Source: a virus (taxonomy: Duplodnaviria > Caudoviricetes). Taken from it: 64,000 bases of DNA. Within the stretch, counting starts at the first letter, position 1, and every line of letters starts with the position of its first letter. Under the pieces are notes generated by a model. That model made no database searches, was not told the origin of the DNA, and saw nothing but the letters and a program-made list of their open reading frames with translations. The translations under genes were made by a program, and so were the position numbers. The stretch covers positions 33,555 to 97,554 of IMG/VR virus record IMGVR_UViG_3300039452_000187, one strand, 5' to 3'. Positions 1-64,000 of this stretch are shown one piece after another.

Positions 1-64
1 GTTGCGACCTTTCCGGCCGTTACTCGGCACCGGGTTGACTCCCATCAGCACCCAATTCTGACAG

Positions 65-460
65 TCATTGCAGACCCGGCCGCGATAGCTCGGGATGAGC
101 CGGTCCGGCGGTTGCGGGGTGGACTGGATGAGACAGACCTGGCTCAGGTTCAGTTGGCTGGTGTCCATGCGACGTTGGTGGCTCCGGTAAAGGTTCCTGC
201 GGCTGCGCTGGGTGGTTGGTTTGCTGCTTCGTTCTCGCTGATTCGTACAGCGGACAGTCCCGGCAATACTGCACTGTGATCTCGTGGCCCGGCCCGCCGG
301 GGTGCGTGCAGCGGAAGAGGAGCAGCTGCACCGCGAGCGAGCCTCAGCCACCGCTTCGGCCGGTCCTGCTACCACAGGCCGCACTGGCAGCTCGCTTGGG
401 CTGGCCGCTCGGCAGTCGCACCGTGGGGCCGTGGTGGCGGCAGTCCTGTTTATGCTTCAT
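65..460 (-). CDS. Small Cys-rich protein interrupted by an in-frame TGA (346-344); possible readthrough/selenoprotein or pseudogene
   Basis: ATG at 460, 1 nt after the upstream stop; MKHKQDCRHHG...RSGG*GSLAVQLLLFRCTHP...YCRDCPLY continues in frame into the 65..331 ORF. Confidence 0.45.
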
Positions 461-461
461 G

Positions 462-1688
462 TCAGGCAACCTTTACTGTGCCACCAGCTTTCCGCTTGAC
501 GATGATGTCTTGCGGTCCGCCATCGGGCAGGCTAAAAGGGTTACTCATGACCACCTGGTTGTACGGATCAAGCAGCTGTCCACCCTTGTAGATCGTGCCA
601 TTGGTAAAGGTCACGGTCCCCATCGCCTGACTGCAATCCACCTGCCCCGTTGGCCCGATGATCGTGGTCGCATGGGTACTGGCGGTTCTCGTCACCGCCG
701 TGCCGCTCCAGCAGTTCATGGTCGTCCAGACGCCGGCCGCCTGGGTATAGACGCCGCCATTGACAGTGACCGTGGTCACATTGCTGTTGACCGTGACCTT
801 GCCGCCGTTGACAGTGACCGTGGTCAGCGTCGCGCCGGCGCCACAGCGGAGGAGCGTGCCGTTACCGCCATTGACCGTGATGACGGGCACGGTGGCCGTC
901 TCGCCCGAAAAGGACGCGATGGCAACGCTGCCGCTAGCGAGGTTGAAGACGTTGCTCGCGTGCGCTCCCAGGTAGAGGAAGGATTCAATGCCCGGCTCGA
1001 CGGTCGTGCCCATGCCATAGACCGTGACGGTGGCCGCATTCGTGCCGGTGTTGAGCTTGATCCGGCCACTGCCGGCACCCGAACCGGCGCCGATATTGAC
1101 CGTCGTTGCGGAAATCTTCAGGTACGTGGACCGGTCTTCCACGTAAGCGCCGCTGACGTTAATCCGGGGTAGCCCAATCGTGCCGCTGAAGGTGTAGGGG
1201 ATGGTCAGGCTGTTGAGCGTGAGCGTGTGCTGGTCGATGCCATAGAGGATCGACTGGCTCGTGTTCTCGACCCACACATCGTCGCCGCCGGCCGGCAGGA
1301 CGCCCGTGTCCCAATTAACCGCCGTGGCCCAATCGTTAGGCCCCGAGTAAGTGGTCGTCACCGAAAAGGTGCCGATCGTGCCGGCACCGCCCGAGACGCT
1401 GGAACTGAAGAGGGCTGCGGTGGGTAACCCGGCGGTCTTGCTCGTCGCCGTGATCGTGGAACTGTTGACGGTCCAGGTGACCTCCAAGAATTCAGGGATC
1501 GCACTGGCGGCGAGCAATGCTTGCAAGGCCGTGGCCGTCGTCGCCGTCGTGCCGCCGGTGCCCACGGTGCTGACCGTCTTGCCGTTGCGCGTGATCTTGT
1601 AGGTCGTGGTCGCGTCGTAGGCGGTCAGCGTCACCGTCGCCACGTCGGCCACGGCAGGAGCGCCGCCGATCCAGTTGACTCGTCCCAT
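462..1688 (-). CDS. Thr/Gly-rich beta-structured virion (tail-associated) protein
   Basis: 408 aa; GGAG RBS; TVTVNGG repeats; position in tail module. Confidence 0.7.
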   Translation of the reverse strand: MGRVNWIGGAPAVADVATVTLTAYDATTTYKITRNGKTVSTVGTGGTTATTATALQALLAASAIPEFLEVTWTVNSSTITATSKTAGLPTAALFSSSVSGGAGTIGTFSVTTTYSGPNDWATAVNWDTGVLPAGGDDVWVENTSQSILYGIDQHTLTLNSLTIPYTFSGTIGLPRINVSGAYVEDRSTYLKISATTVNIGAGSGAGSGRIKLNTGTNAATVTVYGMGTTVEPGIESFLYLGAHASNVFNLASGSVAIASFSGETATVPVITVNGGNGTLLRCGAGATLTTVTVNGGKVTVNSNVTTVTVNGGVYTQAAGVWTTMNCWSGTAVTRTASTHATTIIGPTGQVDCSQAMGTVTFTNGTIYKGGQLLDPYNQVVMSNPFSLPDGGPQDIIVKRKAGGTVKVA

Positions 1689-1711
1689 GTGTCAATCTCC
1701 CGAAAAAGAAA

Positions 1712-2221
1712 TCAGCCGCCGCAGCCGCCGCAGCCGCCGCAACCGCCGCACGGCGTTCCCACGTAGCCACCCGCATAATTCCACCGAGGCTGGTTGAGTG
1801 GACACATCTGCGTCGCACAATCTAACTTGCCCATTGGTCTGGGAGGGAGCAGTCCCGCTTCGAGGTAGCAACCACACCGCTTGCACGAGTCTGTCTCCGG
1901 GTCGCGGTCGGGACACTGGTTGCACTGTTGTCGCCGAAACGCCTTCTCCTCCGGTAGAGGTCCACGATTGCCCGCCGCCCGCCATTTTGTCTCGGCCGCG
2001 ATCGCCCGCACGAACCGCCCCACCAGTTCGGCCGCGGTCCATTGTCGCGGCGGTGGAGGCTCGCGCATGGGCGTCGTGTCCTCGTCAAAGGCCCGGCGAT
2101 ACCTTTCATCCGTGTGGTACAGGTGACAGGTCCAGCAGTGTGTTGTCACGTCAAACGGCTGTCCTTCCCCCCAGCGGTGGCAGGGTGTACCGCTCGGACC
2201 TTTGGTGCAGGGAATAGTCAT
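1712..2221 (-). CDS. Cys-rich protein with DUF6171-like zinc-binding domain and (CGG)4 C-terminal tail
   Basis: RRQQCNQCP...CKRCGCYL...KL...CPL..RW; ATGA overlap with the upstream gene at 2218-2221. Confidence 0.6.
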   Translation of the reverse strand: MTIPCTKGPSGTPCHRWGEGQPFDVTTHCWTCHLYHTDERYRRAFDEDTTPMREPPPPRQWTAAELVGRFVRAIAAETKWRAAGNRGPLPEEKAFRRQQCNQCPDRDPETDSCKRCGCYLEAGLLPPRPMGKLDCATQMCPLNQPRWNYAGGYVGTPCGGCGGCGGCGG

Positions 2222-2706
2222 GGGCTGGGAAGCAAGGTAATGGTCACGGTCGGATTGTTGGTGCCGGTCCCGAGGACGCAAGGATTATCAAAACTGCAGC
2301 CACAATCACCGGCCAGTTCTAAGACGCACTCGAAGTAGAGGAACAGCGGGTTGCAGTTCTGCCTCGAAGGAGTTTCGGCGGCCTGGTTCTGGTTGACGAA
2401 CAGATACCAGACGTTGCCGACGCAGCCCAGGCCCAGCGAGTATTTTCCCGAGTTGGGACAGGTTAGCCCAATCGGCGCATAGGTGATCCACTGCTGAAAG
2501 GTAGCATTCCAGTTGAGGGCATACTGACCCGCACAACTGCCGGTGATGGTGGCCAGCAATGTCCCTGGCAGCGTTACGCCAGGGCAGCACGCATTTGGAG
2601 GGGGCGGCGGTCCGCCCCCTCCGCAGCAACAGGGGTAGGTAATGGGACCGAGGCGACAGATCAGCGTCACCAGGAGCAGCCAGCCAAGCAGTTCCAGGAG
2701 GCTCAC
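2218..2706 (-). CDS. Cys-rich protein with hydrophobic N-terminus followed by CCC motif
   Basis: GTG start overlaps the TAG of the upstream gene; LLELLGWLLLVTLI...PCCCGGGG. Confidence 0.55.
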   Translation of the reverse strand: MSLLELLGWLLLVTLICRLGPITYPCCCGGGGPPPPPNACCPGVTLPGTLLATITGSCAGQYALNWNATFQQWITYAPIGLTCPNSGKYSLGLGCVGNVWYLFVNQNQAAETPSRQNCNPLFLYFECVLELAGDCGCSFDNPCVLGTGTNNPTVTITLLPSP

Positions 2707-5477
2707 TAGTAACTCCCCGTGGGCAGCATCCCGTCCTGACGCCGGCCGTTCTTGTAGCCACGATAGTCCCAAATGGGTTGGCACTGCTGGTTAAAGCCCT
2801 CAAGAAACTGCTCGTTGCCAGTGATGCCGCCAGCGTCCGCGATAATCGTCCAGTAACCACCCGAGTCGGGAAACCAGATATTCGGGTCGCGCCCCGGCAT
2901 GTACCAAAGCCAGACGCCACAGCCAGGGTAGAGGTAAAACGGCAGGGCGCTGGGCGTGAAAAACGAACCATAGGGCCAGAGCGGATTCACCGGGTCAGCC
3001 CAGTTTTGCAACACGAGCGCGTAATCGGTTGCCGGCTGGTCCTGTGCCTCGCCGCTGTTAATGAGGAGAATGAGCTGGGGACCACTTTCCCCCTCACTGA
3101 TGTCGTCGTCGCCAGCGTCGTTGTCCCAATCCCAATCCCAATTGGGCTGAATCGGCTGGCCGACGGGGATAAAGCCATTAATGGCAGTCAATTGAGTGGC
3201 TTTGATCCTGTAAACCGGGGTGCCGGCACCGTACTTGTTCAGATCCAGATAACCGCCATTGTTCTTGCCGGTGTTGGGGTCGATCCGCCAGCTTGCGTCG
3301 AGGTAAATCTCGGTAAAGCAGGCATAGAGCGGCCCACAAAACGCCTGTGGGTTGGTATAGACCGTGATCGGACCGCCGGGCGCGGCCGCGCCCGGCTGCG
3401 CCGTGGTGCTGATGAGCCGCCACTTGGCATTGCTGCTGCCGCTGCTACAGATGTCATTCCAGAAGGTGGCACTGTCGCCAACGGCAAGGTTCAGCAGCGG
3501 TGCGAACGCGGGCGGCAGGCTAAACATGCTGCCGCCGATCTGGAGCGGCCCCGGACCGGTGTTGATGATCGAGGTCATCTGCGGCCCCAGGGCCGACGGG
3601 TCGAGTTGATCGGGGGCGTTAAAGTTCGCCGGGGTCAAGGTCGAGAGACTGAACGGGCTGGGGGAGGGGGTCGCTGTCAGTGTGACCGGCTTGACGACAT
3701 TAAAGCCGCTGCCGCTGAGGTTGATGAGTTCGCAGCACATGAACAGGTAATCACAGATGAGGAACTGGTTGGCGAAGGCGCGCAACCGGGCTGTGCCAGC
3801 CGCCGGCCGGATCAAGTCCAGCACGAAGGTGGAACGGTCAACCTCAAACGTGGTGACATTCGGAATGGTCAGTGTCGTAGGGTAGACGTCCCGGACGGTA
3901 AGGCTGCCGCCCACGGCCGCCGCAAACTCGTACTCCTGCTTGGGGACTCCCGCATTGTCATAACCGCGCCAGAGCCAGATAATCGTGCCGCTCGAAATGC
4001 CCGTCATTAAATTGAGATCGCGTGCCGGATGAACCGTCGTCGTACCGGACCGGCCGCCGGAGCGATCAGCCGTCGCTCCGTTCCCCGTGAACTCCTGTTC
4101 GACCCAGCTGTACGCGGTGCCGCTAGCCCCGATAATTTTGGCCGGAAACGGGTTCTCCGCGTACCCCGCCGCCGTCCCGGTCAGCTGGTGCTGAAACTCC
4201 GTCACCTCGAAATTCCACGGCTTCCGTTGCACGCGGGTGTAGGCGATGGTGCCGTTGTAATACCACAGCACATCATTAGCCCCTTCGGGCACCCAGGCCC
4301 GAATCCCCGGATAGCTCTGGTCAATCCCGTTCAGTTTGCTGTCCCAGAAATCCTTGGCCAGCTGCACCGCCAGCGCATCCAGGGCCGTTTGATTGACCGG
4401 ACTGGCATCGCCCGCGTTGTTGTACAGCGCCCACGCGGTACAGTGGAACGTCTTGTGCCCGTCCACTCCCTGGTAGTTCGCCGGCCCATAGGTGAGCAAA
4501 TCGACGGGCTTGCCATAGACGTCCCCATACGAGCGCTTGTTCTTGTCCCGGATATCCCGCCCATCGACCATCGGCCCATTGATGACCACTTTGGGGAAGG
4601 TAACCGCTACGGTCGTCGGCAGGACAGCGTTGGCGGCCCGGGCGACATTGTTGGCCGTATCGTCGACCACGAACGCATCGCCGCCGGCCATGCTGAGCGG
4701 TGGATTGGGGCGGTTGCCCGTCGACGCTAAGTCGGCATCGTGGTAGGTCTGCAGCTGGTAGGTCCCATCCAGGTTCCGTACCACCACGCAGCCGATATTG
4801 GCCGCCGCCGCGTCGAGCAGGACGGCCGGGTTTTCGTAGTTGGAGTAGAACGCAGAATCTTCGCCGGGGACGCCGTAGACGCTGGGCACCGGAGAGGGGC
4901 CGGTCAGGGTAATACCCAGAACGTTTGCCAAATCATCCAGCAGGACGTCCCAGGTCATGACATCGTCAGGATGCAACTCCCCCGCGTTCTCCCACTGCCA
5001 ATAGAAGCGTTCGTCCACCAGGACGCACAAGTAGAGCTTGCCGAAGTCGCTGCCGAAGCTCGACAGCGGTTGCGGCGGCAACAGGTACAACTGTGTCTGG
5101 ATGCCACCGTTGCTGGCCGCATCGGCGCCGAAGCCGTCGCCGACGTCGCATTGCAGCGTAAACGTACCAGGTTGGGCCGATTGACCCACCGGAAACGCCG
5201 CGTCCTCCATGGCGATCTTGGCGTCCTCGTGGATGACGCCGACGAACTGACTCCAGCGCGAAGCCCCGGTGGGGTAGAAATACTGGCCCAACCGCACCTC
5301 CGGCGGCGCCGGCAGATAGGGGTAAGCGATATCCGCCAGGTTCTTGCCGGGGTAAGGCGACGCCGGCGGCAAGAGTAAGCGCAGGTCCCCCAGCGGCAGC
5401 CGGGCATCAACCCATTCGAGAAGGTCGGGGGTATCGAGCGGGAACGACTGGTCGTTGAAGCGGATGCGGAAGGCCAT
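2706..5477 (-). CDS. Large tail tip/baseplate or fibre protein (~920 aa)
   Basis: Long ORF in tail module; likely start MAFRIRF. Confidence 0.65.
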   Translation of the reverse strand: MAFRIRFNDQSFPLDTPDLLEWVDARLPLGDLRLLLPPASPYPGKNLADIAYPYLPAPPEVRLGQYFYPTGASRWSQFVGVIHEDAKIAMEDAAFPVGQSAQPGTFTLQCDVGDGFGADAASNGGIQTQLYLLPPQPLSSFGSDFGKLYLCVLVDERFYWQWENAGELHPDDVMTWDVLLDDLANVLGITLTGPSPVPSVYGVPGEDSAFYSNYENPAVLLDAAAANIGCVVVRNLDGTYQLQTYHDADLASTGNRPNPPLSMAGGDAFVVDDTANNVARAANAVLPTTVAVTFPKVVINGPMVDGRDIRDKNKRSYGDVYGKPVDLLTYGPANYQGVDGHKTFHCTAWALYNNAGDASPVNQTALDALAVQLAKDFWDSKLNGIDQSYPGIRAWVPEGANDVLWYYNGTIAYTRVQRKPWNFEVTEFQHQLTGTAAGYAENPFPAKIIGASGTAYSWVEQEFTGNGATADRSGGRSGTTTVHPARDLNLMTGISSGTIIWLWRGYDNAGVPKQEYEFAAAVGGSLTVRDVYPTTLTIPNVTTFEVDRSTFVLDLIRPAAGTARLRAFANQFLICDYLFMCCELINLSGSGFNVVKPVTLTATPSPSPFSLSTLTPANFNAPDQLDPSALGPQMTSIINTGPGPLQIGGSMFSLPPAFAPLLNLAVGDSATFWNDICSSGSSNAKWRLISTTAQPGAAAPGGPITVYTNPQAFCGPLYACFTEIYLDASWRIDPNTGKNNGGYLDLNKYGAGTPVYRIKATQLTAINGFIPVGQPIQPNWDWDWDNDAGDDDISEGESGPQLILLINSGEAQDQPATDYALVLQNWADPVNPLWPYGSFFTPSALPFYLYPGCGVWLWYMPGRDPNIWFPDSGGYWTIIADAGGITGNEQFLEGFNQQCQPIWDYRGYKNGRRQDGMLPTGSY

Positions 5478-5519
5478 GTCACACTCAGACGTAGACTCAG
5501 CCCGAATCAATCGAACCGA

Positions 5520-6038
5520 TCAGGACACCAGGTCCACGAAATACTTGCACTGCCACGTGGATGCCACGCAGCCCCAATTCGGCAGCGCCGGCCGGGGTTT
5601 CACCTGCCAGCCGCCATCACCCGGCCGCATCACGTCCGTCAGGTAATAGTTGCTGTTGCTGTCGGTCGGATCGAACAGGTAAAGCGACTTGAGCACCTTG
5701 CGCAGCGCCTCCAATGCTCCCAGAGTCGCGTCCTTGAGGTACGAATCGGCCCGTCCCGCCTGATCGAGGTAAAGCCGGTTCCACACCACCACGGCCAACT
5801 GCCCGTGGAATTCTGGGGTGTCGAGGCCGCCGCCGGTGATGAGCGGCTGGTCAGGCCGCTGCGGCCCGAGGACCACGGTGAGGTACAGGTCGGTATCCGG
5901 CGGGTTGGTCTGCTGATTTTCGTCGAGAGCGACGTAGACGTAGTTGGGGTCCACGATCTGGTCCGTGGTCCCGAGCTTGGTTCCCACCAGACTCAAGAGG
6001 GTCTCGGGTTTCACCAGCAGGTTGCGTAAGCCCGCCAT
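5520..6038 (-). CDS. Putative tail completion/terminator-like protein
   Basis: 172 aa; size and position; GAGGA RBS. Confidence 0.45.
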   Translation of the reverse strand: MAGLRNLLVKPETLLSLVGTKLGTTDQIVDPNYVYVALDENQQTNPPDTDLYLTVVLGPQRPDQPLITGGGLDTPEFHGQLAVVVWNRLYLDQAGRADSYLKDATLGALEALRKVLKSLYLFDPTDSNSNYYLTDVMRPGDGGWQVKPRPALPNWGCVASTWQCKYFVDLVS

Positions 6039-6063
6039 AATCCATCCTCAATCGCTGCGAGCG

Positions 6064-6999
6064 TTAGACGTAGGTGTAGAAGATCTCGACGCCCGCCGCG
6101 GAGCCTGTGTTGCCTTTTTCGGCGGTCGTCGAGGCAATCGAAATCGCAGTACCAAACGGCACACCTTGATTGGTCACGATCAGGTCTTTGGAGCTATTCG
6201 CCGGGACAAGCAGCTCCCAATCGGGGTTGGTGGTGCCCAGGGTGACGCTGCCCGTCGCGAGGTCAAAGATCTGAATCCAGGCCGCCGCGCCCTGGTTATT
6301 CTCGATATGCAGCGAGTAGAGCGTACCGGCGCTCGCCTTGATCGCCTGGACGCTGCCGAGGTCGCGGAGTTTCCCCTTGGACATACCCGACGCGGCCGCC
6401 CCGGTCGGCACCTGGAAACCGGCCCGCGCGGCCACGTCGAGGGTGGGCATGGTGTTGGTGCCATCCGTGACCGAGACAAAGCCCTTCCGCCCCACGGCGT
6501 CCATCGTGGGGAGCGTGTTCGTTCCATCGGTCACTTTCACAAAAGCCGCCCGGCCAACCGCATCCATCGTCGGCAGCACATTGGTCCCGTCGGTGACCTT
6601 AACGAAGCCGGCCCGACCCACGACGTCCAGGCTCGGCATTTCATTGGCGCCGTTCCAGAGGCTCACGCGTAAATTTGGATGGGCCGTACTTTCGAGTTGG
6701 ACCGGCACCAGCTGACTCCCCGCCGACGCCGCCGGGTCCAGGGCAAACAAGCCGGCCGCCACCCGGAGCGAGGTCACCGCCGTTTCCGACAGGGCCGCAT
6801 TGCAGGCCGCCACCACGATCGAATTAGTGCCGTCGGTGAGAAGCACGAAGCCCTTACGGGCTACGGCGTCCATCGTCGGCATGAAGTTGGTGCCGTCGGT
6901 CAAGCGAATCTGCGGCGCCTGGACGCCGCCGCCGATGTCGGTGGATGCGAAGGTCACCGTGACGGAATTGGCGTCCTTGGCAACGTAGTTATTAGCCAC
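6064..6999 (-). CDS. Virion protein with 21-aa tandem repeats
   Basis: TDGTNx(M/L)PTMDAVGRxGFVxV repeated about 5 times; AGGAG RBS. Confidence 0.7.
   Translation of the reverse strand: MANNYVAKDANSVTVTFASTDIGGGVQAPQIRLTDGTNFMPTMDAVARKGFVLLTDGTNSIVVAACNAALSETAVTSLRVAAGLFALDPAASAGSQLVPVQLESTAHPNLRVSLWNGANEMPSLDVVGRAGFVKVTDGTNVLPTMDAVGRAAFVKVTDGTNTLPTMDAVGRKGFVSVTDGTNTMPTLDVAARAGFQVPTGAAASGMSKGKLRDLGSVQAIKASAGTLYSLHIENNQGAAAWIQIFDLATGSVTLGTTNPDWELLVPANSSKDLIVTNQGVPFGTAISIASTTAEKGNTGSAAGVEIFYTYV
6415..6660 (-). repeat. 63-bp (21-aa) coding tandem repeat, 4 adjacent copies plus one further copy near 6845-6905
   Basis: Visible in translation. Confidence 0.8.
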
Positions 7000-7023
7000 T
7001 TATTGCATCTCCTGAAAAACCTG

Positions 7024-8460
7024 TCACGGTCGACCGGGCAGGTACATCGAATTCGCCGCCAGCGAGAAATCGAGCGCCGGCCCCGCGGCGGTTATCAGCG
7101 TGTCGGGAATCGTCGGGGACAGACTGGACGGCAGCAGCAGTTCATTCGCCATCATCGGGAACCAGCGGGCGAAGAGCGTCTGAAACGTCGCGTTGAACGC
7201 GGAGCCGCCCCGGTCATTGGTGGTCGTGATGGTAAATTGGTCGTTCAAGAGGAACGGCGTGCTACCGCTGAAGGAGGCCAGAAACGGACCGCCGTTATAC
7301 AGCTTGCTTGCCGCCCCAAACGCCAGATGATCGATGTAGAGGTTGCGGCCGTTCGACAGGGCGCCCGAGAGCCGCAGCCGGAGATTCTGCACCGCTGGTA
7401 GCAGGTTCGGAGTCCGAAAGACGCCACTGTAGTTGGTCCAGCTGCCGCTGACCTGGCTCAGGGTGACACTGAACGAGTTCTGCACCCCCTGCTGGTCCGC
7501 GATGACATTGCCGTTGCCGTCGATCAAATCGACCGTGAGTACCCCGGCGCCGGGCACCACGTCCACGGTGAGCCAGAGCGACAGCGCGTACACCGTCGCC
7601 GGCTGCAGCTTGCCGGCGGTCCCGGTGCTCGCATTATTGAACTGCTGCGTCAACGCAGTCTTGGTGCTGCCGTCGCCCACCAGGTTCAGCGAACCGATTC
7701 CGGTAAAGACCGGCGCCGTCCCTTGTTTGACTTGACTGCCGGCCGTGCCGGTGGCAATCGTCCAGTTGTTGGGAGTGTTGCTGGTCCAGGTCTCGAAATC
7801 GGAGTTGGTGAGCAGATTGCCGGTCGCATTGTTGCGGGTGGCGTCGATGGCCGCCAGCGGAGCAGCCGAGCCGGAGCCCGCCGGCCAATCCGGCGAAAAG
7901 GCGTTCGCCTGGGAAGCTGTCCCGGCGAACCGAAACGATTCGTTGCCCGCCGAGCGGTTACCGCTCTGACTATCCGCCACACAGGTCAGGATCGCACTTT
8001 CAGCGTAGAGGTTCTCCTGGCTTAAGCCGTCGCCGCGTTTGGTCGACCCGACGACGACGCCGTTGCCCGTGTTGCCGCTCGTTGCCTGCGCGGTCAGACC
8101 CACGAGGCACTGCTGCACCGTGGCCCCCTGGGCCTGCATGGCGGCAATGACCGCTTCGAGGGCCTGCACCTGATCCGTCCGGGAGGGTTGCGGCGTGGCC
8201 GCGTTGACCATCGTAAGCAGGGTGGCTTGGGCCAGCGCCTGAAGACTCGCCGCAATGGTGCCGATCGCGGTCTGGCCGCCCGCCACCGAGGTCGCGAAGT
8301 TGGCCGGCACGAGCGGGTTGGCCGTGAACTGCTGCAGGATATTGAGAACGTCGGAACGATAGTTGGCCTTCTGAAACAGGTTAACGTCGCGCAGCATCCG
8401 GCCCAGCAGCCCGAGCCGCTGAAAGAGGGATTGGTCGCCGGTGAGAGGGAGCAGACCCAT
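7024..8460 (-). CDS. Virion protein with carbohydrate-binding-like jelly-roll domain
   Basis: NLLTNSDFETW...PNNW and YIDHL motifs, typical of CBM4/9-like domains. Confidence 0.65.
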   Translation of the reverse strand: MGLLPLTGDQSLFQRLGLLGRMLRDVNLFQKANYRSDVLNILQQFTANPLVPANFATSVAGGQTAIGTIAASLQALAQATLLTMVNAATPQPSRTDQVQALEAVIAAMQAQGATVQQCLVGLTAQATSGNTGNGVVVGSTKRGDGLSQENLYAESAILTCVADSQSGNRSAGNESFRFAGTASQANAFSPDWPAGSGSAAPLAAIDATRNNATGNLLTNSDFETWTSNTPNNWTIATGTAGSQVKQGTAPVFTGIGSLNLVGDGSTKTALTQQFNNASTGTAGKLQPATVYALSLWLTVDVVPGAGVLTVDLIDGNGNVIADQQGVQNSFSVTLSQVSGSWTNYSGVFRTPNLLPAVQNLRLRLSGALSNGRNLYIDHLAFGAASKLYNGGPFLASFSGSTPFLLNDQFTITTTNDRGGSAFNATFQTLFARWFPMMANELLLPSSLSPTIPDTLITAAGPALDFSLAANSMYLPGRP

Positions 8461-8504
8461 AGGGGCGAGTATGCCGCCTCTGTGTCAGGAGAGAGAAAAT
8501 GCGA
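8461..8504 (-). promoter_or_regulatory. Putative leaderless promoter, shared motif with 20203-20246 and 40718-40754
   Basis: Minus strand: T-tract...CTGACAC...CATACT-CGCCCCT-ATG. Confidence 0.4.
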
Positions 8505-8636
8505 CGGCGCAATAATCGGCGGCACTGACTCTTGCGACGGTTCACCGGACCAGGCCGGCGCTTTTGGCTTGACCGGGAGCCGCGCGGCGCTGAGAATCAT
8601 CCTTGGAGGGGAAGGGTCCGACAAGGAGTAGGGTCC

Positions 8637-9440
8637 ATGTCCATGCCTCTGTTCCGCTTTGCCTGTCCGGCCTGTCAAAAGATCCTCAAGACCAGCCCGA
8701 CGAACGCCGGTCGCAAGTCGCACTGTCCACGGTGCGGCCAACGGCTCCAGGTCCCGGCCCCGCCGGCGCAGCGCAAACGGACGATGCTGGGGCGACTGCT
8801 GCCCGACCGGCCGGTGACCGCACAGGCCAGCGCAGCATCAACCATCACGGAGATTGATCCGGGGCATAACGTCGCTGTGGCTTTGCCCCCCGCAGCAGTC
8901 CATGACACCGAAGTGATTCAGGTCAGTGAAGACGCAGGCCGCTCGAGGATTTTGCCCCCGCTACTCATCACGGTGAGTTGTGCCAGCATGGTTGCTGTGG
9001 CTGGCTGGTGGCTGCTCTCCGACCGGCCACAGCGATCCGGTACCCGGGCCGCTCCGGCGACTCCCGCCGCTGTGAAGGCCGAAGCGTGGACTGAACTGGA
9101 AATGATGCGATATCTGCACGACCACGAAATTCCGTTTCATTTCGTGGCCCACGAGTCGGACCGCACCACGTGGGTGCTGTATCAAAGCGATTCGTATTTT
9201 GAGCGGAATATCCAGGTGGGCCATGAAATGCTGCGGACCTACGGGCCGCGCAGTGCTCCGTGGAATGATGGCGTGGTCATCATGCAGGTATGCCCATCCG
9301 CCGCCGAAGCCAAGAGGCTGCTGGCACTCATGGAGCAGAACGGCCTGAAGGGCGACAATGAATTCGCCTGGAACCGCTTTCTCTTTGTCGGCAGCCGGCC
9401 CTTCATTGCCCAGATTCGCGGCGCCCTCGTCCAGCCTTAG
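8637..9440 (+). CDS. Zinc-ribbon plus single-TM membrane protein (Planctomycete type); accessory (moron) gene
   Basis: FACPACQKILK...CPRCGQRLQVP; TM LLITVSCASMVAVAGWWLL; AAGGAG RBS; opposite strand to the operon. Confidence 0.75.
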   Translation: MSMPLFRFACPACQKILKTSPTNAGRKSHCPRCGQRLQVPAPPAQRKRTMLGRLLPDRPVTAQASAASTITEIDPGHNVAVALPPAAVHDTEVIQVSEDAGRSRILPPLLITVSCASMVAVAGWWLLSDRPQRSGTRAAPATPAAVKAEAWTELEMMRYLHDHEIPFHFVAHESDRTTWVLYQSDSYFERNIQVGHEMLRTYGPRSAPWNDGVVIMQVCPSAAEAKRLLALMEQNGLKGDNEFAWNRFLFVGSRPFIAQIRGALVQP

Positions 9441-11158
9441 TCCGGGAAATCCTCACTTAGATCCTCGCAACCGCCCGTGGTCCCAGGCAGCCCGGCATTC
9501 AAGATGCCAAACTGAAAATCCTCTGCCGCATAGCCCACGATCCCAGGGTCCAGGCTTGAGCTATCCATGGTCGGTGGCACCGCACTCACCAGTTTGGACG
9601 CCCGGTTCTGGTAGTTGTATTCGTACTTGCCGCTCACCCGGTACTTGAGCTGTGTCCCATCCCCGGTGGGCTCTATCTGATCGGTGATGATCTCCATTTT
9701 GCTCCGGACAATCGTGGGATCGCCGAGGCACGGGTGCGGCAGCTTGGGTTTGCCCCCTTCCCGTTCCGCGACCCACTCCACAAACAATTTCGAGGTCGTC
9801 TGGGCCAGCTTGATATTGACCGCGGCCACCGGCGACTGGTCATCGGCAATGGGCAGCTGGATGATATGGTCGTGGTGCCGCCAGATCATGCTGATGAGGT
9901 ACGTGGTGTACAGGCCGAGATCAAGCGGAATCACCCACAGGCTGTTGAAGTCTGTCGGCAGGACCGGCACGAGCGAGATGGACGGTGGCGTACCCCCCGG
10001 CGGCGGCGCGTCCTCGCTCAACTGACCGGTCAGCACCGTCACCAGCGGCAGCACGTCCTGGCACGGGCTGGCAAAGCCAGGCGCATATTGTTTCATCCCC
10101 GCGCTACCGCGCGTCCCCGGATCAGGAGCTATGTCCGGGACTCCCGGAATCGCCGTGTTGAACCGAACGGGGTTGAGAGGCAGGGCCTTGAGTCGGGCCG
10201 GGTCGCCGACCAGTTGCGCCTTCACCATGACTTCGATGACGTTATCCGCCAGGTGCTCCGTGACCGCCGCCCCGCGCAGGACGACATCCTTGCCGAAGAC
10301 CCCGGTAGGCCCGAGCACCTTGTTGACGCAGAGATCCACCGCTGTCGAAATCAGCGCCCCCTTGTCGCTGAGCTTCGGTCCTTCCAGGCGCACCCGGCAT
10401 TCGGCCAGGCGCACACCGCCGCCGGGCGCCACCGTGGATTCGATATATTGGCCGTCCCATTTCGTGGCCGGCGCCGGCGCTTGCAAGTAAACTTCCTGGT
10501 CGATCACCGTATATTGCAAGGCCAAGCCGTCTTCCTGGACCACCCAATCAATGCCGTCGCGGCGAAAACCGTAAGGGATGGGCGGCAGCACCAGACTTTT
10601 GCAGGAATCGGCGCTCAGGTTGTCAAACTCGGCATCCACATGCAGGCTGACCCGCCCTACCGTCGTCAGGGTGCTGTAGAAATTATGGTTGATGCGCACA
10701 TTGGTGCGCCAGCGGTGGGAAGCAATCTGCTGCAGCACATCGCCGGCATCGGGACACTCCACGAGGTTGAACTCCACCGAATAGTCGATAATAAACGTCT
10801 CGGTGCCGGCAATCTTGACGACGGAATGAACCCTGGGAAACGGCCCGTTCTTGACGTCGGGTGCTTTCACGTTAAACAAGGTATGGTTGGAATCGCTGCC
10901 GCCCACGGTGAAGGTCAAGTCCTGCCGGGGCTGAGCCAGGAGGTGGCGGATACTTTTCTCGATGGTCGATGGGCTGGTATTGTCGACGCCGCCCTGACCG
11001 GCCGGGAGCAGTTCGGAATTGATGCTGGCACGCACGTTCAGACGGAAACGGGTGTGGGAGTAATCCAGGTGCGCGAGGTCATCATAGACCGGTTCTTGCT
11101 CGATGCCATGCGTCAGAATGTGATCCAGGGTCAAGTCGCCAATGGTCAGCACAGACAT
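9437..11158 (-). CDS. Tail protein downstream of tape measure (distal tail/hub-like)
   Basis: 573 aa; position only. Confidence 0.6.
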   Translation of the reverse strand: MSVLTIGDLTLDHILTHGIEQEPVYDDLAHLDYSHTRFRLNVRASINSELLPAGQGGVDNTSPSTIEKSIRHLLAQPRQDLTFTVGGSDSNHTLFNVKAPDVKNGPFPRVHSVVKIAGTETFIIDYSVEFNLVECPDAGDVLQQIASHRWRTNVRINHNFYSTLTTVGRVSLHVDAEFDNLSADSCKSLVLPPIPYGFRRDGIDWVVQEDGLALQYTVIDQEVYLQAPAPATKWDGQYIESTVAPGGGVRLAECRVRLEGPKLSDKGALISTAVDLCVNKVLGPTGVFGKDVVLRGAAVTEHLADNVIEVMVKAQLVGDPARLKALPLNPVRFNTAIPGVPDIAPDPGTRGSAGMKQYAPGFASPCQDVLPLVTVLTGQLSEDAPPPGGTPPSISLVPVLPTDFNSLWVIPLDLGLYTTYLISMIWRHHDHIIQLPIADDQSPVAAVNIKLAQTTSKLFVEWVAEREGGKPKLPHPCLGDPTIVRSKMEIITDQIEPTGDGTQLKYRVSGKYEYNYQNRASKLVSAVPPTMDSSSLDPGIVGYAAEDFQFGILNAGLPGTTGGCEDLSEDFPD

Positions 11159-11182
11159 GGTTGCTGCTTTCTTAGGGTTGGC

Positions 11183-12562
11183 CTACCAGTTGGGCATGCG
11201 CGGGCGCTGAAAACGCCAATCATTCTGCTGCCGCTTCTGCCGCGCGTCCTGAGCCGTCTCGTTGAGCCAGGTGCCCATGTCGGTGCCGTCCTGGCGCTCG
11301 GCAATGCCAAGAATGCGGTTGACGCCGTTGGCGATGTCGCGGAGACTGCCGTGAATCTCGTTGCCGTTGCCGAAATTGCGGCTGAGCCAGTTGGCAATGG
11401 CCAAAGGCGTCAGGTTGGACAGGTCGAAATTGACAATGCCGCTGCCGATGTTGGCGAGTTTTTCACCGATCCAGTTGATGAGGGCCTGGAAGGCAATGGA
11501 GAGTTCGGCCGTGTCGTCGGCAAGCTGGTTATAGGCCCGCGACAGCTGCCGGGTGCTATCGGCCAACCGATCGCCCATCTGCATCTCACGCATGGCCCGC
11601 CGCGCATCGCTCTCGGCAAAGACCGCCGCCATGTTGCCGGAGAAGTTGGCGAGGCCACGCTGGGCTTCCAGGAGGCCGCCGGCAAAATCGCGTAGCAGCC
11701 CCGGCAAGGCGACGAACGCAACGCCGACCGCCAGGGCAGCGCTGGCCACACCCAGCAGACTCACCGTGGCCCCACCAGCCCCAGCGGCACCCGCCGCACC
11801 TGCGGCTCCCCCGCCGCCACCAGCCCCAGCGGCACCCGCCGCACCTGCGGCTCCCCCGGCCCCACCAGCCCCAGCGGCACCCGCCGCACCTGCGGCTCCC
11901 CCGGCGCCAGCGGCAAACGCCCGGCCGCCGCCAAAGAGGTTACTGACAATGTTGCCGAGCCCACCCAGGCCGCTCCGCACAATCCGGCCGCCCGTGGGGC
12001 CAAACTGGCGGCGCGCCGCCCGGCCGGCACGGGTACGAAAGCGCCGGAAGCCGCCGCGGAGTTGCTGGGAGCCGCCCGTGGCTCGCATGAAATTCCCGAT
12101 GGAACTTCCCACGGGTTGCCAGAGACCGCGCAACTGGTTCAAAAAGCGTTGGGCATCGGGCGGTAGCACCTGTTGCCAGATGCTGGGACCGTGGGCGGGC
12201 CGGGGCGGGCCGGCTGGTCCGGGTGGCGTACCTGGCGGCGGTGGCGGTGCGACTCCCGGGCCAGGCTGCACGTCCACATGGCCGGCGTGCAGCGTCAAGG
12301 TGGACAGGTTGGCGGTAAGCGCCAGCTGTAAAGGCGAGCCGAGGGACTGAAAGGCCGCCTGGACCGCAGCACCGATCTGGGACACCAGGGCACCGGCAAT
12401 GTTAGTGGCGAGAGCCGCGATATCAATGGGCGGGACGGGTGGTGGCGGCGGTGAGCCACCAGGAGGGCCACCGCCCGGTGGTGGCGGTGGGGGGGGCGGT
12501 GGAGGGGGAGGAAGGGGAGGAGGGGGTGGTGGTGGCGGGCTGCCTCCAGGAAATGCTGACAT
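11183..12562 (-). CDS. Short tape measure-like protein with poly-Pro N-terminus and Gly/Ala repeats
   Basis: Follows tail tube and frameshifting chaperones; Ala/Gly-rich, hydrophobic segment, helical C-terminus. Confidence 0.7.
   Translation of the reverse strand: MSAFPGGSPPPPPPPPLPPPPPPPPPPPPGGGPPGGSPPPPPVPPIDIAALATNIAGALVSQIGAAVQAAFQSLGSPLQLALTANLSTLTLHAGHVDVQPGPGVAPPPPPGTPPGPAGPPRPAHGPSIWQQVLPPDAQRFLNQLRGLWQPVGSSIGNFMRATGGSQQLRGGFRRFRTRAGRAARRQFGPTGGRIVRSGLGGLGNIVSNLFGGGRAFAAGAGGAAGAAGAAGAGGAGGAAGAAGAAGAGGGGGAAGAAGAAGAGGATVSLLGVASAALAVGVAFVALPGLLRDFAGGLLEAQRGLANFSGNMAAVFAESDARRAMREMQMGDRLADSTRQLSRAYNQLADDTAELSIAFQALINWIGEKLANIGSGIVNFDLSNLTPLAIANWLSRNFGNGNEIHGSLRDIANGVNRILGIAERQDGTDMGTWLNETAQDARQKRQQNDWRFQRPRMPNW
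11775..11902 (-). repeat. 45-bp-period tandem repeat x3 (GAAGAAGAAGAGGxG)
   Basis: ccagccccagcggcacccgccgcacctgcggctcccc at 11775, 11820 and 11865. Confidence 0.9.
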
Positions 12563-12580
12563 CGTTGCTCCCCTGTCTTC

Positions 12581-12912
12581 CTACCAGTCTCCGTTCGCGC
12601 TCCCAAACCGTTGCGTCCCACCACTGCCCCGCGGTTGCCGCTGTTGCGCTTCCCGCAGCGCTTCGGCCTGCGCTCGCGTCGCTGCCGCCTGCCCTTCCGA
12701 GTCCGTGACCGCCTCGTAGAAGCCCGGTGGCGGCTTGTTGCCCAGGATTAGGCTGATGGCGATGGCGAGGGGGAGGGACTGGCGGTACGTGAGCCGTTCG
12801 CGGTTGAGGATGATGCTGACGTGCTCGGCGTAGCTGAGGGGCCGGCCGAAGCTGCCGAGGCTGCCGCACTCGGCGGCGTCAACGAGTCCGCTATCCCGGC
12901 CTTTTTTTTTAA
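12581..12912 (-). CDS. Tail assembly chaperone, -1 frameshift extension (gpGT C-terminal part)
   Basis: The -1 frame is open from the slippery site to just before the tape measure. Confidence 0.75.
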
Positions 12913-13323
12913 CTCGCCCATGAACTGCGAGTAGTGCGACAGGAGCGCCAGGCACTCCGCATCCGTGAGGCCCCGGCGCCGGCTGGCCTCGTCGGTGTTG
13001 AACTCCTCCACCCCGAACGAGCGCCGGATCGTCGCCGTCAGGGACAAGAAGGCTTGCCGGGCTTGCGCCTGCGCGCCCGGGTGCTCCACCGTCAGTGTGG
13101 CCAGCTTCAGGTTGTGGTCAAACTCGGGATCCTCATAGAGCAGCACCTGGACGCGCAGAGGGTCCACTTCGCGCCAGCGGCTACCGTCGTGGAAGCGGTA
13201 GATGCAGCGCTCCGACTCGTTCCAGGGGCCGAAGTCGGGGAAGGCACCCGTGGCGGTGCGGCGGGGTGGCTTTGGGGGCTGACGGCGGGCAGCGGCTCGG
13301 GCTCTGGCAGAATGCTTGCTCAT
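12748..13323 (-). CDS. Tail assembly chaperone (gpG-like)
   Basis: Between tail tube and tape measure; ends ELKKKAG plus a Ser/Pro-rich tail. Confidence 0.75.
   Translation of the reverse strand: MSKHSARARAAARRQPPKPPRRTATGAFPDFGPWNESERCIYRFHDGSRWREVDPLRVQVLLYEDPEFDHNLKLATLTVEHPGAQAQARQAFLSLTATIRRSFGVEEFNTDEASRRRGLTDAECLALLSHYSQFMGELKKKAGIADSLTPPSAAASAASAGPSATPSTSASSSTANGSRTASPSPSPSPSA
12901..12912 (-). other. Programmed -1 ribosomal frameshift site TTA AAA AAA AAG
   Basis: A9G run containing the A AAA AAG heptamer at the canonical chaperone position, in a GC-rich genome. Confidence 0.85.
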
Positions 13324-13373
13324 GGCGTCAAGTAGACAGCCGGCGCGACGGGAAAGGCAAGAATGAGCAGAGA

Positions 13374-13892
13374 TCAGGTCGTTGTGCGATTGTAAAGCAC
13401 ATTGCTCGCGGTGGACCCCGAACTCCCGCTGTAGGGTAAGGCGAAGAAACTGAGGTTCCACACGCTTTGCCGGACGCCAATCTTGACGCGCTTGCTGCCA
13501 GTCATGCGTGCTTTCAAAAAATTCCAGGGCACCCCATCGGTCGGGGAGAGGACCAGGAGCCGGAAATACTTGCTCCCGGCGCCGAAGAGGGTGCCGGCCA
13601 CGTCCTGCAAGCCTTCGCTACCGCCCACGAACGTGGGCCGCAGCTTGGCGAGGATCGTTTCGTCATAGAACACGAGCTGCGCCCGGATGTTGGCCGTCTG
13701 GCCATAGCCCATCTCATCGAACGGAATTCGCCCCTCCGGGCCGCCGTTGGTGTCCGTGTAGATGGGCGAGACGTGGTCCTCGATCTCGATATCCACGCCA
13801 TCGACGCTGACACCCAGGATTTCCAGGGCTTGCGCGGAACCGGTGCCAGTCTTAATCTGGCTCTCGCCGCCGACGTGAATGGATTGAGACAT
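13374..13892 (-). CDS. Major tail tube protein
   Basis: 172 aa; LEILGVSVDGVDIEIE beta motif; synteny. Confidence 0.7.
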   Translation of the reverse strand: MSQSIHVGGESQIKTGTGSAQALEILGVSVDGVDIEIEDHVSPIYTDTNGGPEGRIPFDEMGYGQTANIRAQLVFYDETILAKLRPTFVGGSEGLQDVAGTLFGAGSKYFRLLVLSPTDGVPWNFLKARMTGSKRVKIGVRQSVWNLSFFALPYSGSSGSTASNVLYNRTTT

Positions 13893-13899
13893 GCTTCAC

Positions 13900-14433
13900 T
13901 CACGGCGCCAGCCGCCGCTCCTTACCGCGCACACCGAAAAACCGCCGGGCAATCGTCGTGTTCAGGTTGAGCTGGTCAATATCCGCCTGGCTCACAAACT
14001 GGTCCTTGGGCAGTCCCGCGTTGGCCTGATCCAGCAAGCCGAAGATCATCTCGCCTAAGCGCAGTCTGTGAAGTTTCTCCTGCGTGGACCGGTACAGTTC
14101 CGTGATCTTGGCCGCCGAGTCGCGCCGGGTGAGCAGAAACCACATGGCGATATCGGACACCAGCCGCTGCAGGAACACCGCCGAGACACCTGTGAGGGCC
14201 TGCAAATCGGTCGGCGTGTACTTCCCGCCCACCAGACAGGCTGCTTCGACTTCCCCCGAGGCCGCACTCAGGGCCGCCGCCAGGTTGCCGTCCGTGAGCA
14301 GGTCCGTGGGGCTGAGGCGGGTGCCCGTGTCCGAGCACAGGTCGCCGATCTGGCGCGCATCATGAAACGTGAGGCACTGGGCCGGGCTACAGTAACTGGT
14401 CGCACTGGACAGCGGCGTGGACACCAGCACCAC
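13900..14433 (-). CDS. Head-tail connector, Mu gp36/DUF1320-like
   Basis: YCSP...AALSAASGEVEAA..GGKY..L...LVSDIAMWFL..RR. Confidence 0.75.
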   Translation of the reverse strand: MVLVSTPLSSATSYCSPAQCLTFHDARQIGDLCSDTGTRLSPTDLLTDGNLAAALSAASGEVEAACLVGGKYTPTDLQALTGVSAVFLQRLVSDIAMWFLLTRRDSAAKITELYRSTQEKLHRLRLGEMIFGLLDQANAGLPKDQFVSQADIDQLNLNTTIARRFFGVRGKERRLAP

Positions 14434-14489
14434 TCCTCACGTCAGGGCCGAGACAGTGACATACTGTTGTCACCGTTTTCGAGGTCGTG

Positions 14490-15533
14490 TTAGCTGGTGC
14501 AGCTCGTAACATAATAACCAGCCGCCGGCGCCACCACGGCCGTGGCCACGTCATCGACGCACCGGCCCAGCGTGCGGCGGTTGTCGACATCTACCTTGGA
14601 TTCGACGGTCATTTCCTCGTAGCAGAACACCTGCGCCGTCGAGAACTCGGGGATACCCTCCATGCCGACCAGTCCGCCCGGCCGCGCCAGGAACACCGCC
14701 GTCTGGTTGGGCAGCACGTAACTCGTGGTCTTGCTGGTCGCGCCCTTTTTGCTGGTGACCTTCACCGCATCTTCCACAACCACCTTGATGCCGAAGAGGG
14801 TGGGCGGGAGCATCCAGCTTTCCCAATTGCCCGTCTCCTTGTCGTCGCCCCGGATAATGCCCAGAGCGTAAGGCGACTGCTTGAGCACGTCGCGCAGCTC
14901 TTCCGTCTCGCTCATGAGCCGGGCCGTGTGCGGGTTGATGACGCACACGAGATCCTTGCGCTGGACCACCCCGAGCGTGGCCTGGATGATGTTCTCCGCA
15001 ACCTGGTTAAAGGACTTGCGGATAAACTTGTCGGTCGCGCCCGAGACGTCCCAGAGGCCACCGCCGAGCGCGGTCGCGGTGCCGGTGTTGCCGGCCCAAT
15101 TCCCGGAGGTCGTGAGCTGGTTCCACACATTCTGGGTGCGGATCGTCATCATCTTGGCCGCCGAAATCCCGGCGTGGACTTGCAGGATGGGCCAGTCGGC
15201 CTGGTTGACGGCCTTTTGCCCCAGGTTGAATGGGGTCGCAAACCTCTGCGTCAAGAACTTCACGTACTGGAACGATTCCAGGTTCTGATTGCCCATCGGG
15301 GCTTCGGCGCCGTCGGCCCAGACGAAATCCTGGAGATTGGCGTTGATGACGCGCGCCGCCTCTTCGGCGGTGATTTGCAGGTAGTAGCCCGCCGACTTCG
15401 ACACCGGGACCAGCTTGATGTACTGGTTGAGCTTGAAGTCCTTGATGTTGCGGCTGAAAGCCACAATCAGGCCACCGCTGGCCTCGTGACTTGGAACGTA
15501 GGTATTACTCGACGCGGGGTAGCCGGCAGCCAT
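14490..15533 (-). CDS. Major capsid protein (HK97 fold)
   Basis: 347 aa; AGGAG RBS; LPPTLFGIKVVV and C-terminal VAPAAGYYV motifs. Confidence 0.85.
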   Translation of the reverse strand: MAAGYPASSNTYVPSHEASGGLIVAFSRNIKDFKLNQYIKLVPVSKSAGYYLQITAEEAARVINANLQDFVWADGAEAPMGNQNLESFQYVKFLTQRFATPFNLGQKAVNQADWPILQVHAGISAAKMMTIRTQNVWNQLTTSGNWAGNTGTATALGGGLWDVSGATDKFIRKSFNQVAENIIQATLGVVQRKDLVCVINPHTARLMSETEELRDVLKQSPYALGIIRGDDKETGNWESWMLPPTLFGIKVVVEDAVKVTSKKGATSKTTSYVLPNQTAVFLARPGGLVGMEGIPEFSTAQVFCYEEMTVESKVDVDNRRTLGRCVDDVATAVVAPAAGYYVTSCTS

Positions 15534-15687
15534 CGTTTATCTCCTGCACAAATCGGGCATGGATGCTGCCCGGATCAAGTCGTCTGCTCCCACTCTTCGC
15601 CGTTCCTGCGGCCAGCCCATCCGGCCGCACTGACAATGGATTGTCACTAACCGCCGTTACCATCTGCCCCCTGCTCCTGCGGCCGCG

Positions 15688-17499
15688 TTAGATCGGCACG
15701 AGGCCCACCTGGATGCAGGCGCCGGCCAGACCGGTCAGCGTGCCGCCCAGGGTGAGCGACAGCCGATCACCGGCCGCCAGCTGCAAGGTCGCCGCCGTGG
15801 CGATCAGTGTGCCACTCACCACCGTGTTGGCCGTGCCCGCCAGGGAGACCGTGCCCGTGAGCAGAGCCGTGCCGCCGCCCGGCGCAGTCGTCCCGGTATC
15901 CTTGTTGACTGTGACGGTGCCGGAGGAACTGGCCGTGCTGAAGACCGCTTTGAGGCTCTTGACCCGGTAAGCGCGGGTCGCCAGGAAGATCGTAAAGCTG
16001 CCCGCCGACGGAGCTGCCCCTTGGGTCTGAGCCCAGTTGGCCCAAGTGAGGCCATCCGAGACGCTGTTGATTTGGACTTCGCCGGCCGCCCCGGCTGTCC
16101 CGCCGGACGTGGTGCCGCCTGCACCGGGGACGAGGTTGATGTTGCCGCCTGCGCCACCGGTCCCGGCGCCGCTGGCATTGCCGCCCGCCCCGGCGGTCAA
16201 GGTGAGGGTGCCGCCGTTGCCGCCCGTGCCCGTGGCCGTGCCGCCACCGCCTGCACCGGTGAGGGCCAGCGCGCCGCCATTGCCACCCGTGCCCGCGCCG
16301 CTGGCCGCGATCCCCGCGCCGGAGACGAGGCTCGCCGCGCCGCCCGCCGCCCCGCCGCCCGTGCCCGCACCGGCGGTAATCGTGACCGCGCCACCGGTAC
16401 CGGAGGTTGCCCCGCCGGCCCCACCGGTAATCGTGACCGCGCCGCCACCGCCTGTGGCCCCGCCCGCGCCGCCAATGAGGCTCGCCGCTCCACCGGCCTG
16501 CGAACCGGACCCGGCGCCACCGGTCAAACTGGCCGCGCCACCGACAGAGTTGCCCGCCGTGCCCGCACCGCCCGTAATCGCCACGGCACCACCGGCGCCA
16601 CTCGTGGCCCCACCGGCACCACCCGTGAGCGTCAAGGCGCCACCACCCCCGGTCGCGCCACCGGCCCCGCCGATGAGGCTGGCAGCACCACCGTTGCCCG
16701 TGCCCGCCCCAGCACCACCGGTCATGCTGACCGCGCCACCGGCGTCATTGGTCGCCAGCGAGGCACCGCCCGTGATGGTGACCGCACCACCCGGACCCGT
16801 GGCCCCACCGTTGCCGCCCGCCCCGCCGGTAATAATCGTCGCGCCACCGGTCCCGGTCCCGGTTGCCGCACCGCCGATAAGGCTGGCCGCCCCGCCGTTG
16901 GAGTTGCCGGCCGTGGCCGCCCCACCGGTCATGCTGACCGCGCCACCGGCGCCGCTGCTGGAGCCGCCAGCCCCGCCTGCGATCGCGATAGCGCCGCCGT
17001 TGGCCGTGCTGTTGGCTGCGGCCTGGCCGGTGAAGGGGAAGGGAGTCGCCGCCGCTGTCAGCGAGGAGAATTGCCCCGCTGGGCCGGCGTAGCTGTTCAT
17101 GAGCACCACCTGGACCAGGCCGTACTGACCGGCCGGGGTGCTTTCGAGGGCGATGGCGCCCACATTTTGCGTCGTGCCGCCGCCGGGGGCTGTGACACCC
17201 GCGCCGTTGGCGTCGGATTTGAGGTAATCGCCGCGGGTAAAGCCGCCCGAGCCCGCGAGCAGATCGCAGATGTCGCCCAGGCCGAAGAGTTCCACCAGGT
17301 CGCCCTGCGCGGCCGCCAGCGTGGCGTTGCTGCCGGAGAGGCCGGGGGCATCGCGCGGACCCGCCTGGCTGATGCCGATGATGGCGCTGTTGGCGGTCGA
17401 CTGGATGCACATATTGTCGGCCGTCACGTCGATTTGCACGAACGTCGACACGCTGATGTTGCCGTTGGCGCGGAGTTGAGGTACTTGATTTCTGCTCAT
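15688..17499 (-). CDS. Capsid decoration/cement (DUF2190-like N-terminus) fused to Gly-rich 17-aa-repeat fibre
   Basis: AAAQGDLVELFGLG...GDYLKSDANGAGV, then about 20 GGAvxixGGAG repeats. Confidence 0.75.
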   Translation of the reverse strand: MSRNQVPQLRANGNISVSTFVQIDVTADNMCIQSTANSAIIGISQAGPRDAPGLSGSNATLAAAQGDLVELFGLGDICDLLAGSGGFTRGDYLKSDANGAGVTAPGGGTTQNVGAIALESTPAGQYGLVQVVLMNSYAGPAGQFSSLTAAATPFPFTGQAAANSTANGGAIAIAGGAGGSSSGAGGAVSMTGGAATAGNSNGGAASLIGGAATGTGTGGATIITGGAGGNGGATGPGGAVTITGGASLATNDAGGAVSMTGGAGAGTGNGGAASLIGGAGGATGGGGALTLTGGAGGATSGAGGAVAITGGAGTAGNSVGGAASLTGGAGSGSQAGGAASLIGGAGGATGGGGAVTITGGAGGATSGTGGAVTITAGAGTGGGAAGGAASLVSGAGIAASGAGTGGNGGALALTGAGGGGTATGTGGNGGTLTLTAGAGGNASGAGTGGAGGNINLVPGAGGTTSGGTAGAAGEVQINSVSDGLTWANWAQTQGAAPSAGSFTIFLATRAYRVKSLKAVFSTASSSGTVTVNKDTGTTAPGGGTALLTGTVSLAGTANTVVSGTLIATAATLQLAAGDRLSLTLGGTLTGLAGACIQVGLVPI

Positions 17500-17518
17500 C
17501 GCGGTTTACCCGTCCTGC

Positions 17519-17556
17519 AAAAGAAAAAGGGCCGTGCGGATTGATCGCACAGCCCC
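17519..17556 (-). terminator. Intrinsic terminator inside the late operon (copy 1 of duplicated element)
   Basis: GGGCTGTGCG-ATCAATC-CGCACGGCCC-TTTTTCTTTT. Confidence 0.75.
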
Positions 17557-17628
17557 CAGAACAGGCCGCGAATGGCGAGTCAGTTACTGGTGATCTAAGC
17601 CAGTTCGACTCGAAAACGTAAGCTCGCC

Positions 17629-18372
17629 TCAATCGGCGTGGCCCTTTTTGGTGGAACTAGAACCCCTCTGCCGCGCCTCCCTCATCACTTGATGCGGACA
17701 TGGGCCGAAGCGCTTAGCCCAATTACAATTCATGCACAACACCTGAAAACCGGGCGGATATCCATTCCTGTGCAGCCAGCGGCAAATGTTATAAGCTGCC
17801 CGACCGACTTCCTTGCGATGCTTAGCTCCGTCGTTGTTGGTGTGGTCGATCGTCAGAAAGACGAAAATTGTCTCGCCACAACAGGCACACTTCGCTCCCC
17901 CGTAACGCTCGAAAACTTTCCGTCGAAAATCGTCGTGTCGTCTCTTCGCACGTTCCTTACAGGCACGACACATCGCCATACCGTTTTCCGCCGGCTTATA
18001 GCAGCGAAGGCATTGCCCTGCAGCCCGCAACCGGCGAATCTTGGCTTTGATGAGTTTGAGGCATCGCTGGCAATTCTTGCGTCCCTTGGGATCGTCATTT
18101 ATGCCACCGCACGATATACACTGGCCAGCAGCGGCCCGTTGTCGCAAAACCTTCAAAGCATAGAGCCGCGCCGTTTCCTTACATTGCTGGCATTGGGCAT
18201 ATCCTTGATCGGTTGGCTTTCCGCAGTTACAAAGTCCTTTTGCCTTCCTGTCTCGGTATGCCTGTTTTGCTTTTTCGCTGCATCCTTGGCACCGGCTTTT
18301 TATTGCCGGCTCGCCACATTCAACACACAAACCTGCTTCACGCCGCCGCCGATAAAACTCCTTGTTCGTCAT
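17629..18372 (-). CDS. HNH endonuclease with N-terminal tandem CxxC zinc fingers
   Basis: CACCGE...LTIDHTNNDG...FQVLCMNCNWAK; lower GC than flanks. Confidence 0.85.
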   Translation of the reverse strand: MTNKEFYRRRREAGLCVECGEPAIKSRCQGCSEKAKQAYRDRKAKGLCNCGKPTDQGYAQCQQCKETARLYALKVLRQRAAAGQCISCGGINDDPKGRKNCQRCLKLIKAKIRRLRAAGQCLRCYKPAENGMAMCRACKERAKRRHDDFRRKVFERYGGAKCACCGETIFVFLTIDHTNNDGAKHRKEVGRAAYNICRWLHRNGYPPGFQVLCMNCNWAKRFGPCPHQVMREARQRGSSSTKKGHAD

Positions 18373-18475
18373 GACTGACTCCAGTTTCAGTGAGAAAGGA
18401 TCGTTTAAGTGATTCTCACGAATCTGTTGTCAGTTTTCTATGTCGGTTGCGTTTGTTAAGCTCCCTGCCTGCTCC

Positions 18476-18512
18476 AAAGAAAAAGGGGACCGTGCGCGGT
18501 GGCGCGGCCCCC
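18476..18512 (-). terminator. Intrinsic terminator (copy 2 of duplicated element)
   Basis: GGGGGCCGCGC-CACC-GCGCACGGTCCCC-TTTTTCTTT. Confidence 0.7.
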
Positions 18513-18651
18513 AGAACAGGCTGCGTATGGGTTATGGCCAAACTCCCCGGGAGATCAGGCCCGGTTTGGCCTGTTAGCACAGAGCCGCGCGACACGCGCC
18601 GGCCCCCGAAACACTTCCAAAGACTCCTACAAAGGCACTGTCACCAGCGGT

Positions 18652-20202
18652 CTACGATGCCGCCGTGGAGAATTTTTTCACGATCTCCGGCCACTGCTCG
18701 TCAGGATGGTCCTGAGCATATTGCAGGGCCTTCTGTTGCTGCTCGCGGCCGAATTGGGTGGGCTGCTCGCGGCCGGCTCGCTTTTCCGGCCGCTGCCGCT
18801 GCATCTGCAGCACTTCGGCGTCCGGGCGCGGGTTGCCGCCAACCATGCCGGCCAGGTCGGCGCCCACGGGTGCCCGGCTGTAGCACTGGCGGATTTCCTG
18901 CTCGCGCTCGCCGCGCTGCTCGTCGCTCATGCGGGCCATGCGCTCGACTTCCTTGCCGATATCCGGGATCCTGTACCCTTCCGCTTCGAGGGCATAACAG
19001 ACCCGCTCGGAGCGCTCGCGGTCGCGCTCGTACTTCAGCTGCACGTTCTCCTGCTGCGCCGCCGCCAGGCCCTGCTCCAGGCTCTGCAGGCGGGTTTCCA
19101 CGGTGCGCTCCTCGCGCACCTGGCGAATCTGTTGCTGCGTGCGCTGCATCCGCGCCGGCTCCTCTTTACGACCGCCCCCCAGACCGGGAACGAAGGTGTT
19201 GCCACCCGCAGCCGCACCGGCACCCGCTTGATACGGGGCACCGGAAGCCGGGGGCGTGCTCGGGGCGGCTGGAGGCGGTGTGCCGGCCCCTTCAGCGGGC
19301 GGCTCGGCGGCCTGCTCGGCGGAATATTTGGCGTGGCAGTCGTGGAGGTACTTGAGCGGGCCGTAGCTCTTGCTGGCGTGCTTCATCGAGTGCATGAAGC
19401 GGGCGTGGAACTCCGGGTCCGGTTCCGGCTCCGCTTCGGCTCCGGGCTGCTGACCAGCGGCCGGCTCCATCGGCTGTTCGTCCTGCTCGTAGCGACTCGG
19501 CTGCTGCCGGGAAGTGTGAGGCTGGTTGGCGTTGGCTTGGGTCATGGTGTCCTCATTTCCGAGGGTGAAATCATCAATCGAGTACCGCAGCCGGTCCTTG
19601 GCGCGGCTGTAGGTCGCTGGCAAGGCTGCTCCGTCGCCGCCATAGAGCCGAACCGTGCCGGGCGGCAGGTAGGCCGGGGGCGTGGCGGGATCTGTGAAAT
19701 CGTCGGTGAGCACTCCCAAATCGCGCTGCGGGGTCCGCCGCAGCAAGGCAATGGGGTCCAGGATCTTGTCGCGGAAATACAGCTCGACACTCCGGCGCGG
19801 AAAACTCATCGCGACCTTATACCGGTCGGGATAGAAGTAGAAATCCGCTAGGATTCCAAGCTTCTGCGCCGCCCCGAATCGCCCCACGTGGAAATTCCGT
19901 GCGTACCCGAGAATCTCCGGCTGCTGGTCCTCTGGTGCCCCCTGGATCGTGTGCCCCTTGGTCAGCGGGCAGACGTCGCCCGTGTCCCGCTCCCGCCGGT
20001 TGCAACTGTCGGCAATCTCTTGCAACTCTTGCGGCCCGAACCGTCGCTGCAGCCGCCCATCCTTGCCGTACTCGTCGTGCTCGTCGAACACCGGCACCGA
20101 CCGGCGAATCTTCCAGCGCGACGGCTGGTTGAGCTGGTCGATCAGGCTTTGGGTCGGGTCGGCTGATGCTACTGCCGCCGCCGCCGCCGGGGCCGTACTC
20201 AT
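18652..20202 (-). CDS. Prohead protease/scaffold (Mu gpI-like)
   Basis: GHT, FPRRSVEL and DPIALL...PQRDLG motifs; coiled-coil C-terminal half; upstream of capsid genes. Confidence 0.75.
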   Translation of the reverse strand: MSTAPAAAAAVASADPTQSLIDQLNQPSRWKIRRSVPVFDEHDEYGKDGRLQRRFGPQELQEIADSCNRRERDTGDVCPLTKGHTIQGAPEDQQPEILGYARNFHVGRFGAAQKLGILADFYFYPDRYKVAMSFPRRSVELYFRDKILDPIALLRRTPQRDLGVLTDDFTDPATPPAYLPPGTVRLYGGDGAALPATYSRAKDRLRYSIDDFTLGNEDTMTQANANQPHTSRQQPSRYEQDEQPMEPAAGQQPGAEAEPEPDPEFHARFMHSMKHASKSYGPLKYLHDCHAKYSAEQAAEPPAEGAGTPPPAAPSTPPASGAPYQAGAGAAAGGNTFVPGLGGGRKEEPARMQRTQQQIRQVREERTVETRLQSLEQGLAAAQQENVQLKYERDRERSERVCYALEAEGYRIPDIGKEVERMARMSDEQRGEREQEIRQCYSRAPVGADLAGMVGGNPRPDAEVLQMQRQRPEKRAGREQPTQFGREQQQKALQYAQDHPDEQWPEIVKKFSTAAS

Positions 20203-20246
20203 GGGGTCGAATGTGACACAGGGGGAAACAGAGATGCAAAAATCGG
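20203..20246 (-). promoter_or_regulatory. Putative leaderless promoter for the head operon
   Basis: TGTGT-CACATT-CGACCCC-ATG; no SD sequence. Confidence 0.4.
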
Positions 20247-20377
20247 CGTGTCAAGAACAAACCCGACGCCGGCAACAAGAATCCGCGCCGGGAACAGTGG
20301 GTCGCATTGACCGCACCAGCGGCGGCGTGGTCCAATCCAGGCAGACCAAAGAGAAAGGAACCAAAGGAGATCGTCGT

Positions 20378-21145
20378 ATGTCAACCGAAACTGAGGCCGC
20401 CGGCTTGCTGCCCGTCCCGTCCCTATGCGGCGTCTCGCCCACCTACGCCAGCGATGATTTCCGGGATGATGGCTGGGTCTACCGGCCCGACGGTTCCCGG
20501 CGCTGCAAATGGTTCGGCTGGCTGCCGCACACACGCCACCCCGAGCGCGGCCGCGTCCGGTTCTGGGAAGCGAAGTTGCAGTTGGAGTATTTGCCGGTGC
20601 TGGAAGCGAAGCGGTGGAAGTGGGAGCAGCGGCGCCGCAAGTACCTGGCAACCTCGTGGACCAGGGACGGTTTCGAGGAACGGTTGAAGGCGATGCTGCC
20701 GTGCGGCGGCTGGAGGGATAATGGCCGGAAGGCCCAAGGATGGGTGCTCCTGGAGTTGGCCAGAGGGAGCCAGGGGCAGGAGTGGATTAGCTGGAGCTGG
20801 CAGCCGGACCGGTTCAAGGACAAGCCGGAGCGAATCGAACAGGACATGGTGGACGAGTTTTTCCGGCGTTACCGCGCGGATATGTGGTGCAACTGGCGGG
20901 CAGCCCTGTTCCAGGCCGCCTTTTGCTACGCGATCGATACTAATTACGCAGGGCGAGAGCAGTTCCAGGGCAAGCGGGCAACGGCGACGCTGCACCTGGT
21001 CCTCAATGGCCGGGACTACTGGTTTAGGCGGGCCGAAACGCCGTCCCCGTGGTTCTTCGAGGCGCTGAGCTTGCCGGAAGATACCGTGACCGAGCGGTTC
21101 ACCGTGGAACTGCCGCCGGCGTCGGGCTGGGGCATCAGGGATTAG
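20378..21145 (+). CDS. Trp-rich hypothetical protein (accessory, opposite strand)
   Basis: AAGGAG RBS before MSTETE; 255 aa. Confidence 0.6.
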   Translation: MSTETEAAGLLPVPSLCGVSPTYASDDFRDDGWVYRPDGSRRCKWFGWLPHTRHPERGRVRFWEAKLQLEYLPVLEAKRWKWEQRRRKYLATSWTRDGFEERLKAMLPCGGWRDNGRKAQGWVLLELARGSQGQEWISWSWQPDRFKDKPERIEQDMVDEFFRRYRADMWCNWRAALFQAAFCYAIDTNYAGREQFQGKRATATLHLVLNGRDYWFRRAETPSPWFFEALSLPEDTVTERFTVELPPASGWGIRD

Positions 21146-21419
21146 CCAGCAGTAAGAGCAAGGTGGGCAGCGCTGCCGGTTCGACCAGGCGGCGAACGGT
21201 GAGCCAGGCCGTCCCGTCCATCCTGGTTGCGCTCCGGCGAACCCCGGCGGCTCAGTAAGGGTCCACGGTGCCGAGGTTGTGGCGCTGCTACTGCGAACGC
21301 CAGGGTCAGGGCTTTACATTCGGGGCGCCAGACGGATTGGATACCGCGACAGAAGCCGACCGAACTTCATCGCCCTGGAGCCCGGCTCGGATACGATCGG
21401 CGTGCGAGGCCGAACAGGC

Positions 21420-21803
21420 TCAATGGGAAACCACCTGGGTCTCGCCGGGTCGATAACTCCCGACGCCACCGGTATCCGTTGGTTCCTTGGTGTACTGATT
21501 GCGGCCGGCATGCCCGGCCGCGTTGCGATTCCCCGGCGGGGCACCGACGCGGCGCCGCGTGGTGGCTGCCCGCCGCAACCAGAAGAACTCCGTGACCCAG
21601 ACCCGGCGGCCGCGCTCGGAAATCCGCCGGTAGCCGAGGTCGTGGGCCAACCGCTCTAGCTCCCTGGTCGCGTTGCGCTGGGCGTCACCCTCCACCAGTT
21701 CCCCGAGATAGACGCACTGGCGGAAATCCTGGGGTGCCGTGCGAAAGAGGAAGGCATAGCGGCAGCGGAGGATGTAGAGCAGGCGGCTGTGGTGCTCGAA
21801 CAT
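21420..21803 (-). CDS. Hypothetical protein downstream of HTH gene
   Basis: AAGGA RBS; 127 aa. Confidence 0.45.
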   Translation of the reverse strand: MFEHHSRLLYILRCRYAFLFRTAPQDFRQCVYLGELVEGDAQRNATRELERLAHDLGYRRISERGRRVWVTEFFWLRRAATTRRRVGAPPGNRNAAGHAGRNQYTKEPTDTGGVGSYRPGETQVVSH

Positions 21804-21833
21804 GACGGCTGATCCTTCAGGGTTCCTGTCTGT

Positions 21834-22058
21834 CTATTCGTTCGGACTGCGAAAATCTTCGGTCGAAATGTCCAGGGTGTCCGCCAAGCGGCAGACCGTC
21901 TCCCAGAGCGGCTTGCCTTCGCCACGTTCCAGGGTGCTGAGGGTCTGCTTGGAAACGCCGGAGCGGCGGGCCAGCTCGTAGGCGGACAGACCCGCCTGGG
22001 TGCGCAGGGCACGGAGGCGGGCGGCGAAGGAAGCGGGGGCGGGTTTTTTCTTGGCCAT
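21834..22058 (-). CDS. XRE-family HTH regulator (Aca-like position)
   Basis: RLRALRTQAGLSAYELARRSGVSKQTLSTLERGEGKP. Confidence 0.9.
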   Translation of the reverse strand: MAKKKPAPASFAARLRALRTQAGLSAYELARRSGVSKQTLSTLERGEGKPLWETVCRLADTLDISTEDFRSPNE

Positions 22059-22087
22059 AACTCGTCACCTATCCAGTTGGCCGAACA

Positions 22088-22825
22088 TCACGATACGCGA
22101 ACACGTTCCGCCATGCTCCATCGTCCGTAGTAGTCGTTGCGATCCTCAATCCGAAACGTCCAGCGCGAGCCATCGGCATCATAGCCCAGCGCACCGTCGG
22201 GATAAACGGTAATCGCCAGCGTCTCCAGTCCCAGAATTGCGAGCAATTCCATGCCGACCAGCGTGAGACGCTGCATTCCCGCCGCGTCAATCGAAAAGCC
22301 ATCCTCTAAGGCTGTTGTGGCGCACGGCTTGTAGAGGCCACTAGAGCCGCTGATCGGCGATTCACAGGCCAGCACGTCCTCGACCTTCTTGGGCAGCGCT
22401 TTCTGTCGCTGCTTGACCAGCTTGGCGAGGGTCTGCTGACCAGCCCACACCTTGAGCGCTGGCACGCGGTCGGCCCACATGATCCGCACGCCACCGATTT
22501 CGCACCCGTGACGATTGGGAATGGCCGTCACTTCGGCCTCGCGTAACCAGTCTGCCACCCGCTGATGGTCTACTCGCCGCGCGGCCAGAAACTTTTCCCG
22601 GTCGTCCTCGTCGCCACCATCCTCCGACCAGTCATGGTCAGGCTCACTGCGGCCAATCCGGTCAAGGAGCCAGAGAAAACCGACCTGAGCAAAATACTGC
22701 GCTGGCTCGTGCCGGTCGCCCAATTCCATGTCGGGAATGCCGGCCTCGCGGTTCCGCTCGCGATCCCTGGTGCGAAAGCGGGCCACTCGCTCCAGCCGGG
22801 CGGCTTCATCGTGCATGCTGCTCAT
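22088..22825 (-). CDS. csb3: Stand-alone type I-G (I-U) Cas8/Csb3 (GSU0052-family)-like protein
   Basis: Motifs in family order: EPAQYFAQVGFL, DWS, WLREAEV, WAD..LKVWAGQQ, PISG, TALEDGFS, ELLAILGLE, WTFRIEDR. Confidence 0.7.
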   Translation of the reverse strand: MSSMHDEAARLERVARFRTRDRERNREAGIPDMELGDRHEPAQYFAQVGFLWLLDRIGRSEPDHDWSEDGGDEDDREKFLAARRVDHQRVADWLREAEVTAIPNRHGCEIGGVRIMWADRVPALKVWAGQQTLAKLVKQRQKALPKKVEDVLACESPISGSSGLYKPCATTALEDGFSIDAAGMQRLTLVGMELLAILGLETLAITVYPDGALGYDADGSRWTFRIEDRNDYYGRWSMAERVRVS

Positions 22826-22830
22826 AGGTC

Positions 22831-25800
22831 TTACTCCTTGACTGAGAGGTTGTGCTGTTCGCGGTAGGCCGCTTCGGGATCCTGGCGGTATTTTTCCAGC
22901 CAGCGCTTGGCCTCATCGCGCTGCTCATTAGTCATGTAGCCGGACACGTTGTAGTCATCATAAGGCTTCGCCTGCGCTTCGAGCGCCTTGATAGCCGCCG
23001 GGATCTTGGAGGTAATGACTTCCTCCGGCGTTGCCGGTCGGACCAGCACATGCTGCATGCGTCCTAGCCCACCAATCTCCGGGTCGCGCAACTCAAAGAC
23101 GTCGCTGCCGGCCAGGACGGTGTAATCCTTGCCGCGTACCTGGATGACCGCCCCCTTTTTCTTGGGCGGAAAGCCACCGGTTCCGCCCACCCCCAGATCC
23201 TGCTGCGCCTTGATGCGCCAGACTAGGGCATCGGCCGGAGGATTTTTCGGCAGGTCGCGCTTGGTCATGCCGAAATCCTTGGGCTTGTCGTAGAGCTTGC
23301 CAACCTTGCCCCGCGCCGCGTCGTAGACCTTTCGCGTGAACGCCGGCTTCAGCGCCTTCTCCATCACGTCGGAGAGGACGTAGGACAAACCTCGATTCGG
23401 ATCATCGGCTTTGATGCCCAGATCGCTGGCCAATCGCTCCAGTCGTGGCCGGCTCAGGCTGTAAATGCTATCTCGCCACTCTTTTTGGACGCGCTCAGGG
23501 TCATTTGTCGTGGCCGCCTGCGCCAGCAGATCCTTGGCGCGAGCAGCCCGTTCGGCGCGTCCGTGTTCGGCGGTCGCGGCCTCGTAGCGATCCTGCGCCG
23601 CCTTGAAAATATGCGTGTTGGGGTAAGTTCGATCCCGCTTCGCCGGATCGGCGCCCACGATTCGCTCTGCTTCCTCGCGCTCTTCGGCCGACAGATCGTT
23701 GAGCGTCGGCGCCATGTCAATCCAGCCCTGCACCGCCGCCGGATTGGCCACAAAGCGGCGCAAGAAGTCGAGCGCCGGTTCCCCTGGCTGCCGCTTCAGT
23801 GGGCCACCCTGTTGCGTTGCAGTCGGAGTAACTGCCGATACGGCTGGCTGGGACACGTCTGGCTGCTTGACCGACTCGGGCTTCGGTGCCGCTGCAGCCG
23901 GTGGCGCCAGGGCCGCCTTGGCATCCTCATAGCCTCGCCGCCAGCGATTGACTTTGCCGCCACTCCAGCCCCGCTCCTTCCATGATTCCTCCGTCTTGCC
24001 CGCCAGGGCATCGACGAATCCAGCTCGGAACTCGTCGGCCGGAGGCGTGCCCGCCTGAAGATTCCGTTTCGCCAGAGCTTCCGCCAACGCGACCTCGTGC
24101 CCCGCTGCCACCGTGTCAGATTGTGCCCCTGTCATTGCTGCCGTGCCGACCATCGCATTCCCCTCCGCAGGCTTCCCCGGTGTCGCGCCCGTCGCGTCAC
24201 CTGCAGAGATCATAGTCTGTTGGACCGGACTAGTCAAGTCTTCCTGACTAGAATTCGCGGAAGTTTTTTCGGGCGGGCTTGGGACCGGTGCCGGTTCGGT
24301 TTCCGGCGGCTCACTGGCCGATTGCTGGGCCGTTGCCGGTTGGTTCTCCTTCAAGCGGTACAGCGGCCCGCCGTATCGCCGTGCCACCTTCTCGACATGC
24401 CCGCTCCGTTCCAACTCTTCCAGGTGCCGTTGCAGCTCGGCGCTTGGCTTACCTGTCGCATCGGCCAGTTCATCGACCGACGCAATGCCGTGCTCGGAGA
24501 GGACCGCCAAGGTTGAGTGGTCGGCGCCGGAAATATTGGAGGGTTGTTCCACTGCCGGTGCCGGCGCCGGTGCCTGTGACTGTTTCCCTTTCAGTGCCTG
24601 TTCCACCACATCGGCGCCATTGCGGTAGTAGCCCGCCAACTCCTTATGCCCGGCCTTTTCCAGGGCGGGAATGAGCGTCTCGCGAATGCGCTGGACCACA
24701 TTCGCCAGCCCCTTCTCGCCTTGCCGCCGGTAGCCCGGATCGGCCGAGGTCATAAAGCGGTTCCAATTGGACGCTGCCGATCTCAGCCATTCGTTCGTAT
24801 GAAGTCCGAGCTGGGCATGAAGTTTGTCCAGGTGGCGTGTGTCCGCGTTGGCCAGTGCTTCCAACTTCTGGCCGATGTCGCGCGTAGGGTCGATCAAGAT
24901 AGCCCGATCGCGTGCGGAAAGGACATCAGTTTCGGCCGCAGCCTTCATCGGATCAGCGGTAGCCAGTGCGGACTGCGCGGTCTGCGGCTGGTTGGCCTGG
25001 TTGGCCTGGTTGCTCGGTGCTTGTTTCGACGACCGCTCAGCATCCGTCAACATCGCCGCAATCTCGTGCAGGCCGTTGACGCCAGCTTTTTCCATCGCGG
25101 ATTGCAGCAGCTGCCGCGCCAAGAAGCTACTCGGCAGCGCTGCAAGATGTTTCCTGGCGCCAAACGTCATCACGTCTTGTTCGGCCATATGCCTTGGGAT
25201 ACCTTTCTCCCAGGCAATGCCATCCTCTGGAACTTCCTTGCCGTTGGCGCGTTCCTCGGCCACTTCACGCTCGATCCGATCGAGATACCTCTTCTCCAAC
25301 TGCTGGGCCAAGTTTTTTAATCTGCCTTCACCGATCGCTTCGGCAAACTCCTTCCACTCTTTCATGTTGATCGTGCTCCGCTGCATCGCCTTGTAATTGG
25401 GATGCTCGCCAAACCACTTGAGTCGCCCCAGGGGACTGGCATTGATGTCATTCCACTTGACCTGCTGCTCCTGCCGCTCTTTCTCGTCCTGGATTTGTTC
25501 TGGCGTCATTGGCTCGCGCGGCTGCTTTTGCTTGGCATTTTCGCTGGGCGGCTTGCCCATCTCGCCGCCTTGCGGTTCTTTAGTCTGGGGCTTCTGGTCA
25601 GGTTTCACCGAGAGTCCGTGAATCGGCATCCACCGGCCGCCCTTGTAGAACTCACCGTTAACCGGGGACGTTTCGCCGCCAGCTTTCGCCTTCACCCAGG
25701 TTGTCCCTTTACTGTCCTTGAACTTGTTTGCATCGGCTGGAGGTTTTTCGGCTGGTTGCTCCGCGCCATCGGCGCCGCTTGTCTTCTCCGTTGCCGCGTC

Positions 25801-28800
25801 AATCTGCCCCGTGATGCCGTGCTCCTTGGCCCACTCCAGCATGTGCTTGTACGCCTTGAGTCGTTTGCCGAACTGCTCCCGCAACCCTTCCGCGTTGGGG
25901 TGCTCGGGCGGAATCCCGTCCAGGAACTTCTGATGCTCCTGGATCAGTTCTTCCAGCCGATGTACCGTGAGTTCGCCGTGGTGCGAGCGGAGCCCGGCGA
26001 AGCTGGCCTTAGCCCGGCGCAATTCCAGTTCTGACAACTCATGGCGGGTGTGTGGCTCGAGCTGCTCGTGCAACTTGGCGACGTCGATACTACCACGCGA
26101 CCGGCGCCGCTCGGTCTGCTCCTCCTTGGCCTTGTCAATCTTGGCCTTTTCGCTGGCCGGCAACTTTTCGACTTCCTTGGCCGGAATCCACTGCCCGCCT
26201 TTGTAGTGCCTGCCGTTGGCGCCAACGATGCCACCCTTCGGGGCGCGCTCCGCAGCGTATTGGTCCGCCTCCTCGCCCTGCTTAATGTCCCACTTCTTCC
26301 GTTCTTCATCCCAGGCCACGTACCAGCCCGTCCCTTCCAATTCCTCTGCCGCCGCCGCAAACTCGCTCTCGGGAATCTCCAGCCCGGCGTCGTCCAGGGC
26401 GTTCCAGCCGTCGGCATACCAGCGGGCCAGCTCCCGAGCTTGCACCGAAGAATCTGGGTCCGCTGCTTCCCGGTCATAGCGCTCCTGCGCGGGCGGCCCC
26501 ACCGCGATGCCGAAGTGGACGAACTTGCGGCCCTGGTCGTCCTGGTCGTGCCAGATTTGCTCGAAGCGCTCCACGGGGATCATGACCCGGCCGGGCGTGC
26601 GCTCCACATCTCGATCGTTGGTCACGTTGTCAATCGAACTGTCCTGGCAGAATACCTGCCCGAGCCCTACGCCAATGACCGTGAGATAGTGCCCGTAGTT
26701 AAACGAAGCCCCGGCGCTCCTTCTGTGCCCGTAATCTTGCACCGGGGTAATGACCGGCCAGCCGCGCCCGAAGTAGTCGGCCAAATCGTCCACGGCCATT
26801 CCATTCCGGGCTTCCACCTGCAAACCGAGCGAGCGCAGGTAATCAATGATGGCGTAGGGGTGCGTAGATTTGGCCAGCGTCGTGCCGAGCGCCTGCTTCC
26901 ACTCCGCCAGGCGCTCGGGGCCGACGCCGAAATACCGCCCCGTGGTCATCGAGGCACAGGCGCCGCAGCTGTAGTGATCGCGCTGGCGTATGTCCTGGAC
27001 CGGCAGCAGTTCACTGCCAGGCGCGGCCGCAGTGAGAGCGTCGGTACGGTCATAGCGGGCGGGCTGGTCGGCGCGGGCCAGGTCGATCTTCGGGTTGCTG
27101 GGATCAAAGGTGCCCGCGTTGTCCACAGCCTTGATTTGGTGAGGCTCGAAGGCAATCCAGACCCGGTGCTGCTGAACCCCTTCGATTTTTTTGCCGCGGC
27201 GAGACCCATAATGACCCACATGGGTAATCCCGTCATACCCTTGTGCGGCTAAATGCTTCTGGAGTCCCGACTTACTCAAGCCTCCTTGACGGACAACCTC
27301 TTCATAACTCGCGTGGGGTCGCTGAACCTCGTGGACATCGGGCTGAAAACTGATGTTGTAAGGCCGCAGGGCCTTGCGAAATTCCGGGTGGGATTGATAG
27401 AGGCCCCAGAGCCGTTGCGGTTCGGCCGTCATCATTTGCTTCATTTGTTGCCAGGTGAAATTCATCGACACGTTCGGTAACGATTCAAGCGCCGCGTGCA
27501 TCTGTTGCCAGTGCTGATCGGTCGGCGTGACTGCCTCATCACTGACCAGCAGAATGGGCCGTGTCTGTTTGATGCGAAACCGACTGCGCGCCGGCTCGGG
27601 AAGGTCTGCTGTAGCAATCTTGCCACGGTCAATGTCAAACGGCTTGCGGATGTTGAGGTACACGCTAAAAACGTGTCCCTTGGGCCGTTCCACCCAGCCG
27701 GCAAACTGGTTGCCGAACTCTGCATTGAGAATGTGCTCACCCTTGGCAACGGCGACACCGACGTTGCTCTCTGTTGAGTCAAGAATCATCGCTTCCAGCT
27801 GATGCAACTGGTATTGGCGAGACTCCAAATCTTCAGCCTGCCGCTGGAGCGATCGTTGAGCGACACGGTCCTGAGTCAACCTCAATTCCTTCACTGTGTA
27901 CTGCAGATCGGCCGCCACCTTCGCGGCTTTTTGCTTGAGCGCCGGCAGTAACTCGCGGCGCACTCGTTCCACCGGCACGGCGAGTTTACCGCCAGCCCTG
28001 TCGACCAGGCCACTCCCGTGCTGCTTGTAGTCCTCCGCGATCGCCGCCGCGTCCGTAAAATAGAACCCTGGTCCATAGAACAGCTTTTCGCCCTTGGCGA
28101 GTTTGCTTTTCAAGAACTCGTCAAAGCGGTCCCAAGGGGTGCCGTGGTACACCACCTTGGGCATCAGGTTCTCAACGACGACCGAATGTTCCACCGGTGC
28201 CTGCTGCTGCGGCTCACCCGTTTCCGGGTCGATGACTTTGGACGCATGGGCCGCATCGTGCTCCCAATCGCCGAACCAGGCACGAAACGCGGGAGCGCGG
28301 GTGCCAAGCTCCTGATACTCCTTGCGCAGCCGGGCTGCTTTCGCTTCCGGCGTCTCTGGCGCCGCTGCGGCCGGAGCTTGCTTGCCTTGTGCATCCTGAC
28401 CTGGTTCCGGGCGCGGCCCCGGATCGTCCTCATGCTCGCCCTCGTGCTCGTGCCCGCCCGGCATTTCGTCCCGGTACAACACTCTCCCCGTGCGGTTGCT
28501 CTTCCAGCCCTTACCGCCGCGCGGTCCCGTGTACGGCGTCCACTCCCCGCCCGCGCTGCCGCCGCCCTGCGGGTCCAGGAAATTGGTTTGCCCGGCCGCG
28601 TCCTTTTTCTTCCGCGCGTACTGGTCCGCCTCTGGCTGGTAGGTGCCGTCCCACTCCAGCACCAACTCCCGCAGCTGCTCGGGATCCTTCACCGGCTCGG
28701 CCTCGCTCAGACTGAACGGGCCGCCGCCGCGATGGTAGTACAGGTCATGCCCGGGACTATCATTCCGGTCGTCCACCACCACGACATGCTCCGCGATCTC

Positions 28801-29127
28801 TGGGGCCTCCACCTGGTCTGTCGTGCCGCCCTGCGGCAGCGTCACCAGGCAGATCCGGTGCAAAGAATCGTCATGCGGATCGGTGAGGTAGAGCCAGCCG
28901 CCGCGCGGCACCGCCCCCAGCACGTCCGCCAGGACGGCCGCGTTCTGGACGTTGACGGGATCAGGCGGCGGCAAAGGCTCGGTCAGCTCGTTTGTGTTGT
29001 CCGATTCGGCCGCGTACTTCCCGACTGAGGCTGCCGCCAAGACTTCTTCCAGTTCGGCGTCGGTCACTGCCGTAGCATCCGTCAGACCGCTGAGAAAGGA
29101 CCGAAACTCCTGCACTAGCGCTGTCAC
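22831..29127 (-). CDS. 2098-aa polyvalent head-associated protein: ADP-ribosyltransferase-like domain, C39-like peptidase, wHTH
   Basis: FRAWFGDWE..SKVID..GEP..VVYHGT..GPGFYFT..VYLNIRKP..GYDGI..IAFEPHQIK; QRDHYSCG..GHYLTVIG..QDS. Confidence 0.8.
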   Translation of the reverse strand: MTALVQEFRSFLSGLTDATAVTDAELEEVLAAASVGKYAAESDNTNELTEPLPPPDPVNVQNAAVLADVLGAVPRGGWLYLTDPHDDSLHRICLVTLPQGGTTDQVEAPEIAEHVVVVDDRNDSPGHDLYYHRGGGPFSLSEAEPVKDPEQLRELVLEWDGTYQPEADQYARKKKDAAGQTNFLDPQGGGSAGGEWTPYTGPRGGKGWKSNRTGRVLYRDEMPGGHEHEGEHEDDPGPRPEPGQDAQGKQAPAAAAPETPEAKAARLRKEYQELGTRAPAFRAWFGDWEHDAAHASKVIDPETGEPQQQAPVEHSVVVENLMPKVVYHGTPWDRFDEFLKSKLAKGEKLFYGPGFYFTDAAAIAEDYKQHGSGLVDRAGGKLAVPVERVRRELLPALKQKAAKVAADLQYTVKELRLTQDRVAQRSLQRQAEDLESRQYQLHQLEAMILDSTESNVGVAVAKGEHILNAEFGNQFAGWVERPKGHVFSVYLNIRKPFDIDRGKIATADLPEPARSRFRIKQTRPILLVSDEAVTPTDQHWQQMHAALESLPNVSMNFTWQQMKQMMTAEPQRLWGLYQSHPEFRKALRPYNISFQPDVHEVQRPHASYEEVVRQGGLSKSGLQKHLAAQGYDGITHVGHYGSRRGKKIEGVQQHRVWIAFEPHQIKAVDNAGTFDPSNPKIDLARADQPARYDRTDALTAAAPGSELLPVQDIRQRDHYSCGACASMTTGRYFGVGPERLAEWKQALGTTLAKSTHPYAIIDYLRSLGLQVEARNGMAVDDLADYFGRGWPVITPVQDYGHRRSAGASFNYGHYLTVIGVGLGQVFCQDSSIDNVTNDRDVERTPGRVMIPVERFEQIWHDQDDQGRKFVHFGIAVGPPAQERYDREAADPDSSVQARELARWYADGWNALDDAGLEIPESEFAAAAEELEGTGWYVAWDEERKKWDIKQGEEADQYAAERAPKGGIVGANGRHYKGGQWIPAKEVEKLPASEKAKIDKAKEEQTERRRSRGSIDVAKLHEQLEPHTRHELSELELRRAKASFAGLRSHHGELTVHRLEELIQEHQKFLDGIPPEHPNAEGLREQFGKRLKAYKHMLEWAKEHGITGQIDAATEKTSGADGAEQPAEKPPADANKFKDSKGTTWVKAKAGGETSPVNGEFYKGGRWMPIHGLSVKPDQKPQTKEPQGGEMGKPPSENAKQKQPREPMTPEQIQDEKERQEQQVKWNDINASPLGRLKWFGEHPNYKAMQRSTINMKEWKEFAEAIGEGRLKNLAQQLEKRYLDRIEREVAEERANGKEVPEDGIAWEKGIPRHMAEQDVMTFGARKHLAALPSSFLARQLLQSAMEKAGVNGLHEIAAMLTDAERSSKQAPSNQANQANQPQTAQSALATADPMKAAAETDVLSARDRAILIDPTRDIGQKLEALANADTRHLDKLHAQLGLHTNEWLRSAASNWNRFMTSADPGYRRQGEKGLANVVQRIRETLIPALEKAGHKELAGYYRNGADVVEQALKGKQSQAPAPAPAVEQPSNISGADHSTLAVLSEHGIASVDELADATGKPSAELQRHLEELERSGHVEKVARRYGGPLYRLKENQPATAQQSASEPPETEPAPVPSPPEKTSANSSQEDLTSPVQQTMISAGDATGATPGKPAEGNAMVGTAAMTGAQSDTVAAGHEVALAEALAKRNLQAGTPPADEFRAGFVDALAGKTEESWKERGWSGGKVNRWRRGYEDAKAALAPPAAAAPKPESVKQPDVSQPAVSAVTPTATQQGGPLKRQPGEPALDFLRRFVANPAAVQGWIDMAPTLNDLSAEEREEAERIVGADPAKRDRTYPNTHIFKAAQDRYEAATAEHGRAERAARAKDLLAQAATTNDPERVQKEWRDSIYSLSRPRLERLASDLGIKADDPNRGLSYVLSDVMEKALKPAFTRKVYDAARGKVGKLYDKPKDFGMTKRDLPKNPPADALVWRIKAQQDLGVGGTGGFPPKKKGAVIQVRGKDYTVLAGSDVFELRDPEIGGLGRMQHVLVRPATPEEVITSKIPAAIKALEAQAKPYDDYNVSGYMTNEQRDEAKRWLEKYRQDPEAAYREQHNLSVKE

Positions 29128-29138
29128 ACTCGCACCCC

Positions 29139-32100
29139 TTAACTGTGCCGTGAATAAATGGACAAGAATTTTTGAGCCAGCAACTCCATCTCCGATGCCA
29201 ACCGCTCGTACTGCTTGGCGAGTTCGCTCCGTCTGAACGGTACTTCCTCCCCTTGCTCAACCCGATGTTGCTTCCATTCGCGCCGGTCCCGCTCGGCCGC
29301 CCCAAAGCCGGTCGTCGCCGGCACACGCTTCCTTCGTTCCTCTTCCCGCTGGTGCTCCGTCAACCGGTCGAACGCCTCGCTATACGCCTCATCTTCCGAC
29401 AGCGGTTCTGGGTTGCCGCCGAGCAACAAGTCATACAGCCGGCCGGGTAAATCGTCTTCGTGCCCGTTGAATTCCTCCGGATACTTCGCCGCCACGCTCT
29501 GGGCCACGTCGTCCAGCCCGCGCACCGCGTCCGCATCAATGCCCCGGCTGGCGCGGGCCTTCAAGGTGTCCAGGCTGCCGTACCCCTGGCTCTCCGACAG
29601 CTGCCGCGCATCCTTGAGGAGCCGCGTCCGGTCCTTCTTGAACTCGCGATCGTGGGCCAAAATCTCCGCCGCCAACTGGTGTAGGTGCTCGCCCTTCAGC
29701 CCCGACTTCCTTGCTTTCTTCGCCCAGATGGCCCGTTCATAAGCCCGGCTCTGGGCCAGCTGCTGCCGGTGCGACGGCTCCGGGGACTCGGCTTCCGACT
29801 CCGGCTCATCGAACACTTTGCCGGTATGGGCTACCACCGCCGGCCCGTGCCGTGGCTGGTGGAGGTTGACGTGCCCGGATTGCTGCAATTCGTGCAATGC
29901 CTCGTGCAAGGGCGAGCCCGGCTCGTGCTTGTCGCCGGTCAGGCGCTGCAAGGTGCCCACGTCAGCCTCGCCCGTGTCCAGGTGCTGTAGCAGTTGCTTT
30001 TTCAGGTGATGGTGCTGGGACGGCTTGGACCGTGCGTCGCCCTTCTCCGACAACGCAGCGATTTTCTTCCCGGTGAACTTAGGGTGCCCCTTGGCAATCC
30101 TTCCGTCCTTGCCGATACATACAGGACTGCCGCCGCTGCGCTTGCCGCCGTGGCCCTCGTGGGCACCGATCGTGATCCAGGTACACGAACCGGAACCACT
30201 GGACTTGCTCCGCTCATAACCCTCTGGATCTTCACGCCGCCCAAACCGGTCAAACAGGCCGCGATTGGGGACCGTGTTACCGCCGAAGAAGCCCGGCGCG
30301 GATACCGGGGGCTTAGGCTTGACGGGCACAGCTTCCCCTGGGTCCGGCTGTGCCTGGTCGGTCGGTTGTCGGTCGAACCACTCGGCGAAGCTCAGGCCGT
30401 GTTTCGGACCGCCCAGCGTGCGCGACTCGTTCCATTCCTTCTGCCACGAGGCACGAGGCTTGGTCACCGTGTAGCCGTGCGGAGACTGAATGGTCACAGG
30501 ATCATGCGGACCGGTCAGGTAAGAACCGACGTTCGCCAGCGCCCGTCCGAAGGACTTCACCCGCATCTTTCCACGATTGACCGGATCAATGACGGTCAGC
30601 CCTTCATCCGGCGCCAGAGATACCTGGCCGTCCTTGCCCACCTTCAGCCGGGCCAACTCGTCGGGGTGAACCCGGGCGCCGTTGGCCAGGGTGACGTAAT
30701 GCCGAATGGGCCGGCCGGTGGCGTCACTCAAGATAAAGGCATCCGGCGTGTACTCGTGGCCGTAAATGGGGTCGCCGTGGACGGTCTGCCCTTTCTCGAC
30801 CCTGGGAACTTTCACGTCGCGGTAGCGGTCACTCACCGAGAGCTTGCCCTGGCGTTGCAGCTGCAAGGCGGCCCGGAGATCGTCGCCGCGCACTTCGGTC
30901 TTGCCGGTGAGCGGTTGGCCAGCGTCCGGCGATGGAGCCTCGTTGAAGAGAGATGGTCGCTCGGTGGCTGGGGCTGCAGCCGGGGAAGCAACCGGAGTTG
31001 ATGCCGGCGCCTGAACATGCTGTGTCTGATCGGCCGGACCCACGGACCCCAGAGCCTTCCCAGACGCCACCGGCAGCAACTCCGGGCGCGGGTGATCCTC
31101 CGGCATCCTGGGCCAACCACTGAAGCGGTAGCGCTGCACCTGGTTGGCGTGCAGCAGCACCGCCCGAAACGCCTCCGGGGTCAGGCCAGTCTGCGGTGCG
31201 ATCTCGGCATAGAGATCGGCCAGCGGGATATTCGCACCCTTGGCCTGGAAGTGCCGGACCACGGCCGCATCGATGGCAGCCAAGGACCGGTTGAGCGTGT
31301 CAGTACCGGGCAGGTGGGCCAAGTCGCCGCGCGGGTCGGGGGTGCCGGTTTCCCGACCGTGAGCGATCGCCCGCAGCAGTTCGTTGGCTTGCCGGTTATG
31401 GTCGGCCGGATCAGTAGTTGCAGCCGTTGCTGGTTCGCCGCCCGCCAGCAGTTCCTGAACCTCCGCATCCGTTTTGCCGCGTGCCTCTTCCTTGTGAGTC
31501 AAACCGGCCAGCATGCGCCGCTGGGCCGGACTCATGGCGGCCACTTCGTCCGGACGGTAGCCGTGAGTCGCCGCCTTTGCTTTTGGTGGCGCCCACACCT
31601 TGCCCCCGCGTGGTCCCGTCCGCACCAGCGTCCAATCCGGGCTCGGCGGCGTCGGCCCGTGGTACTCGGCGGCGAACCGCTCCGGGACGTTGGCAGTTGG
31701 CGTCATGGTCCGTAAGGGCTGCGACGCGATCGCCCGTGAGGCGGCCGGCCGTCGCATGTCACCCTGGTAGAGGATCCACGCCTCCGTCGCTTCCTGGCGC
31801 TGCTCCGGCGTGCGGGCAGCGCCTAAGAAGTGTTTCTCAAGGATTTGCAACTGTTGCTCAGCTTTCCCGTCGCTCATCGCCTCCGAAGGGACATCGCTAT
31901 AGAACGCATGTTCAATCATGTGGAGATCAAGACCGGCATTGCGTTTGATCTCAGGGTAGGCGTCCTCGCCGCTACGCCAAAGGGTATGCGTGGCGTCGTT
32001 GATGTCGTCTTTCAGGTAGTCCAACACCTGCGCGGCAAAGATCCGTGCCCGGTTCTTGAGGCCCTCAAACTTCTCGACAGGCTTGCCGGTCAGTTGGGCC

Positions 32101-34904
32101 AACTCTGCCGCCGCGGCGGTCGCCGCCTGGAGGCAGGCGCCCTTGAACTCCGTGCTCAAGCCGCGCCAGACCTCCCGCAGTTGCTGCTGCTTTTGCCGCG
32201 GCTTCAGGTCGGACGTCAACAGGCCAATAATCTGCTCATTGGCCGCAGCGATCTGGCCCAGCGCGGGGTGAGTTTCAGCCGCATGTTTGTGCTCGTGTAC
32301 CCACTGCAAATCTCCCGTGGGCGGTCGGTGGTAGCCCGGCTCCGGCTCGTCGGCGCCCGCATGGTCATGCTCACCTGGCATCGTGTCGCGGTACACCTTG
32401 CGACCGGTGCGACTGCTCACCCAATAGCTGGCGCCGCGCGGCCCCGTCTGTCGCGTCCACTCATTCCCGCCTTCTCCAGCTGCAAACCGTGCCGGCCGCT
32501 CCCGCCGCTGCTGCCTTCCCTTTCCATCCACCGGCGGCATCGTCTCCACCCCCGGCAGCACAAACAACCGCCCTCCATCAATGGGTTCCTGGGCAATCCC
32601 CAGCACCCCGTGCATGTCCAGCCCTTCCACCCGCCCGCGCCACTCCACCGCCATCGGCCACTTGGCCCCAATCAACCCGGGCACTTTCTGTGTGGCCTTC
32701 TCTCCGAGATAGACCGTCAGGAAATTCTCGGCCGCATCCCCGTAGCCGCCCAGGCCCCACGATTCCACCCGGTCCGACTGGCTAATCCCGATGAGCCGCA
32801 TCTTCGAGTGCCGGCCGCGCTGGGCCAATCGCCGGATGAGCAGCCCGGCTTCGTTGGGCAGTTCGGCTACCGTGTCCGGGACCTCATCCCAAATAATCGT
32901 GACCGGCTCGAAGTCCGCGTGCCCTTCTTGCAGCGCGACCCCGCGCCGCTTCATCTCCCCCAGCAAGGCCGCGAGGGCCTGCTGGATCGGCTCGTAGTCG
33001 CCATCGGGGGCCACGGTCACCGTCGGCAAGCCGCCCCAATTGCCCGGCTCCCAGAGCGGGTCGATGACAACGAGGTGGTCGTTGGAGACCGTGGCCAGCG
33101 CCTGCGCGAGGACAGTTTTCCCCGATTTGGTCGGCCCTATGATTCTCAGGTGCGGGGCGGCCGTCAGGAGCAGCTGCAACCACTGCCGGGGCTCGGTCGG
33201 CGTGCCGGCCGCGTAACGCTCGGGTGCCTCGTCGCGGGACAGCTTCGCGGAGCCATCGGCCACGGTATGCGGCATGGGTGCGACACCGTTGGAATGCGCC
33301 GCTCCGTTGGGCGATTGCCCTGGCGGCTGCGCCTTCGGTGAACCGTTGGGTTGGCCGCCGCCCAGCATCCCGAGCAGCCCACCCATACCCCCACCGCCCG
33401 GTGCCCCGCCGCCTCCCCCTGGTTGCTGGGGCTGCTGCTGAGTCTGGGGATTCCTGAGCACATCATCCCCTTGTTGCGGCTTGCTCAACCCGGCAAACCC
33501 GAGCACTTCCTCCGTCTTGACCGGTGCCCCCATGCTGTACGCCTTGCTCGCCGCCTCCAATTGGTCCTTCGCGTTCGGCTTGTCGACCTCAAAGACCCAC
33601 TTGTGCCGATACTCTTCCCCCGGCCGGTTCCAGCGCTGGAGCACCGGCACCAGGTCCGTGGTCAGCGTGTCACCGAGGTTCTGGGCGTCATATTTCGTCA
33701 GTCGGTATTTGGTATCCGCCATGAACTCCGTGTCATGGGTCCCGAGCCCCGAGCTTTCCGAGCGACTACTGCCCGTCTGCCCGACGATATACCGCTCAAT
33801 GATCCCCTCGACATGCTCCTGCAGCTTCACCAGTGTTTCGGACCCTGACATGCTCATTTCGAGCTTATCCACCCCCGCCCCTTGCTTCTCGGAGCCGATG
33901 GGGCGCGGCCACACAATAACCGTGTTGTTCGACATTTCATTCGCGGCCTTGATCGCCGCGTTCTCGCTCTGCGGATTGCCGGCCTCGTAGTAGAAAATCA
34001 GGACCCCCTGGCCGACTTTTTGAATGAAGTCGCAGACGTTGCCGAGCCATTCTTTCCGCAACCAGTCCAGCCAGTAGATGCGGTGCCGCACCCCCACCCC
34101 CTGGACGCCGCCGGCCATTTCCCCCTCGAAGTAGTCCGCGTCGTCCATCTCGTGCTGATGGATCAGAAAGCGCTCACGCCAGTACGGGTCGCGGAGAACG
34201 AGGGCGGTGCCGCGATCGGTGAGAATGGACGTGGCCTTGGGCACGCCGCGAATCCAGGCCGGGTTGACCAGGATAAGCGGGGTGCCGTCCTCGATGTACT
34301 CCTTCTCACCGGGCAGGCGGAAGCGGTATTGGATCTTGTCGCCGTTAATCGGATAAAAGCCGTTGGCCGACAGCTGCCGCCGCCCCAGCCGTTGCTGCCA
34401 CACGTAGGATAGGCCGACCGCGTAGCGCCCATACCAAATCGCGTCCAGCAAACACATGAGCAGCTTCTGAAAATGGCTGACGCGCTTGATGAGGGCCGTG
34501 AGCGCCGCCGCCGAGTCCTTCTGTCGCTGGTCTTTCGCATCCTCCGGTTCCAGGTGCCAGCCGAGCTGGGCCGTCGCCAGTCGCCGCTCTTGGAGCAGCC
34601 CCATGAGGAACGCATCACGCCGCATGCCCAGAGCGTCTTCCCGCGACGTCCGCATCGCCTCGTCCCAGCGCCAGCTGTAGACGCGCATCGCCGAGCCGAA
34701 AATGCCGGTGTAGGTGAGCACATGGGGCAGGGGGAAGACTCGTTCGCCGGGGTCCGGGTGGCGGCCCGTGCCGTTGCTGCCGTTGGCCGCACCGAGCCGG
34801 TCGTTCAAGCTAATCGGCTCGCCGTCGGGGCCATAGAGAACGGGCTGGCCGGCGCGGTCGCGGTGGAGAGGGGGCAGGTCGGGCCGGTAGGGGTTCGTCG
34901 GCAT
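29139..34904 (-). CDS. Portal protein (Mu gp29/DUF935-like) fused to an FtsK/HerA-like P-loop ATPase and further domains (~1920 aa)
   Basis: LLDAIWYGRYA, IVGQT..SGLGT..H portal motifs; GPTKSGKT, LVVIDP, EMKRR, IIWDE, RGRHSKMRLIGISQ. Confidence 0.8.
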   Translation of the reverse strand: MPTNPYRPDLPPLHRDRAGQPVLYGPDGEPISLNDRLGAANGSNGTGRHPDPGERVFPLPHVLTYTGIFGSAMRVYSWRWDEAMRTSREDALGMRRDAFLMGLLQERRLATAQLGWHLEPEDAKDQRQKDSAAALTALIKRVSHFQKLLMCLLDAIWYGRYAVGLSYVWQQRLGRRQLSANGFYPINGDKIQYRFRLPGEKEYIEDGTPLILVNPAWIRGVPKATSILTDRGTALVLRDPYWRERFLIHQHEMDDADYFEGEMAGGVQGVGVRHRIYWLDWLRKEWLGNVCDFIQKVGQGVLIFYYEAGNPQSENAAIKAANEMSNNTVIVWPRPIGSEKQGAGVDKLEMSMSGSETLVKLQEHVEGIIERYIVGQTGSSRSESSGLGTHDTEFMADTKYRLTKYDAQNLGDTLTTDLVPVLQRWNRPGEEYRHKWVFEVDKPNAKDQLEAASKAYSMGAPVKTEEVLGFAGLSKPQQGDDVLRNPQTQQQPQQPGGGGGAPGGGGMGGLLGMLGGGQPNGSPKAQPPGQSPNGAAHSNGVAPMPHTVADGSAKLSRDEAPERYAAGTPTEPRQWLQLLLTAAPHLRIIGPTKSGKTVLAQALATVSNDHLVVIDPLWEPGNWGGLPTVTVAPDGDYEPIQQALAALLGEMKRRGVALQEGHADFEPVTIIWDEVPDTVAELPNEAGLLIRRLAQRGRHSKMRLIGISQSDRVESWGLGGYGDAAENFLTVYLGEKATQKVPGLIGAKWPMAVEWRGRVEGLDMHGVLGIAQEPIDGGRLFVLPGVETMPPVDGKGRQQRRERPARFAAGEGGNEWTRQTGPRGASYWVSSRTGRKVYRDTMPGEHDHAGADEPEPGYHRPPTGDLQWVHEHKHAAETHPALGQIAAANEQIIGLLTSDLKPRQKQQQLREVWRGLSTEFKGACLQAATAAAAELAQLTGKPVEKFEGLKNRARIFAAQVLDYLKDDINDATHTLWRSGEDAYPEIKRNAGLDLHMIEHAFYSDVPSEAMSDGKAEQQLQILEKHFLGAARTPEQRQEATEAWILYQGDMRRPAASRAIASQPLRTMTPTANVPERFAAEYHGPTPPSPDWTLVRTGPRGGKVWAPPKAKAATHGYRPDEVAAMSPAQRRMLAGLTHKEEARGKTDAEVQELLAGGEPATAATTDPADHNRQANELLRAIAHGRETGTPDPRGDLAHLPGTDTLNRSLAAIDAAVVRHFQAKGANIPLADLYAEIAPQTGLTPEAFRAVLLHANQVQRYRFSGWPRMPEDHPRPELLPVASGKALGSVGPADQTQHVQAPASTPVASPAAAPATERPSLFNEAPSPDAGQPLTGKTEVRGDDLRAALQLQRQGKLSVSDRYRDVKVPRVEKGQTVHGDPIYGHEYTPDAFILSDATGRPIRHYVTLANGARVHPDELARLKVGKDGQVSLAPDEGLTVIDPVNRGKMRVKSFGRALANVGSYLTGPHDPVTIQSPHGYTVTKPRASWQKEWNESRTLGGPKHGLSFAEWFDRQPTDQAQPDPGEAVPVKPKPPVSAPGFFGGNTVPNRGLFDRFGRREDPEGYERSKSSGSGSCTWITIGAHEGHGGKRSGGSPVCIGKDGRIAKGHPKFTGKKIAALSEKGDARSKPSQHHHLKKQLLQHLDTGEADVGTLQRLTGDKHEPGSPLHEALHELQQSGHVNLHQPRHGPAVVAHTGKVFDEPESEAESPEPSHRQQLAQSRAYERAIWAKKARKSGLKGEHLHQLAAEILAHDREFKKDRTRLLKDARQLSESQGYGSLDTLKARASRGIDADAVRGLDDVAQSVAAKYPEEFNGHEDDLPGRLYDLLLGGNPEPLSEDEAYSEAFDRLTEHQREEERRKRVPATTGFGAAERDRREWKQHRVEQGEEVPFRRSELAKQYERLASEMELLAQKFLSIYSRHS

Positions 34905-35040
34905 AGCAGGCCGTTCCAATAAAGGATCAGCCGCATGCCAGACCAAGCGGGAAGAGTGCGCGGCCGTGCCGGTGATGAGCCGGCAGCCGGGAAGTCAGGA
35001 TGCTTGGATTCTATCCGAGAAAGGGAAAGGTTGCGAAAGC

Positions 35041-35076
35041 GAAAAGGGCCGGCGCCGAGGAAAGGTGGCGCCGGCC
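35041..35076 (-). terminator. Intrinsic terminator upstream of the portal gene
   Basis: GGCCGGCGCC 10-bp stem followed by CTTTTC on the minus strand. Confidence 0.6.
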
Positions 35077-35109
35077 GCGACATGAAGCGGTACATCTCAC
35101 GAGGCTATT

Positions 35110-35586
35110 CTACCCCATCGCGGTGCGGAGTGCATGAGCAATGGCCCGCGCCATCACGGCTTTTTCCAGATCCTCCGGTTCGCCGCTGTCCTGGCAATCG
35201 GCCGCAAACGCTTCGATCAGATCGAGACAGGCTTGCCGGTAGAGCGTGGCAAAGGCGAGCAACCCGTTGACGGTTTCCTTGGTCAGTTGCTCGAGCTCCG
35301 CACCATCCTTGAGCCGTTGGAGTAGGTCCGTCGCCAGGTCGCGCGACCAATCCTCCAAAATGCGGCGCGGATGGTAGCAGCGATCCGACTCACCGCCAAG
35401 CTCGCGGAGCCAGCCGTTGAGGGCCTTGACGAAGCGGAGTTGTTCGCGGCGCCACTGCTGCAGTTGGGCCAGTTCCGCTTTGGTGTCGGCCAGTTCTCGG
35501 TTCAGGGCCGTGATGGCGCAGTCCTGGTCGTTGAGTTGGTCCAATGCCCACGGCGGGGCCGGCGGTCGATCGTGTTTGCTGCTCAT
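35110..35586 (-). CDS. Coiled-coil hypothetical protein
   Basis: 158 aa in a tightly packed operon. Confidence 0.6.
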   Translation of the reverse strand: MSSKHDRPPAPPWALDQLNDQDCAITALNRELADTKAELAQLQQWRREQLRFVKALNGWLRELGGESDRCYHPRRILEDWSRDLATDLLQRLKDGAELEQLTKETVNGLLAFATLYRQACLDLIEAFAADCQDSGEPEDLEKAVMARAIAHALRTAMG

Positions 35587-35595
35587 GGTGCCAGT

Positions 35596-35952
35596 TTACC
35601 CCGGGAACGCTTTGGCGGCCGTCGTCATTTGTTCCAGGGCCAGAATGAATTCCAGGTACGCCTTGCCGATGGTTTCCAGTCGTTGGGCGGCGGCGCGGAG
35701 GCACTTCAGACAGGTGACGTGTGGCACGATGGTCGTCAGCTGCTGGTTGGTTGCGTCGGCGCCGCACAAGGCCGCATGGGTATCACCGGGCATCCAGTGC
35801 CAAACGTCCTGGGCCATTTGCTGGCGATAATGCCGGACCTCGCTGACCAAACGCAGCAAAAGTGTTCGCGCCGCCCGGTGAACGCTCAGATCGGCACGGC
35901 CGCAATAGTCGGCCTGGGCGAGTTCATCAGCAGTAAGTAAAGGTTCAGTCAT
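35596..35952 (-). CDS. Hypothetical protein with H-x-ALCG...CxxC zinc motif
   Basis: ATGA overlap with the upstream gene. Confidence 0.55.
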   Translation of the reverse strand: MTEPLLTADELAQADYCGRADLSVHRAARTLLLRLVSEVRHYRQQMAQDVWHWMPGDTHAALCGADATNQQLTTIVPHVTCLKCLRAAAQRLETIGKAYLEFILALEQMTTAAKAFPG

Positions 35953-36344
35953 TGGGTCAACTCGTGCAGGGTTCCGGGTCCGGCAAACCAGTAGATCGTC
36001 AGACAGTCCGGGCACTGACCGGCCCAAACGTGGAACAACTCGAGCCGGTGCCCGTCGAGCCGGCGCCAAAACTTGTGGCGCTCGAGCATCACGTGGGTTT
36101 CCCGCAGCACCGAGTCCAAGCCGAGAAAAACGGCCGGCGGCGGCCACAAAGATCCGCAAGGAATATCAATGCCAGGATCGCACCGGGGACAGACAACCAC
36201 GTGCCGAGCCAGGTCCGGCGCCGGCGGCTCACTGAAACTGGCCAGCCGGAGCCACGGCACTTCGTTGCGGATCTTGAAGTCCCAGCACGGTGCCAGGTGG
36301 ATGTACTGCGGCGGCGCCTGCTCGTAAGTGTCAACGGCGGCCAT
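35949..36344 (-). CDS. Hypothetical zinc-binding protein
   Basis: CPRC...CPDC. Confidence 0.55.
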   Translation of the reverse strand: MAAVDTYEQAPPQYIHLAPCWDFKIRNEVPWLRLASFSEPPAPDLARHVVVCPRCDPGIDIPCGSLWPPPAVFLGLDSVLRETHVMLERHKFWRRLDGHRLELFHVWAGQCPDCLTIYWFAGPGTLHELTQ

Positions 36345-36435
36345 GCGCGGCTCACTTGCGGCCCTTGCTGGCGTAGAACGGGTTCTCAGCGTTAACCTGT
36401 CCCATTACCTCACCCGTCCGAAAGAGAAATCTTGC

Positions 36436-37125
36436 TCACACCGCCGCGTCCGCGCCCTCGTCCTCCGCGAGGTCCTCCGGCGAGATGGCCTCTGTGGTTG
36501 GTGGCATCCCTGGCTCGGTGCTGGTCAGCGTGTCCGTTGCCGGTCCGGCTTCAGGTTGCTGCTCCGGCGCCACCGCCACCGCTGCCTTTGGCGCCGATTC
36601 CTTCTTCACCTTGGCCTTGGCCGGTGACGCCGCCGCCGGTTCCTGCTTCCCCACGATCCCCGGCTGGTCCATCGCCGGATCGTAGTACGCTCCCACTGCC
36701 TGAAAGTACACCTGATACTTCCGGCCCCCGCGCTTTCCCTGCCCCTCACTGAGCGGCGTCACAAAGACAATCTGTGTCTCCACCGGACAATCGGTATTGC
36801 TACGGCGCAGCTGCCGCACCAGGCACCGCTCCCCGAACCACAATTCCAGGTCCTCATCATCAGACCGCAACTGGTCCTGCAATTTCTCAGCGGCCACCCG
36901 GTCCTCGCATGTGACCGTCGCCGCCAGGGCCAGCGTGTACTTGGTGTACTGGTACTCGCCCCGGAAGTACCACGGCAGCAAGGTGAAGGCATGCAGCGCT
37001 ATGTTCTCGGTGAGTTCGGCGCCGTGGTAGCGGAAGCGGCGCCCAAGATCTAAAACCGGAGTCGCAGTCTTATCTGGGCTGCTATCACGCTGCTTGTCTT
37101 TCTTTGCCGCCGCTGCACTGGACAT
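36436..37125 (-). CDS. Hypothetical protein
   Basis: 229 aa; GAGG RBS. Confidence 0.6.
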   Translation of the reverse strand: MSSAAAAKKDKQRDSSPDKTATPVLDLGRRFRYHGAELTENIALHAFTLLPWYFRGEYQYTKYTLALAATVTCEDRVAAEKLQDQLRSDDEDLELWFGERCLVRQLRRSNTDCPVETQIVFVTPLSEGQGKRGGRKYQVYFQAVGAYYDPAMDQPGIVGKQEPAAASPAKAKVKKESAPKAAVAVAPEQQPEAGPATDTLTSTEPGMPPTTEAISPEDLAEDEGADAAV

Positions 37126-37189
37126 ACCCTCAACCCCTTCTTTGCTCGAAACTTGCTCGATCGCTACTCAATCCGTGCTCAATCCACGA

Positions 37190-37648
37190 TCAACCGTCCC
37201 CGAGCTTCTTGATGGCTTCCTTGGTGATGCCGCCGCCCTCCGGGTCTTCGTCTTCAATCGTCAACTCAACGCGCGGCGGCGCCAACTGTTGTTGCAGCGC
37301 CCCCTGCACCGTCCCCGCCACCTGCAGCACGCCGGCCGGCTCGAGTCCGGCATAGCGGTAGACGCAGAGGTTGGGGTCCAGAGCCGTCGGCAACCAGGCC
37401 ACGAGGCCCTTGAAGCCGGTATGGGCCAAGAGCGCGGCAATGAGGGTATCAGCGGCGAGGCCGCTGAGCGTCTGCCGCACCAGGTCGGCCACGGTACCGT
37501 CGATCAGGTCGCCGCGGGTGATTCGTTCGGCCAATTCCTCCACGAGCACCTTGGTGGGCAGCTGCCGGAAAATGTTGAGCGGAGCCGGCGCGACCGGTGC
37601 CCCATTGACCGTACCTTGCTGGTCCGTTGCTGCTGCTGTGTCGCTCAT
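37190..37648 (-). CDS. Hypothetical protein
   Basis: Start directly follows the upstream stop. Confidence 0.6.
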   Translation of the reverse strand: MSDTAAATDQQGTVNGAPVAPAPLNIFRQLPTKVLVEELAERITRGDLIDGTVADLVRQTLSGLAADTLIAALLAHTGFKGLVAWLPTALDPNLCVYRYAGLEPAGVLQVAGTVQGALQQQLAPPRVELTIEDEDPEGGGITKEAIKKLGDG

Positions 37649-37966
37649 TTAGACTTCGCCTCTTTCTTCGCTCGCCGTGGGCATGAGTTCGTTTCTCGTC
37701 AACACCAATATGGACGCAGGCGCGTCGGGGCGCGACCACTCCTGAATCTCCACCGAACAATGGCGGGCGATCAAGTCGCTCACCCGCTCCTGAGCCGCCG
37801 CCTCGGTGGGACAGCCGAAGCGCAGCATCTCGGTTTCCCCGAAAGCGCGGGTGCGGTAGCCGGTGACCACCCAGAAGCGGAGCGGCGGCCGGTTCGGCTG
37901 AACCGCCCTGTCCGCAGCTGCCGGTGCCGGTCCGAGTGGTACTGTCGGTTTGCTCTTGCGACCCAT
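37649..37966 (-). CDS. Hypothetical protein
   Basis: 105 aa in operon. Confidence 0.55.
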   Translation of the reverse strand: MGRKSKPTVPLGPAPAAADRAVQPNRPPLRFWVVTGYRTRAFGETEMLRFGCPTEAAAQERVSDLIARHCSVEIQEWSRPDAPASILVLTRNELMPTASEERGEV

Positions 37967-37977
37967 GCTCTTTCCAA

Positions 37978-38469
37978 TTAGTTTTTGCGATCCCTGCCCT
38001 GTCGTTCGCGAGCTTTGCTGTAGGCCGCCGCCGCCGCAATCTTCTTGGCGTGCTCTTCATTGTCGGGCCGCACCTGCCCAATCAGTCCGGTTTCCTTGTA
38101 GGACTGCATCATCTCCTGAATGTTTCGCTGAATCACCTGATCGCTGCTGCCTTGTTTGAGTGGCATGACCCGCCCCCAATTCACGAAGAGCCACAGTGGC
38201 ACCCGACCGTTGAGGGCACGCTGCGCCAGCCGATCCATCCGCTGCCGGAAAGACATCGCCGTGCGCTGCAGGCAACGATAGGCTCGCGGCTCATCCAGAC
38301 ACAGTTGCATCATCAACAACCTCTTGACCCGCTCGATCGTTCTGAAGTCCCGATCGGCATGCCAGGGCTTTGGTACCGGAGCTAGATCCTCAAAGCGATG
38401 AACGAGGATGTAACCCTGCGCCGGGGGCTGAGCAATCAAGGCTTCGGCATGAGGAGATTCTGTCATCAT
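37978..38469 (-). CDS. ANTAR-domain protein fused to a small phage MPLKxGSS...AYSKAR domain
   Basis: IERVKRLLMMQLCLDEPRAYRCLQRTAMSFRQRMDRLAQRAL fits the ANTAR consensus IERAKGILM...EEEAY..LR..AM..R..M..VA. Confidence 0.75.
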   Translation of the reverse strand: MMTESPHAEALIAQPPAQGYILVHRFEDLAPVPKPWHADRDFRTIERVKRLLMMQLCLDEPRAYRCLQRTAMSFRQRMDRLAQRALNGRVPLWLFVNWGRVMPLKQGSSDQVIQRNIQEMMQSYKETGLIGQVRPDNEEHAKKIAAAAAYSKARERQGRDRKN

Positions 38470-38490
38470 TGGTTCAGTTCGCTCCGTTGC

Positions 38491-39090
38491 TTAACTAGCG
38501 ACGCGCCGCTTGCGTGGTCGTCGCACCCGCGCCACCGGCGGCGCTACGGCCACGTAGGCACCGGCGCCGGCGGCGCCGCCCAAGCGCTGGTAAGCGTAGC
38601 CGCCGGCCCGCAGCACCTGCCAGACGAACCGCCCCGGAGAGGCGGTATCCAGGAAGTCCAGGAACACCTGCTCCGGCACCGCGTAATACTCGTAGTGGGA
38701 GCCGTTGCGGAAGGTCACTTCGAGCACCGAGTCGCCGCGACGGTAGCGGATCGAGTCGACGTTCGACGAGTTCAAGTGGACCCAGCGGCCAGCGAGGGTA
38801 GTATCGTCGTTGGGGCTGGACCACCATTGGGGCCCGGGGAGCGTCTCCGGTTCCGTGGGCTCTGGGGTCACGGTCAGCGGCGTCCATTCGATCACCGGCT
38901 GAGTCGGCGCGGGCGGCTGCGCTTCGACAACCGGCGCCGGCTGGACGGTTGCCGGTTGGGGCAGCCGGTCGAACCACCGCGCCAGCCAGGACCGTAGCCG
39001 CGCGGAGCCGCGCACCGGCTTGCCACCGGCCGCAGCGCTCCCGCCGCCATCGCTGCCGATCCAGTTTCGTAGCCAGTTCCGCAGCCCCAT
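38491..39090 (-). CDS. KTSC-domain protein
   Basis: SSNVDSIRY...LEVTFRNGSHYEYYAVPEQVFLDFLDTASPGRF. Confidence 0.9.
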   Translation of the reverse strand: MGLRNWLRNWIGSDGGGSAAAGGKPVRGSARLRSWLARWFDRLPQPATVQPAPVVEAQPPAPTQPVIEWTPLTVTPEPTEPETLPGPQWWSSPNDDTTLAGRWVHLNSSNVDSIRYRRGDSVLEVTFRNGSHYEYYAVPEQVFLDFLDTASPGRFVWQVLRAGGYAYQRLGGAAGAGAYVAVAPPVARVRRPRKRRVAS

Positions 39091-39098
39091 ACCACCCC

Positions 39099-39812
39099 TT
39101 ACACAGATGCCGCCGTTGCTGCCGCTGCCGCTGCCGCTGCCGCTGCACTGAGGCGTTCCCGCCGCCTTTGGGCTTCCGCCGCCACGGCCGCCCGATCGGC
39201 CAGCAACTCTTCCCCCTCCGACTCGCCCTCAGCCTGCTGCCGTTGCCGCCACCGGAGAAACTGCGCCATCTTGCCGAGCAGGTGCGACGGCAAGGCCCGG
39301 TCGTGCTCCTGGTGGAGCGGCCCTTGCGGGGTCTCCACAACCACGCCGGCGTGATAGTGAATACCCTTGCCGCCAATCTTCACCTGGTACCCGTACCGCT
39401 CTGAGTCAATCTTCACGTCGCCGGGGTGCCAGTGGCATTCGCCGCGGCCGTAACGCTGCATCATCACCGCGATCTTGTCAGGGCTACCGGGGAGCGCCCG
39501 CGTCGGCTCTGTGGGCACCCGCAGGCCGCAGCAGCTGCAACAGCCGGGCATAGGACTGCCGCCGCCGTTGAAGTCATTCGGGCAGTGGCCCGCGAGGGCC
39601 TCGGCCAGCGTGTTCTGCACTCCCACCCCGGCCCGCTGCTTGCGGCGCTTCACGGGGGTCAGAGCGAGGGCCACCACTGGTACCGTCCGGCCAGCAGCCC
39701 GCGACAGTTGCCGTTGCCAGACCACCGCCACCACGGCTGTAGCCGCCGCCCCATCGCCACCGCGAATCGCGCGGGCGGGCGCTGTCCTGGGAATCGCCGT
39801 GGCCGTTGCCAT
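39099..39812 (-). CDS. Hypothetical phage protein with PTxALPGSPDKIAVM..R..RG..WHPGD motif
   Basis: GGAG RBS; poly-Ala C-terminus. Confidence 0.55.
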   Translation of the reverse strand: MATATAIPRTAPARAIRGGDGAAATAVVAVVWQRQLSRAAGRTVPVVALALTPVKRRKQRAGVGVQNTLAEALAGHCPNDFNGGGSPMPGCCSCCGLRVPTEPTRALPGSPDKIAVMMQRYGRGECHWHPGDVKIDSERYGYQVKIGGKGIHYHAGVVVETPQGPLHQEHDRALPSHLLGKMAQFLRWRQRQQAEGESEGEELLADRAAVAAEAQRRRERLSAAAAAAAAAATAASV

Positions 39813-39834
39813 TGCTCCGCGCGCCCTCCGAAGT

Positions 39835-40623
39835 CTAACCTGGTGCCTGAATCGCGAAATCCTGCCCACAGTGCGGACAAGTCACCATCGCCAGCAGCGG
39901 CTCGGCCCCGTCGCCTTCCCCGCCCGCCGCCGTCTGTGCGTCCTCATCCTGGTCCTCTTCCGCCTCCGGCCCGTCCACCGGTTCCTCGGGGTCCTGTTCT
40001 TCATCCTGCCCAGACACAACCGGATTTGTGCTTCCTGCCACTTCTTTTGTGCGGCCCGACAGTCCCTCGGTGTTCATGGGATAGGTGCTGCCGCCGCGCT
40101 GCACCAACCGCTCCGTAGTCGCTGGTTTTTCCTCCGACGGTTCGCCCGTGGCGCCGGTGTCGCCCGCATCTATCTGGAAACCGTTACCAGATAGCTCGGC
40201 CCGAATCTCGGCCACGAGCGGGTGGCTGACGGCACAGCGCCGGGCAATTTCCCGGTCCGACCACTGGCCCCATTCCTCATCGCGGAGCAGTGTTTCCACG
40301 GCCCGCCGCTTGTCCGCGTTGGTGCGCCTGAGGCCGTGCTTGCGGTTGGCCCCGGCAGCGTAGAGGATGGCGTCGCGGCGCGTGCCCGGCTGCACTTCCA
40401 CAATCATGTGCTTGCGTGCTGCGTGCGAGTGGGCGCCGTAGCGGTGAAAGCCGTCGGCCAGCCAGTAGTCCTGGCCGTCGTAGAACACCACGGCCGGCGG
40501 CAAGTCGTCGAGCACCTCGGCCAGGTCGACGATGACGTCGCGGCTCAGCTCGGCGCGCATCTGGGTGCCGCCGTCTACCCGGATCTTTGTGAGCCTCAGA
40601 CTGGTGAGGTTCGCCTCTGCCAT
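39835..40623 (-). CDS. ParB-like N-terminal domain plus HTH protein
   Basis: TQMR..LPPAVVF..YWLADGFHR; WSDREIARRCAVSHPLV. Confidence 0.85.
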   Translation of the reverse strand: MAEANLTSLRLTKIRVDGGTQMRAELSRDVIVDLAEVLDDLPPAVVFYDGQDYWLADGFHRYGAHSHAARKHMIVEVQPGTRRDAILYAAGANRKHGLRRTNADKRRAVETLLRDEEWGQWSDREIARRCAVSHPLVAEIRAELSGNGFQIDAGDTGATGEPSEEKPATTERLVQRGGSTYPMNTEGLSGRTKEVAGSTNPVVSGQDEEQDPEEPVDGPEAEEDQDEDAQTAAGGEGDGAEPLLAMVTCPHCGQDFAIQAPG

Positions 40624-40857
40624 CGGCTGCCGCTATCGGAAGGACTGGCCAGAACCGGCCCCGGTGTGGGACCCCTACCGCACAGTGTACGGTGCGTGGG
40701 AAGGCGAAGCAACCGGAAAAGTGACACAGCAGTGTCAGTGGAAGGGAAAAAGGATCATTACAGGCGGCTCTCGGGTAGTTGGCCGGAAAAGATCTTGCAG
40801 ACACAACCTTTGAGGCTGTTGATCTGTGCTGTCGGAACGGCATACACCTTGGATCGT

Positions 40858-41211
40858 TTACCCGGCATCAAATGGTTCCTTGGTTGCGGCCGTGTCTGCA
40901 GATCTTTTTGCCGCCTCTTCTTTTGTCTCCTGCAGCCACGTCGCCATGTCCGTCCCCTCTCCCTTGTCCTTGTCCTTGTCCTTAGTCGGCTCCTTGAACC
41001 GCTTGGTCCACTGCCAAATGCGCCGCAAAGGGATGTCCAGGATTCGTGCGACCAGCAGTTCCAGCTCCGCCAGGGCGGCGAGGTTGCTGCCGTCGAGGAA
41101 GCCGGCCACGGCGGCAGCGAGAGAGATTTCGGCGTCGGTGGGCTCTGGACGCTCAGCCAGGTGCGGCCGGAGCTGGGCGTAGGTGGTGGATTCGTGGGAG
41201 AGCGGGTTCAT
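40858..41211 (-). CDS. Hypothetical protein immediately downstream of the CRISPR array
   Basis: MNPLSHES..., 117 aa. Confidence 0.5.
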   Translation of the reverse strand: MNPLSHESTTYAQLRPHLAERPEPTDAEISLAAAVAGFLDGSNLAALAELELLVARILDIPLRRIWQWTKRFKEPTKDKDKDKGEGTDMATWLQETKEEAAKRSADTAATKEPFDAG

Positions 41212-41249
41212 AAGGTAAGTACAATAAACTGATCCATTGAAAATCGTCA

Positions 41250-41720
41250 GTCTCAGTAACCAACCCACTGAGCAGGGTCTTCCAACCTGGACGGGGGCAG
41301 CTTGCCGGCGGCCGGTTCGGGGTCTCAGTAACCAACCCACTGAGCAGGGTCTTCCAACTCATCTTCCTGCTGCTGCCGCTCCTGGGCCACTTTGTCTCAG
41401 TAACCAACCCACTGAGCAGGGTCTTCCAACGCGAATACTGCCACAAGAGAAATGAGCAAATCTGGTCGTCTCAGTAACCAACCCACTGAGCAGGGTCTTC
41501 CAACTTTCCATAACAGCTGCCGCGGCCGCGGATGGGCGGTCTCAGTAACCAACCCACTGAGCAGGGTCTTCCAACGGCCCATCCATGTGGCGTTCCCGCC
41601 CGGCGGCATCGTCTCAGTAACCAACCCACTGAGCAGGGTCTTCCAACGGATGGCAGAAGCGTCGACCAAAGGGCGATAACAAAGTCTCAGTAACCAACCC
41701 ACTGAGCAGGGTCTTCCAAC
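41250..41720 (-). CRISPR. CRISPR array: 7 identical 37-bp repeats and 6 spacers of 34-37 bp
   Basis: Repeat (minus strand) GTTGGAAGACCCTGCTCAGTGGGTTGGTTACTGAGAC; plus-strand starts at 41250, 41322, 41394, 41468, 41539, 41611, 41684; orientation inferred from the cas gene and the AGAC 3' end. Confidence 0.98.
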
Positions 41721-41912
41721 GGTCAACCTCTAAAACCGTGCTACCGCAAGCCGTTGAGTTGCTGTCCGCGAGAGGTTGACCAAAACAACTCGCCAAGGTA
41801 GCGGCAGCACCAACCAGGTTGTCAAAGATCGGTTCTAAATCAAGACTTACGCCACGCGAGAGCCATCACTGCACTATTCTGGCTGCAACCGCAGGTCAGT
41901 TCATGACTTCCA
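41721..41912 (-). promoter_or_regulatory. CRISPR leader
   Basis: Non-coding, between cas12 and array; 11-bp inverted repeat abutting the first repeat; GATCTTTGACAA motif. Confidence 0.7.
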
Positions 41913-43949
41913 TTAAAGGGCCACAGAACCGGCTCTTTCACCATCGCCGCGCTCGCGATACCACCGCAGCATGTTCAGACAGGCATTGCGGTCCTGGTCC
42001 CGCACTTCCTGACTACCACTGTAGCAGTGCTCTAATTGGGCCTTGTCCATGTCCTCGTCCACAACCTCCGTGGTCGCGCATTTGGTCGTCGTCTGGCTCG
42101 CCGGTGCCTTCGGCGCTTCACCTGCATTCTCGCAACAAAGTTGCACCAGCCGGCCAACGGCCGCACAGCGCCGATAGTCGAGAGGGATATACCCCTCCAC
42201 TTGATCGACCTCGGGAGTATCCTGTAAATCGCGCCAGTTGACATCCTCGGTGATGACTGCATGATAGCGGCGGCGCAATATAGCGGCCAAGTTGCGGTAC
42301 ACGTCATCGCGCCAGCGAATGGCTCCCTTGAGAACGAATGCCTGCCAGTCATACAAATGTTTATCCTGCTTGCGCCACCATTCCAGCACCGGGAAGATGG
42401 ACTGGTCCCCGGTGAAGCGGCGGAAACGCCACTTGAGGACCAACTTGGCCAACCGATCCTCGCTACGCCAGGAGGCCAGGGTTGCTGTCTCCTCTTCCAA
42501 CCACTTCGGCACGTCCACACCACGCTTGCGGTTGGCCAGGAGCGTCTCGATGGCCGCACAGCGTTCTTCCAGATCATTCCGCCAGCGGATGGCACTCTTC
42601 TCCATCTTGGCTCGCCTGTTTTGCGACACATCCTTGAGCTTGGGCAACCTCTGGAGCTTCCATTCCTGCTCCGCTGCCGACTTCCGCAGGTGCTGAAGTT
42701 CCCTGGCTAGGTCGGCAATCGGCAAGTCCTCCGCCTTGAGCCAAGTCACGAGTGTCGCATGATAGACGTTGAACGTCCGGTCCCGAATCTGTTGCAAGTC
42801 GTCATGCTTTTCCCAGCGTTTCAAGTCCGCGTGCGGCAAGATGAGTTCCCCTTCGGCGCCATCACTGCCAATCCAGTAGGCCACGCGCAGCCCGTTGGGC
42901 CGTAGCCGCCAACCAACATCGACGGCCACATATCCAGACTCGGCCTGATCCTCTTTGGTGAATCCATCCTCGCGCGAAATCACCAGTTGCAAGGCCCATT
43001 CATCATGAGTACCGATGCGCCGTTTGAGGCCGTAGCTCCATTTGATCTGCGCATCCGGTGGCAGGTCACGATGGAGCGTCACCACGAATTCCGCCCAGAT
43101 CGGTGCGCGCCCGTCCGAGCCAATCCGCACCGACGCGAGATAGCGCCGCACCGCCGCCTTACTCGGCTTTTCGCCTTCGCCCAGCGGTTTGGGCCGCAGC
43201 CGAAAGCGCGTATCCATTCCAGCGAAGGCATCGGCCACGCTCAGACCGCCCTGGAACTGGACGGCGATCTTCCCGTCCCCGCGGAAGCGCTTGAAGCGTG
43301 GCGGTTTGCCTTCGCGAATGCCCTTAAGAGACTGTTCCACGGTCAAATAGGTGCCCCAGAACACTCTACAAGCGGCCCGCAACTCCTTGAGCTTGGCATC
43401 GTGTTCATCCTCGACCCGGTTTATTTCGTCCTGAAATTCCGGTTTTTCGGAGAGGAGTCGCCGCCGCCGTCGATACTCCTGCCGCAGCGCCGCCAGGACT
43501 AACCGTTTCTTGCCCTGCCGCTTCACTTCGGCTTTGTACCAGTCGTGCAACTCCTTGACCCTGTCGTCATTTCCCCAGCACCGCGCCTTCGCTTCCTTGA
43601 GAGTGATCGTCAACCGCTTACGCGCTGCCCGCAAAGATTTAATCCGGTCCTTGTCGGCATCCGTGGTCACGCGCTTGCGTGCTTTGGCGTTCTTGGCCTT
43701 CGTTTCCCTGATCGCAGCCTCCAAAGCCTCAGTGGCCTCGGCTAGCCGCTGCTCCAAGGTTTCGACTTCCGGGAAATAGCGGCGCAAAGCCGCCAAAGAA
43801 GCTTCCCGTCGTTCGCGTTCGGCTGCCACCAGGTTATTTCTGTAGCGATTGGCGTCATAGATCTGCTGGCGAACCGCCTCTCCATTGATAGTCGGAGCCT
43901 TGGCACCATAGGAGTAAATTCGTGATGGCTTCGCGTCGTTGCCGTGCAT
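41913..43949 (-). CDS. cas12m: Type V CRISPR effector, Cas12m (V-U1/V-M)-like, 678 aa
   Basis: FWGTY, FRGDGKIAVQ, HRDLPPDA, VAVDVGWR (RuvC-I), W....LA.L...WR, LEWWRKQDKHL, ITED (RuvC-II), DQDRNA (RuvC-III); long N-terminal coiled coil; adjacent array. Confidence 0.85.
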   Translation of the reverse strand: MHGNDAKPSRIYSYGAKAPTINGEAVRQQIYDANRYRNNLVAAERERREASLAALRRYFPEVETLEQRLAEATEALEAAIRETKAKNAKARKRVTTDADKDRIKSLRAARKRLTITLKEAKARCWGNDDRVKELHDWYKAEVKRQGKKRLVLAALRQEYRRRRRLLSEKPEFQDEINRVEDEHDAKLKELRAACRVFWGTYLTVEQSLKGIREGKPPRFKRFRGDGKIAVQFQGGLSVADAFAGMDTRFRLRPKPLGEGEKPSKAAVRRYLASVRIGSDGRAPIWAEFVVTLHRDLPPDAQIKWSYGLKRRIGTHDEWALQLVISREDGFTKEDQAESGYVAVDVGWRLRPNGLRVAYWIGSDGAEGELILPHADLKRWEKHDDLQQIRDRTFNVYHATLVTWLKAEDLPIADLARELQHLRKSAAEQEWKLQRLPKLKDVSQNRRAKMEKSAIRWRNDLEERCAAIETLLANRKRGVDVPKWLEEETATLASWRSEDRLAKLVLKWRFRRFTGDQSIFPVLEWWRKQDKHLYDWQAFVLKGAIRWRDDVYRNLAAILRRRYHAVITEDVNWRDLQDTPEVDQVEGYIPLDYRRCAAVGRLVQLCCENAGEAPKAPASQTTTKCATTEVVDEDMDKAQLEHCYSGSQEVRDQDRNACLNMLRWYRERGDGERAGSVAL

Positions 43950-44080
43950 AGAAGATTACCCGCTCTACTGACCGATTATTCCTGCTACCAATTTGACTGA
44001 CGAAAGTTGCCGCCCGCAACCCAGGAAGAACTTGCACAGACGGCCCGGCAGCAATAAAGACATAAAATTCAGCAAAACAA

Positions 44081-44239
44081 CTATTTATCCGTATCCGCGA
44101 TGCCAACCTTATCTTCCAGCCGCCGGATTCGTGCACCCTGAGACCGAACCATCGGGATCAAGACGCAGCAATAAAGGACCATGAGCCCCGCGGCAAACAG
44201 CAAGGCGGCCAGGAACCCGATTAACTCGCCCTTTATCAT
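44081..44239 (-). CDS. 52-aa single-TM membrane protein (not in the ORF track)
   Basis: MIKGELIGFLAALLFAAGLMVLYCCVLIPMVRSQGARIRRLEDKVGIADTDK; GGAG RBS. Confidence 0.55.
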   Translation of the reverse strand: MIKGELIGFLAALLFAAGLMVLYCCVLIPMVRSQGARIRRLEDKVGIADTDK

Positions 44240-44303
44240 AGCTCTTTCTCCGCATCCATCTCACGCATCCGCCGGCCGTGTCGAACCAGGCAGTCGTATT
44301 GCG

Positions 44304-45791
44304 TCATCGCTTCACCCCGAACAGTCCCCTTCTCACTACCGCCGAGCCACTCCGGCCGTCCCCGCCCTCACGGTCCCGTCGCGTCCCGCTTTCGTTCGCG
44401 CCCAGCCCCGCCGCGTGCGCCTGCTGCCGGGCCGTCAGGCCAATCTGTTCCCGTTCCGGCAGCTGCGAAGGCGCCGTAAACGGCACCCGCCCCGAACCGT
44501 CCAAATGCGCGACCATGTACCTGAGCCCATCCATGCCGTGATTGTTCTTATCAATCGGCACTTCCCCCTTTTTCCGGTTGTTCGTCAGGTCCCACACGTA
44601 CCCGTCAAACTCCTCTTCCGTACACGTGGGCAGCTTCAATTCCACCAACCCGCTATCCCGCTCCACCAGCGAATCCCGGAGCAGGAACAACCGCCCGCGT
44701 CCGTCCCCAGCCTTCCGTAACCGTGCCGCCACATGCTGCACGCCCGCTTCAATCGCCTTGACCGCTGGCACCGTCGACCGCCCCAGGTACTTTTCCAACG
44801 TGGCCCGCCCCTCGGCGTCATGGTCGCAAATGACCGCCGCCGGCGCCGGCTCGTCCTGGCTCAGTTCCCGAATTAACTTCGCGTGGTCCTCCACGAGCCG
44901 CTGCGCATGGTAAATCTCGCGGTAGCGGAATAGCCGGTCGTCCTCATCCTTGGCCCACCACTGGCACACAAACGCATTGGTGAACCCAAAGTCGATCGAC
45001 AAGTACCGCGACCAAGCTGCCGGAATGTCGAACCTATCAATCAGGTGCACCGCCCGGTCCCACTCCTCGTACACCACCCCTTCCGCCTGGACCCAGCGGC
45101 CATAGCGGAGCCGCAACTTGCGCGGCCCCGTCATGTTGTCGAGCTTTTGCAGGTACTTCTCGCCCTCTGGCGTCCACCCCTGCTTCTCGGCATCCCAGAT
45201 GGTGGGATTGTCCTCGTGCCTGGTGTCGATGAGGCGCGTCTGCCCATTGTCGCAGCGCTTCTTGAGCCAGTGCGTGGGCGTGTCGGGGTTGGTGTCAGCG
45301 ATGAGTTGCTGGTAGGGCATCCGGCCATTCCGCAAGGGCCGGGTCAGCAGTTCCCACTCGTTCTCGGTCAGCTCAATCGCTTCCTGGACATAGACGATAT
45401 CGTATTCCGTGGACAGGGTGCGCGAGGGCTTGTCGAGGCCGCCGACGACCAGCGTCGAGCCATTGGGGTAGTGGTAGGCTTGCCGTAGCCGCCGCTGCCC
45501 CCCGGACGAGAGGGCCGGGTGCCCCACCGGCAGCACCTTTTGCTCAAAGGTCACCAGGCCGGATTCAGTGAGCGAGTCGCGGGTCTTGCGGACAATCAGC
45601 CCACGCATCCCCGGGTACTTGGTGGCGCACGCATGGAGCTTTTCCAGGCACGTCCGCGACTTGCCGGTGCCGGCCGGCCCCGAGAGGAGCAGTTCGCCGT
45701 TGCGATCGCGAAGCACTTTCAGCACCGTCGGGTTCATGAGGAACGGCCGGCGGTCGGGGTGCAAATCGGCTTCGGGGACGGTGACCTGCAT
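44304..45791 (-). CDS. terL: Terminase large subunit
   Basis: GPAGTGKS Walker A, VYVQEA Walker B, DTNP, SIDFGF nuclease motif, NHGMDGLRY. Confidence 0.95.
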   Translation of the reverse strand: MQVTVPEADLHPDRRPFLMNPTVLKVLRDRNGELLLSGPAGTGKSRTCLEKLHACATKYPGMRGLIVRKTRDSLTESGLVTFEQKVLPVGHPALSSGGQRRLRQAYHYPNGSTLVVGGLDKPSRTLSTEYDIVYVQEAIELTENEWELLTRPLRNGRMPYQQLIADTNPDTPTHWLKKRCDNGQTRLIDTRHEDNPTIWDAEKQGWTPEGEKYLQKLDNMTGPRKLRLRYGRWVQAEGVVYEEWDRAVHLIDRFDIPAAWSRYLSIDFGFTNAFVCQWWAKDEDDRLFRYREIYHAQRLVEDHAKLIRELSQDEPAPAAVICDHDAEGRATLEKYLGRSTVPAVKAIEAGVQHVAARLRKAGDGRGRLFLLRDSLVERDSGLVELKLPTCTEEEFDGYVWDLTNNRKKGEVPIDKNNHGMDGLRYMVAHLDGSGRVPFTAPSQLPEREQIGLTARQQAHAAGLGANESGTRRDREGGDGRSGSAVVRRGLFGVKR

Positions 45792-45815
45792 CAGTCGCTC
45801 GCTTGAGTTGCCGGC

Positions 45816-46352
45816 TTAGACTTCGGCGGCCGGGTCGCCGCCGATATAGACCTTGACAATCTCTCCACTGTGCTCGTGCTTCTCGGTCCAGTCGCCCTTC
45901 TCCTGAGCCAACTGCTTTTGGTACTCGCGGTACTCCTTGAGCAGCCCCGTATCCACTTCATACTCTTCCACGCGTACGAAGTTGTCGCCGCCGCCCGTGC
46001 CCTTGATGGTCCGCACCTGAATACCCTGGTCGCCTCCCGGTGCCTTCTGGTGCTCGGGATCCTTGCCGCGGGCCTCAATCACCGCTTCCATCCGGGCCAG
46101 CATTCGCTTCAAAGATTCGATCCGGCGGGCGCGCCTGGCCAGCCCGCGGCTAATGATCCTCTCTTCGATTTCGGCCACCAACTCTTCCACTTTTTGGCTG
46201 AACTCAGGGACCGCCAACCATCGCCGCAGCGTCTTCTCGTCAATGTCGAGTTGCTCCGCGATCTTCCGGTTGGAAAGCTTGTCCTCCGCCAGCAGTTCAG
46301 CCGCCTGCAGCTTGATGCTATTCCATTTGAAACTATGGACATTTGTGGACAT
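45816..46352 (-). CDS. terS: Terminase small subunit (HTH)
   Basis: SNRKIAEQLDIDEKTLRRW; C-terminal EKHEHSGE; directly upstream of terL. Confidence 0.85.
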   Translation of the reverse strand: MSTNVHSFKWNSIKLQAAELLAEDKLSNRKIAEQLDIDEKTLRRWLAVPEFSQKVEELVAEIEERIISRGLARRARRIESLKRMLARMEAVIEARGKDPEHQKAPGGDQGIQVRTIKGTGGGDNFVRVEEYEVDTGLLKEYREYQKQLAQEKGDWTEKHEHSGEIVKVYIGGDPAAEV

Positions 46353-46719
46353 TTTCTGACTGTACACCCGCTCCCGCATTCGCCCCAAAAAACTGCCGAT
46401 GGGTCGGCAGCCCTTTCAGTTCCAACCATCGCGCCAGCACCCGCCCGACCCGTCGGAACAACTCACGCCCGCGACTGGCCCGCCGCTCGTAAATCGCCAG
46501 CAAGTGCGGCAACTCCACCGGCGAAGGCCGCACCACCCCGGTGCTGGTGTGAACCTCTCCCAACTGCCCCAGCACCACGCTGCACGCCGCACAGGCGGAT
46601 GACCCGCGCGGCACCGGCACCTTGCGACAAATCTTGCAAAACCGCCGCGTGTCCTTGTGACCCTGCTTGGGGCCGTCTTGTCCCGGCCGCCGCTCTTTTG
46701 TATGGTCGAAGCCAGACAT
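46333..46719 (-). CDS. Hypothetical zinc-finger protein
   Basis: CKIC...CAAC; YERRASRGRELF. Confidence 0.45.
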   Translation of the reverse strand: MSGFDHTKERRPGQDGPKQGHKDTRRFCKICRKVPVPRGSSACAACSVVLGQLGEVHTSTGVVRPSPVELPHLLAIYERRASRGRELFRRVGRVLARWLELKGLPTHRQFFGANAGAGVQSENVHKCP

Positions 46720-46840
46720 GGTCCTGTTCTCACCAACCGGACTGTGCCGAGAGCCGGACAACTGCGTTGACGCGCGGCCCGGCTCGTCTTTTGTAAGAGC
46801 AACAAGATCGCTTGTCAATCTCAGCCCACCACCCACACGG

Positions 46841-47797
46841 TCAAAACAGGTCGCGCTGTTCCACCGACTCAACCGTCTCCCCATTATCCGTTGCATCATC
46901 GTTGCTGCTGCCATAGATCGGCCCATTGACCAACAGCACCTCCGGCGCCACCTGCCCCTTGCTTCCTCTTTGGCCCTGGACCGCCAGCCCTTTCGCGCGC
47001 GAGCAGTCGAGCTTCTTCCACCCAGCCGCCGCCGGGTACAACTCGGCCAACTCCGGAGAGTCGTAGTAGCTCACCACGACGCGAGCTAACCGAAATTGCG
47101 ACAGCAGCCGCGCCAGTCGCTTGTGGTCCGCTGGGGCCAAATCGTGCGTGTAGACCGCACTGCCGCGACTGGAGGGCAGGTAGGGCGGGTCCACGTAAAT
47201 CGCCACCCCGTCCTGGTCCTCGATCTTCTCCAGCAGTAAGAACCCGTCCCGGCGCAGGATGGTGACTTTCCTGAGCCGGCGCCGCCAGGCCGGGATAGAA
47301 TCGACCGCCGACGCGAACCTGGTGCCCTGGATACCGCCGTTCAGGGTGTAGCGCACGCAGAAATTATTATTCCACTGTCTCGTCCCGATGACGCCGTTGC
47401 GGCCCACCCACGAGGCGACGAAGAAGTGGTAAGCGCGGTCCAGGTCCGGTGAGGCATCGTTCATGATGTCTGGGGCTGCCTTGAGGAAGTTGGCCGATTG
47501 CCAAAAGATGCCCTCATGGACAAGTGTCCGGCGCAAGCGCCGATAAAGGGCGGGGGCGAGCCGATCATCGCGGACCACGAGGGCCAGATTAATCAAATCC
47601 CCGTGAAGGTCGTTCACGGTTTCCTGCGAGCAAGCCGGCTTCTCCAACAAAACCGCCATAGAACCACAAAATGGCTCCCAATAACAGCGGTGCTTGCCGA
47701 GTTGCTGTACGATGGTCGGCGCCATGGTCCGTTTCCCACCGAACCAGGGAGCGATGGCGGTAATCTTCATGGCGGGCTGCGCTGCCGAAGAAGACAT
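46841..47797 (-). CDS. dam: DNA adenine methyltransferase (Dam/D12 class)
   Basis: PWFGGK, EPFCGS, VNDL, YVDPPY. Confidence 0.92.
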   Translation of the reverse strand: MSSSAAQPAMKITAIAPWFGGKRTMAPTIVQQLGKHRCYWEPFCGSMAVLLEKPACSQETVNDLHGDLINLALVVRDDRLAPALYRRLRRTLVHEGIFWQSANFLKAAPDIMNDASPDLDRAYHFFVASWVGRNGVIGTRQWNNNFCVRYTLNGGIQGTRFASAVDSIPAWRRRLRKVTILRRDGFLLLEKIEDQDGVAIYVDPPYLPSSRGSAVYTHDLAPADHKRLARLLSQFRLARVVVSYYDSPELAELYPAAAGWKKLDCSRAKGLAVQGQRGSKGQVAPEVLLVNGPIYGSSNDDATDNGETVESVEQRDLF

Positions 47798-48073
47798 CTT
47801 AAGACTCCTACGTCTGTGCCTGTATCTGTGCCTGTGCCTTGGTCTGTGCCTGTGACTCACTCGACGCTGGCAAGCCCCGGCAGCGGACGCGCCGGGCTAC
47901 CTCTCTGGCCCACTGCCAGAAATCCGCCCGGGCCTCCTCTGGCGTCTGCCGATTCTGGCCGCCGCTGGCCGTGCAGCAGAACCAACTGTACTGCCCGTCG
48001 CTCCAGCGGTGCGTCATGGCTGCGAGGATGACGTCGTAAGCTGCCGCCTTCTCGTCCCGGCTGACCGGCAGCG

Positions 48074-48988
48074 TTACCAGAGAAGGAGCTGCCTCGTGGG
48101 CCGCACCCTGGGTGGCCTCCGGTAATGCTGACTTTGCCGCAGTGTTCTCAGGCTCTCCTTGCATATTTCCGTGTTCTCCTCCCAGGTGGCCGCGTAGGCG
48201 CCGGCCCGCACCCGATCCTTCCAGCACGATTGCAGTACCGGCCCGCTCGAGTCTGTGCTGAGCGTCAACCCATGCTGGTCACACAACCAAAGCAACCCAC
48301 CAAGCACCGGCCGGAACATGACGCCAAAGATATGAACCCGACTCACGCCGGCGTCGGCAATGAGCGGCAGCACCGACCAGGCCGTGGCCCAGAACGTGGG
48401 AATCCACCGCCGGAACCAGCCGAGAATGCACCAGCCGCCCAGCCCAATCCAGTCCGCCGGAATCGCGCACTGCAACACGCCCTCAACACACTCCCGGTAC
48501 TGCTGCGCGTCCACGCCCTGGCAAGCCAGCACGAGCTTGCGCGGCTCGAGCCGGTATCGCTGCGAGGACAGGTAGGCCGCCGCGTCCACGGTGATTGCCA
48601 CGGCCCGCTCGGCGTCCTCAACTGTCCACCGCTCCTTGCGGCGGCGGCCGTTGTGCCACTTCTCGTCAATCAAACAGTCATAGCTGACGAGGGCCTCGGC
48701 CTGCCACGGGTAGCCCCAGAAGCGGTGGGCTTCGCGCTCCCAACGCAACTGCCGCTCAAGGGCTGCGGCACAATCCAACCGCGCCTCCGGCGCGTCGGAG
48801 AATGCGCCGGAGAATGCGCCGGAATCCAGGATGCCAACCACCTGTGCTGCTTCCGTTGCGGTGAACCGCGACTTGGGACCATAAGCCCCACTGAAGCAAC
48901 GTCGGCCCGTCAGGTTGAGCCGTCGGCTCTGGACGTTCTGCGCATCCGCGCCGACGTACAGCAACACTCCCTCGTCCTTGTCCGGCAT
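48074..48988 (-). CDS. TGT/DpdA-like transglycosylase (possible deazaguanine DNA modification)
   Basis: LDSGAFS, SYD, CQG, IGLGG, VHIFGV, STDSS: motif order of the TGT TIM barrel. Confidence 0.7.
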   Translation of the reverse strand: MPDKDEGVLLYVGADAQNVQSRRLNLTGRRCFSGAYGPKSRFTATEAAQVVGILDSGAFSGAFSDAPEARLDCAAALERQLRWEREAHRFWGYPWQAEALVSYDCLIDEKWHNGRRRKERWTVEDAERAVAITVDAAAYLSSQRYRLEPRKLVLACQGVDAQQYRECVEGVLQCAIPADWIGLGGWCILGWFRRWIPTFWATAWSVLPLIADAGVSRVHIFGVMFRPVLGGLLWLCDQHGLTLSTDSSGPVLQSCWKDRVRAGAYAATWEENTEICKESLRTLRQSQHYRRPPRVRPTRQLLLW

Positions 48989-49005
48989 GACCGCTCCTTT
49001 GCTGC

Positions 49006-49281
49006 CTACTCCCTGCTTCCATCCAGCCCCAGCAACTCCAGCATCTTCCCCTGTGGCTGCCGCCCATGCTCTTTATGGGACCACACCGGCTCCTGCCCAT
49101 TCCGGCGGTGCTCGATGCGACAGCCAGCCGCTCGCAACTCCTGGTCAACCACATGCCAGGGGCGGCGCTCGCGCCAGGCATGCAACGAGTCATCGGCCTC
49201 GGCGCCGTCGTGGCACTTTTTCCCTTTGCCGCCCATCAGTCCCACGCCCACTTCCTCCCGTTCAGCCCAGCCCGCCGACAC
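49006..49281 (-). CDS. Small hypothetical protein
   Basis: Fills the operon gap; start uncertain. Confidence 0.4.
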   Translation of the reverse strand: MSAGWAEREEVGVGLMGGKGKKCHDGAEADDSLHAWRERRPWHVVDQELRAAGCRIEHRRNGQEPVWSHKEHGRQPQGKMLELLGLDGSRE

Positions 49282-49296
49282 TTGCTCTGTTGCCGC

Positions 49297-50157
49297 TTAC
49301 GGCTCCCCCAGCCAGCACGGAATCCCATCCTCATCCAGGGCCTGTCCCAGCATGTCCCCGAGCTGTAATTCCGCCCGCGCCAGCCCGTTCTCCAGCTGCC
49401 CCGGCAGCGGTGTCAGCTTGAACTTCTGCACCTGGGCCTGAATGTCCACGTCAAAGCTACATTCGATCTGTAGCCGAATCTGCGGGAAGCCACTGGCGAA
49501 CACCAACACATCCAGACTCACGTACTCCGGCAGCTGCCCCGCGCCGCTCACCTTGGCAATCATCGACTTGCCGACCGATGACCCATCGTTCCGCACGGCA
49601 CTGTCGCCGCTGGCGGTGACGTTCCAGTTGATCTCCTTCACCACGTCCACGAAGCTCCGGTCCTGTCCCAGGCAGTCACGGAACACCGTCTTGAGCAGCA
49701 ACAAGAGGGGCTTGTGCTCGAGCCAGGTATCGCCTTCCAGCGCCTGCAGCTTTTTCCACTGAGCCGACAGGGTCAAAGGCAGGGTGCAGCGATCGCGACG
49801 GGTGCTATCCTCCTCGATGCACACCACACCTTTCCGTGAATACCAGCACACCGGCCCAAGCGACCGGCCCAGGATCGCCGCTGCCGCTACTGTCTCAGCC
49901 TTCCCGCCACTCCGGCGCTCCCCGGCCGGGCCGTTGCCGCTTTGCAGCCGCTTGGCCCGCTTGGCGAACTGGATCACCGTTTCCAGGCTACCGGCTGTGT
50001 GCAGCCGCATCCCTGGGGCCGCCTCCACCCGCACCGGCTTGCCGTCGCCGTCGAGTAGGTAATAGACGTAGGACGGCTCCAGGTCCGGTTTCTTGAACTG
50101 CAAGCCCTTGGCCTTGGTTGCCAACTCACCGATGGCTTTCACGAAGTCACTGAGCAT
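49297..50157 (-). CDS. Phage protein, YfdQ/DUF2303-like
   Basis: SLETVIQF...LTLSAQWKKL...LPEYVSLDVLVF; paired with the upstream small gene. Confidence 0.6.
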   Translation of the reverse strand: MLSDFVKAIGELATKAKGLQFKKPDLEPSYVYYLLDGDGKPVRVEAAPGMRLHTAGSLETVIQFAKRAKRLQSGNGPAGERRSGGKAETVAAAAILGRSLGPVCWYSRKGVVCIEEDSTRRDRCTLPLTLSAQWKKLQALEGDTWLEHKPLLLLLKTVFRDCLGQDRSFVDVVKEINWNVTASGDSAVRNDGSSVGKSMIAKVSGAGQLPEYVSLDVLVFASGFPQIRLQIECSFDVDIQAQVQKFKLTPLPGQLENGLARAELQLGDMLGQALDEDGIPCWLGEP

Positions 50158-50260
50158 CGCTCACCAACCCTTCCTGCCCCCCCCTATGAGGGCCATGTAT
50201 CAATCCACGCGCCGGTTGATAGGTTTTGATAGTTGCCTGGTCGCTGGTCGCTCCCGTTCG

Positions 50261-50629
50261 TTACTTCCCTTTACCGCTGCTGCCGCCGCTCTCATCCTCC
50301 GCGTCCATGAACGTGCCTTGGTCGGGCCGCTCCGGGTTGTTACTCTGGAAGGTCATTTGCACGCCCACTCCCGGCCGCACCCTAAAATCGCCGAACGTGG
50401 TATGCGAGGCCCGCGGCGGCAGCACCGCCTTGCAAGCCACCTTGGTTGCCACGCCGCCGCCGTCGGTGAGTTTCAGCTTCACCTTGATATCGACTTCTCG
50501 AACCTTGCCATCCTTGCCGCGATCTTCCAAATCCGTCACCGCTTCGGCAATCGCGGCGTCTACCATTGCCCGCACCAGGCCATTGTCCAGTTCGCCCATC
50601 CGGTCCAGGGTCAAGGGTACTTTTGCCAT
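50261..50629 (-). CDS. Phage protein usually paired with the YfdQ-like gene
   Basis: LDNG...DLEDR...KVREVDIKVKLK...KAVLPP. Confidence 0.6.
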   Translation of the reverse strand: MAKVPLTLDRMGELDNGLVRAMVDAAIAEAVTDLEDRGKDGKVREVDIKVKLKLTDGGGVATKVACKAVLPPRASHTTFGDFRVRPGVGVQMTFQSNNPERPDQGTFMDAEDESGGSSGKGK

Positions 50630-50736
50630 CGCTCCCACCTTTCACGCTGTTGCTCAGGGTTGTTCGTGTTGGCTGCTGTTTCTTCTTTACCTCAAGCCGG
50701 CCGCACAATACAGCCATCTACGACCGTTTTCCAATC

Positions 50737-51297
50737 TTACCCGCCTTCACCGCTCGTTACCACCGTTCCTTTTGGTGCCGCTGACACCGCGTTGACACCA
50801 GCCGCCCCAGCGCCGGCCAACGTCCCCGCGATCTGTTCCTCACGCCACCACTCGGCCAGCACCAGGATCCGCTCCAGCATCCGCCGGTACTCGTCCTCGT
50901 TCCGCACCGGCACCGCGCCGACCGGTTGCCCGCACTCCCACTTGGCTTCAATCTCCAGCCCCTGCCGCCAGATCGACGCCCACACGTCGGCGGTCAGCCG
51001 CACCGCTGGCGTGCCGCTCACCACGTCCCCGCCCGGACTGAGCCGCAGCCAACCGCCAGCGGGGTCGCCGTCATCGGCGAAGACGACGCGAAGTTCGTTG
51101 GGTAGCCCCGGCGAATCAGGGAGTCGCACCGCTCGGAGGTCTTGGGCGACGTAGATGGCCACCTGTTTTTCCCCTTCTCGGCTCACCCAGGTGCCGACGC
51201 GCCGTAGCCATTCAGTTAGTGGTGTCTTTAGGCCGCCGCGCGTCGGCACTTCGGGAACTCTCTCGCCACCTTCCCCATCTTGACACCAACCCTTCAC
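50737..51297 (-). CDS. Hypothetical protein
   Basis: Fills gap; start uncertain. Confidence 0.4.
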   Translation of the reverse strand: MKGWCQDGEGGERVPEVPTRGGLKTPLTEWLRRVGTWVSREGEKQVAIYVAQDLRAVRLPDSPGLPNELRVVFADDGDPAGGWLRLSPGGDVVSGTPAVRLTADVWASIWRQGLEIEAKWECGQPVGAVPVRNEDEYRRMLERILVLAEWWREEQIAGTLAGAGAAGVNAVSAAPKGTVVTSGEGG

Positions 51298-51504
51298 AAC
51301 TTTGAGTACGTTCTATATATCTGTATCCAGTTCTCCCAATTGTCACCTGGTGTAGATCTTCTCCGGTTCCCGCCAGCGAAGCTGCTTGACGAGTCGGTTG
51401 CAACTCTGCAAAGGTTCGATCCTCTGTCGTGTCATGGTGGGCTTGCTTGCCGGGCTTGCGTGCCGTTGGAGTCCTGCTACTGTTGTCGATCTTTCTGAGC
51501 CAGG

Positions 51505-53670
51505 CTAATTCTGCTGGTGTCGCGGCTGGCGGCAGTTTCTGAAGACATGGGCGAACCACGAGCCGACATTGCCGCCGACACTGTTCGACTGGTCGCCACT
51601 CTGTTCGTTGCTGCCGTCTTCGTATCCCTCTTCCTCGTACACACGAGCCTGGCACATCGCCGGATCGGCTTCCTGCAGCATGAGTTGCCGGTACAGTCCT
51701 CGCACCTGTCGCGCCCCCCAGGTGACAGGGTGCCGGAAATACAGGATGCGTTGGAAGTAGCCACTCGGCGCCGCACCCAGGCGACGGTTGCAGCCCACAG
51801 CCGTAGCCGGTTCAGTTGCCGTTGCTGCTGTCGCCTCTGTCGCCTCTGTTCCTTCGCCGGTTGGTTGCCCTGGTGGCCCGCTCGCTGCTGCTGGCGGATT
51901 GCGCGTCCGCAAACCCCCGCCAAATCCTCTTTCAGGATCCACCGTGACCCCATTCGCCTCGATGATCTCCTGAATCGTCCCATCCTCGAGATCTTGCGGC
52001 AGATGCTTCCCTTCCTCCCACAGGTTCGTTTGCGCCCGCCGCTCGGGTGGCAGTGCCCAGCGCTTGCCGGCCCAGACGAAAGCACCATAGCCGTGGTGGC
52101 GGTCAATCGCCTGGCACAGGATCTCCACGGCCTCGTCCGCCGTAATCTCCTTGGTGCCCTCCGGGAAGCGGTCCACCGGCAAGCCAGCGATGACGCAGCC
52201 GACCACGATCAAGCCGGCTTCGGGCAGCCGCGCGACGCGGGCAAAGTTGCCGGCGAACCAGCGCGAGCCGTTGCGTTGATACTCCCAGGTGTCGCACTCG
52301 AAGGCGAAGAACCGTCCGTGGGAGTGCTTGACGCGCGAGCGGAAATTCTCCTTCCAGCGCTCCTTGCGCATGCGGATGCAGTGGACACAGGTTTTGCAGC
52401 GGTGCTCGCAGATACGCGAATGTCGCTGGTTCTTCGCGGGCTGGAAGAACTTCTTGGGGCGCAGGCAGCGGAGGTCAACCACATCGTACTTCAGGTAGCG
52501 GAGGCGGGCTTCCAGTTCGTCCTGTTGTTGGCGGTCCGCGGCCAGTTGGCGCTGCAGGGCGGCGTCGTAGAAACGGCCTGGCCTCTCCGGTGTCATGAGG
52601 GTCGCGCCGTCTGAGCCAGGAGGCGATATCAGCTGCCCGGAACAGTCGGGGCTATCGAGCAGGGCTGCGGCGAAGGCACGCCCGGCCGCTGCCAGGTCAC
52701 TCGACCATTCCAGGTGGGACGGCAGGTTGGGAATGGCCGCACAGAGCCAGGCCCGCACGTCCTTGGCGCCAGCCGGCGGGAAGGCGACGCGCACCGGCCG
52801 GTTCAGCAGTAGGGCCAAGCGCTGGGCCGTGTGCTGGGCGCCGTCGCGGCCGGGCCAGGTGCCGTCTGGCTTCTGGTCGTTCTCCCCCAGGACGATGATC
52901 TCTCGTACCGGTGCTGGTCCGTCGTTTCCAGCCTCAACCCAGCGCTCGGCGTGGTCCTCGAGGGCAGCGTTGAGCAGTGGCGCCAGCAGGTCGACGCCGC
53001 CCGTGTTGGACGGGCGGCCGATCGCGGACAGTCCTATTGCCAGACAGCTCAGGACGTCGCTGGCCCCTTCGGGAAGCAGAATCGGGCCGGCCTGGTCCAG
53101 GTCCCATTGAGTGGCATAACATAGGCCGCGCGCGCCGTGCGAGCGCTTCGCGTTGTCCAGGTAGCGGAAGGCGTAGCCGATGACCGAGCCGGACTCGTTT
53201 TTCTCCTCGCTGACAAAGCAGCTGCGGCCGTAGGTGTCGTTGGCGAGAAAGCCGACGCGGAGCTTGAGAAACACCCATTCGGGCAGGCCCAGCATCGCGG
53301 ACAGCTTCTGCGCCGGGTCGTCGCCCACAGCCAAGGGCCGGCTTTCTTCGGCCACGTAATGGAGCAGTGAGCGCGGCAGCTCATCCAGGGTCGCCGGCCG
53401 CTTCGGCTTCTTCTTCTCTTGCTGGCTCCGCTTCGGGGCCGCCGGCTCCTCGGTGTGAAAGGGCGCCGGTCCGAGCGCGGCATCAACCAGGTACAGGCCC
53501 CAGATGTCGCCGCCTACCGGGCCGCTGGTGCGGAGGAAGTTGAAGCCGTCCACGTCCTCGCCGCGGCGGTAGTAGCAGAAGTAGAGGTCGTCGGCGTGGC
53601 GGCAGTTGCCGTTGCGGCCGCCGCAAATGGCGCAGGGATGGTACGCACTACTGTATCGGAAAGATGACAT
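51505..53670 (-). CDS. DNA primase-like replication protein (Zn finger + TOPRIM + C-terminal Cys-rich domain)
   Basis: CAICG..C..C; LPEGASD, AIGRP, LGEND, PPAGAKDVRAW. Confidence 0.85.
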   Translation of the reverse strand: MSSFRYSSAYHPCAICGGRNGNCRHADDLYFCYYRRGEDVDGFNFLRTSGPVGGDIWGLYLVDAALGPAPFHTEEPAAPKRSQQEKKKPKRPATLDELPRSLLHYVAEESRPLAVGDDPAQKLSAMLGLPEWVFLKLRVGFLANDTYGRSCFVSEEKNESGSVIGYAFRYLDNAKRSHGARGLCYATQWDLDQAGPILLPEGASDVLSCLAIGLSAIGRPSNTGGVDLLAPLLNAALEDHAERWVEAGNDGPAPVREIIVLGENDQKPDGTWPGRDGAQHTAQRLALLLNRPVRVAFPPAGAKDVRAWLCAAIPNLPSHLEWSSDLAAAGRAFAAALLDSPDCSGQLISPPGSDGATLMTPERPGRFYDAALQRQLAADRQQQDELEARLRYLKYDVVDLRCLRPKKFFQPAKNQRHSRICEHRCKTCVHCIRMRKERWKENFRSRVKHSHGRFFAFECDTWEYQRNGSRWFAGNFARVARLPEAGLIVVGCVIAGLPVDRFPEGTKEITADEAVEILCQAIDRHHGYGAFVWAGKRWALPPERRAQTNLWEEGKHLPQDLEDGTIQEIIEANGVTVDPERGFGGGLRTRNPPAAASGPPGQPTGEGTEATEATAATATEPATAVGCNRRLGAAPSGYFQRILYFRHPVTWGARQVRGLYRQLMLQEADPAMCQARVYEEEGYEDGSNEQSGDQSNSVGGNVGSWFAHVFRNCRQPRHQQN

Positions 53671-53696
53671 GGATATTCCTCATTGGGTCAACAGAT

Positions 53697-53921
53697 TTAT
53701 GATTCCACCCGTCCTTCGTTTCCTTCCAAGCCGCCAGCCGTTTTCCCTACCGCTGCCGCTACCGGAGACATTGCCCCCGCCACATACGCCACCCACATCC
53801 GGCGGGTGATGGGATCCTCGATGCGGGCCGCGCGGCCGGGGTACGTGTCCTGGTACCACGAACAGAATCGCTGCCACAGAGCCTTGATGGCCGGATCAAC
53901 CTCGGCCGGTGCTGCTGCCAT
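53697..53921 (-). CDS. Hypothetical protein
   Basis: 74 aa in operon. Confidence 0.5.
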   Translation of the reverse strand: MAAAPAEVDPAIKALWQRFCSWYQDTYPGRAARIEDPITRRMWVAYVAGAMSPVAAAVGKTAGGLEGNEGRVES

Positions 53922-53924
53922 CGC

Positions 53925-54176
53925 TCACTTCCTTTTGGTTCGTCGCTGGCGGTGTGGCGCGGCGACCACGGTGCGGCCGCGCTCGCTCAGTTCGTACAGG
54001 GCCGTCCGGTCGCGGACCACCATGTCATTAGCCATCAGCCCTTCGAGCGCCGTCCGCGTTTCCTGCAGCGTCTCGTAATCCTCCGTGCCGCCGCAGCGTG
54101 CCTGCGCCAATTTCCGCGCCGAGCACGGCTCGTGGACCGACAAGAGCACCAGCACGTCTTTGGCGACGCCGTTCAT
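53925..54176 (-). CDS. Small winged-helix protein
   Basis: SARKLA...LEGLMANDMV...YELSERGR. Confidence 0.6.
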   Translation of the reverse strand: MNGVAKDVLVLLSVHEPCSARKLAQARCGGTEDYETLQETRTALEGLMANDMVVRDRTALYELSERGRTVVAAPHRQRRTKRK

Positions 54177-54199
54177 CGTTGAACCATCTGCCTGATTAC

Positions 54200-54907
54200 C
54201 TACTCACTGAACAGTTGCCGCTGCGCGTCCCGTATCCGCACCGAGCGCGGGCACACCGCCGCCAGTCGCCGAATTTCCCGGTCCTGGCATTTGAGCAACG
54301 GTGCTGTGGCACCGGTCCACCAGGTTTCCAAACCAGCCGCGTTGCGCCGCCCCAGCAGCCACCCCGCCGCCCGGTAAATCGTGCCGCGATGCAGGCGCGT
54401 GTCACAGTAGGAGAGCACCGCGCGAATCGCGTAAGGCTCGTCGACGAACACCGGCGGATGGAGCCGGAGGTAGTCGAAACCGACGCGGGCTAGGGCCAGG
54501 CGAATGACGGTTGACGCCAGGGTGGACCGAAAGTGGCCCTGGCGGTCGACGAAGCCAGGCAAAAAGTCCGGCCGGTACAGGTCGCCGCCTGGCTGGACTG
54601 ACGAGCATAGCCACACGCGCGACAGATTCAGAACTTCCCAGCGGTCGTAGGCGGCGCGGCCGGCGGCTGCGTCCTGCCGGCTGCCGTAGGTCAAGGTGCC
54701 GTGGAAGCAGCGGGTGGATTCGGGGCGGCCGAACCAGAGGCAGCCGATGTAACCGTGCGTGGCCAGACGCACGACGTAGCACAGGGGCCGGCTGCGGCGG
54801 TCGGGCGGCTTGTGGAGGTAGTGGTGCTCAGAAACAGCGTCGCTGGCCCACCCGAGCGTGGCAGGGTCCTGAGCAACTTCCAGGAACAATTCACAACTGT
54901 TGCTCAT
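54200..54907 (-). CDS. Mom-like (GNAT-fold) DNA modification protein
   Basis: EHHYLH, GCLWFGRP, NLSRVW, LSYCD..HRGTIYRAAGW. Confidence 0.75.
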   Translation of the reverse strand: MSNSCELFLEVAQDPATLGWASDAVSEHHYLHKPPDRRSRPLCYVVRLATHGYIGCLWFGRPESTRCFHGTLTYGSRQDAAAGRAAYDRWEVLNLSRVWLCSSVQPGGDLYRPDFLPGFVDRQGHFRSTLASTVIRLALARVGFDYLRLHPPVFVDEPYAIRAVLSYCDTRLHRGTIYRAAGWLLGRRNAAGLETWWTGATAPLLKCQDREIRRLAAVCPRSVRIRDAQRQLFSE

Positions 54908-55617
54908 CTCGGTCTTCCAACTCGTTGTGCCACGGATCGGGCCGCCCGGTTCTTCCGCAACTCCTCATCCCGCCAGAACCTCTCCAACAGCCGGAACGTG
55001 GTGCGCTCGGCAAACCACCGGTCCGGGCATGGCCACCAGTGGATCTTCGGGAACCGCTCCTGCCAGGCGATGATGGAGCGGTAGACGGTGACCGGGTTGA
55101 GCTGGGAACGGATCGATGCAGGAACCAGAATGCGGTTCAGGGCTGCATACCAGTTACTCAACTCGACTCGTTTGGCTACATTCTGCTGCTGCCGTTGCCC
55201 TGCCGGTGGATATGCTTGTTCTTCCAGCCAGTCCAGCAGACGGAACAGTTCTTCTGGCCATGCGCCGAGAATCGATCTCCAGTCCCCCTCGATGACGACG
55301 GCCGCGTAATTGAGCTGGGCCAATCGCTCCAGCTCCCGTTGAAACCGCCCACGGTTCTGCCCCAGCGTGTTGAACAGGTCAGCCAGCGACTTCCTTTCCA
55401 CCGCAATGCGGCTCTCGAAACCTTGGAGGGAATAGTCGCCGCTGGGCAGACCCGCCACCACGGTGGGCACGATAAGCGGATGCCGGCCGGTGCGAGCGTC
55501 GGACACCAGCCCGCGAAAAGCGTAAGGGCACTGTTCGCGGGTGTCGATCACCACCACGCCGCCGAACGCGATCGGTGCCAGCGCTCTTGACTCGTTAGCT
55601 ATTGCCTGAGCACTCAT
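54904..55617 (-). CDS. ERCC4/XPF-domain nuclease (paralog 1)
   Basis: IDTREQ, SGDYS, VERKSLADL. Confidence 0.9.
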   Translation of the reverse strand: MSAQAIANESRALAPIAFGGVVVIDTREQCPYAFRGLVSDARTGRHPLIVPTVVAGLPSGDYSLQGFESRIAVERKSLADLFNTLGQNRGRFQRELERLAQLNYAAVVIEGDWRSILGAWPEELFRLLDWLEEQAYPPAGQRQQQNVAKRVELSNWYAALNRILVPASIRSQLNPVTVYRSIIAWQERFPKIHWWPCPDRWFAERTTFRLLERFWRDEELRKNRAARSVAQRVGRPR

Positions 55618-55631
55618 TTTGACTACCGCCT

Positions 55632-56321
55632 TCACATTCCTGGCAACAAGCAACCAGTTCGACCCGTGCAATGCTCTTCTTGGCTCCTATAATGATCTCG
55701 CCAAAACCTCTCCAGGAGTCGGAAGGTTGTTCTCTCTGCGAACCAGCGTTCCGGGCAGAACCACCAATGAACTCGTGGAAATCGCTCTTGGTAGGCAATA
55801 ATGCAACGATGAACAGTCACAGGACTCAAATACCTTGGCGGCTTCTCACCCCAGACCTTTTCAGTCTCTTTGTCCGCATTGAAAAACCCTAAGACCTGGC
55901 CAATCCTTCCTTCCAACAGCCGGTTTATCATCATCACCAGCCTTTCGTAATACTCAGGCCACAACCCAAGGATTTGGCGCCAGTCCGCTTCCACCACGAC
56001 TGCTGCAAACTTCATCGCGGACAGTCTGGAAAGTTCATTCTCAAATTGCTCCCTGCGGTGTTTCAGCGTTGAATACAAATCAGTGAGCGACTTTCTTTCA
56101 ATAGCAACGTCGTTCTCGAAACCTTCTAATGAGTAATCTCCAGTCTTTAATGATCGTGTTACTGTGTACACACCCTTGAGCCTCGACCCACGGTTGGCCC
56201 TCATTGTGAAACCATCAAACGTGAAGGGCAGTTTTTCTTGAACGTCGATAATGATCGTGGCTGAAAAACGTGTCCCTGTTTCGTTCAAAAAAATCTCTTC
56301 GAGTGTTTTCTCACCCGCCAT
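55632..56321 (-). CDS. ERCC4/XPF-domain nuclease (paralog 2, low GC)
   Basis: IDVQEK, TGDYS, IERKSLTDL. Confidence 0.88.
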   Translation of the reverse strand: MAGEKTLEEIFLNETGTRFSATIIIDVQEKLPFTFDGFTMRANRGSRLKGVYTVTRSLKTGDYSLEGFENDVAIERKSLTDLYSTLKHRREQFENELSRLSAMKFAAVVVEADWRQILGLWPEYYERLVMMINRLLEGRIGQVLGFFNADKETEKVWGEKPPRYLSPVTVHRCIIAYQERFPRVHWWFCPERWFAERTTFRLLERFWRDHYRSQEEHCTGRTGCLLPGM

Positions 56322-58710
56322 GCCTAAACCCCGTCTCATCATTCGTTGTCTTTTGCGCTGGTGTGTTTTGCGTTAGCAATTCCGTTAGGAACGTCTTCCT
56401 TATCCCCAAGCTGACCCGCCGGCACTGCCGCTCCACCGTGGCTCGCTCGCCGATGATCGTACACAGCCGCCGCGCCCGCGAAATGGCCGTGTACCACCAC
56501 TCCCGGTTGGTGACCCGGTGCGCGCTCCCCGAGTTGTCCGCCAGCACAAACACCACTCGCGCCTCGCTCCCCTGCATCTTGTGGCAGCTCACCGCGTAAG
56601 CCAGGTCAAACTTCTTCCCACTGCTGCTCGAGCGCCCCGCCCCCTCGGCCGCTTCGTCCTCGTTCTCCTCTTCGGCCGCGCTGCGTTTCTTGCCGACGGC
56701 CAACCGAATGACCCGCTCGGGCAGCGGAAACTGAATCAAGGTCTGCGTCGTGTCCACGTGGATCACCTGGCCAATCTCGCCATTGGCCACGTAGGTGTCG
56801 CCCGCCGGCTCCAGGTCGTACATGGCGTTCTTGAGGCAGATCACCTTGTCCCCGTGCCGGAACGGGTTGCCGTCCACGCGCTCGCCGTCGCCGTTCAATT
56901 CCTGCTGCAGCAGCTGGTTGAGCCGCACCCTGCATAGCTCGGACTTGGCATTGATCGGCACCACCACCTGGCAGTCCCACACCGGATCAAACTCGCCCGT
57001 GGCCCGGAACTGCCGCAACTTATCCAGCAGTGTTTCCAGGGAGTGCGCCGGGTCGCGTGTCTCGACGTGGACCAGGTTCTTGCCGTGCTCGATGTCGGGC
57101 CGGTCCGTGGCATACTGGTACCAATCGCCGCCAGATTTCATGGCCGCGCATGCCTGGACAATAGCTCCGTCATTCCGCTGAATCTCCGTCAGTTCCGCGA
57201 CCGGGATCACCCCTGAGCGGATGAGGTCCCGCAGCGGTGCCCCGTGGCCCACGGGCGGCAGCTGGTAGGGGTCGCCGATCAAGAAAATATGGCTGCCGTC
57301 GCTGCAGGCCGCGAACAGATCCGCCGCGAGGCCCACGTCGAGCATCGAGAGTTCGTCGACGAAGATGAACCGCTCGTTCAGGTGATGGTGGCGGTTGCGC
57401 TGGAAGCCCCAACCTTTGCCGTCGTGCCCATTGCGGCCCACTTCGAGCAGCCGGTGAATCGTGGTGGCGGTCTTGCGGATGCCGTACTCGTGCATCGCCG
57501 CCGTCAGCCGCACCGCCGCCTTGCCGGTCGGGCTGGCCACGGCCACGTCAGAGAGCGAGTAGGTGTCCACCACCTGCTTGATTGCCGCCGCCGCGCAGAA
57601 GCTCTTGCCGGTGCCGGGGGTCCCGGTGAGCAGGCAGATGGGCGCGGTGAGAATCGGGTAGATCTTGCCGGTTTGGTGCTCGGTCAGTGATTTACCGGTG
57701 CGGCCCAAGGTGGAGGGCAGTTCGCGCGGCCACAGACACCGGCCCAGCGCCCGGCCGCGCTGCAACAGCCGGCGCAGGTCATCCGCCAGATCCTGTTCCT
57801 TCCGCGCCTTCTCTGCTTCGGCCACCCAGACGCGCTCGCTGCCGGGCGGGTCGCGGCGGGTCGCCAGCCAGCCGCCGCGCTTGCCGAGCACCAGAGCGGC
57901 CAGCGGGTCCACCTTGGTCCCGGCAATCTGGCGGCGGATTTCCTGCTCCACCGCCCCGCGGGCGAACCAGGTGTGGCCGTTGCTGTCCTCGCGGAGGGCG
58001 TTCCAGGCACAGAGCATCTGCCGCTTGAGTCGGTCCTTGGGCTTGCCAAGATCGAGATAGAGCTTGTCGCAGCGTTTGAAGCCCGCCGAAGGAATGTCGG
58101 CGGCCAGCATGGCGTAGGGGTTGCGGCGCACCGCCTCGGCGGCGCGTGCCCCCCATTGCTCGATGCAGGCCGCCACTGCCCGGCCGTGGAAGCCCCGGCC
58201 CGAGAGCAGGCTAAAGAGGTCGATGCGGGTCTTTTCCAGGGCGGCGAGCCCGGACAGAGCTTCCGCCGCTTCCAAAGCTTGTTCGTAGGTGATAACCCCA
58301 GATTCCGCAACTCGCTCCGGTTCGGTCCGTAGAACTGCCACCGCTTCCGAGCCAAACAGCTCCCAAAGCCGTTCCGCCTTGCGCTGGCCGATGCCGTCAC
58401 AGGTTTCGATCAGGTACTTGATGATGCCGGCCCGGTGGTGCGGGGTGTCGCGGATGAAGGTGTCGAAAGCAAACTGGTCCCCGTGGCGGGCGTGCGTCTC
58501 CCACCGTCCCAAAAAGCGGTAGACCACCGACATTTCCAGCGGCTCGTCTTCGATCGGCCCCTTGACGATCTCGCCGGATTGCAGCCGGGCAATGGCGTAG
58601 TCCTGCTGGTCGCTGCTCCACACGATCGACTGCACCTTGCCGGTCAGTTCGCGGGCGGTGCGGTCGGAGGGGCCGCGATTCTGGCTCAGGAAATCGGCCA
58701 AGGAACTCAT
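56311..58710 (-). CDS. recD2: RecD2-like SF1B helicase
   Basis: GTPGTGKS, SPTGKAA, TIHRLL, VDELSM, GDPYQLPPVG, AYAVSCHKMQGSE, YTAISRAR. Confidence 0.93.
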   Translation of the reverse strand: MSSLADFLSQNRGPSDRTARELTGKVQSIVWSSDQQDYAIARLQSGEIVKGPIEDEPLEMSVVYRFLGRWETHARHGDQFAFDTFIRDTPHHRAGIIKYLIETCDGIGQRKAERLWELFGSEAVAVLRTEPERVAESGVITYEQALEAAEALSGLAALEKTRIDLFSLLSGRGFHGRAVAACIEQWGARAAEAVRRNPYAMLAADIPSAGFKRCDKLYLDLGKPKDRLKRQMLCAWNALREDSNGHTWFARGAVEQEIRRQIAGTKVDPLAALVLGKRGGWLATRRDPPGSERVWVAEAEKARKEQDLADDLRRLLQRGRALGRCLWPRELPSTLGRTGKSLTEHQTGKIYPILTAPICLLTGTPGTGKSFCAAAAIKQVVDTYSLSDVAVASPTGKAAVRLTAAMHEYGIRKTATTIHRLLEVGRNGHDGKGWGFQRNRHHHLNERFIFVDELSMLDVGLAADLFAACSDGSHIFLIGDPYQLPPVGHGAPLRDLIRSGVIPVAELTEIQRNDGAIVQACAAMKSGGDWYQYATDRPDIEHGKNLVHVETRDPAHSLETLLDKLRQFRATGEFDPVWDCQVVVPINAKSELCRVRLNQLLQQELNGDGERVDGNPFRHGDKVICLKNAMYDLEPAGDTYVANGEIGQVIHVDTTQTLIQFPLPERVIRLAVGKKRSAAEEENEDEAAEGAGRSSSSGKKFDLAYAVSCHKMQGSEARVVFVLADNSGSAHRVTNREWWYTAISRARRLCTIIGERATVERQCRRVSLGIRKTFLTELLTQNTPAQKTTNDETGFRHGG

Positions 58711-58729
58711 GGGAGCAACGGGGTTCGGG

Positions 58730-60328
58730 TTAGAAGTCGGGGAATAGGGTCGTCATCGGGTCCAGTTCAGGCGGCGGCTCTGGATTCGCCGCGACCGGCA
58801 GAGGTTCCGCGAGGTCTGTGCCGAACAGTTCCATGCCGGCTTTCAGGGCGTCCTGGATGCGCCGGGCTGCGATGACGCAATACTCGGCTTCGCGCTCGAT
58901 GCCGATGAAGGGCCAGCCGCCTTGCACGCAGGCCACGGCGGTACTGCCGGAGCCAGCGAAGCAATCGAGTACCTTTCCGCCCACTGGTACGATCAGCTCT
59001 AACATCCAGCGCATCAGCTTCGTACTTTTCACGGTGGGGTGCGTGTTCCCTTCGCCCCGGTCACTCTTGGGAGCCTTGGAGCAGTAGTAGAAGCGCGACA
59101 CCTGACCGCTGCTGCGGCCGATGCCCTGCGGGTTCTCCTGGCCGTTGAAGGCACCATAACAGTTCTTGGTCTTTCGACTCTTGTGACGAGGCGGCGTCCC
59201 GCCTCTTGTCTGCGGTCCAGCCTGGTCGTTGAGTTGGCCGATGGGGCACTCCGGGTGACAGTCGTAGGCGTCCACCGTCTCCGCGTGCACGGACCGTTCC
59301 ACCAGCCCCTCTTGCCCTTGCTGTCCATTGCTACCAATCCCGCCGGGGCCGCGCCGCGCCGGAAAGTGACCGTTGCCGTTCACGGTTTGCCGACCCAATA
59401 GCTGGCACTCCGGGTGGTGCGTCAGGGCAACGTTCGGCGGGAACCGGCCCTTGTCGGTCACCGACTTCTGGTTAACGGTGCTTTTCGTTTCCATCCACGG
59501 CCGCACCCAGCCAACGTGCTTATTCGCCCCGACTTTGGAGCGCTCGGGCGAGGCTGCCATCGCCGCCACACCTTGGCGGGTGGCGGCCAGATCGGCGGCG
59601 GAAGCGTAGGCGATGCGGGTCGCGTCGATGTTGAGAGCGCCCGTGCCCCAGCGGCGGACGTTGGCTGCCACGGTGCGCTCACCGAGCGGCTTGCGGGCGA
59701 GGATCCAGTGCTCGCAGGCCGGCTTGAGGGAAGTGCCGTAGCCGCGTTCGGTTTCCTGTTCACCTTCTTGTTGAAGGTCTTCATCCAGGTTGCGACTCTT
59801 CGGCATGCCCTGCCCGAACAGGTGGTGAACAATGTCTCGAATCTCAAACCCGGCATCTTCGATGGCCGTGGCCGTCCAGTGGCTGGTGCGCGGGATGGCC
59901 CAGACGAGTGCCCAAGCCCCGGGCTTGAGCACACGGAGGCACTGGCGCATGACCGCCGTCAAAAAGGTAATGAAGGCTTGCCGGCGCCAGGGCGACAGAC
60001 CGGCGCCGCCCTGGAACGCATATCCAGGGCGGCGCCGGTCTGTCGCCCGATAAGCGTCTCGGTCGGACTGGCCATTGCCGTTGCGTTCCGCGCGTCCTTG
60101 CTTGAACTCGTCCCACTCCATCCCCATGAATCCCGTCCCGGAGGGAGGATCGCAGCACAAAGCGTCGACGCTGTTCTCCGGCAACAAGGGCAGCACATCC
60201 AGGCAATCAGCCTGGTAGAGCGTCACTCCCTCGTTTTGCAGGTACGGCGTCATGGGTGAACAAATTGGTCCAGTTGCTGTGGTTGAATTGGGGTGCGGCT
60301 CCGACCTTACAGTCTCGGCCGCACCCAT
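58730..60328 (-). CDS. Site-specific DNA methyltransferase (N4/N6, beta class)
   Basis: DPPS catalytic-like motif, HPTVK, VLDCFAGSGST; start may be MTPYL at 60253. Confidence 0.9.
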   Translation of the reverse strand: MGAAETVRSEPHPNSTTATGPICSPMTPYLQNEGVTLYQADCLDVLPLLPENSVDALCCDPPSGTGFMGMEWDEFKQGRAERNGNGQSDRDAYRATDRRRPGYAFQGGAGLSPWRRQAFITFLTAVMRQCLRVLKPGAWALVWAIPRTSHWTATAIEDAGFEIRDIVHHLFGQGMPKSRNLDEDLQQEGEQETERGYGTSLKPACEHWILARKPLGERTVAANVRRWGTGALNIDATRIAYASAADLAATRQGVAAMAASPERSKVGANKHVGWVRPWMETKSTVNQKSVTDKGRFPPNVALTHHPECQLLGRQTVNGNGHFPARRGPGGIGSNGQQGQEGLVERSVHAETVDAYDCHPECPIGQLNDQAGPQTRGGTPPRHKSRKTKNCYGAFNGQENPQGIGRSSGQVSRFYYCSKAPKSDRGEGNTHPTVKSTKLMRWMLELIVPVGGKVLDCFAGSGSTAVACVQGGWPFIGIEREAEYCVIAARRIQDALKAGMELFGTDLAEPLPVAANPEPPPELDPMTTLFPDF

Positions 60329-60358
60329 CCCCCGTGCGAAGGGAGAACACGTTGACTG

Positions 60359-61036
60359 CTACAAGGCCGCTTCCAAGTCGCGGCGGCGACCGGAGGGACG
60401 ATTGCCGCCGTTGCTACCGCGCGGCGCCGTCAAGCTGGCCCCATCGCCTCCCGTGGTTCCGGCCGTGGCACCGCCATTCCCACCATTGCTGCTACCGTTG
60501 CCGGCTTTCTTCGGATCGGTTTCCGGTCCAGTCATGACTGCCGCTTTCAGGTCGGCCGGGAAGTCGCGCGGCAGCTTGTACTTGGGATAGTCCAACGGGA
60601 ACACCCCGTTAAAGTAATCCACCCCGGAGAAGGTCTGGCCGCTCGCCTTGCCGGTCAGCTTGTCCTTGCCTTCCCGACTCGTCACCCGGACTACGTACTC
60701 GTTGCCCACGGCCGCCACCGGATCCTTCATCACTTCATCCTGGCCCTCATCGGCGCTGCCGAGCAGACCGAGTCGCTTGAAGTAGCGCTGCACTCGCAGT
60801 TCCTTGTTCTCCTGCTCGGTCGCGTCTTTGGCGTTGGCCGGGTCGTCGAGCCGATCGAACAGCACCTTGCCCTCGCAGACCCCGGACAGGATGACGTACT
60901 TGAACACCTGCTGGCCATGCTTGGCATGGTCCTCGTAGGTGTCATCCAGGCGGACGTGGTAGTAGCCATCGGGCGGCTGGTTACCGCGCTCGACGTCCTC
61001 AAGCGTCTTGCCACTCATGTTGATGCGAAATTCCAC
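60359..61036 (-). CDS. Single-stranded DNA-binding-like protein (DUF669-like)
   Basis: PPDGYYHVRL motif, Gly-rich tail, follows the Sak4-like ATPase; AGGAG RBS before GTG. Confidence 0.6.
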   Translation of the reverse strand: MEFRINMSGKTLEDVERGNQPPDGYYHVRLDDTYEDHAKHGQQVFKYVILSGVCEGKVLFDRLDDPANAKDATEQENKELRVQRYFKRLGLLGSADEGQDEVMKDPVAAVGNEYVVRVTSREGKDKLTGKASGQTFSGVDYFNGVFPLDYPKYKLPRDFPADLKAAVMTGPETDPKKAGNGSSNGGNGGATAGTTGGDGASLTAPRGSNGGNRPSGRRRDLEAAL

Positions 61037-61323
61037 CGTCAGTTCTCCTTTGTTAGGTCTATCCCTGGCTCGGCAGGGCGCGGAGCAGTTCCTGAATCTC
61101 CTTGCCGGACGCAAGCCAGGTTGGCGGGAAGCCAAACAGCTTGAGGCTCGTTTGCCACACCGCATCTACTCCGCGAGCCTCCACAATTTTTCGGAGCGGC
61201 GCGGGCCACATGGATAAATCGGGCGAAGCGTTGGGCGACGGTCGGGGCGACGTTGCGACTGCGGGCGAAGCGGGCGACTCTTGCCGGGCTGTTGCGCTGG
61301 GTGTCGGGGTCGCTGCCTGGTCG

Positions 61324-62727
61324 TCAGCTTTTACTGCCGGCCGTGGCGGGGGTTCCTCCTTTCGTCGTGTCCTGTTGCCAGGTCATCAGTTCGCTCTGGT
61401 GCGTCACCTGGCGGATAAACTCTTCCGCCTGGGCCACCGTCAGACCCTTGGCCGTGGTCAGGCTTTTGCCGCTGGCATCCTTGTACGGCGCGAGCAGTTT
61501 GAGCCACTCCTTCTTGATGAGGTCCTCAATTTCGTTGTCCGAGCGGTTGAGGTCCTCATCGCGGAGCTGGTTGAAGGAGCGATCGGCCCATTCCTTGTAG
61601 GCTTCTTTGAGTTGCTCTATCTGCGCGTCGGTGAGGCGTTGGCCGGCGAGTGCGGGCGGCACCGTGGCCCCGGCGGGCACCGGTTCGCTCGGTCCGGCCG
61701 GCGGCGTGGCAGATGCTGCTGGTTTGCCGTTGGGCACGGGCGCGGCGTGCCCGTTTGTTTCGGCTGCAGGAGCCGGTACGGCTGCGGCTGCCGGTGCCGG
61801 ATTAGCATTGCCGCTCTGGCTCCGCTTCCCCTTGGCCTTGGCTTGGGCGTCGAGCCACTTGAGCAGGTCTCCAGCCTGGTCCTGATCCAGCTTGGCCAGT
61901 TCCGTGACGCCATAGCGCTTGGGGAAATCGCGACTGATCCTGTCCACCGTCCAGCCCAGCAGTCCCAAGAGTTCCGCCACCCGTTCTAGTTGCACGTCAC
62001 TGATGCGCGGCGACACCGCCGTGGGCGCCACCTGGACGCCAGTCTCCAGCCAGCTGAGGACCGGCTGCAAAAACTCTTTACCGGGCTTCAAGCAGCTCTT
62101 CCCTTCGATGGCCAGACAACGGCTGCCGTAGACGGTGCCGATATGGTTCTGGTCCATGTCCATGAGCACGTCGAACTCGTAAGGCGTGCTCTCGCGCTGG
62201 ATGGGCTCCATGCCGATGCGGCGGATGACGTTCTTGCCGCCCTCGCTCTCGACCACGTGCGAGATCTTGCTGCGGCAGGTGGCGATGAGATGGGCCGGCG
62301 ATTTGCGGATAACCTGGAACAGCTGGTCGTGGAGCGGCGTCGCCACCTTCCAGCCGAAGAACTGGCCGTGCTGGTCGGCGATCTGCAAGCAACCGTCCTT
62401 GCCGTTCCACTCGTGGGAGAGCGAGTCGATCACGATGACTTCGGCGCCCTGGCGACCGGCTTCCTGGATGGCCTCGATATAGCTTTCCGGGGAGAAGCTG
62501 TCGAGCTTGCAGATATCCCAATCCCACTTGACCCCATCCCACTCTTCACCGTGGTAGAGGTCAGTCGCGTCGTTCTCGCCCGCCTCGATAACGAAGACCT
62601 TGTGGTTGGGGGCCAGTGCGAACGCAAAGCGTAGCGCAGTCTTGGACTTGCCCGACTTCGGTGGCCCGGAAATCATCATCCGCAGCCGCACCTGGCGTCG
62701 GGAGCCTTTCTTGAACACAACGGCCAT
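61324..62727 (-). CDS. Sak4-like AAA_24 ATPase/recombinase
   Basis: GPPKSGKS, VIDSLSHEW, HLIATCRSK, YEFD. Confidence 0.88.
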   Translation of the reverse strand: MAVVFKKGSRRQVRLRMMISGPPKSGKSKTALRFAFALAPNHKVFVIEAGENDATDLYHGEEWDGVKWDWDICKLDSFSPESYIEAIQEAGRQGAEVIVIDSLSHEWNGKDGCLQIADQHGQFFGWKVATPLHDQLFQVIRKSPAHLIATCRSKISHVVESEGGKNVIRRIGMEPIQRESTPYEFDVLMDMDQNHIGTVYGSRCLAIEGKSCLKPGKEFLQPVLSWLETGVQVAPTAVSPRISDVQLERVAELLGLLGWTVDRISRDFPKRYGVTELAKLDQDQAGDLLKWLDAQAKAKGKRSQSGNANPAPAAAAVPAPAAETNGHAAPVPNGKPAASATPPAGPSEPVPAGATVPPALAGQRLTDAQIEQLKEAYKEWADRSFNQLRDEDLNRSDNEIEDLIKKEWLKLLAPYKDASGKSLTTAKGLTVAQAEEFIRQVTHQSELMTWQQDTTKGGTPATAGSKS

Positions 62728-62771
62728 GAGAACCTCCACAGAAACACAGGGGCGACACACGGGGGAAAGTA

Positions 62772-62800
62772 AGCAGGGTTAGCAGGGTTAGCAGGGTTAG
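62772..62800. repeat. 9-bp tandem repeat (AGCAGGGTT)x3
   Basis: Seen directly, intergenic. Confidence 0.85.
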
Positions 62801-63156
62801 AGGGATAGGACAGCGCCGCACTCAGCAGCCATTGCGTCCCATTGATCCAGGGGCGCCGCGCACAGGTCCTCGTCACGGCCTGGGCCGGGAATGCCGTCCG
62901 ACTCCAGCAGAGCTTCCACCGGCAACTCAAACTCGAAAGGTTGCACGTCCAGCCCAGCGTCGAAATCGCGGACCGCCTGCGTGGCGGCGGGCGGCAAGTC
63001 GATGGCCGAGAGCAGGTCGTAGGCCAGGAGCGCCGCCCGTTGCTCCACCCACCACTTGCGGCCGGTCGCGGCTTCCAGGGCACGCGCCAGCATGCAGTCC
63101 TCGGCGTCCTGACAGGTGCCTTCGCGGATATGCTGCTCGGTTACCGTAATACGCAC
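62797..63156 (-). CDS. Hypothetical phage protein
   Basis: VRITVTEQHIREG...DCMLARAL; AGGAG RBS. Confidence 0.6.
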   Translation of the reverse strand: MRITVTEQHIREGTCQDAEDCMLARALEAATGRKWWVEQRAALLAYDLLSAIDLPPAATQAVRDFDAGLDVQPFEFELPVEALLESDGIPGPGRDEDLCAAPLDQWDAMAAECGAVLSL

Positions 63157-63198
63157 GTCTACTCCTTTGGCTGAATCCTGTCGGTGTCGCACTCGCAC

Positions 63199-63261
63199 TG
63201 GAGCCGCCGGGAATCGAACCCGGCACGCGGGAGGTATCAGACCGCGCTCCCAGAAAGCCCC
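63199..63261 (-). ncRNA. Minimal tRNA-like RNA resembling the tmRNA/tRNA-Ala tRNA-like domain; no D-arm
   Basis: 5' GGGGCT pairs with 3' GGCTCC-A (G3:U70); T-arm CCGGG-TTCGATT-CCCGG; central stem GCGCGG/CCGCGT. Confidence 0.65.
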
Positions 63262-63268
63262 CGGGGTT

Positions 63269-63295
63269 GGTCAGTGTCGGTCAGTGTCGGTCAGT
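63269..63295. repeat. 10-bp tandem repeat GGTCAGTGTC, about 2.7 copies
   Basis: Seen directly, just upstream of the tRNA-like RNA. Confidence 0.75.
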
Positions 63296-63521
63296 AGCTG
63301 TATTGCTCCCACGGGTGGAAGCGGCCGGAGTCCAGGTCGGCCATGAGCCGGTCGCGGCGGACTTCGCAGGGGCCGCAGTACCAGTGTCCGGACGAATCGC
63401 GGCGCCAGCCGTCCTGTTGGGCCTCGATCAAGCGGATCGTGGCCGGGCAGCCGTGGCACTGGATGGTTGCCGTGACGGCGGCAGTTTCTGTGGCCTTTGT
63501 GGTTGCCGTGGTGTCATTCAT
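63291..63521 (-). CDS. Small zinc-finger protein
   Basis: CHGC...GW...WYCGPC. Confidence 0.6.
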   Translation of the reverse strand: MNDTTATTKATETAAVTATIQCHGCPATIRLIEAQQDGWRRDSSGHWYCGPCEVRRDRLMADLDSGRFHPWEQYSY

Positions 63522-63649
63522 CGTCGCTGCTCCACTCGGAAAGAGAGAGTCTGGCCGGGTGTTTCAATGGGCCTCATCAACCGGTACCCGTCGGCGGTTC
63601 TCCCGCCGCACCATGCCCGGCCAGTCTCCCGTGGCCGCAGCCGCAGGGG

Positions 63650-63919
63650 TCATTTGCGGCTGCTTGCTTTGGCCTTGTGGTTGCCATTACCGTTCGTTGC
63701 CGCAACAGGCGGTCCTGTCGGCTCGTCGTCCAAAAGGGCCGAGTCCTGTTCGGCAGTGAATCCACGGACTGTGACCGCTACCACTGGAGTCTCGCTGTGA
63801 CCGCTGTAGCCCAGCGAGGCTCGCGCTGTCTCGTTCGTCTCGGCGGCGGTGTCGGCCAGGCCGTTGATAGCCTCGGCCAGGCGGTCCACGGCACGCCACA
63901 ACTTGCGGAATGGGTTCAC
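63650..63919 (-). CDS. Hypothetical protein
   Basis: AAGGAG RBS before GTG. Confidence 0.55.
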   Translation of the reverse strand: MNPFRKLWRAVDRLAEAINGLADTAAETNETARASLGYSGHSETPVVAVTVRGFTAEQDSALLDDEPTGPPVAATNGNGNHKAKASSRK

Positions 63920-64000
63920 GAGAAAACTCCTTTTCTAGGGTCTGAGTCAGTCAGCATGGGCAACCGCTGCCTTAACTGCTGACTCCTGAGTCCACGTTGA

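What the first reader, a model, noticed from the sequence alone, without database searches (positions are those of the whole stretch)
41287..41683. Spacers look like fragments of a diverged homolog of this phage's own primase gene
Seen by manual translation. Spacer 41576-41610 reads (R)PIHVAFPPGGI versus primase RPVRVAFPPAGA (aa 291-302, nt 52765-52799; 23/35 nt, many wobble mismatches). Spacer 41359-41393 (reverse) reads KVAQERQQQED versus QLAADRQQQDE (aa 375-385, nt 52514-52548; 23/35 nt). Weaker: 41431-41467 (C)EYCHKRNEQIW versus CVHCIRMRKERW (same CxxC-x7-W spacing); 41287-41321 ..SCPRP versus RCLRP; 41505-41538 ..RGRGWA versus AGKRWA. None is a functional self-match. Inference: the array is focused on the replication gene of competing relatives, i.e. 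CRISPR-based superinfection exclusion, possibly a replication or transcription roadblock. Only the first match is persuasive alone; short by-eye matches can be chance.
Basis: partly seen in the sequence, partly recalled or inferred. Interest (0 to 1): 0.85.

Follow-up and report, generated by a model that had tools for sequence, protein, structure and literature searches.

The report
Phage Cas12m array, primase-like spacers
A complete 97.5-kb temperate phage carries its own DNA-binding CRISPR protein (Cas12m) and a six-spacer array, and one spacer clearly, two more probably, look like pieces of a distant relative of the phage's own primase gene, which suggests the phage silences rival mobile elements at their replication gene, although no real target sequence could be found.

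Summary
The array is real: seven identical 37-nt repeats and six spacers at 41250-41720. It lies 192 nt downstream, on the minus strand, of a 678-aa Cas12m-like gene (41913-43949; PDB Cas12m E 1.3e-53). The genome has no cas1, cas2 or cas4.

At the protein level only S5 (p 0.0003) and S2 (p 0.012) stand out against the phage's own primase. Against a family profile built without that primase:
- S5 fits the conserved TOPRIM motif (p about 0.001).
- S1 fits the CPxP motif (p 0.003-0.02).
- S3 fits CxxC-x7-W (p 0.01-0.05).
- S2, S4 and S6 do not fit.
- The whole array gives Fisher p 1.4e-4, the most extreme of 12 phage Cas12m arrays.

No protospacer was found in IMG/VR, JGI metagenomes, INPHARED, PLSDB or 401 Planctomycetota genomes. 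Targets, PAM and "competing relatives" therefore remain inferred. The same primase family is also common in integrase-primase integrative elements, which are an equally likely target.

Observation partly confirmed, interpretation partly supported. This scan noted primase-matching spacers in binding-only phage type V arrays on two other genomes; I did not check those notes.

The parts
41250..41720 (-). CRISPR array: seven identical 37-nt repeats and six spacers of 34-37 nt. It is read on the minus strand, where the repeat ends in a hairpin plus AC directly before the spacer.
   Evidence: The orientation follows from the same repeat architecture downstream of cas12m in other viral loci, from the fold, and from compensatory stem changes in the pLM6 plasmid repeat.
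41913..43949 (-). cas12m-like effector gene (P0001, 678 aa). RuvC triad D-E-D by alignment, only 2 of 4 zinc-ribbon cysteines kept, and two insertions of about 45 and 70 aa.
   Evidence: phmmer against PDB: 23vw_A Cas12m E 1.3e-53, Cas12m2 8hhl 7e-9. Alignment with 17 relatives. No Pfam or PHROG hit.
41721..41912 (-). 192-nt leader between the cas12m stop codon and the first (leader-proximal) repeat. It holds a weak terminator-like hairpin at 41806-41791.
   Evidence: No sigma-70-like promoter was seen here.
41576..41610 (+). Spacer S5. The plus-strand frame reads PIHVAFPPGGI and fits the conserved RPVxxAfPPxGxKDxR strand of the TOPRIM primase domain.
   Evidence: Own primase p 0.0003. Profiles without the own primase: 20.9 bits, 0/300 shuffles; 18.7 bits, p 0.001 by shuffle and 0.0016 by genomic 35-mers. 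Its best nucleotide matches in independent Planctomycetota loci fall on the homologous site (26/35, 25/35, 24/35).
41287..41321 (-). Spacer S1. The minus-strand frame reads PNRPPASCPRP and fits the CPxP motif that opens the primase C-terminal domain.
   Evidence: 17.8 bits, p 0.0015 and 0.0028. With a second profile: 13.6 bits, p 0.003 and 0.020, and 2 of 85 control spacers score as high. Not significant against the own primase.
41431..41467 (+). Spacer S3. The plus-strand frame reads EYCHKRNEQIW and fits the C-x7-W part of the family's CxxC-x7-W motif.
   Evidence: 13.5 bits; p 0.005-0.011 by shuffle and 0.021-0.055 by genomic 35-mers. The best single protein match is KYCEKKKREHW in P0069. 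An equally scoring antisense reading exists in one profile.
41359..41393 (-). Spacer S2. KVAQERQQQED resembles the own primase at aa 375-385 in a non-conserved linker. Low-complexity CAG run.
   Evidence: p 0.012 against the own primase; not significant against the family profiles.
41505..41538 (.). Spacer S4. No supported origin.
   Evidence: not significant. No exact 21-mer in IMG/VR.
41648..41683 (.). Spacer S6, leader-proximal and presumably the newest. No supported origin.
   Evidence: not significant. No exact 22-mer in IMG/VR.
51505..53670 (-). The phage's own primase gene (P0002, 721 aa). N-terminal zinc ribbon plus DnaG/T7 gp4-type TOPRIM primase fold, then a C-terminal domain with CPxP, CxxC and W motifs that has no Pfam family.
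   Evidence: Model with pLDDT 77. Foldseek PDB: E. coli DnaG core 1eqn E 2.7e-7, T7 gp4 primase 1nui. 59 and 495 relatives.
52765..52799 (-). Own-primase site homologous to S5 (aa 291-302). 12 of 35 bases differ from the spacer, so it is not a target.

Best explanation
This is the guide array of a phage-borne type V-M (Cas12m) CRISPR system in a complete, probably temperate, 97.5-kb phage of a Planctomycetota host.

Shown here: the cas12m gene, a 192-nt leader and the array lie in one orientation on the minus strand, and the genome has no adaptation genes.

Inferred: the array is transcribed and cut into crRNAs that carry the repeat's 3' hairpin followed by a spacer.

Shown statistically: at least one spacer (S5), and probably three (S5, S1, S3), are fragments of a gene of the same DnaG-like primase family as the phage's own primase. 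They come from one or more diverged members and fall on the family's most conserved motifs.

Inferred from the experimentally studied Cas12m proteins: the crRNA-Cas12m complexes bind, without cutting, the primase gene of incoming or resident mobile elements that carry such a gene. These could be related phages, or the integrase-primase integrative elements in which this family is frequent. Binding would block the gene's transcription and/or fork passage and so shut down the rival's replication. The phage's own primase differs at 12 of 35 positions, five of them within the ten PAM-proximal bases if the array is read on the minus strand, so it escapes.

The origin of S2, S4 and S6 is unknown.
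For: Array anatomy.

Effector identity: PDB Cas12m E 1.3e-53, and the D-E-D alignment.

Repeat family and orientation: shared with 30 IMG/VR Cas12m loci and with plasmid pLM6, whose repeat carries compensatory stem changes. Fold.

No Cas1, Cas2 or Cas4. Complete DTR virus record, TerL, portal-like segment, integrase.

Primase identity by fold.

Spacer-to-family statistics, using profiles that exclude the own primase:
- S5: 20.9 bits, 0/300 shuffles; 18.7 bits, p 0.001 and 0.0016.
- S1: p 0.0015 and 0.0028; 0.003 and 0.020.
- S3: p 0.005-0.055.
- S1 and S5 exceed all 85 control spacers from other phage Cas12m arrays.
- Array-level Fisher p 1.4e-4, the most extreme of 12 arrays; the next is 0.037.

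S5's best nucleotide matches in 64 independent Planctomycetota loci sit at the homologous motif. One family member, P0069, is the best match of 205 proteins for S3 and also has PIHV at the S5 site.

Cas12m mechanism: PMC11013384, PMC10442227.
Against: - The primase was singled out post hoc. Genome-wide, S5's match has p about 0.06, and by summed score the primase ORF ranks only 9th of 460 ORFs.
- S5's profile score is not independent of its match to the own primase, because the motif is conserved.
- S1's significance drops from 0.003 to 0.02 with a second profile. S3 has an equally scoring antisense reading in one profile.
- High chance scores tend to land on the same Cys/Trp-rich motifs, as seen in control spacers.
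- Three of six spacers show nothing.
- Whether this D-E-D protein with a degenerate zinc ribbon only binds is unknown.
Confidence: 0.6

Rival explanations
1. The array is a real Cas12m array, but the primase resemblance is chance. The spacers come from unsampled mobile elements or other genes with no relation to primases.
For: DNA identity of 23/35 equals the shuffle expectation. Genome-wide peptide p is only 0.06 for S5. The primase ORF ranks 9th of 460 on summed score. S2, S4 and S6 are not significant. Control spacers also give their best chance hits on the CPxP, CxxC and W motifs. No protospacer was found in any primase homologue.
Against: Two of six spacers exceed all 85 control spacers, and the array-level Fisher p is 1.4e-4. 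S1 and S3 were tested after S5 had fixed the hypothesis and are jointly at about p 0.004. Matches fall on conserved columns and differences on variable columns.
Confidence: 0.27
2. The spacers do come from primase-family genes, but the targets are small integrase-primase integrative elements (satellite-like or ICE-like) resident in the host, not competing related phages. This would be a phage-versus-parasite conflict.
For: The two-domain primase family sits next to a tyrosine integrase on small elements: L008/L009, and L224 in a Singulisphaera MAG, with integrase, HTH_17 and primase. P0069 on L224 is the best joint match for S5 and S3. Precedent: Lalka phage Cas12r spacers mostly target integrative elements encoding an integrase and a primase-polymerase (bioRxiv 10.64898/2026.04.20.719267).
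Against: The family also occurs in phage-like replication modules syntenic with this phage (L010, L011). P0069 matches the spacers at only 21-22 of 35-37 nt. No protospacer was found.
Confidence: 0.3
3. The crRNAs regulate the phage's own primase gene through partial complementarity (autoregulation by a binding-only effector).
For: The effector family binds without cutting. S5 and S2 have their best in-gene matches in the own primase.
Against: 12 of 35 mismatches are scattered along the site, including about five in the ten PAM-proximal positions. Cas12m reads a heteroduplex of about 17-18 bp (PMC11013384, PMC10442227). S1 and S3 fit the family consensus better than they fit the own gene.
Confidence: 0.03
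4. The locus is a recently captured or decaying cassette. Its spacers were acquired in a bacterial or plasmid donor and have no present role for the phage.
For: No adaptation genes. A near-identical repeat on a Methylomonas megaplasmid. Degenerate zinc ribbon. No targets found.
Against: All seven repeats are identical and the gene is intact. The cassette has the same compact gene-then-array layout as about 20 other viral loci.
Confidence: 0.1

Closest known systems
Type V-M CRISPR-Cas12m (MmCas12m2, GoCas12m, MsCas12m; PDB 8hhl, 8pm4, 23vw; PMC10442227, PMC11013384)
   Same: The effector is homologous over its full length. The repeat is 36-37 nt with a 3' stem next to the spacer, the array lies directly downstream of the gene, and there is no adaptation module. 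The RuvC triad is one of the described variants (D-E-D).
   Different: About 80-100 aa longer, with two insertions. Two of the four zinc-ribbon cysteines are lost. It is encoded by a phage. PAM, binding and absence of cleavage are untested.
Myxophage MV-1 MvCas12m locus (bioRxiv 10.64898/2026.09.14.751636)
   Same: A phage-encoded Cas12m with D-E-D next to a small array, without cas1, cas2 or cas4, and with no protospacers found.
   Different: Different host phylum. Here a protein-level origin can be proposed for some spacers. The preprint's 'first phage Cas12m' is one of at least 30 IMG/VR contigs with such genes.
Virus-borne mini-CRISPR arrays in interviral conflict (Medvedeva et al. 2019, cited from memory) and huge-phage arrays (Al-Shayeb et al. 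2020, cited from memory)
   Same: A short array in a viral genome, presumed to exclude other mobile elements while sparing the carrier.
   Different: Those spacers match close relatives almost perfectly. Here no match exists, and the inferred source is only a distant homologue, about 60% identical to the carrier's own gene at the matched sites.
Lalka phage Cas12r-CRISPR (bioRxiv 10.64898/2026.04.20.719267)
   Same: A phage type V system placed among the packaging and structural genes. Its spacers are aimed at mobile elements defined by an integrase and a primase gene.
   Different: Cas12r cuts DNA (RuvC-dependent), real protospacers and a PAM are known, and the protospacers are not reported to concentrate in the primase gene.

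Membership tests
Type V-M CRISPR-Cas12m | Effector homologous to characterised Cas12m proteins | tested here: met
   phmmer against PDB: 23vw_A E 1.3e-53 in three stretches covering aa 11-666; Cas12m2 8hhl 7e-9.
Type V-M CRISPR-Cas12m | RuvC-like domain with a D-E-D, H-D-D or N-D-D triad | tested here: met
   VAVDVGW, ITEDV and DQDRNA align with the triad columns of relatives, which show D/N/H and E/D/K variation.
Type V-M CRISPR-Cas12m | Adjacent array of about 36-nt repeats with a 3' stem, read in the gene's direction | tested here: met
Type V-M CRISPR-Cas12m | C-terminal zinc ribbon (CxxC...CxxC) | tested here: not met
   Only 2 of the 4 cysteines are kept. No PF07282 hit, unlike most relatives.
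Type V-M CRISPR-Cas12m | PAM-dependent dsDNA binding without cleavage | not testable with these tools
   Needs biochemistry. No protospacers, so no PAM can be derived.
Virus-borne anti-virus mini-arrays | Array lies in a bona fide viral genome | tested here: met
   DTR record with CheckV completeness 100%; TerL; portal-like segment.
Virus-borne anti-virus mini-arrays | Spacers match related viruses or other mobile elements at near identity | tested here: not met
   No such match in IMG/VR, JGI metagenomes, INPHARED, PLSDB or 401 Planctomycetota genomes.
DnaG/T7 gp4-type TOPRIM primase (for P0002) | Zinc ribbon plus TOPRIM RNA-polymerase fold | tested here: met
   Foldseek: 1eqn E 2.7e-7, 1nui 1.6e-6, probability 1.0. 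EGxxD and GENDxK motifs are conserved. Pfam Toprim_3 is only weak, in 3 of 9 relatives.

The most novel reading that the evidence does not exclude
Binding-only type V arrays carried by phages are selected to hold guides against the most conserved motifs of a replication-gene family (here a DnaG-like primase). This would give broad, escape-resistant exclusion of a whole class of rivals, both related phages and integrase-primase satellites, without DNA breaks in the lysogen. Notes from this scan on two other genomes (e1-5847042, e1-5801208, unchecked) report primase-matching spacers in phage Cas12m and dead-Cas12f arrays, which would make this a recurrent strategy.
Probability: 0.3. Interest if true: 0.7.

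Novelty: new member of a known kind. Interest (0 to 1): 0.5.

Why it matters
If the reading holds, a temperate phage uses a non-cutting CRISPR effector to switch off the replication gene of rival elements. That would be a gentle form of superinfection or satellite exclusion that avoids chromosome breaks in its lysogen.

It also shows a practical route for 'dark' spacers. When no protospacer exists in any database, six-frame spacer peptides scored against protein-family profiles, with real-spacer and real-genome controls, can still point to the target gene.

The finding adds to evidence that phage-borne Cas12m is common: 30 IMG/VR contigs were found here, whereas a 2026 preprint calls one case the first.

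Tried and rejected
Searches that found nothing useful:
- Exact repeat: 0 hits in IMG/VR and in GTDB genomes.
- Whole array against INPHARED phages: chance hits only. Against PLSDB: only a related array on pLM6 and chance hits.
- Close primase relatives in IMG/VR: none. In INPHARED by tblastn: none.
- S5 wobble-tolerant 11-aa pattern: 0 in IMG/VR and 0 in JGI metagenomes.
- S5 8-aa pattern: one chance hit in IMG/VR and 101 metagenome hits, none inside a primase-family ORF.
- 21- and 22-mers of S6, S4 and S2: 0 in IMG/VR.
- All spacers against the held relatives (L008-L011, L012-L041, L144-L207, L224): no protospacer.
- 401 Planctomycetota genomes: the best hits, 30/35 (S1) and 29/35 (S2), lie in a Laminin_G and a VWA chromosomal gene. 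I read these as chance.
- Primase C-terminal region alone by word search: nothing.
- Rfam on the array: nothing.
- Profile of the primase family against PDB sequences: nothing.

Ideas rejected:
- P0001 as the portal protein: rejected, because it is Cas12m-like and a portal-like segment lies in the 1935-aa ORF.
- A shared GGATGG at the ends of S4, S5 and S6 as a PAM or acquisition mark: the positions and strands are inconsistent, and I did not pursue it.

Full report
WHAT IS THERE. The stretch 41250-41720 holds seven identical copies of a 37-nt repeat. The window is bases 33555-97554 of a 97,554-bp IMG/VR virus record with direct terminal repeats, estimated complete. The repeat occurs nowhere else in that record.

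All large genes nearby run on the minus strand. They include:
- a large terminase at 44304-45791;
- a terminase-small-like HTH protein at 45816-46388;
- two DNA methyltransferases, a RecD2-like helicase and two ERCC4 nucleases;
- a ParB-like protein;
- a 1935-aa protein with a portal-like segment;
- outside the window, a tyrosine integrase.

So this is a phage, probably temperate.

THE EFFECTOR. The ORF directly upstream of the array on the minus strand (41913-43949, 678 aa, P0001) has no Pfam or PHROG hit. It matches a solved Cas12m at E 1.3e-53 over nearly its whole length, and Cas12m2 at 7e-9.
- Aligned with 17 relatives, it has Asp, Glu and Asp at the three RuvC positions. It keeps only two of the four zinc-ribbon cysteines. 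It carries two insertions of about 45 and 70 residues.
- The genome has no Cas1, Cas2 or Cas4.
- Thirty IMG/VR contigs encode relatives. Most have an array just downstream with 36-nt repeats ending in a stem and GAC.
- The window's repeat read on the minus strand has the same shape, with its stem ending 2 nt before the spacer.
- A Methylomonas koyamae megaplasmid has a nearly identical repeat with compensatory changes in that stem, next to a 589-aa Cas12m-like gene.

Hence the array is read on the minus strand. S6 is leader-proximal, and crRNA spacers are the reverse complement of the plus-strand sequence.

CHECK OF THE OBSERVATION. Significance depends on the level of comparison:
- DNA: 23/35 is what shuffled spacers obtain as their best match in this genome (means 21.9-23.0).
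- Six-frame peptide scan of the whole genome: S5's top hit is indeed the primase site, but with p about 0.06. S2 has p about 0.09.
- The primase reading frame alone: S5 p 0.0003 and S2 p 0.012.
- Across 460 ORFs, the primase ranks 9th by summed score. That rank is carried by S5 (z 6.3) and S2 (z 3.2).

INDEPENDENT TEST WITH THE GENE FAMILY. The 721-aa protein (P0002) is a true primase by fold. A model with mean pLDDT 77 matches the E. coli DnaG catalytic core (E 2.7e-7) and the T7 gp4 primase fragment. It has 59 relatives by word search. Its C-terminal domain, which has no Pfam family, has 495 relatives by profile search. I built profiles from these relatives without the phage's own protein and slid the six-frame spacer peptides along them.
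- S5 (PIHVAFPPGGI) lands on the conserved RPVxxAfPPxGxKDxR strand. Scores: 20.9 bits with 0 of 300 shuffles reaching it; 18.7 bits with p 0.001 by shuffle and 0.0016 against 13,520 real 35-mers of the same genome.
- S1, read on the other strand (PNRPPASCPRP), lands on the CPxP motif that opens the C-terminal domain. Scores: 17.8 bits, p 0.0015 and 0.0028. With a second, better-aligned profile: 13.6 bits, p 0.003 and 0.020.
- S3 (EYCHKRNEQIW) lands on the C-x7-W part of the CxxC-x7-W motif at 13.5 bits, with p 0.005-0.011 by shuffle and 0.021-0.055 by genomic 35-mers. In one profile an antisense reading scores the same.
- S2, S4 and S6 are not significant.

As a real-spacer control, 85 spacers from other phage Cas12m arrays reach at most 17.1 bits and show no excess of low p-values. 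At the array level the window's array gives Fisher p 1.4e-4, the most extreme of 12 arrays; the next is 0.037. The differences between S5 and the own primase fall on variable columns and the identities on conserved ones.

In 64 independent Planctomycetota loci that encode relatives, S5's best nucleotide matches (26, 25 and 24 of 35) sit at the homologous site on the coding strand. One family member, P0069, gives the best S3 match of 205 proteins and also has PIHV at the S5 site.

CAVEATS. The primase was singled out post hoc. S5's profile score is not independent of its match to the own gene, because the motif is conserved. The fresh evidence is therefore S1 and S3, jointly about p 0.004. Chance hits also tend to land on the Cys- and Trp-rich motifs. 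I put about 85% on S5 coming from a primase-family gene, and about 60% on two or more spacers doing so.

SEARCH FOR REAL TARGETS. None was found.
- The exact repeat, the whole array, wobble-tolerant S5 patterns and 21- and 22-mers of S2, S4 and S6 gave nothing in IMG/VR, JGI metagenomes, INPHARED or PLSDB beyond chance.
- In 401 Planctomycetota genomes the best hits were 30/35 and 29/35, inside chromosomal Laminin_G and VWA genes. That is about what this search space gives by chance.
- No PAM, target strand rule or clustering can therefore be stated.

WHO IS THE TARGET. The family is overwhelmingly planctomycetal: Gemmataceae, Phycisphaerae, Fimbriiglobus, Singulisphaera and others. This points to the host phylum. 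The family occurs in two settings. One is phage-like replication modules syntenic with this phage, with RecD2, ERCC4 and then the primase (L010, L011). The other is small elements where it sits next to a tyrosine integrase (L008/L009; L224 with integrase, HTH_17 and primase). Integrative, possibly satellite-like elements are another, with a precedent in Lalka phages, whose Cas12r spacers target integrase plus primase-polymerase elements (bioRxiv 10.64898/2026.04.20.719267).

MECHANISM. Shown: a phage-borne gene-leader-array cassette of the Cas12m family without adaptation genes, and spacers that do not match the carrier. Inferred from published Cas12m work (PMC11013384, PMC10442227): PAM-dependent DNA binding without cleavage, which blocks transcription and replication. 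Whether this D-E-D protein with a degenerate zinc ribbon cuts is open; tested D-E-D orthologues did not cut. S5 and S3 would give crRNAs antisense to the primase message, and S1 a sense one, so both DNA strands would be addressed. Self-regulation of the own primase is unlikely, because 12 of 35 mismatches lie at the S5 site, about five of them in the ten PAM-proximal positions.

COMPARISON AND NOVELTY. Phage Cas12m was reported in a 2026 preprint as a first case, with no targets found (bioRxiv 10.64898/2026.09.14.751636). Here 30 IMG/VR contigs carry such genes. Virus-borne arrays used against other mobile elements are a known kind. What is new here is modest: another member in a Planctomycetota phage, and a protein-level inference that its guides derive from conserved motifs of a primase family. 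Notes from this scan on two other genomes (e1-5847042, e1-5801208, not checked by me) describe primase-matching spacers in binding-only phage type V arrays. They are a lead that the theme may recur, not evidence.

Noticed in passing
L012-L041 (IMG/VR contigs): Thirty viral contigs encode Cas12m-like proteins, and about 20 have an array directly downstream with 36-nt repeats ending ...CTG(C/A)GAC. This is at odds with a 2026 preprint's claim of the first phage Cas12m.
   Followed up: partly
L222:4859-5183 and 5192-6961 (Methylomonas koyamae plasmid pLM6): The repeat is almost identical to the window's, with compensatory changes in the stem (CTCATT...AATGAG versus CTCAGT...ACTGAG). It lies next to a 589-aa 'zinc ribbon domain-containing protein' that is 23% identical to P0001.
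   Followed up: partly
window 51505-52500 (primase aa 392-562) and P0061-P0206: The primase C-terminal domain (CPxP, CxxC, W motifs) has 495 relatives but no Pfam family and no sequence match among PDB chains. It is often next to a tyrosine integrase on small planctomycetal elements (L008, L224).
   Followed up: partly
window 22831-29127 and 29139-34946, minus strand: Two adjacent giant ORFs of 2098 and 1935 aa. The second has a portal-like segment (phrog_113) at aa 307-538. The rest is unassigned.
   Followed up: no
L012:7817-8079: In this viral Cas12m array the first 8 nt after each repeat are identical (GTCGAATA), so either the repeat is 44 nt or the spacers share a start.
   Followed up: no
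window 37978-38469 and 38491-39090, minus strand: An ANTAR-domain (RNA-binding antiterminator type) protein and a KTSC-domain protein are encoded a few genes downstream of the array.
   Followed up: no
window 40858-41211, minus strand; 40962-40983: A 117-aa ORF of unknown family starts 38 nt after the last repeat and may be co-transcribed with the array. It contains a CCTTGT x3.7 tandem that encodes a KDKDKD run.
   Followed up: no
window 41505-41683: GGATGG occurs at an end of three spacers: the S4 3' end, the S5 5' end as its complement, and the S6 5' end. Positions and strands are inconsistent and the meaning is unknown.
   Followed up: no
window 54200-54907, minus strand: A Mom-family (DNA modification) hit lies beside two ERCC4 nucleases and two methyltransferases. 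The phage may modify its DNA, which could bear on CRISPR targeting.
   Followed up: no
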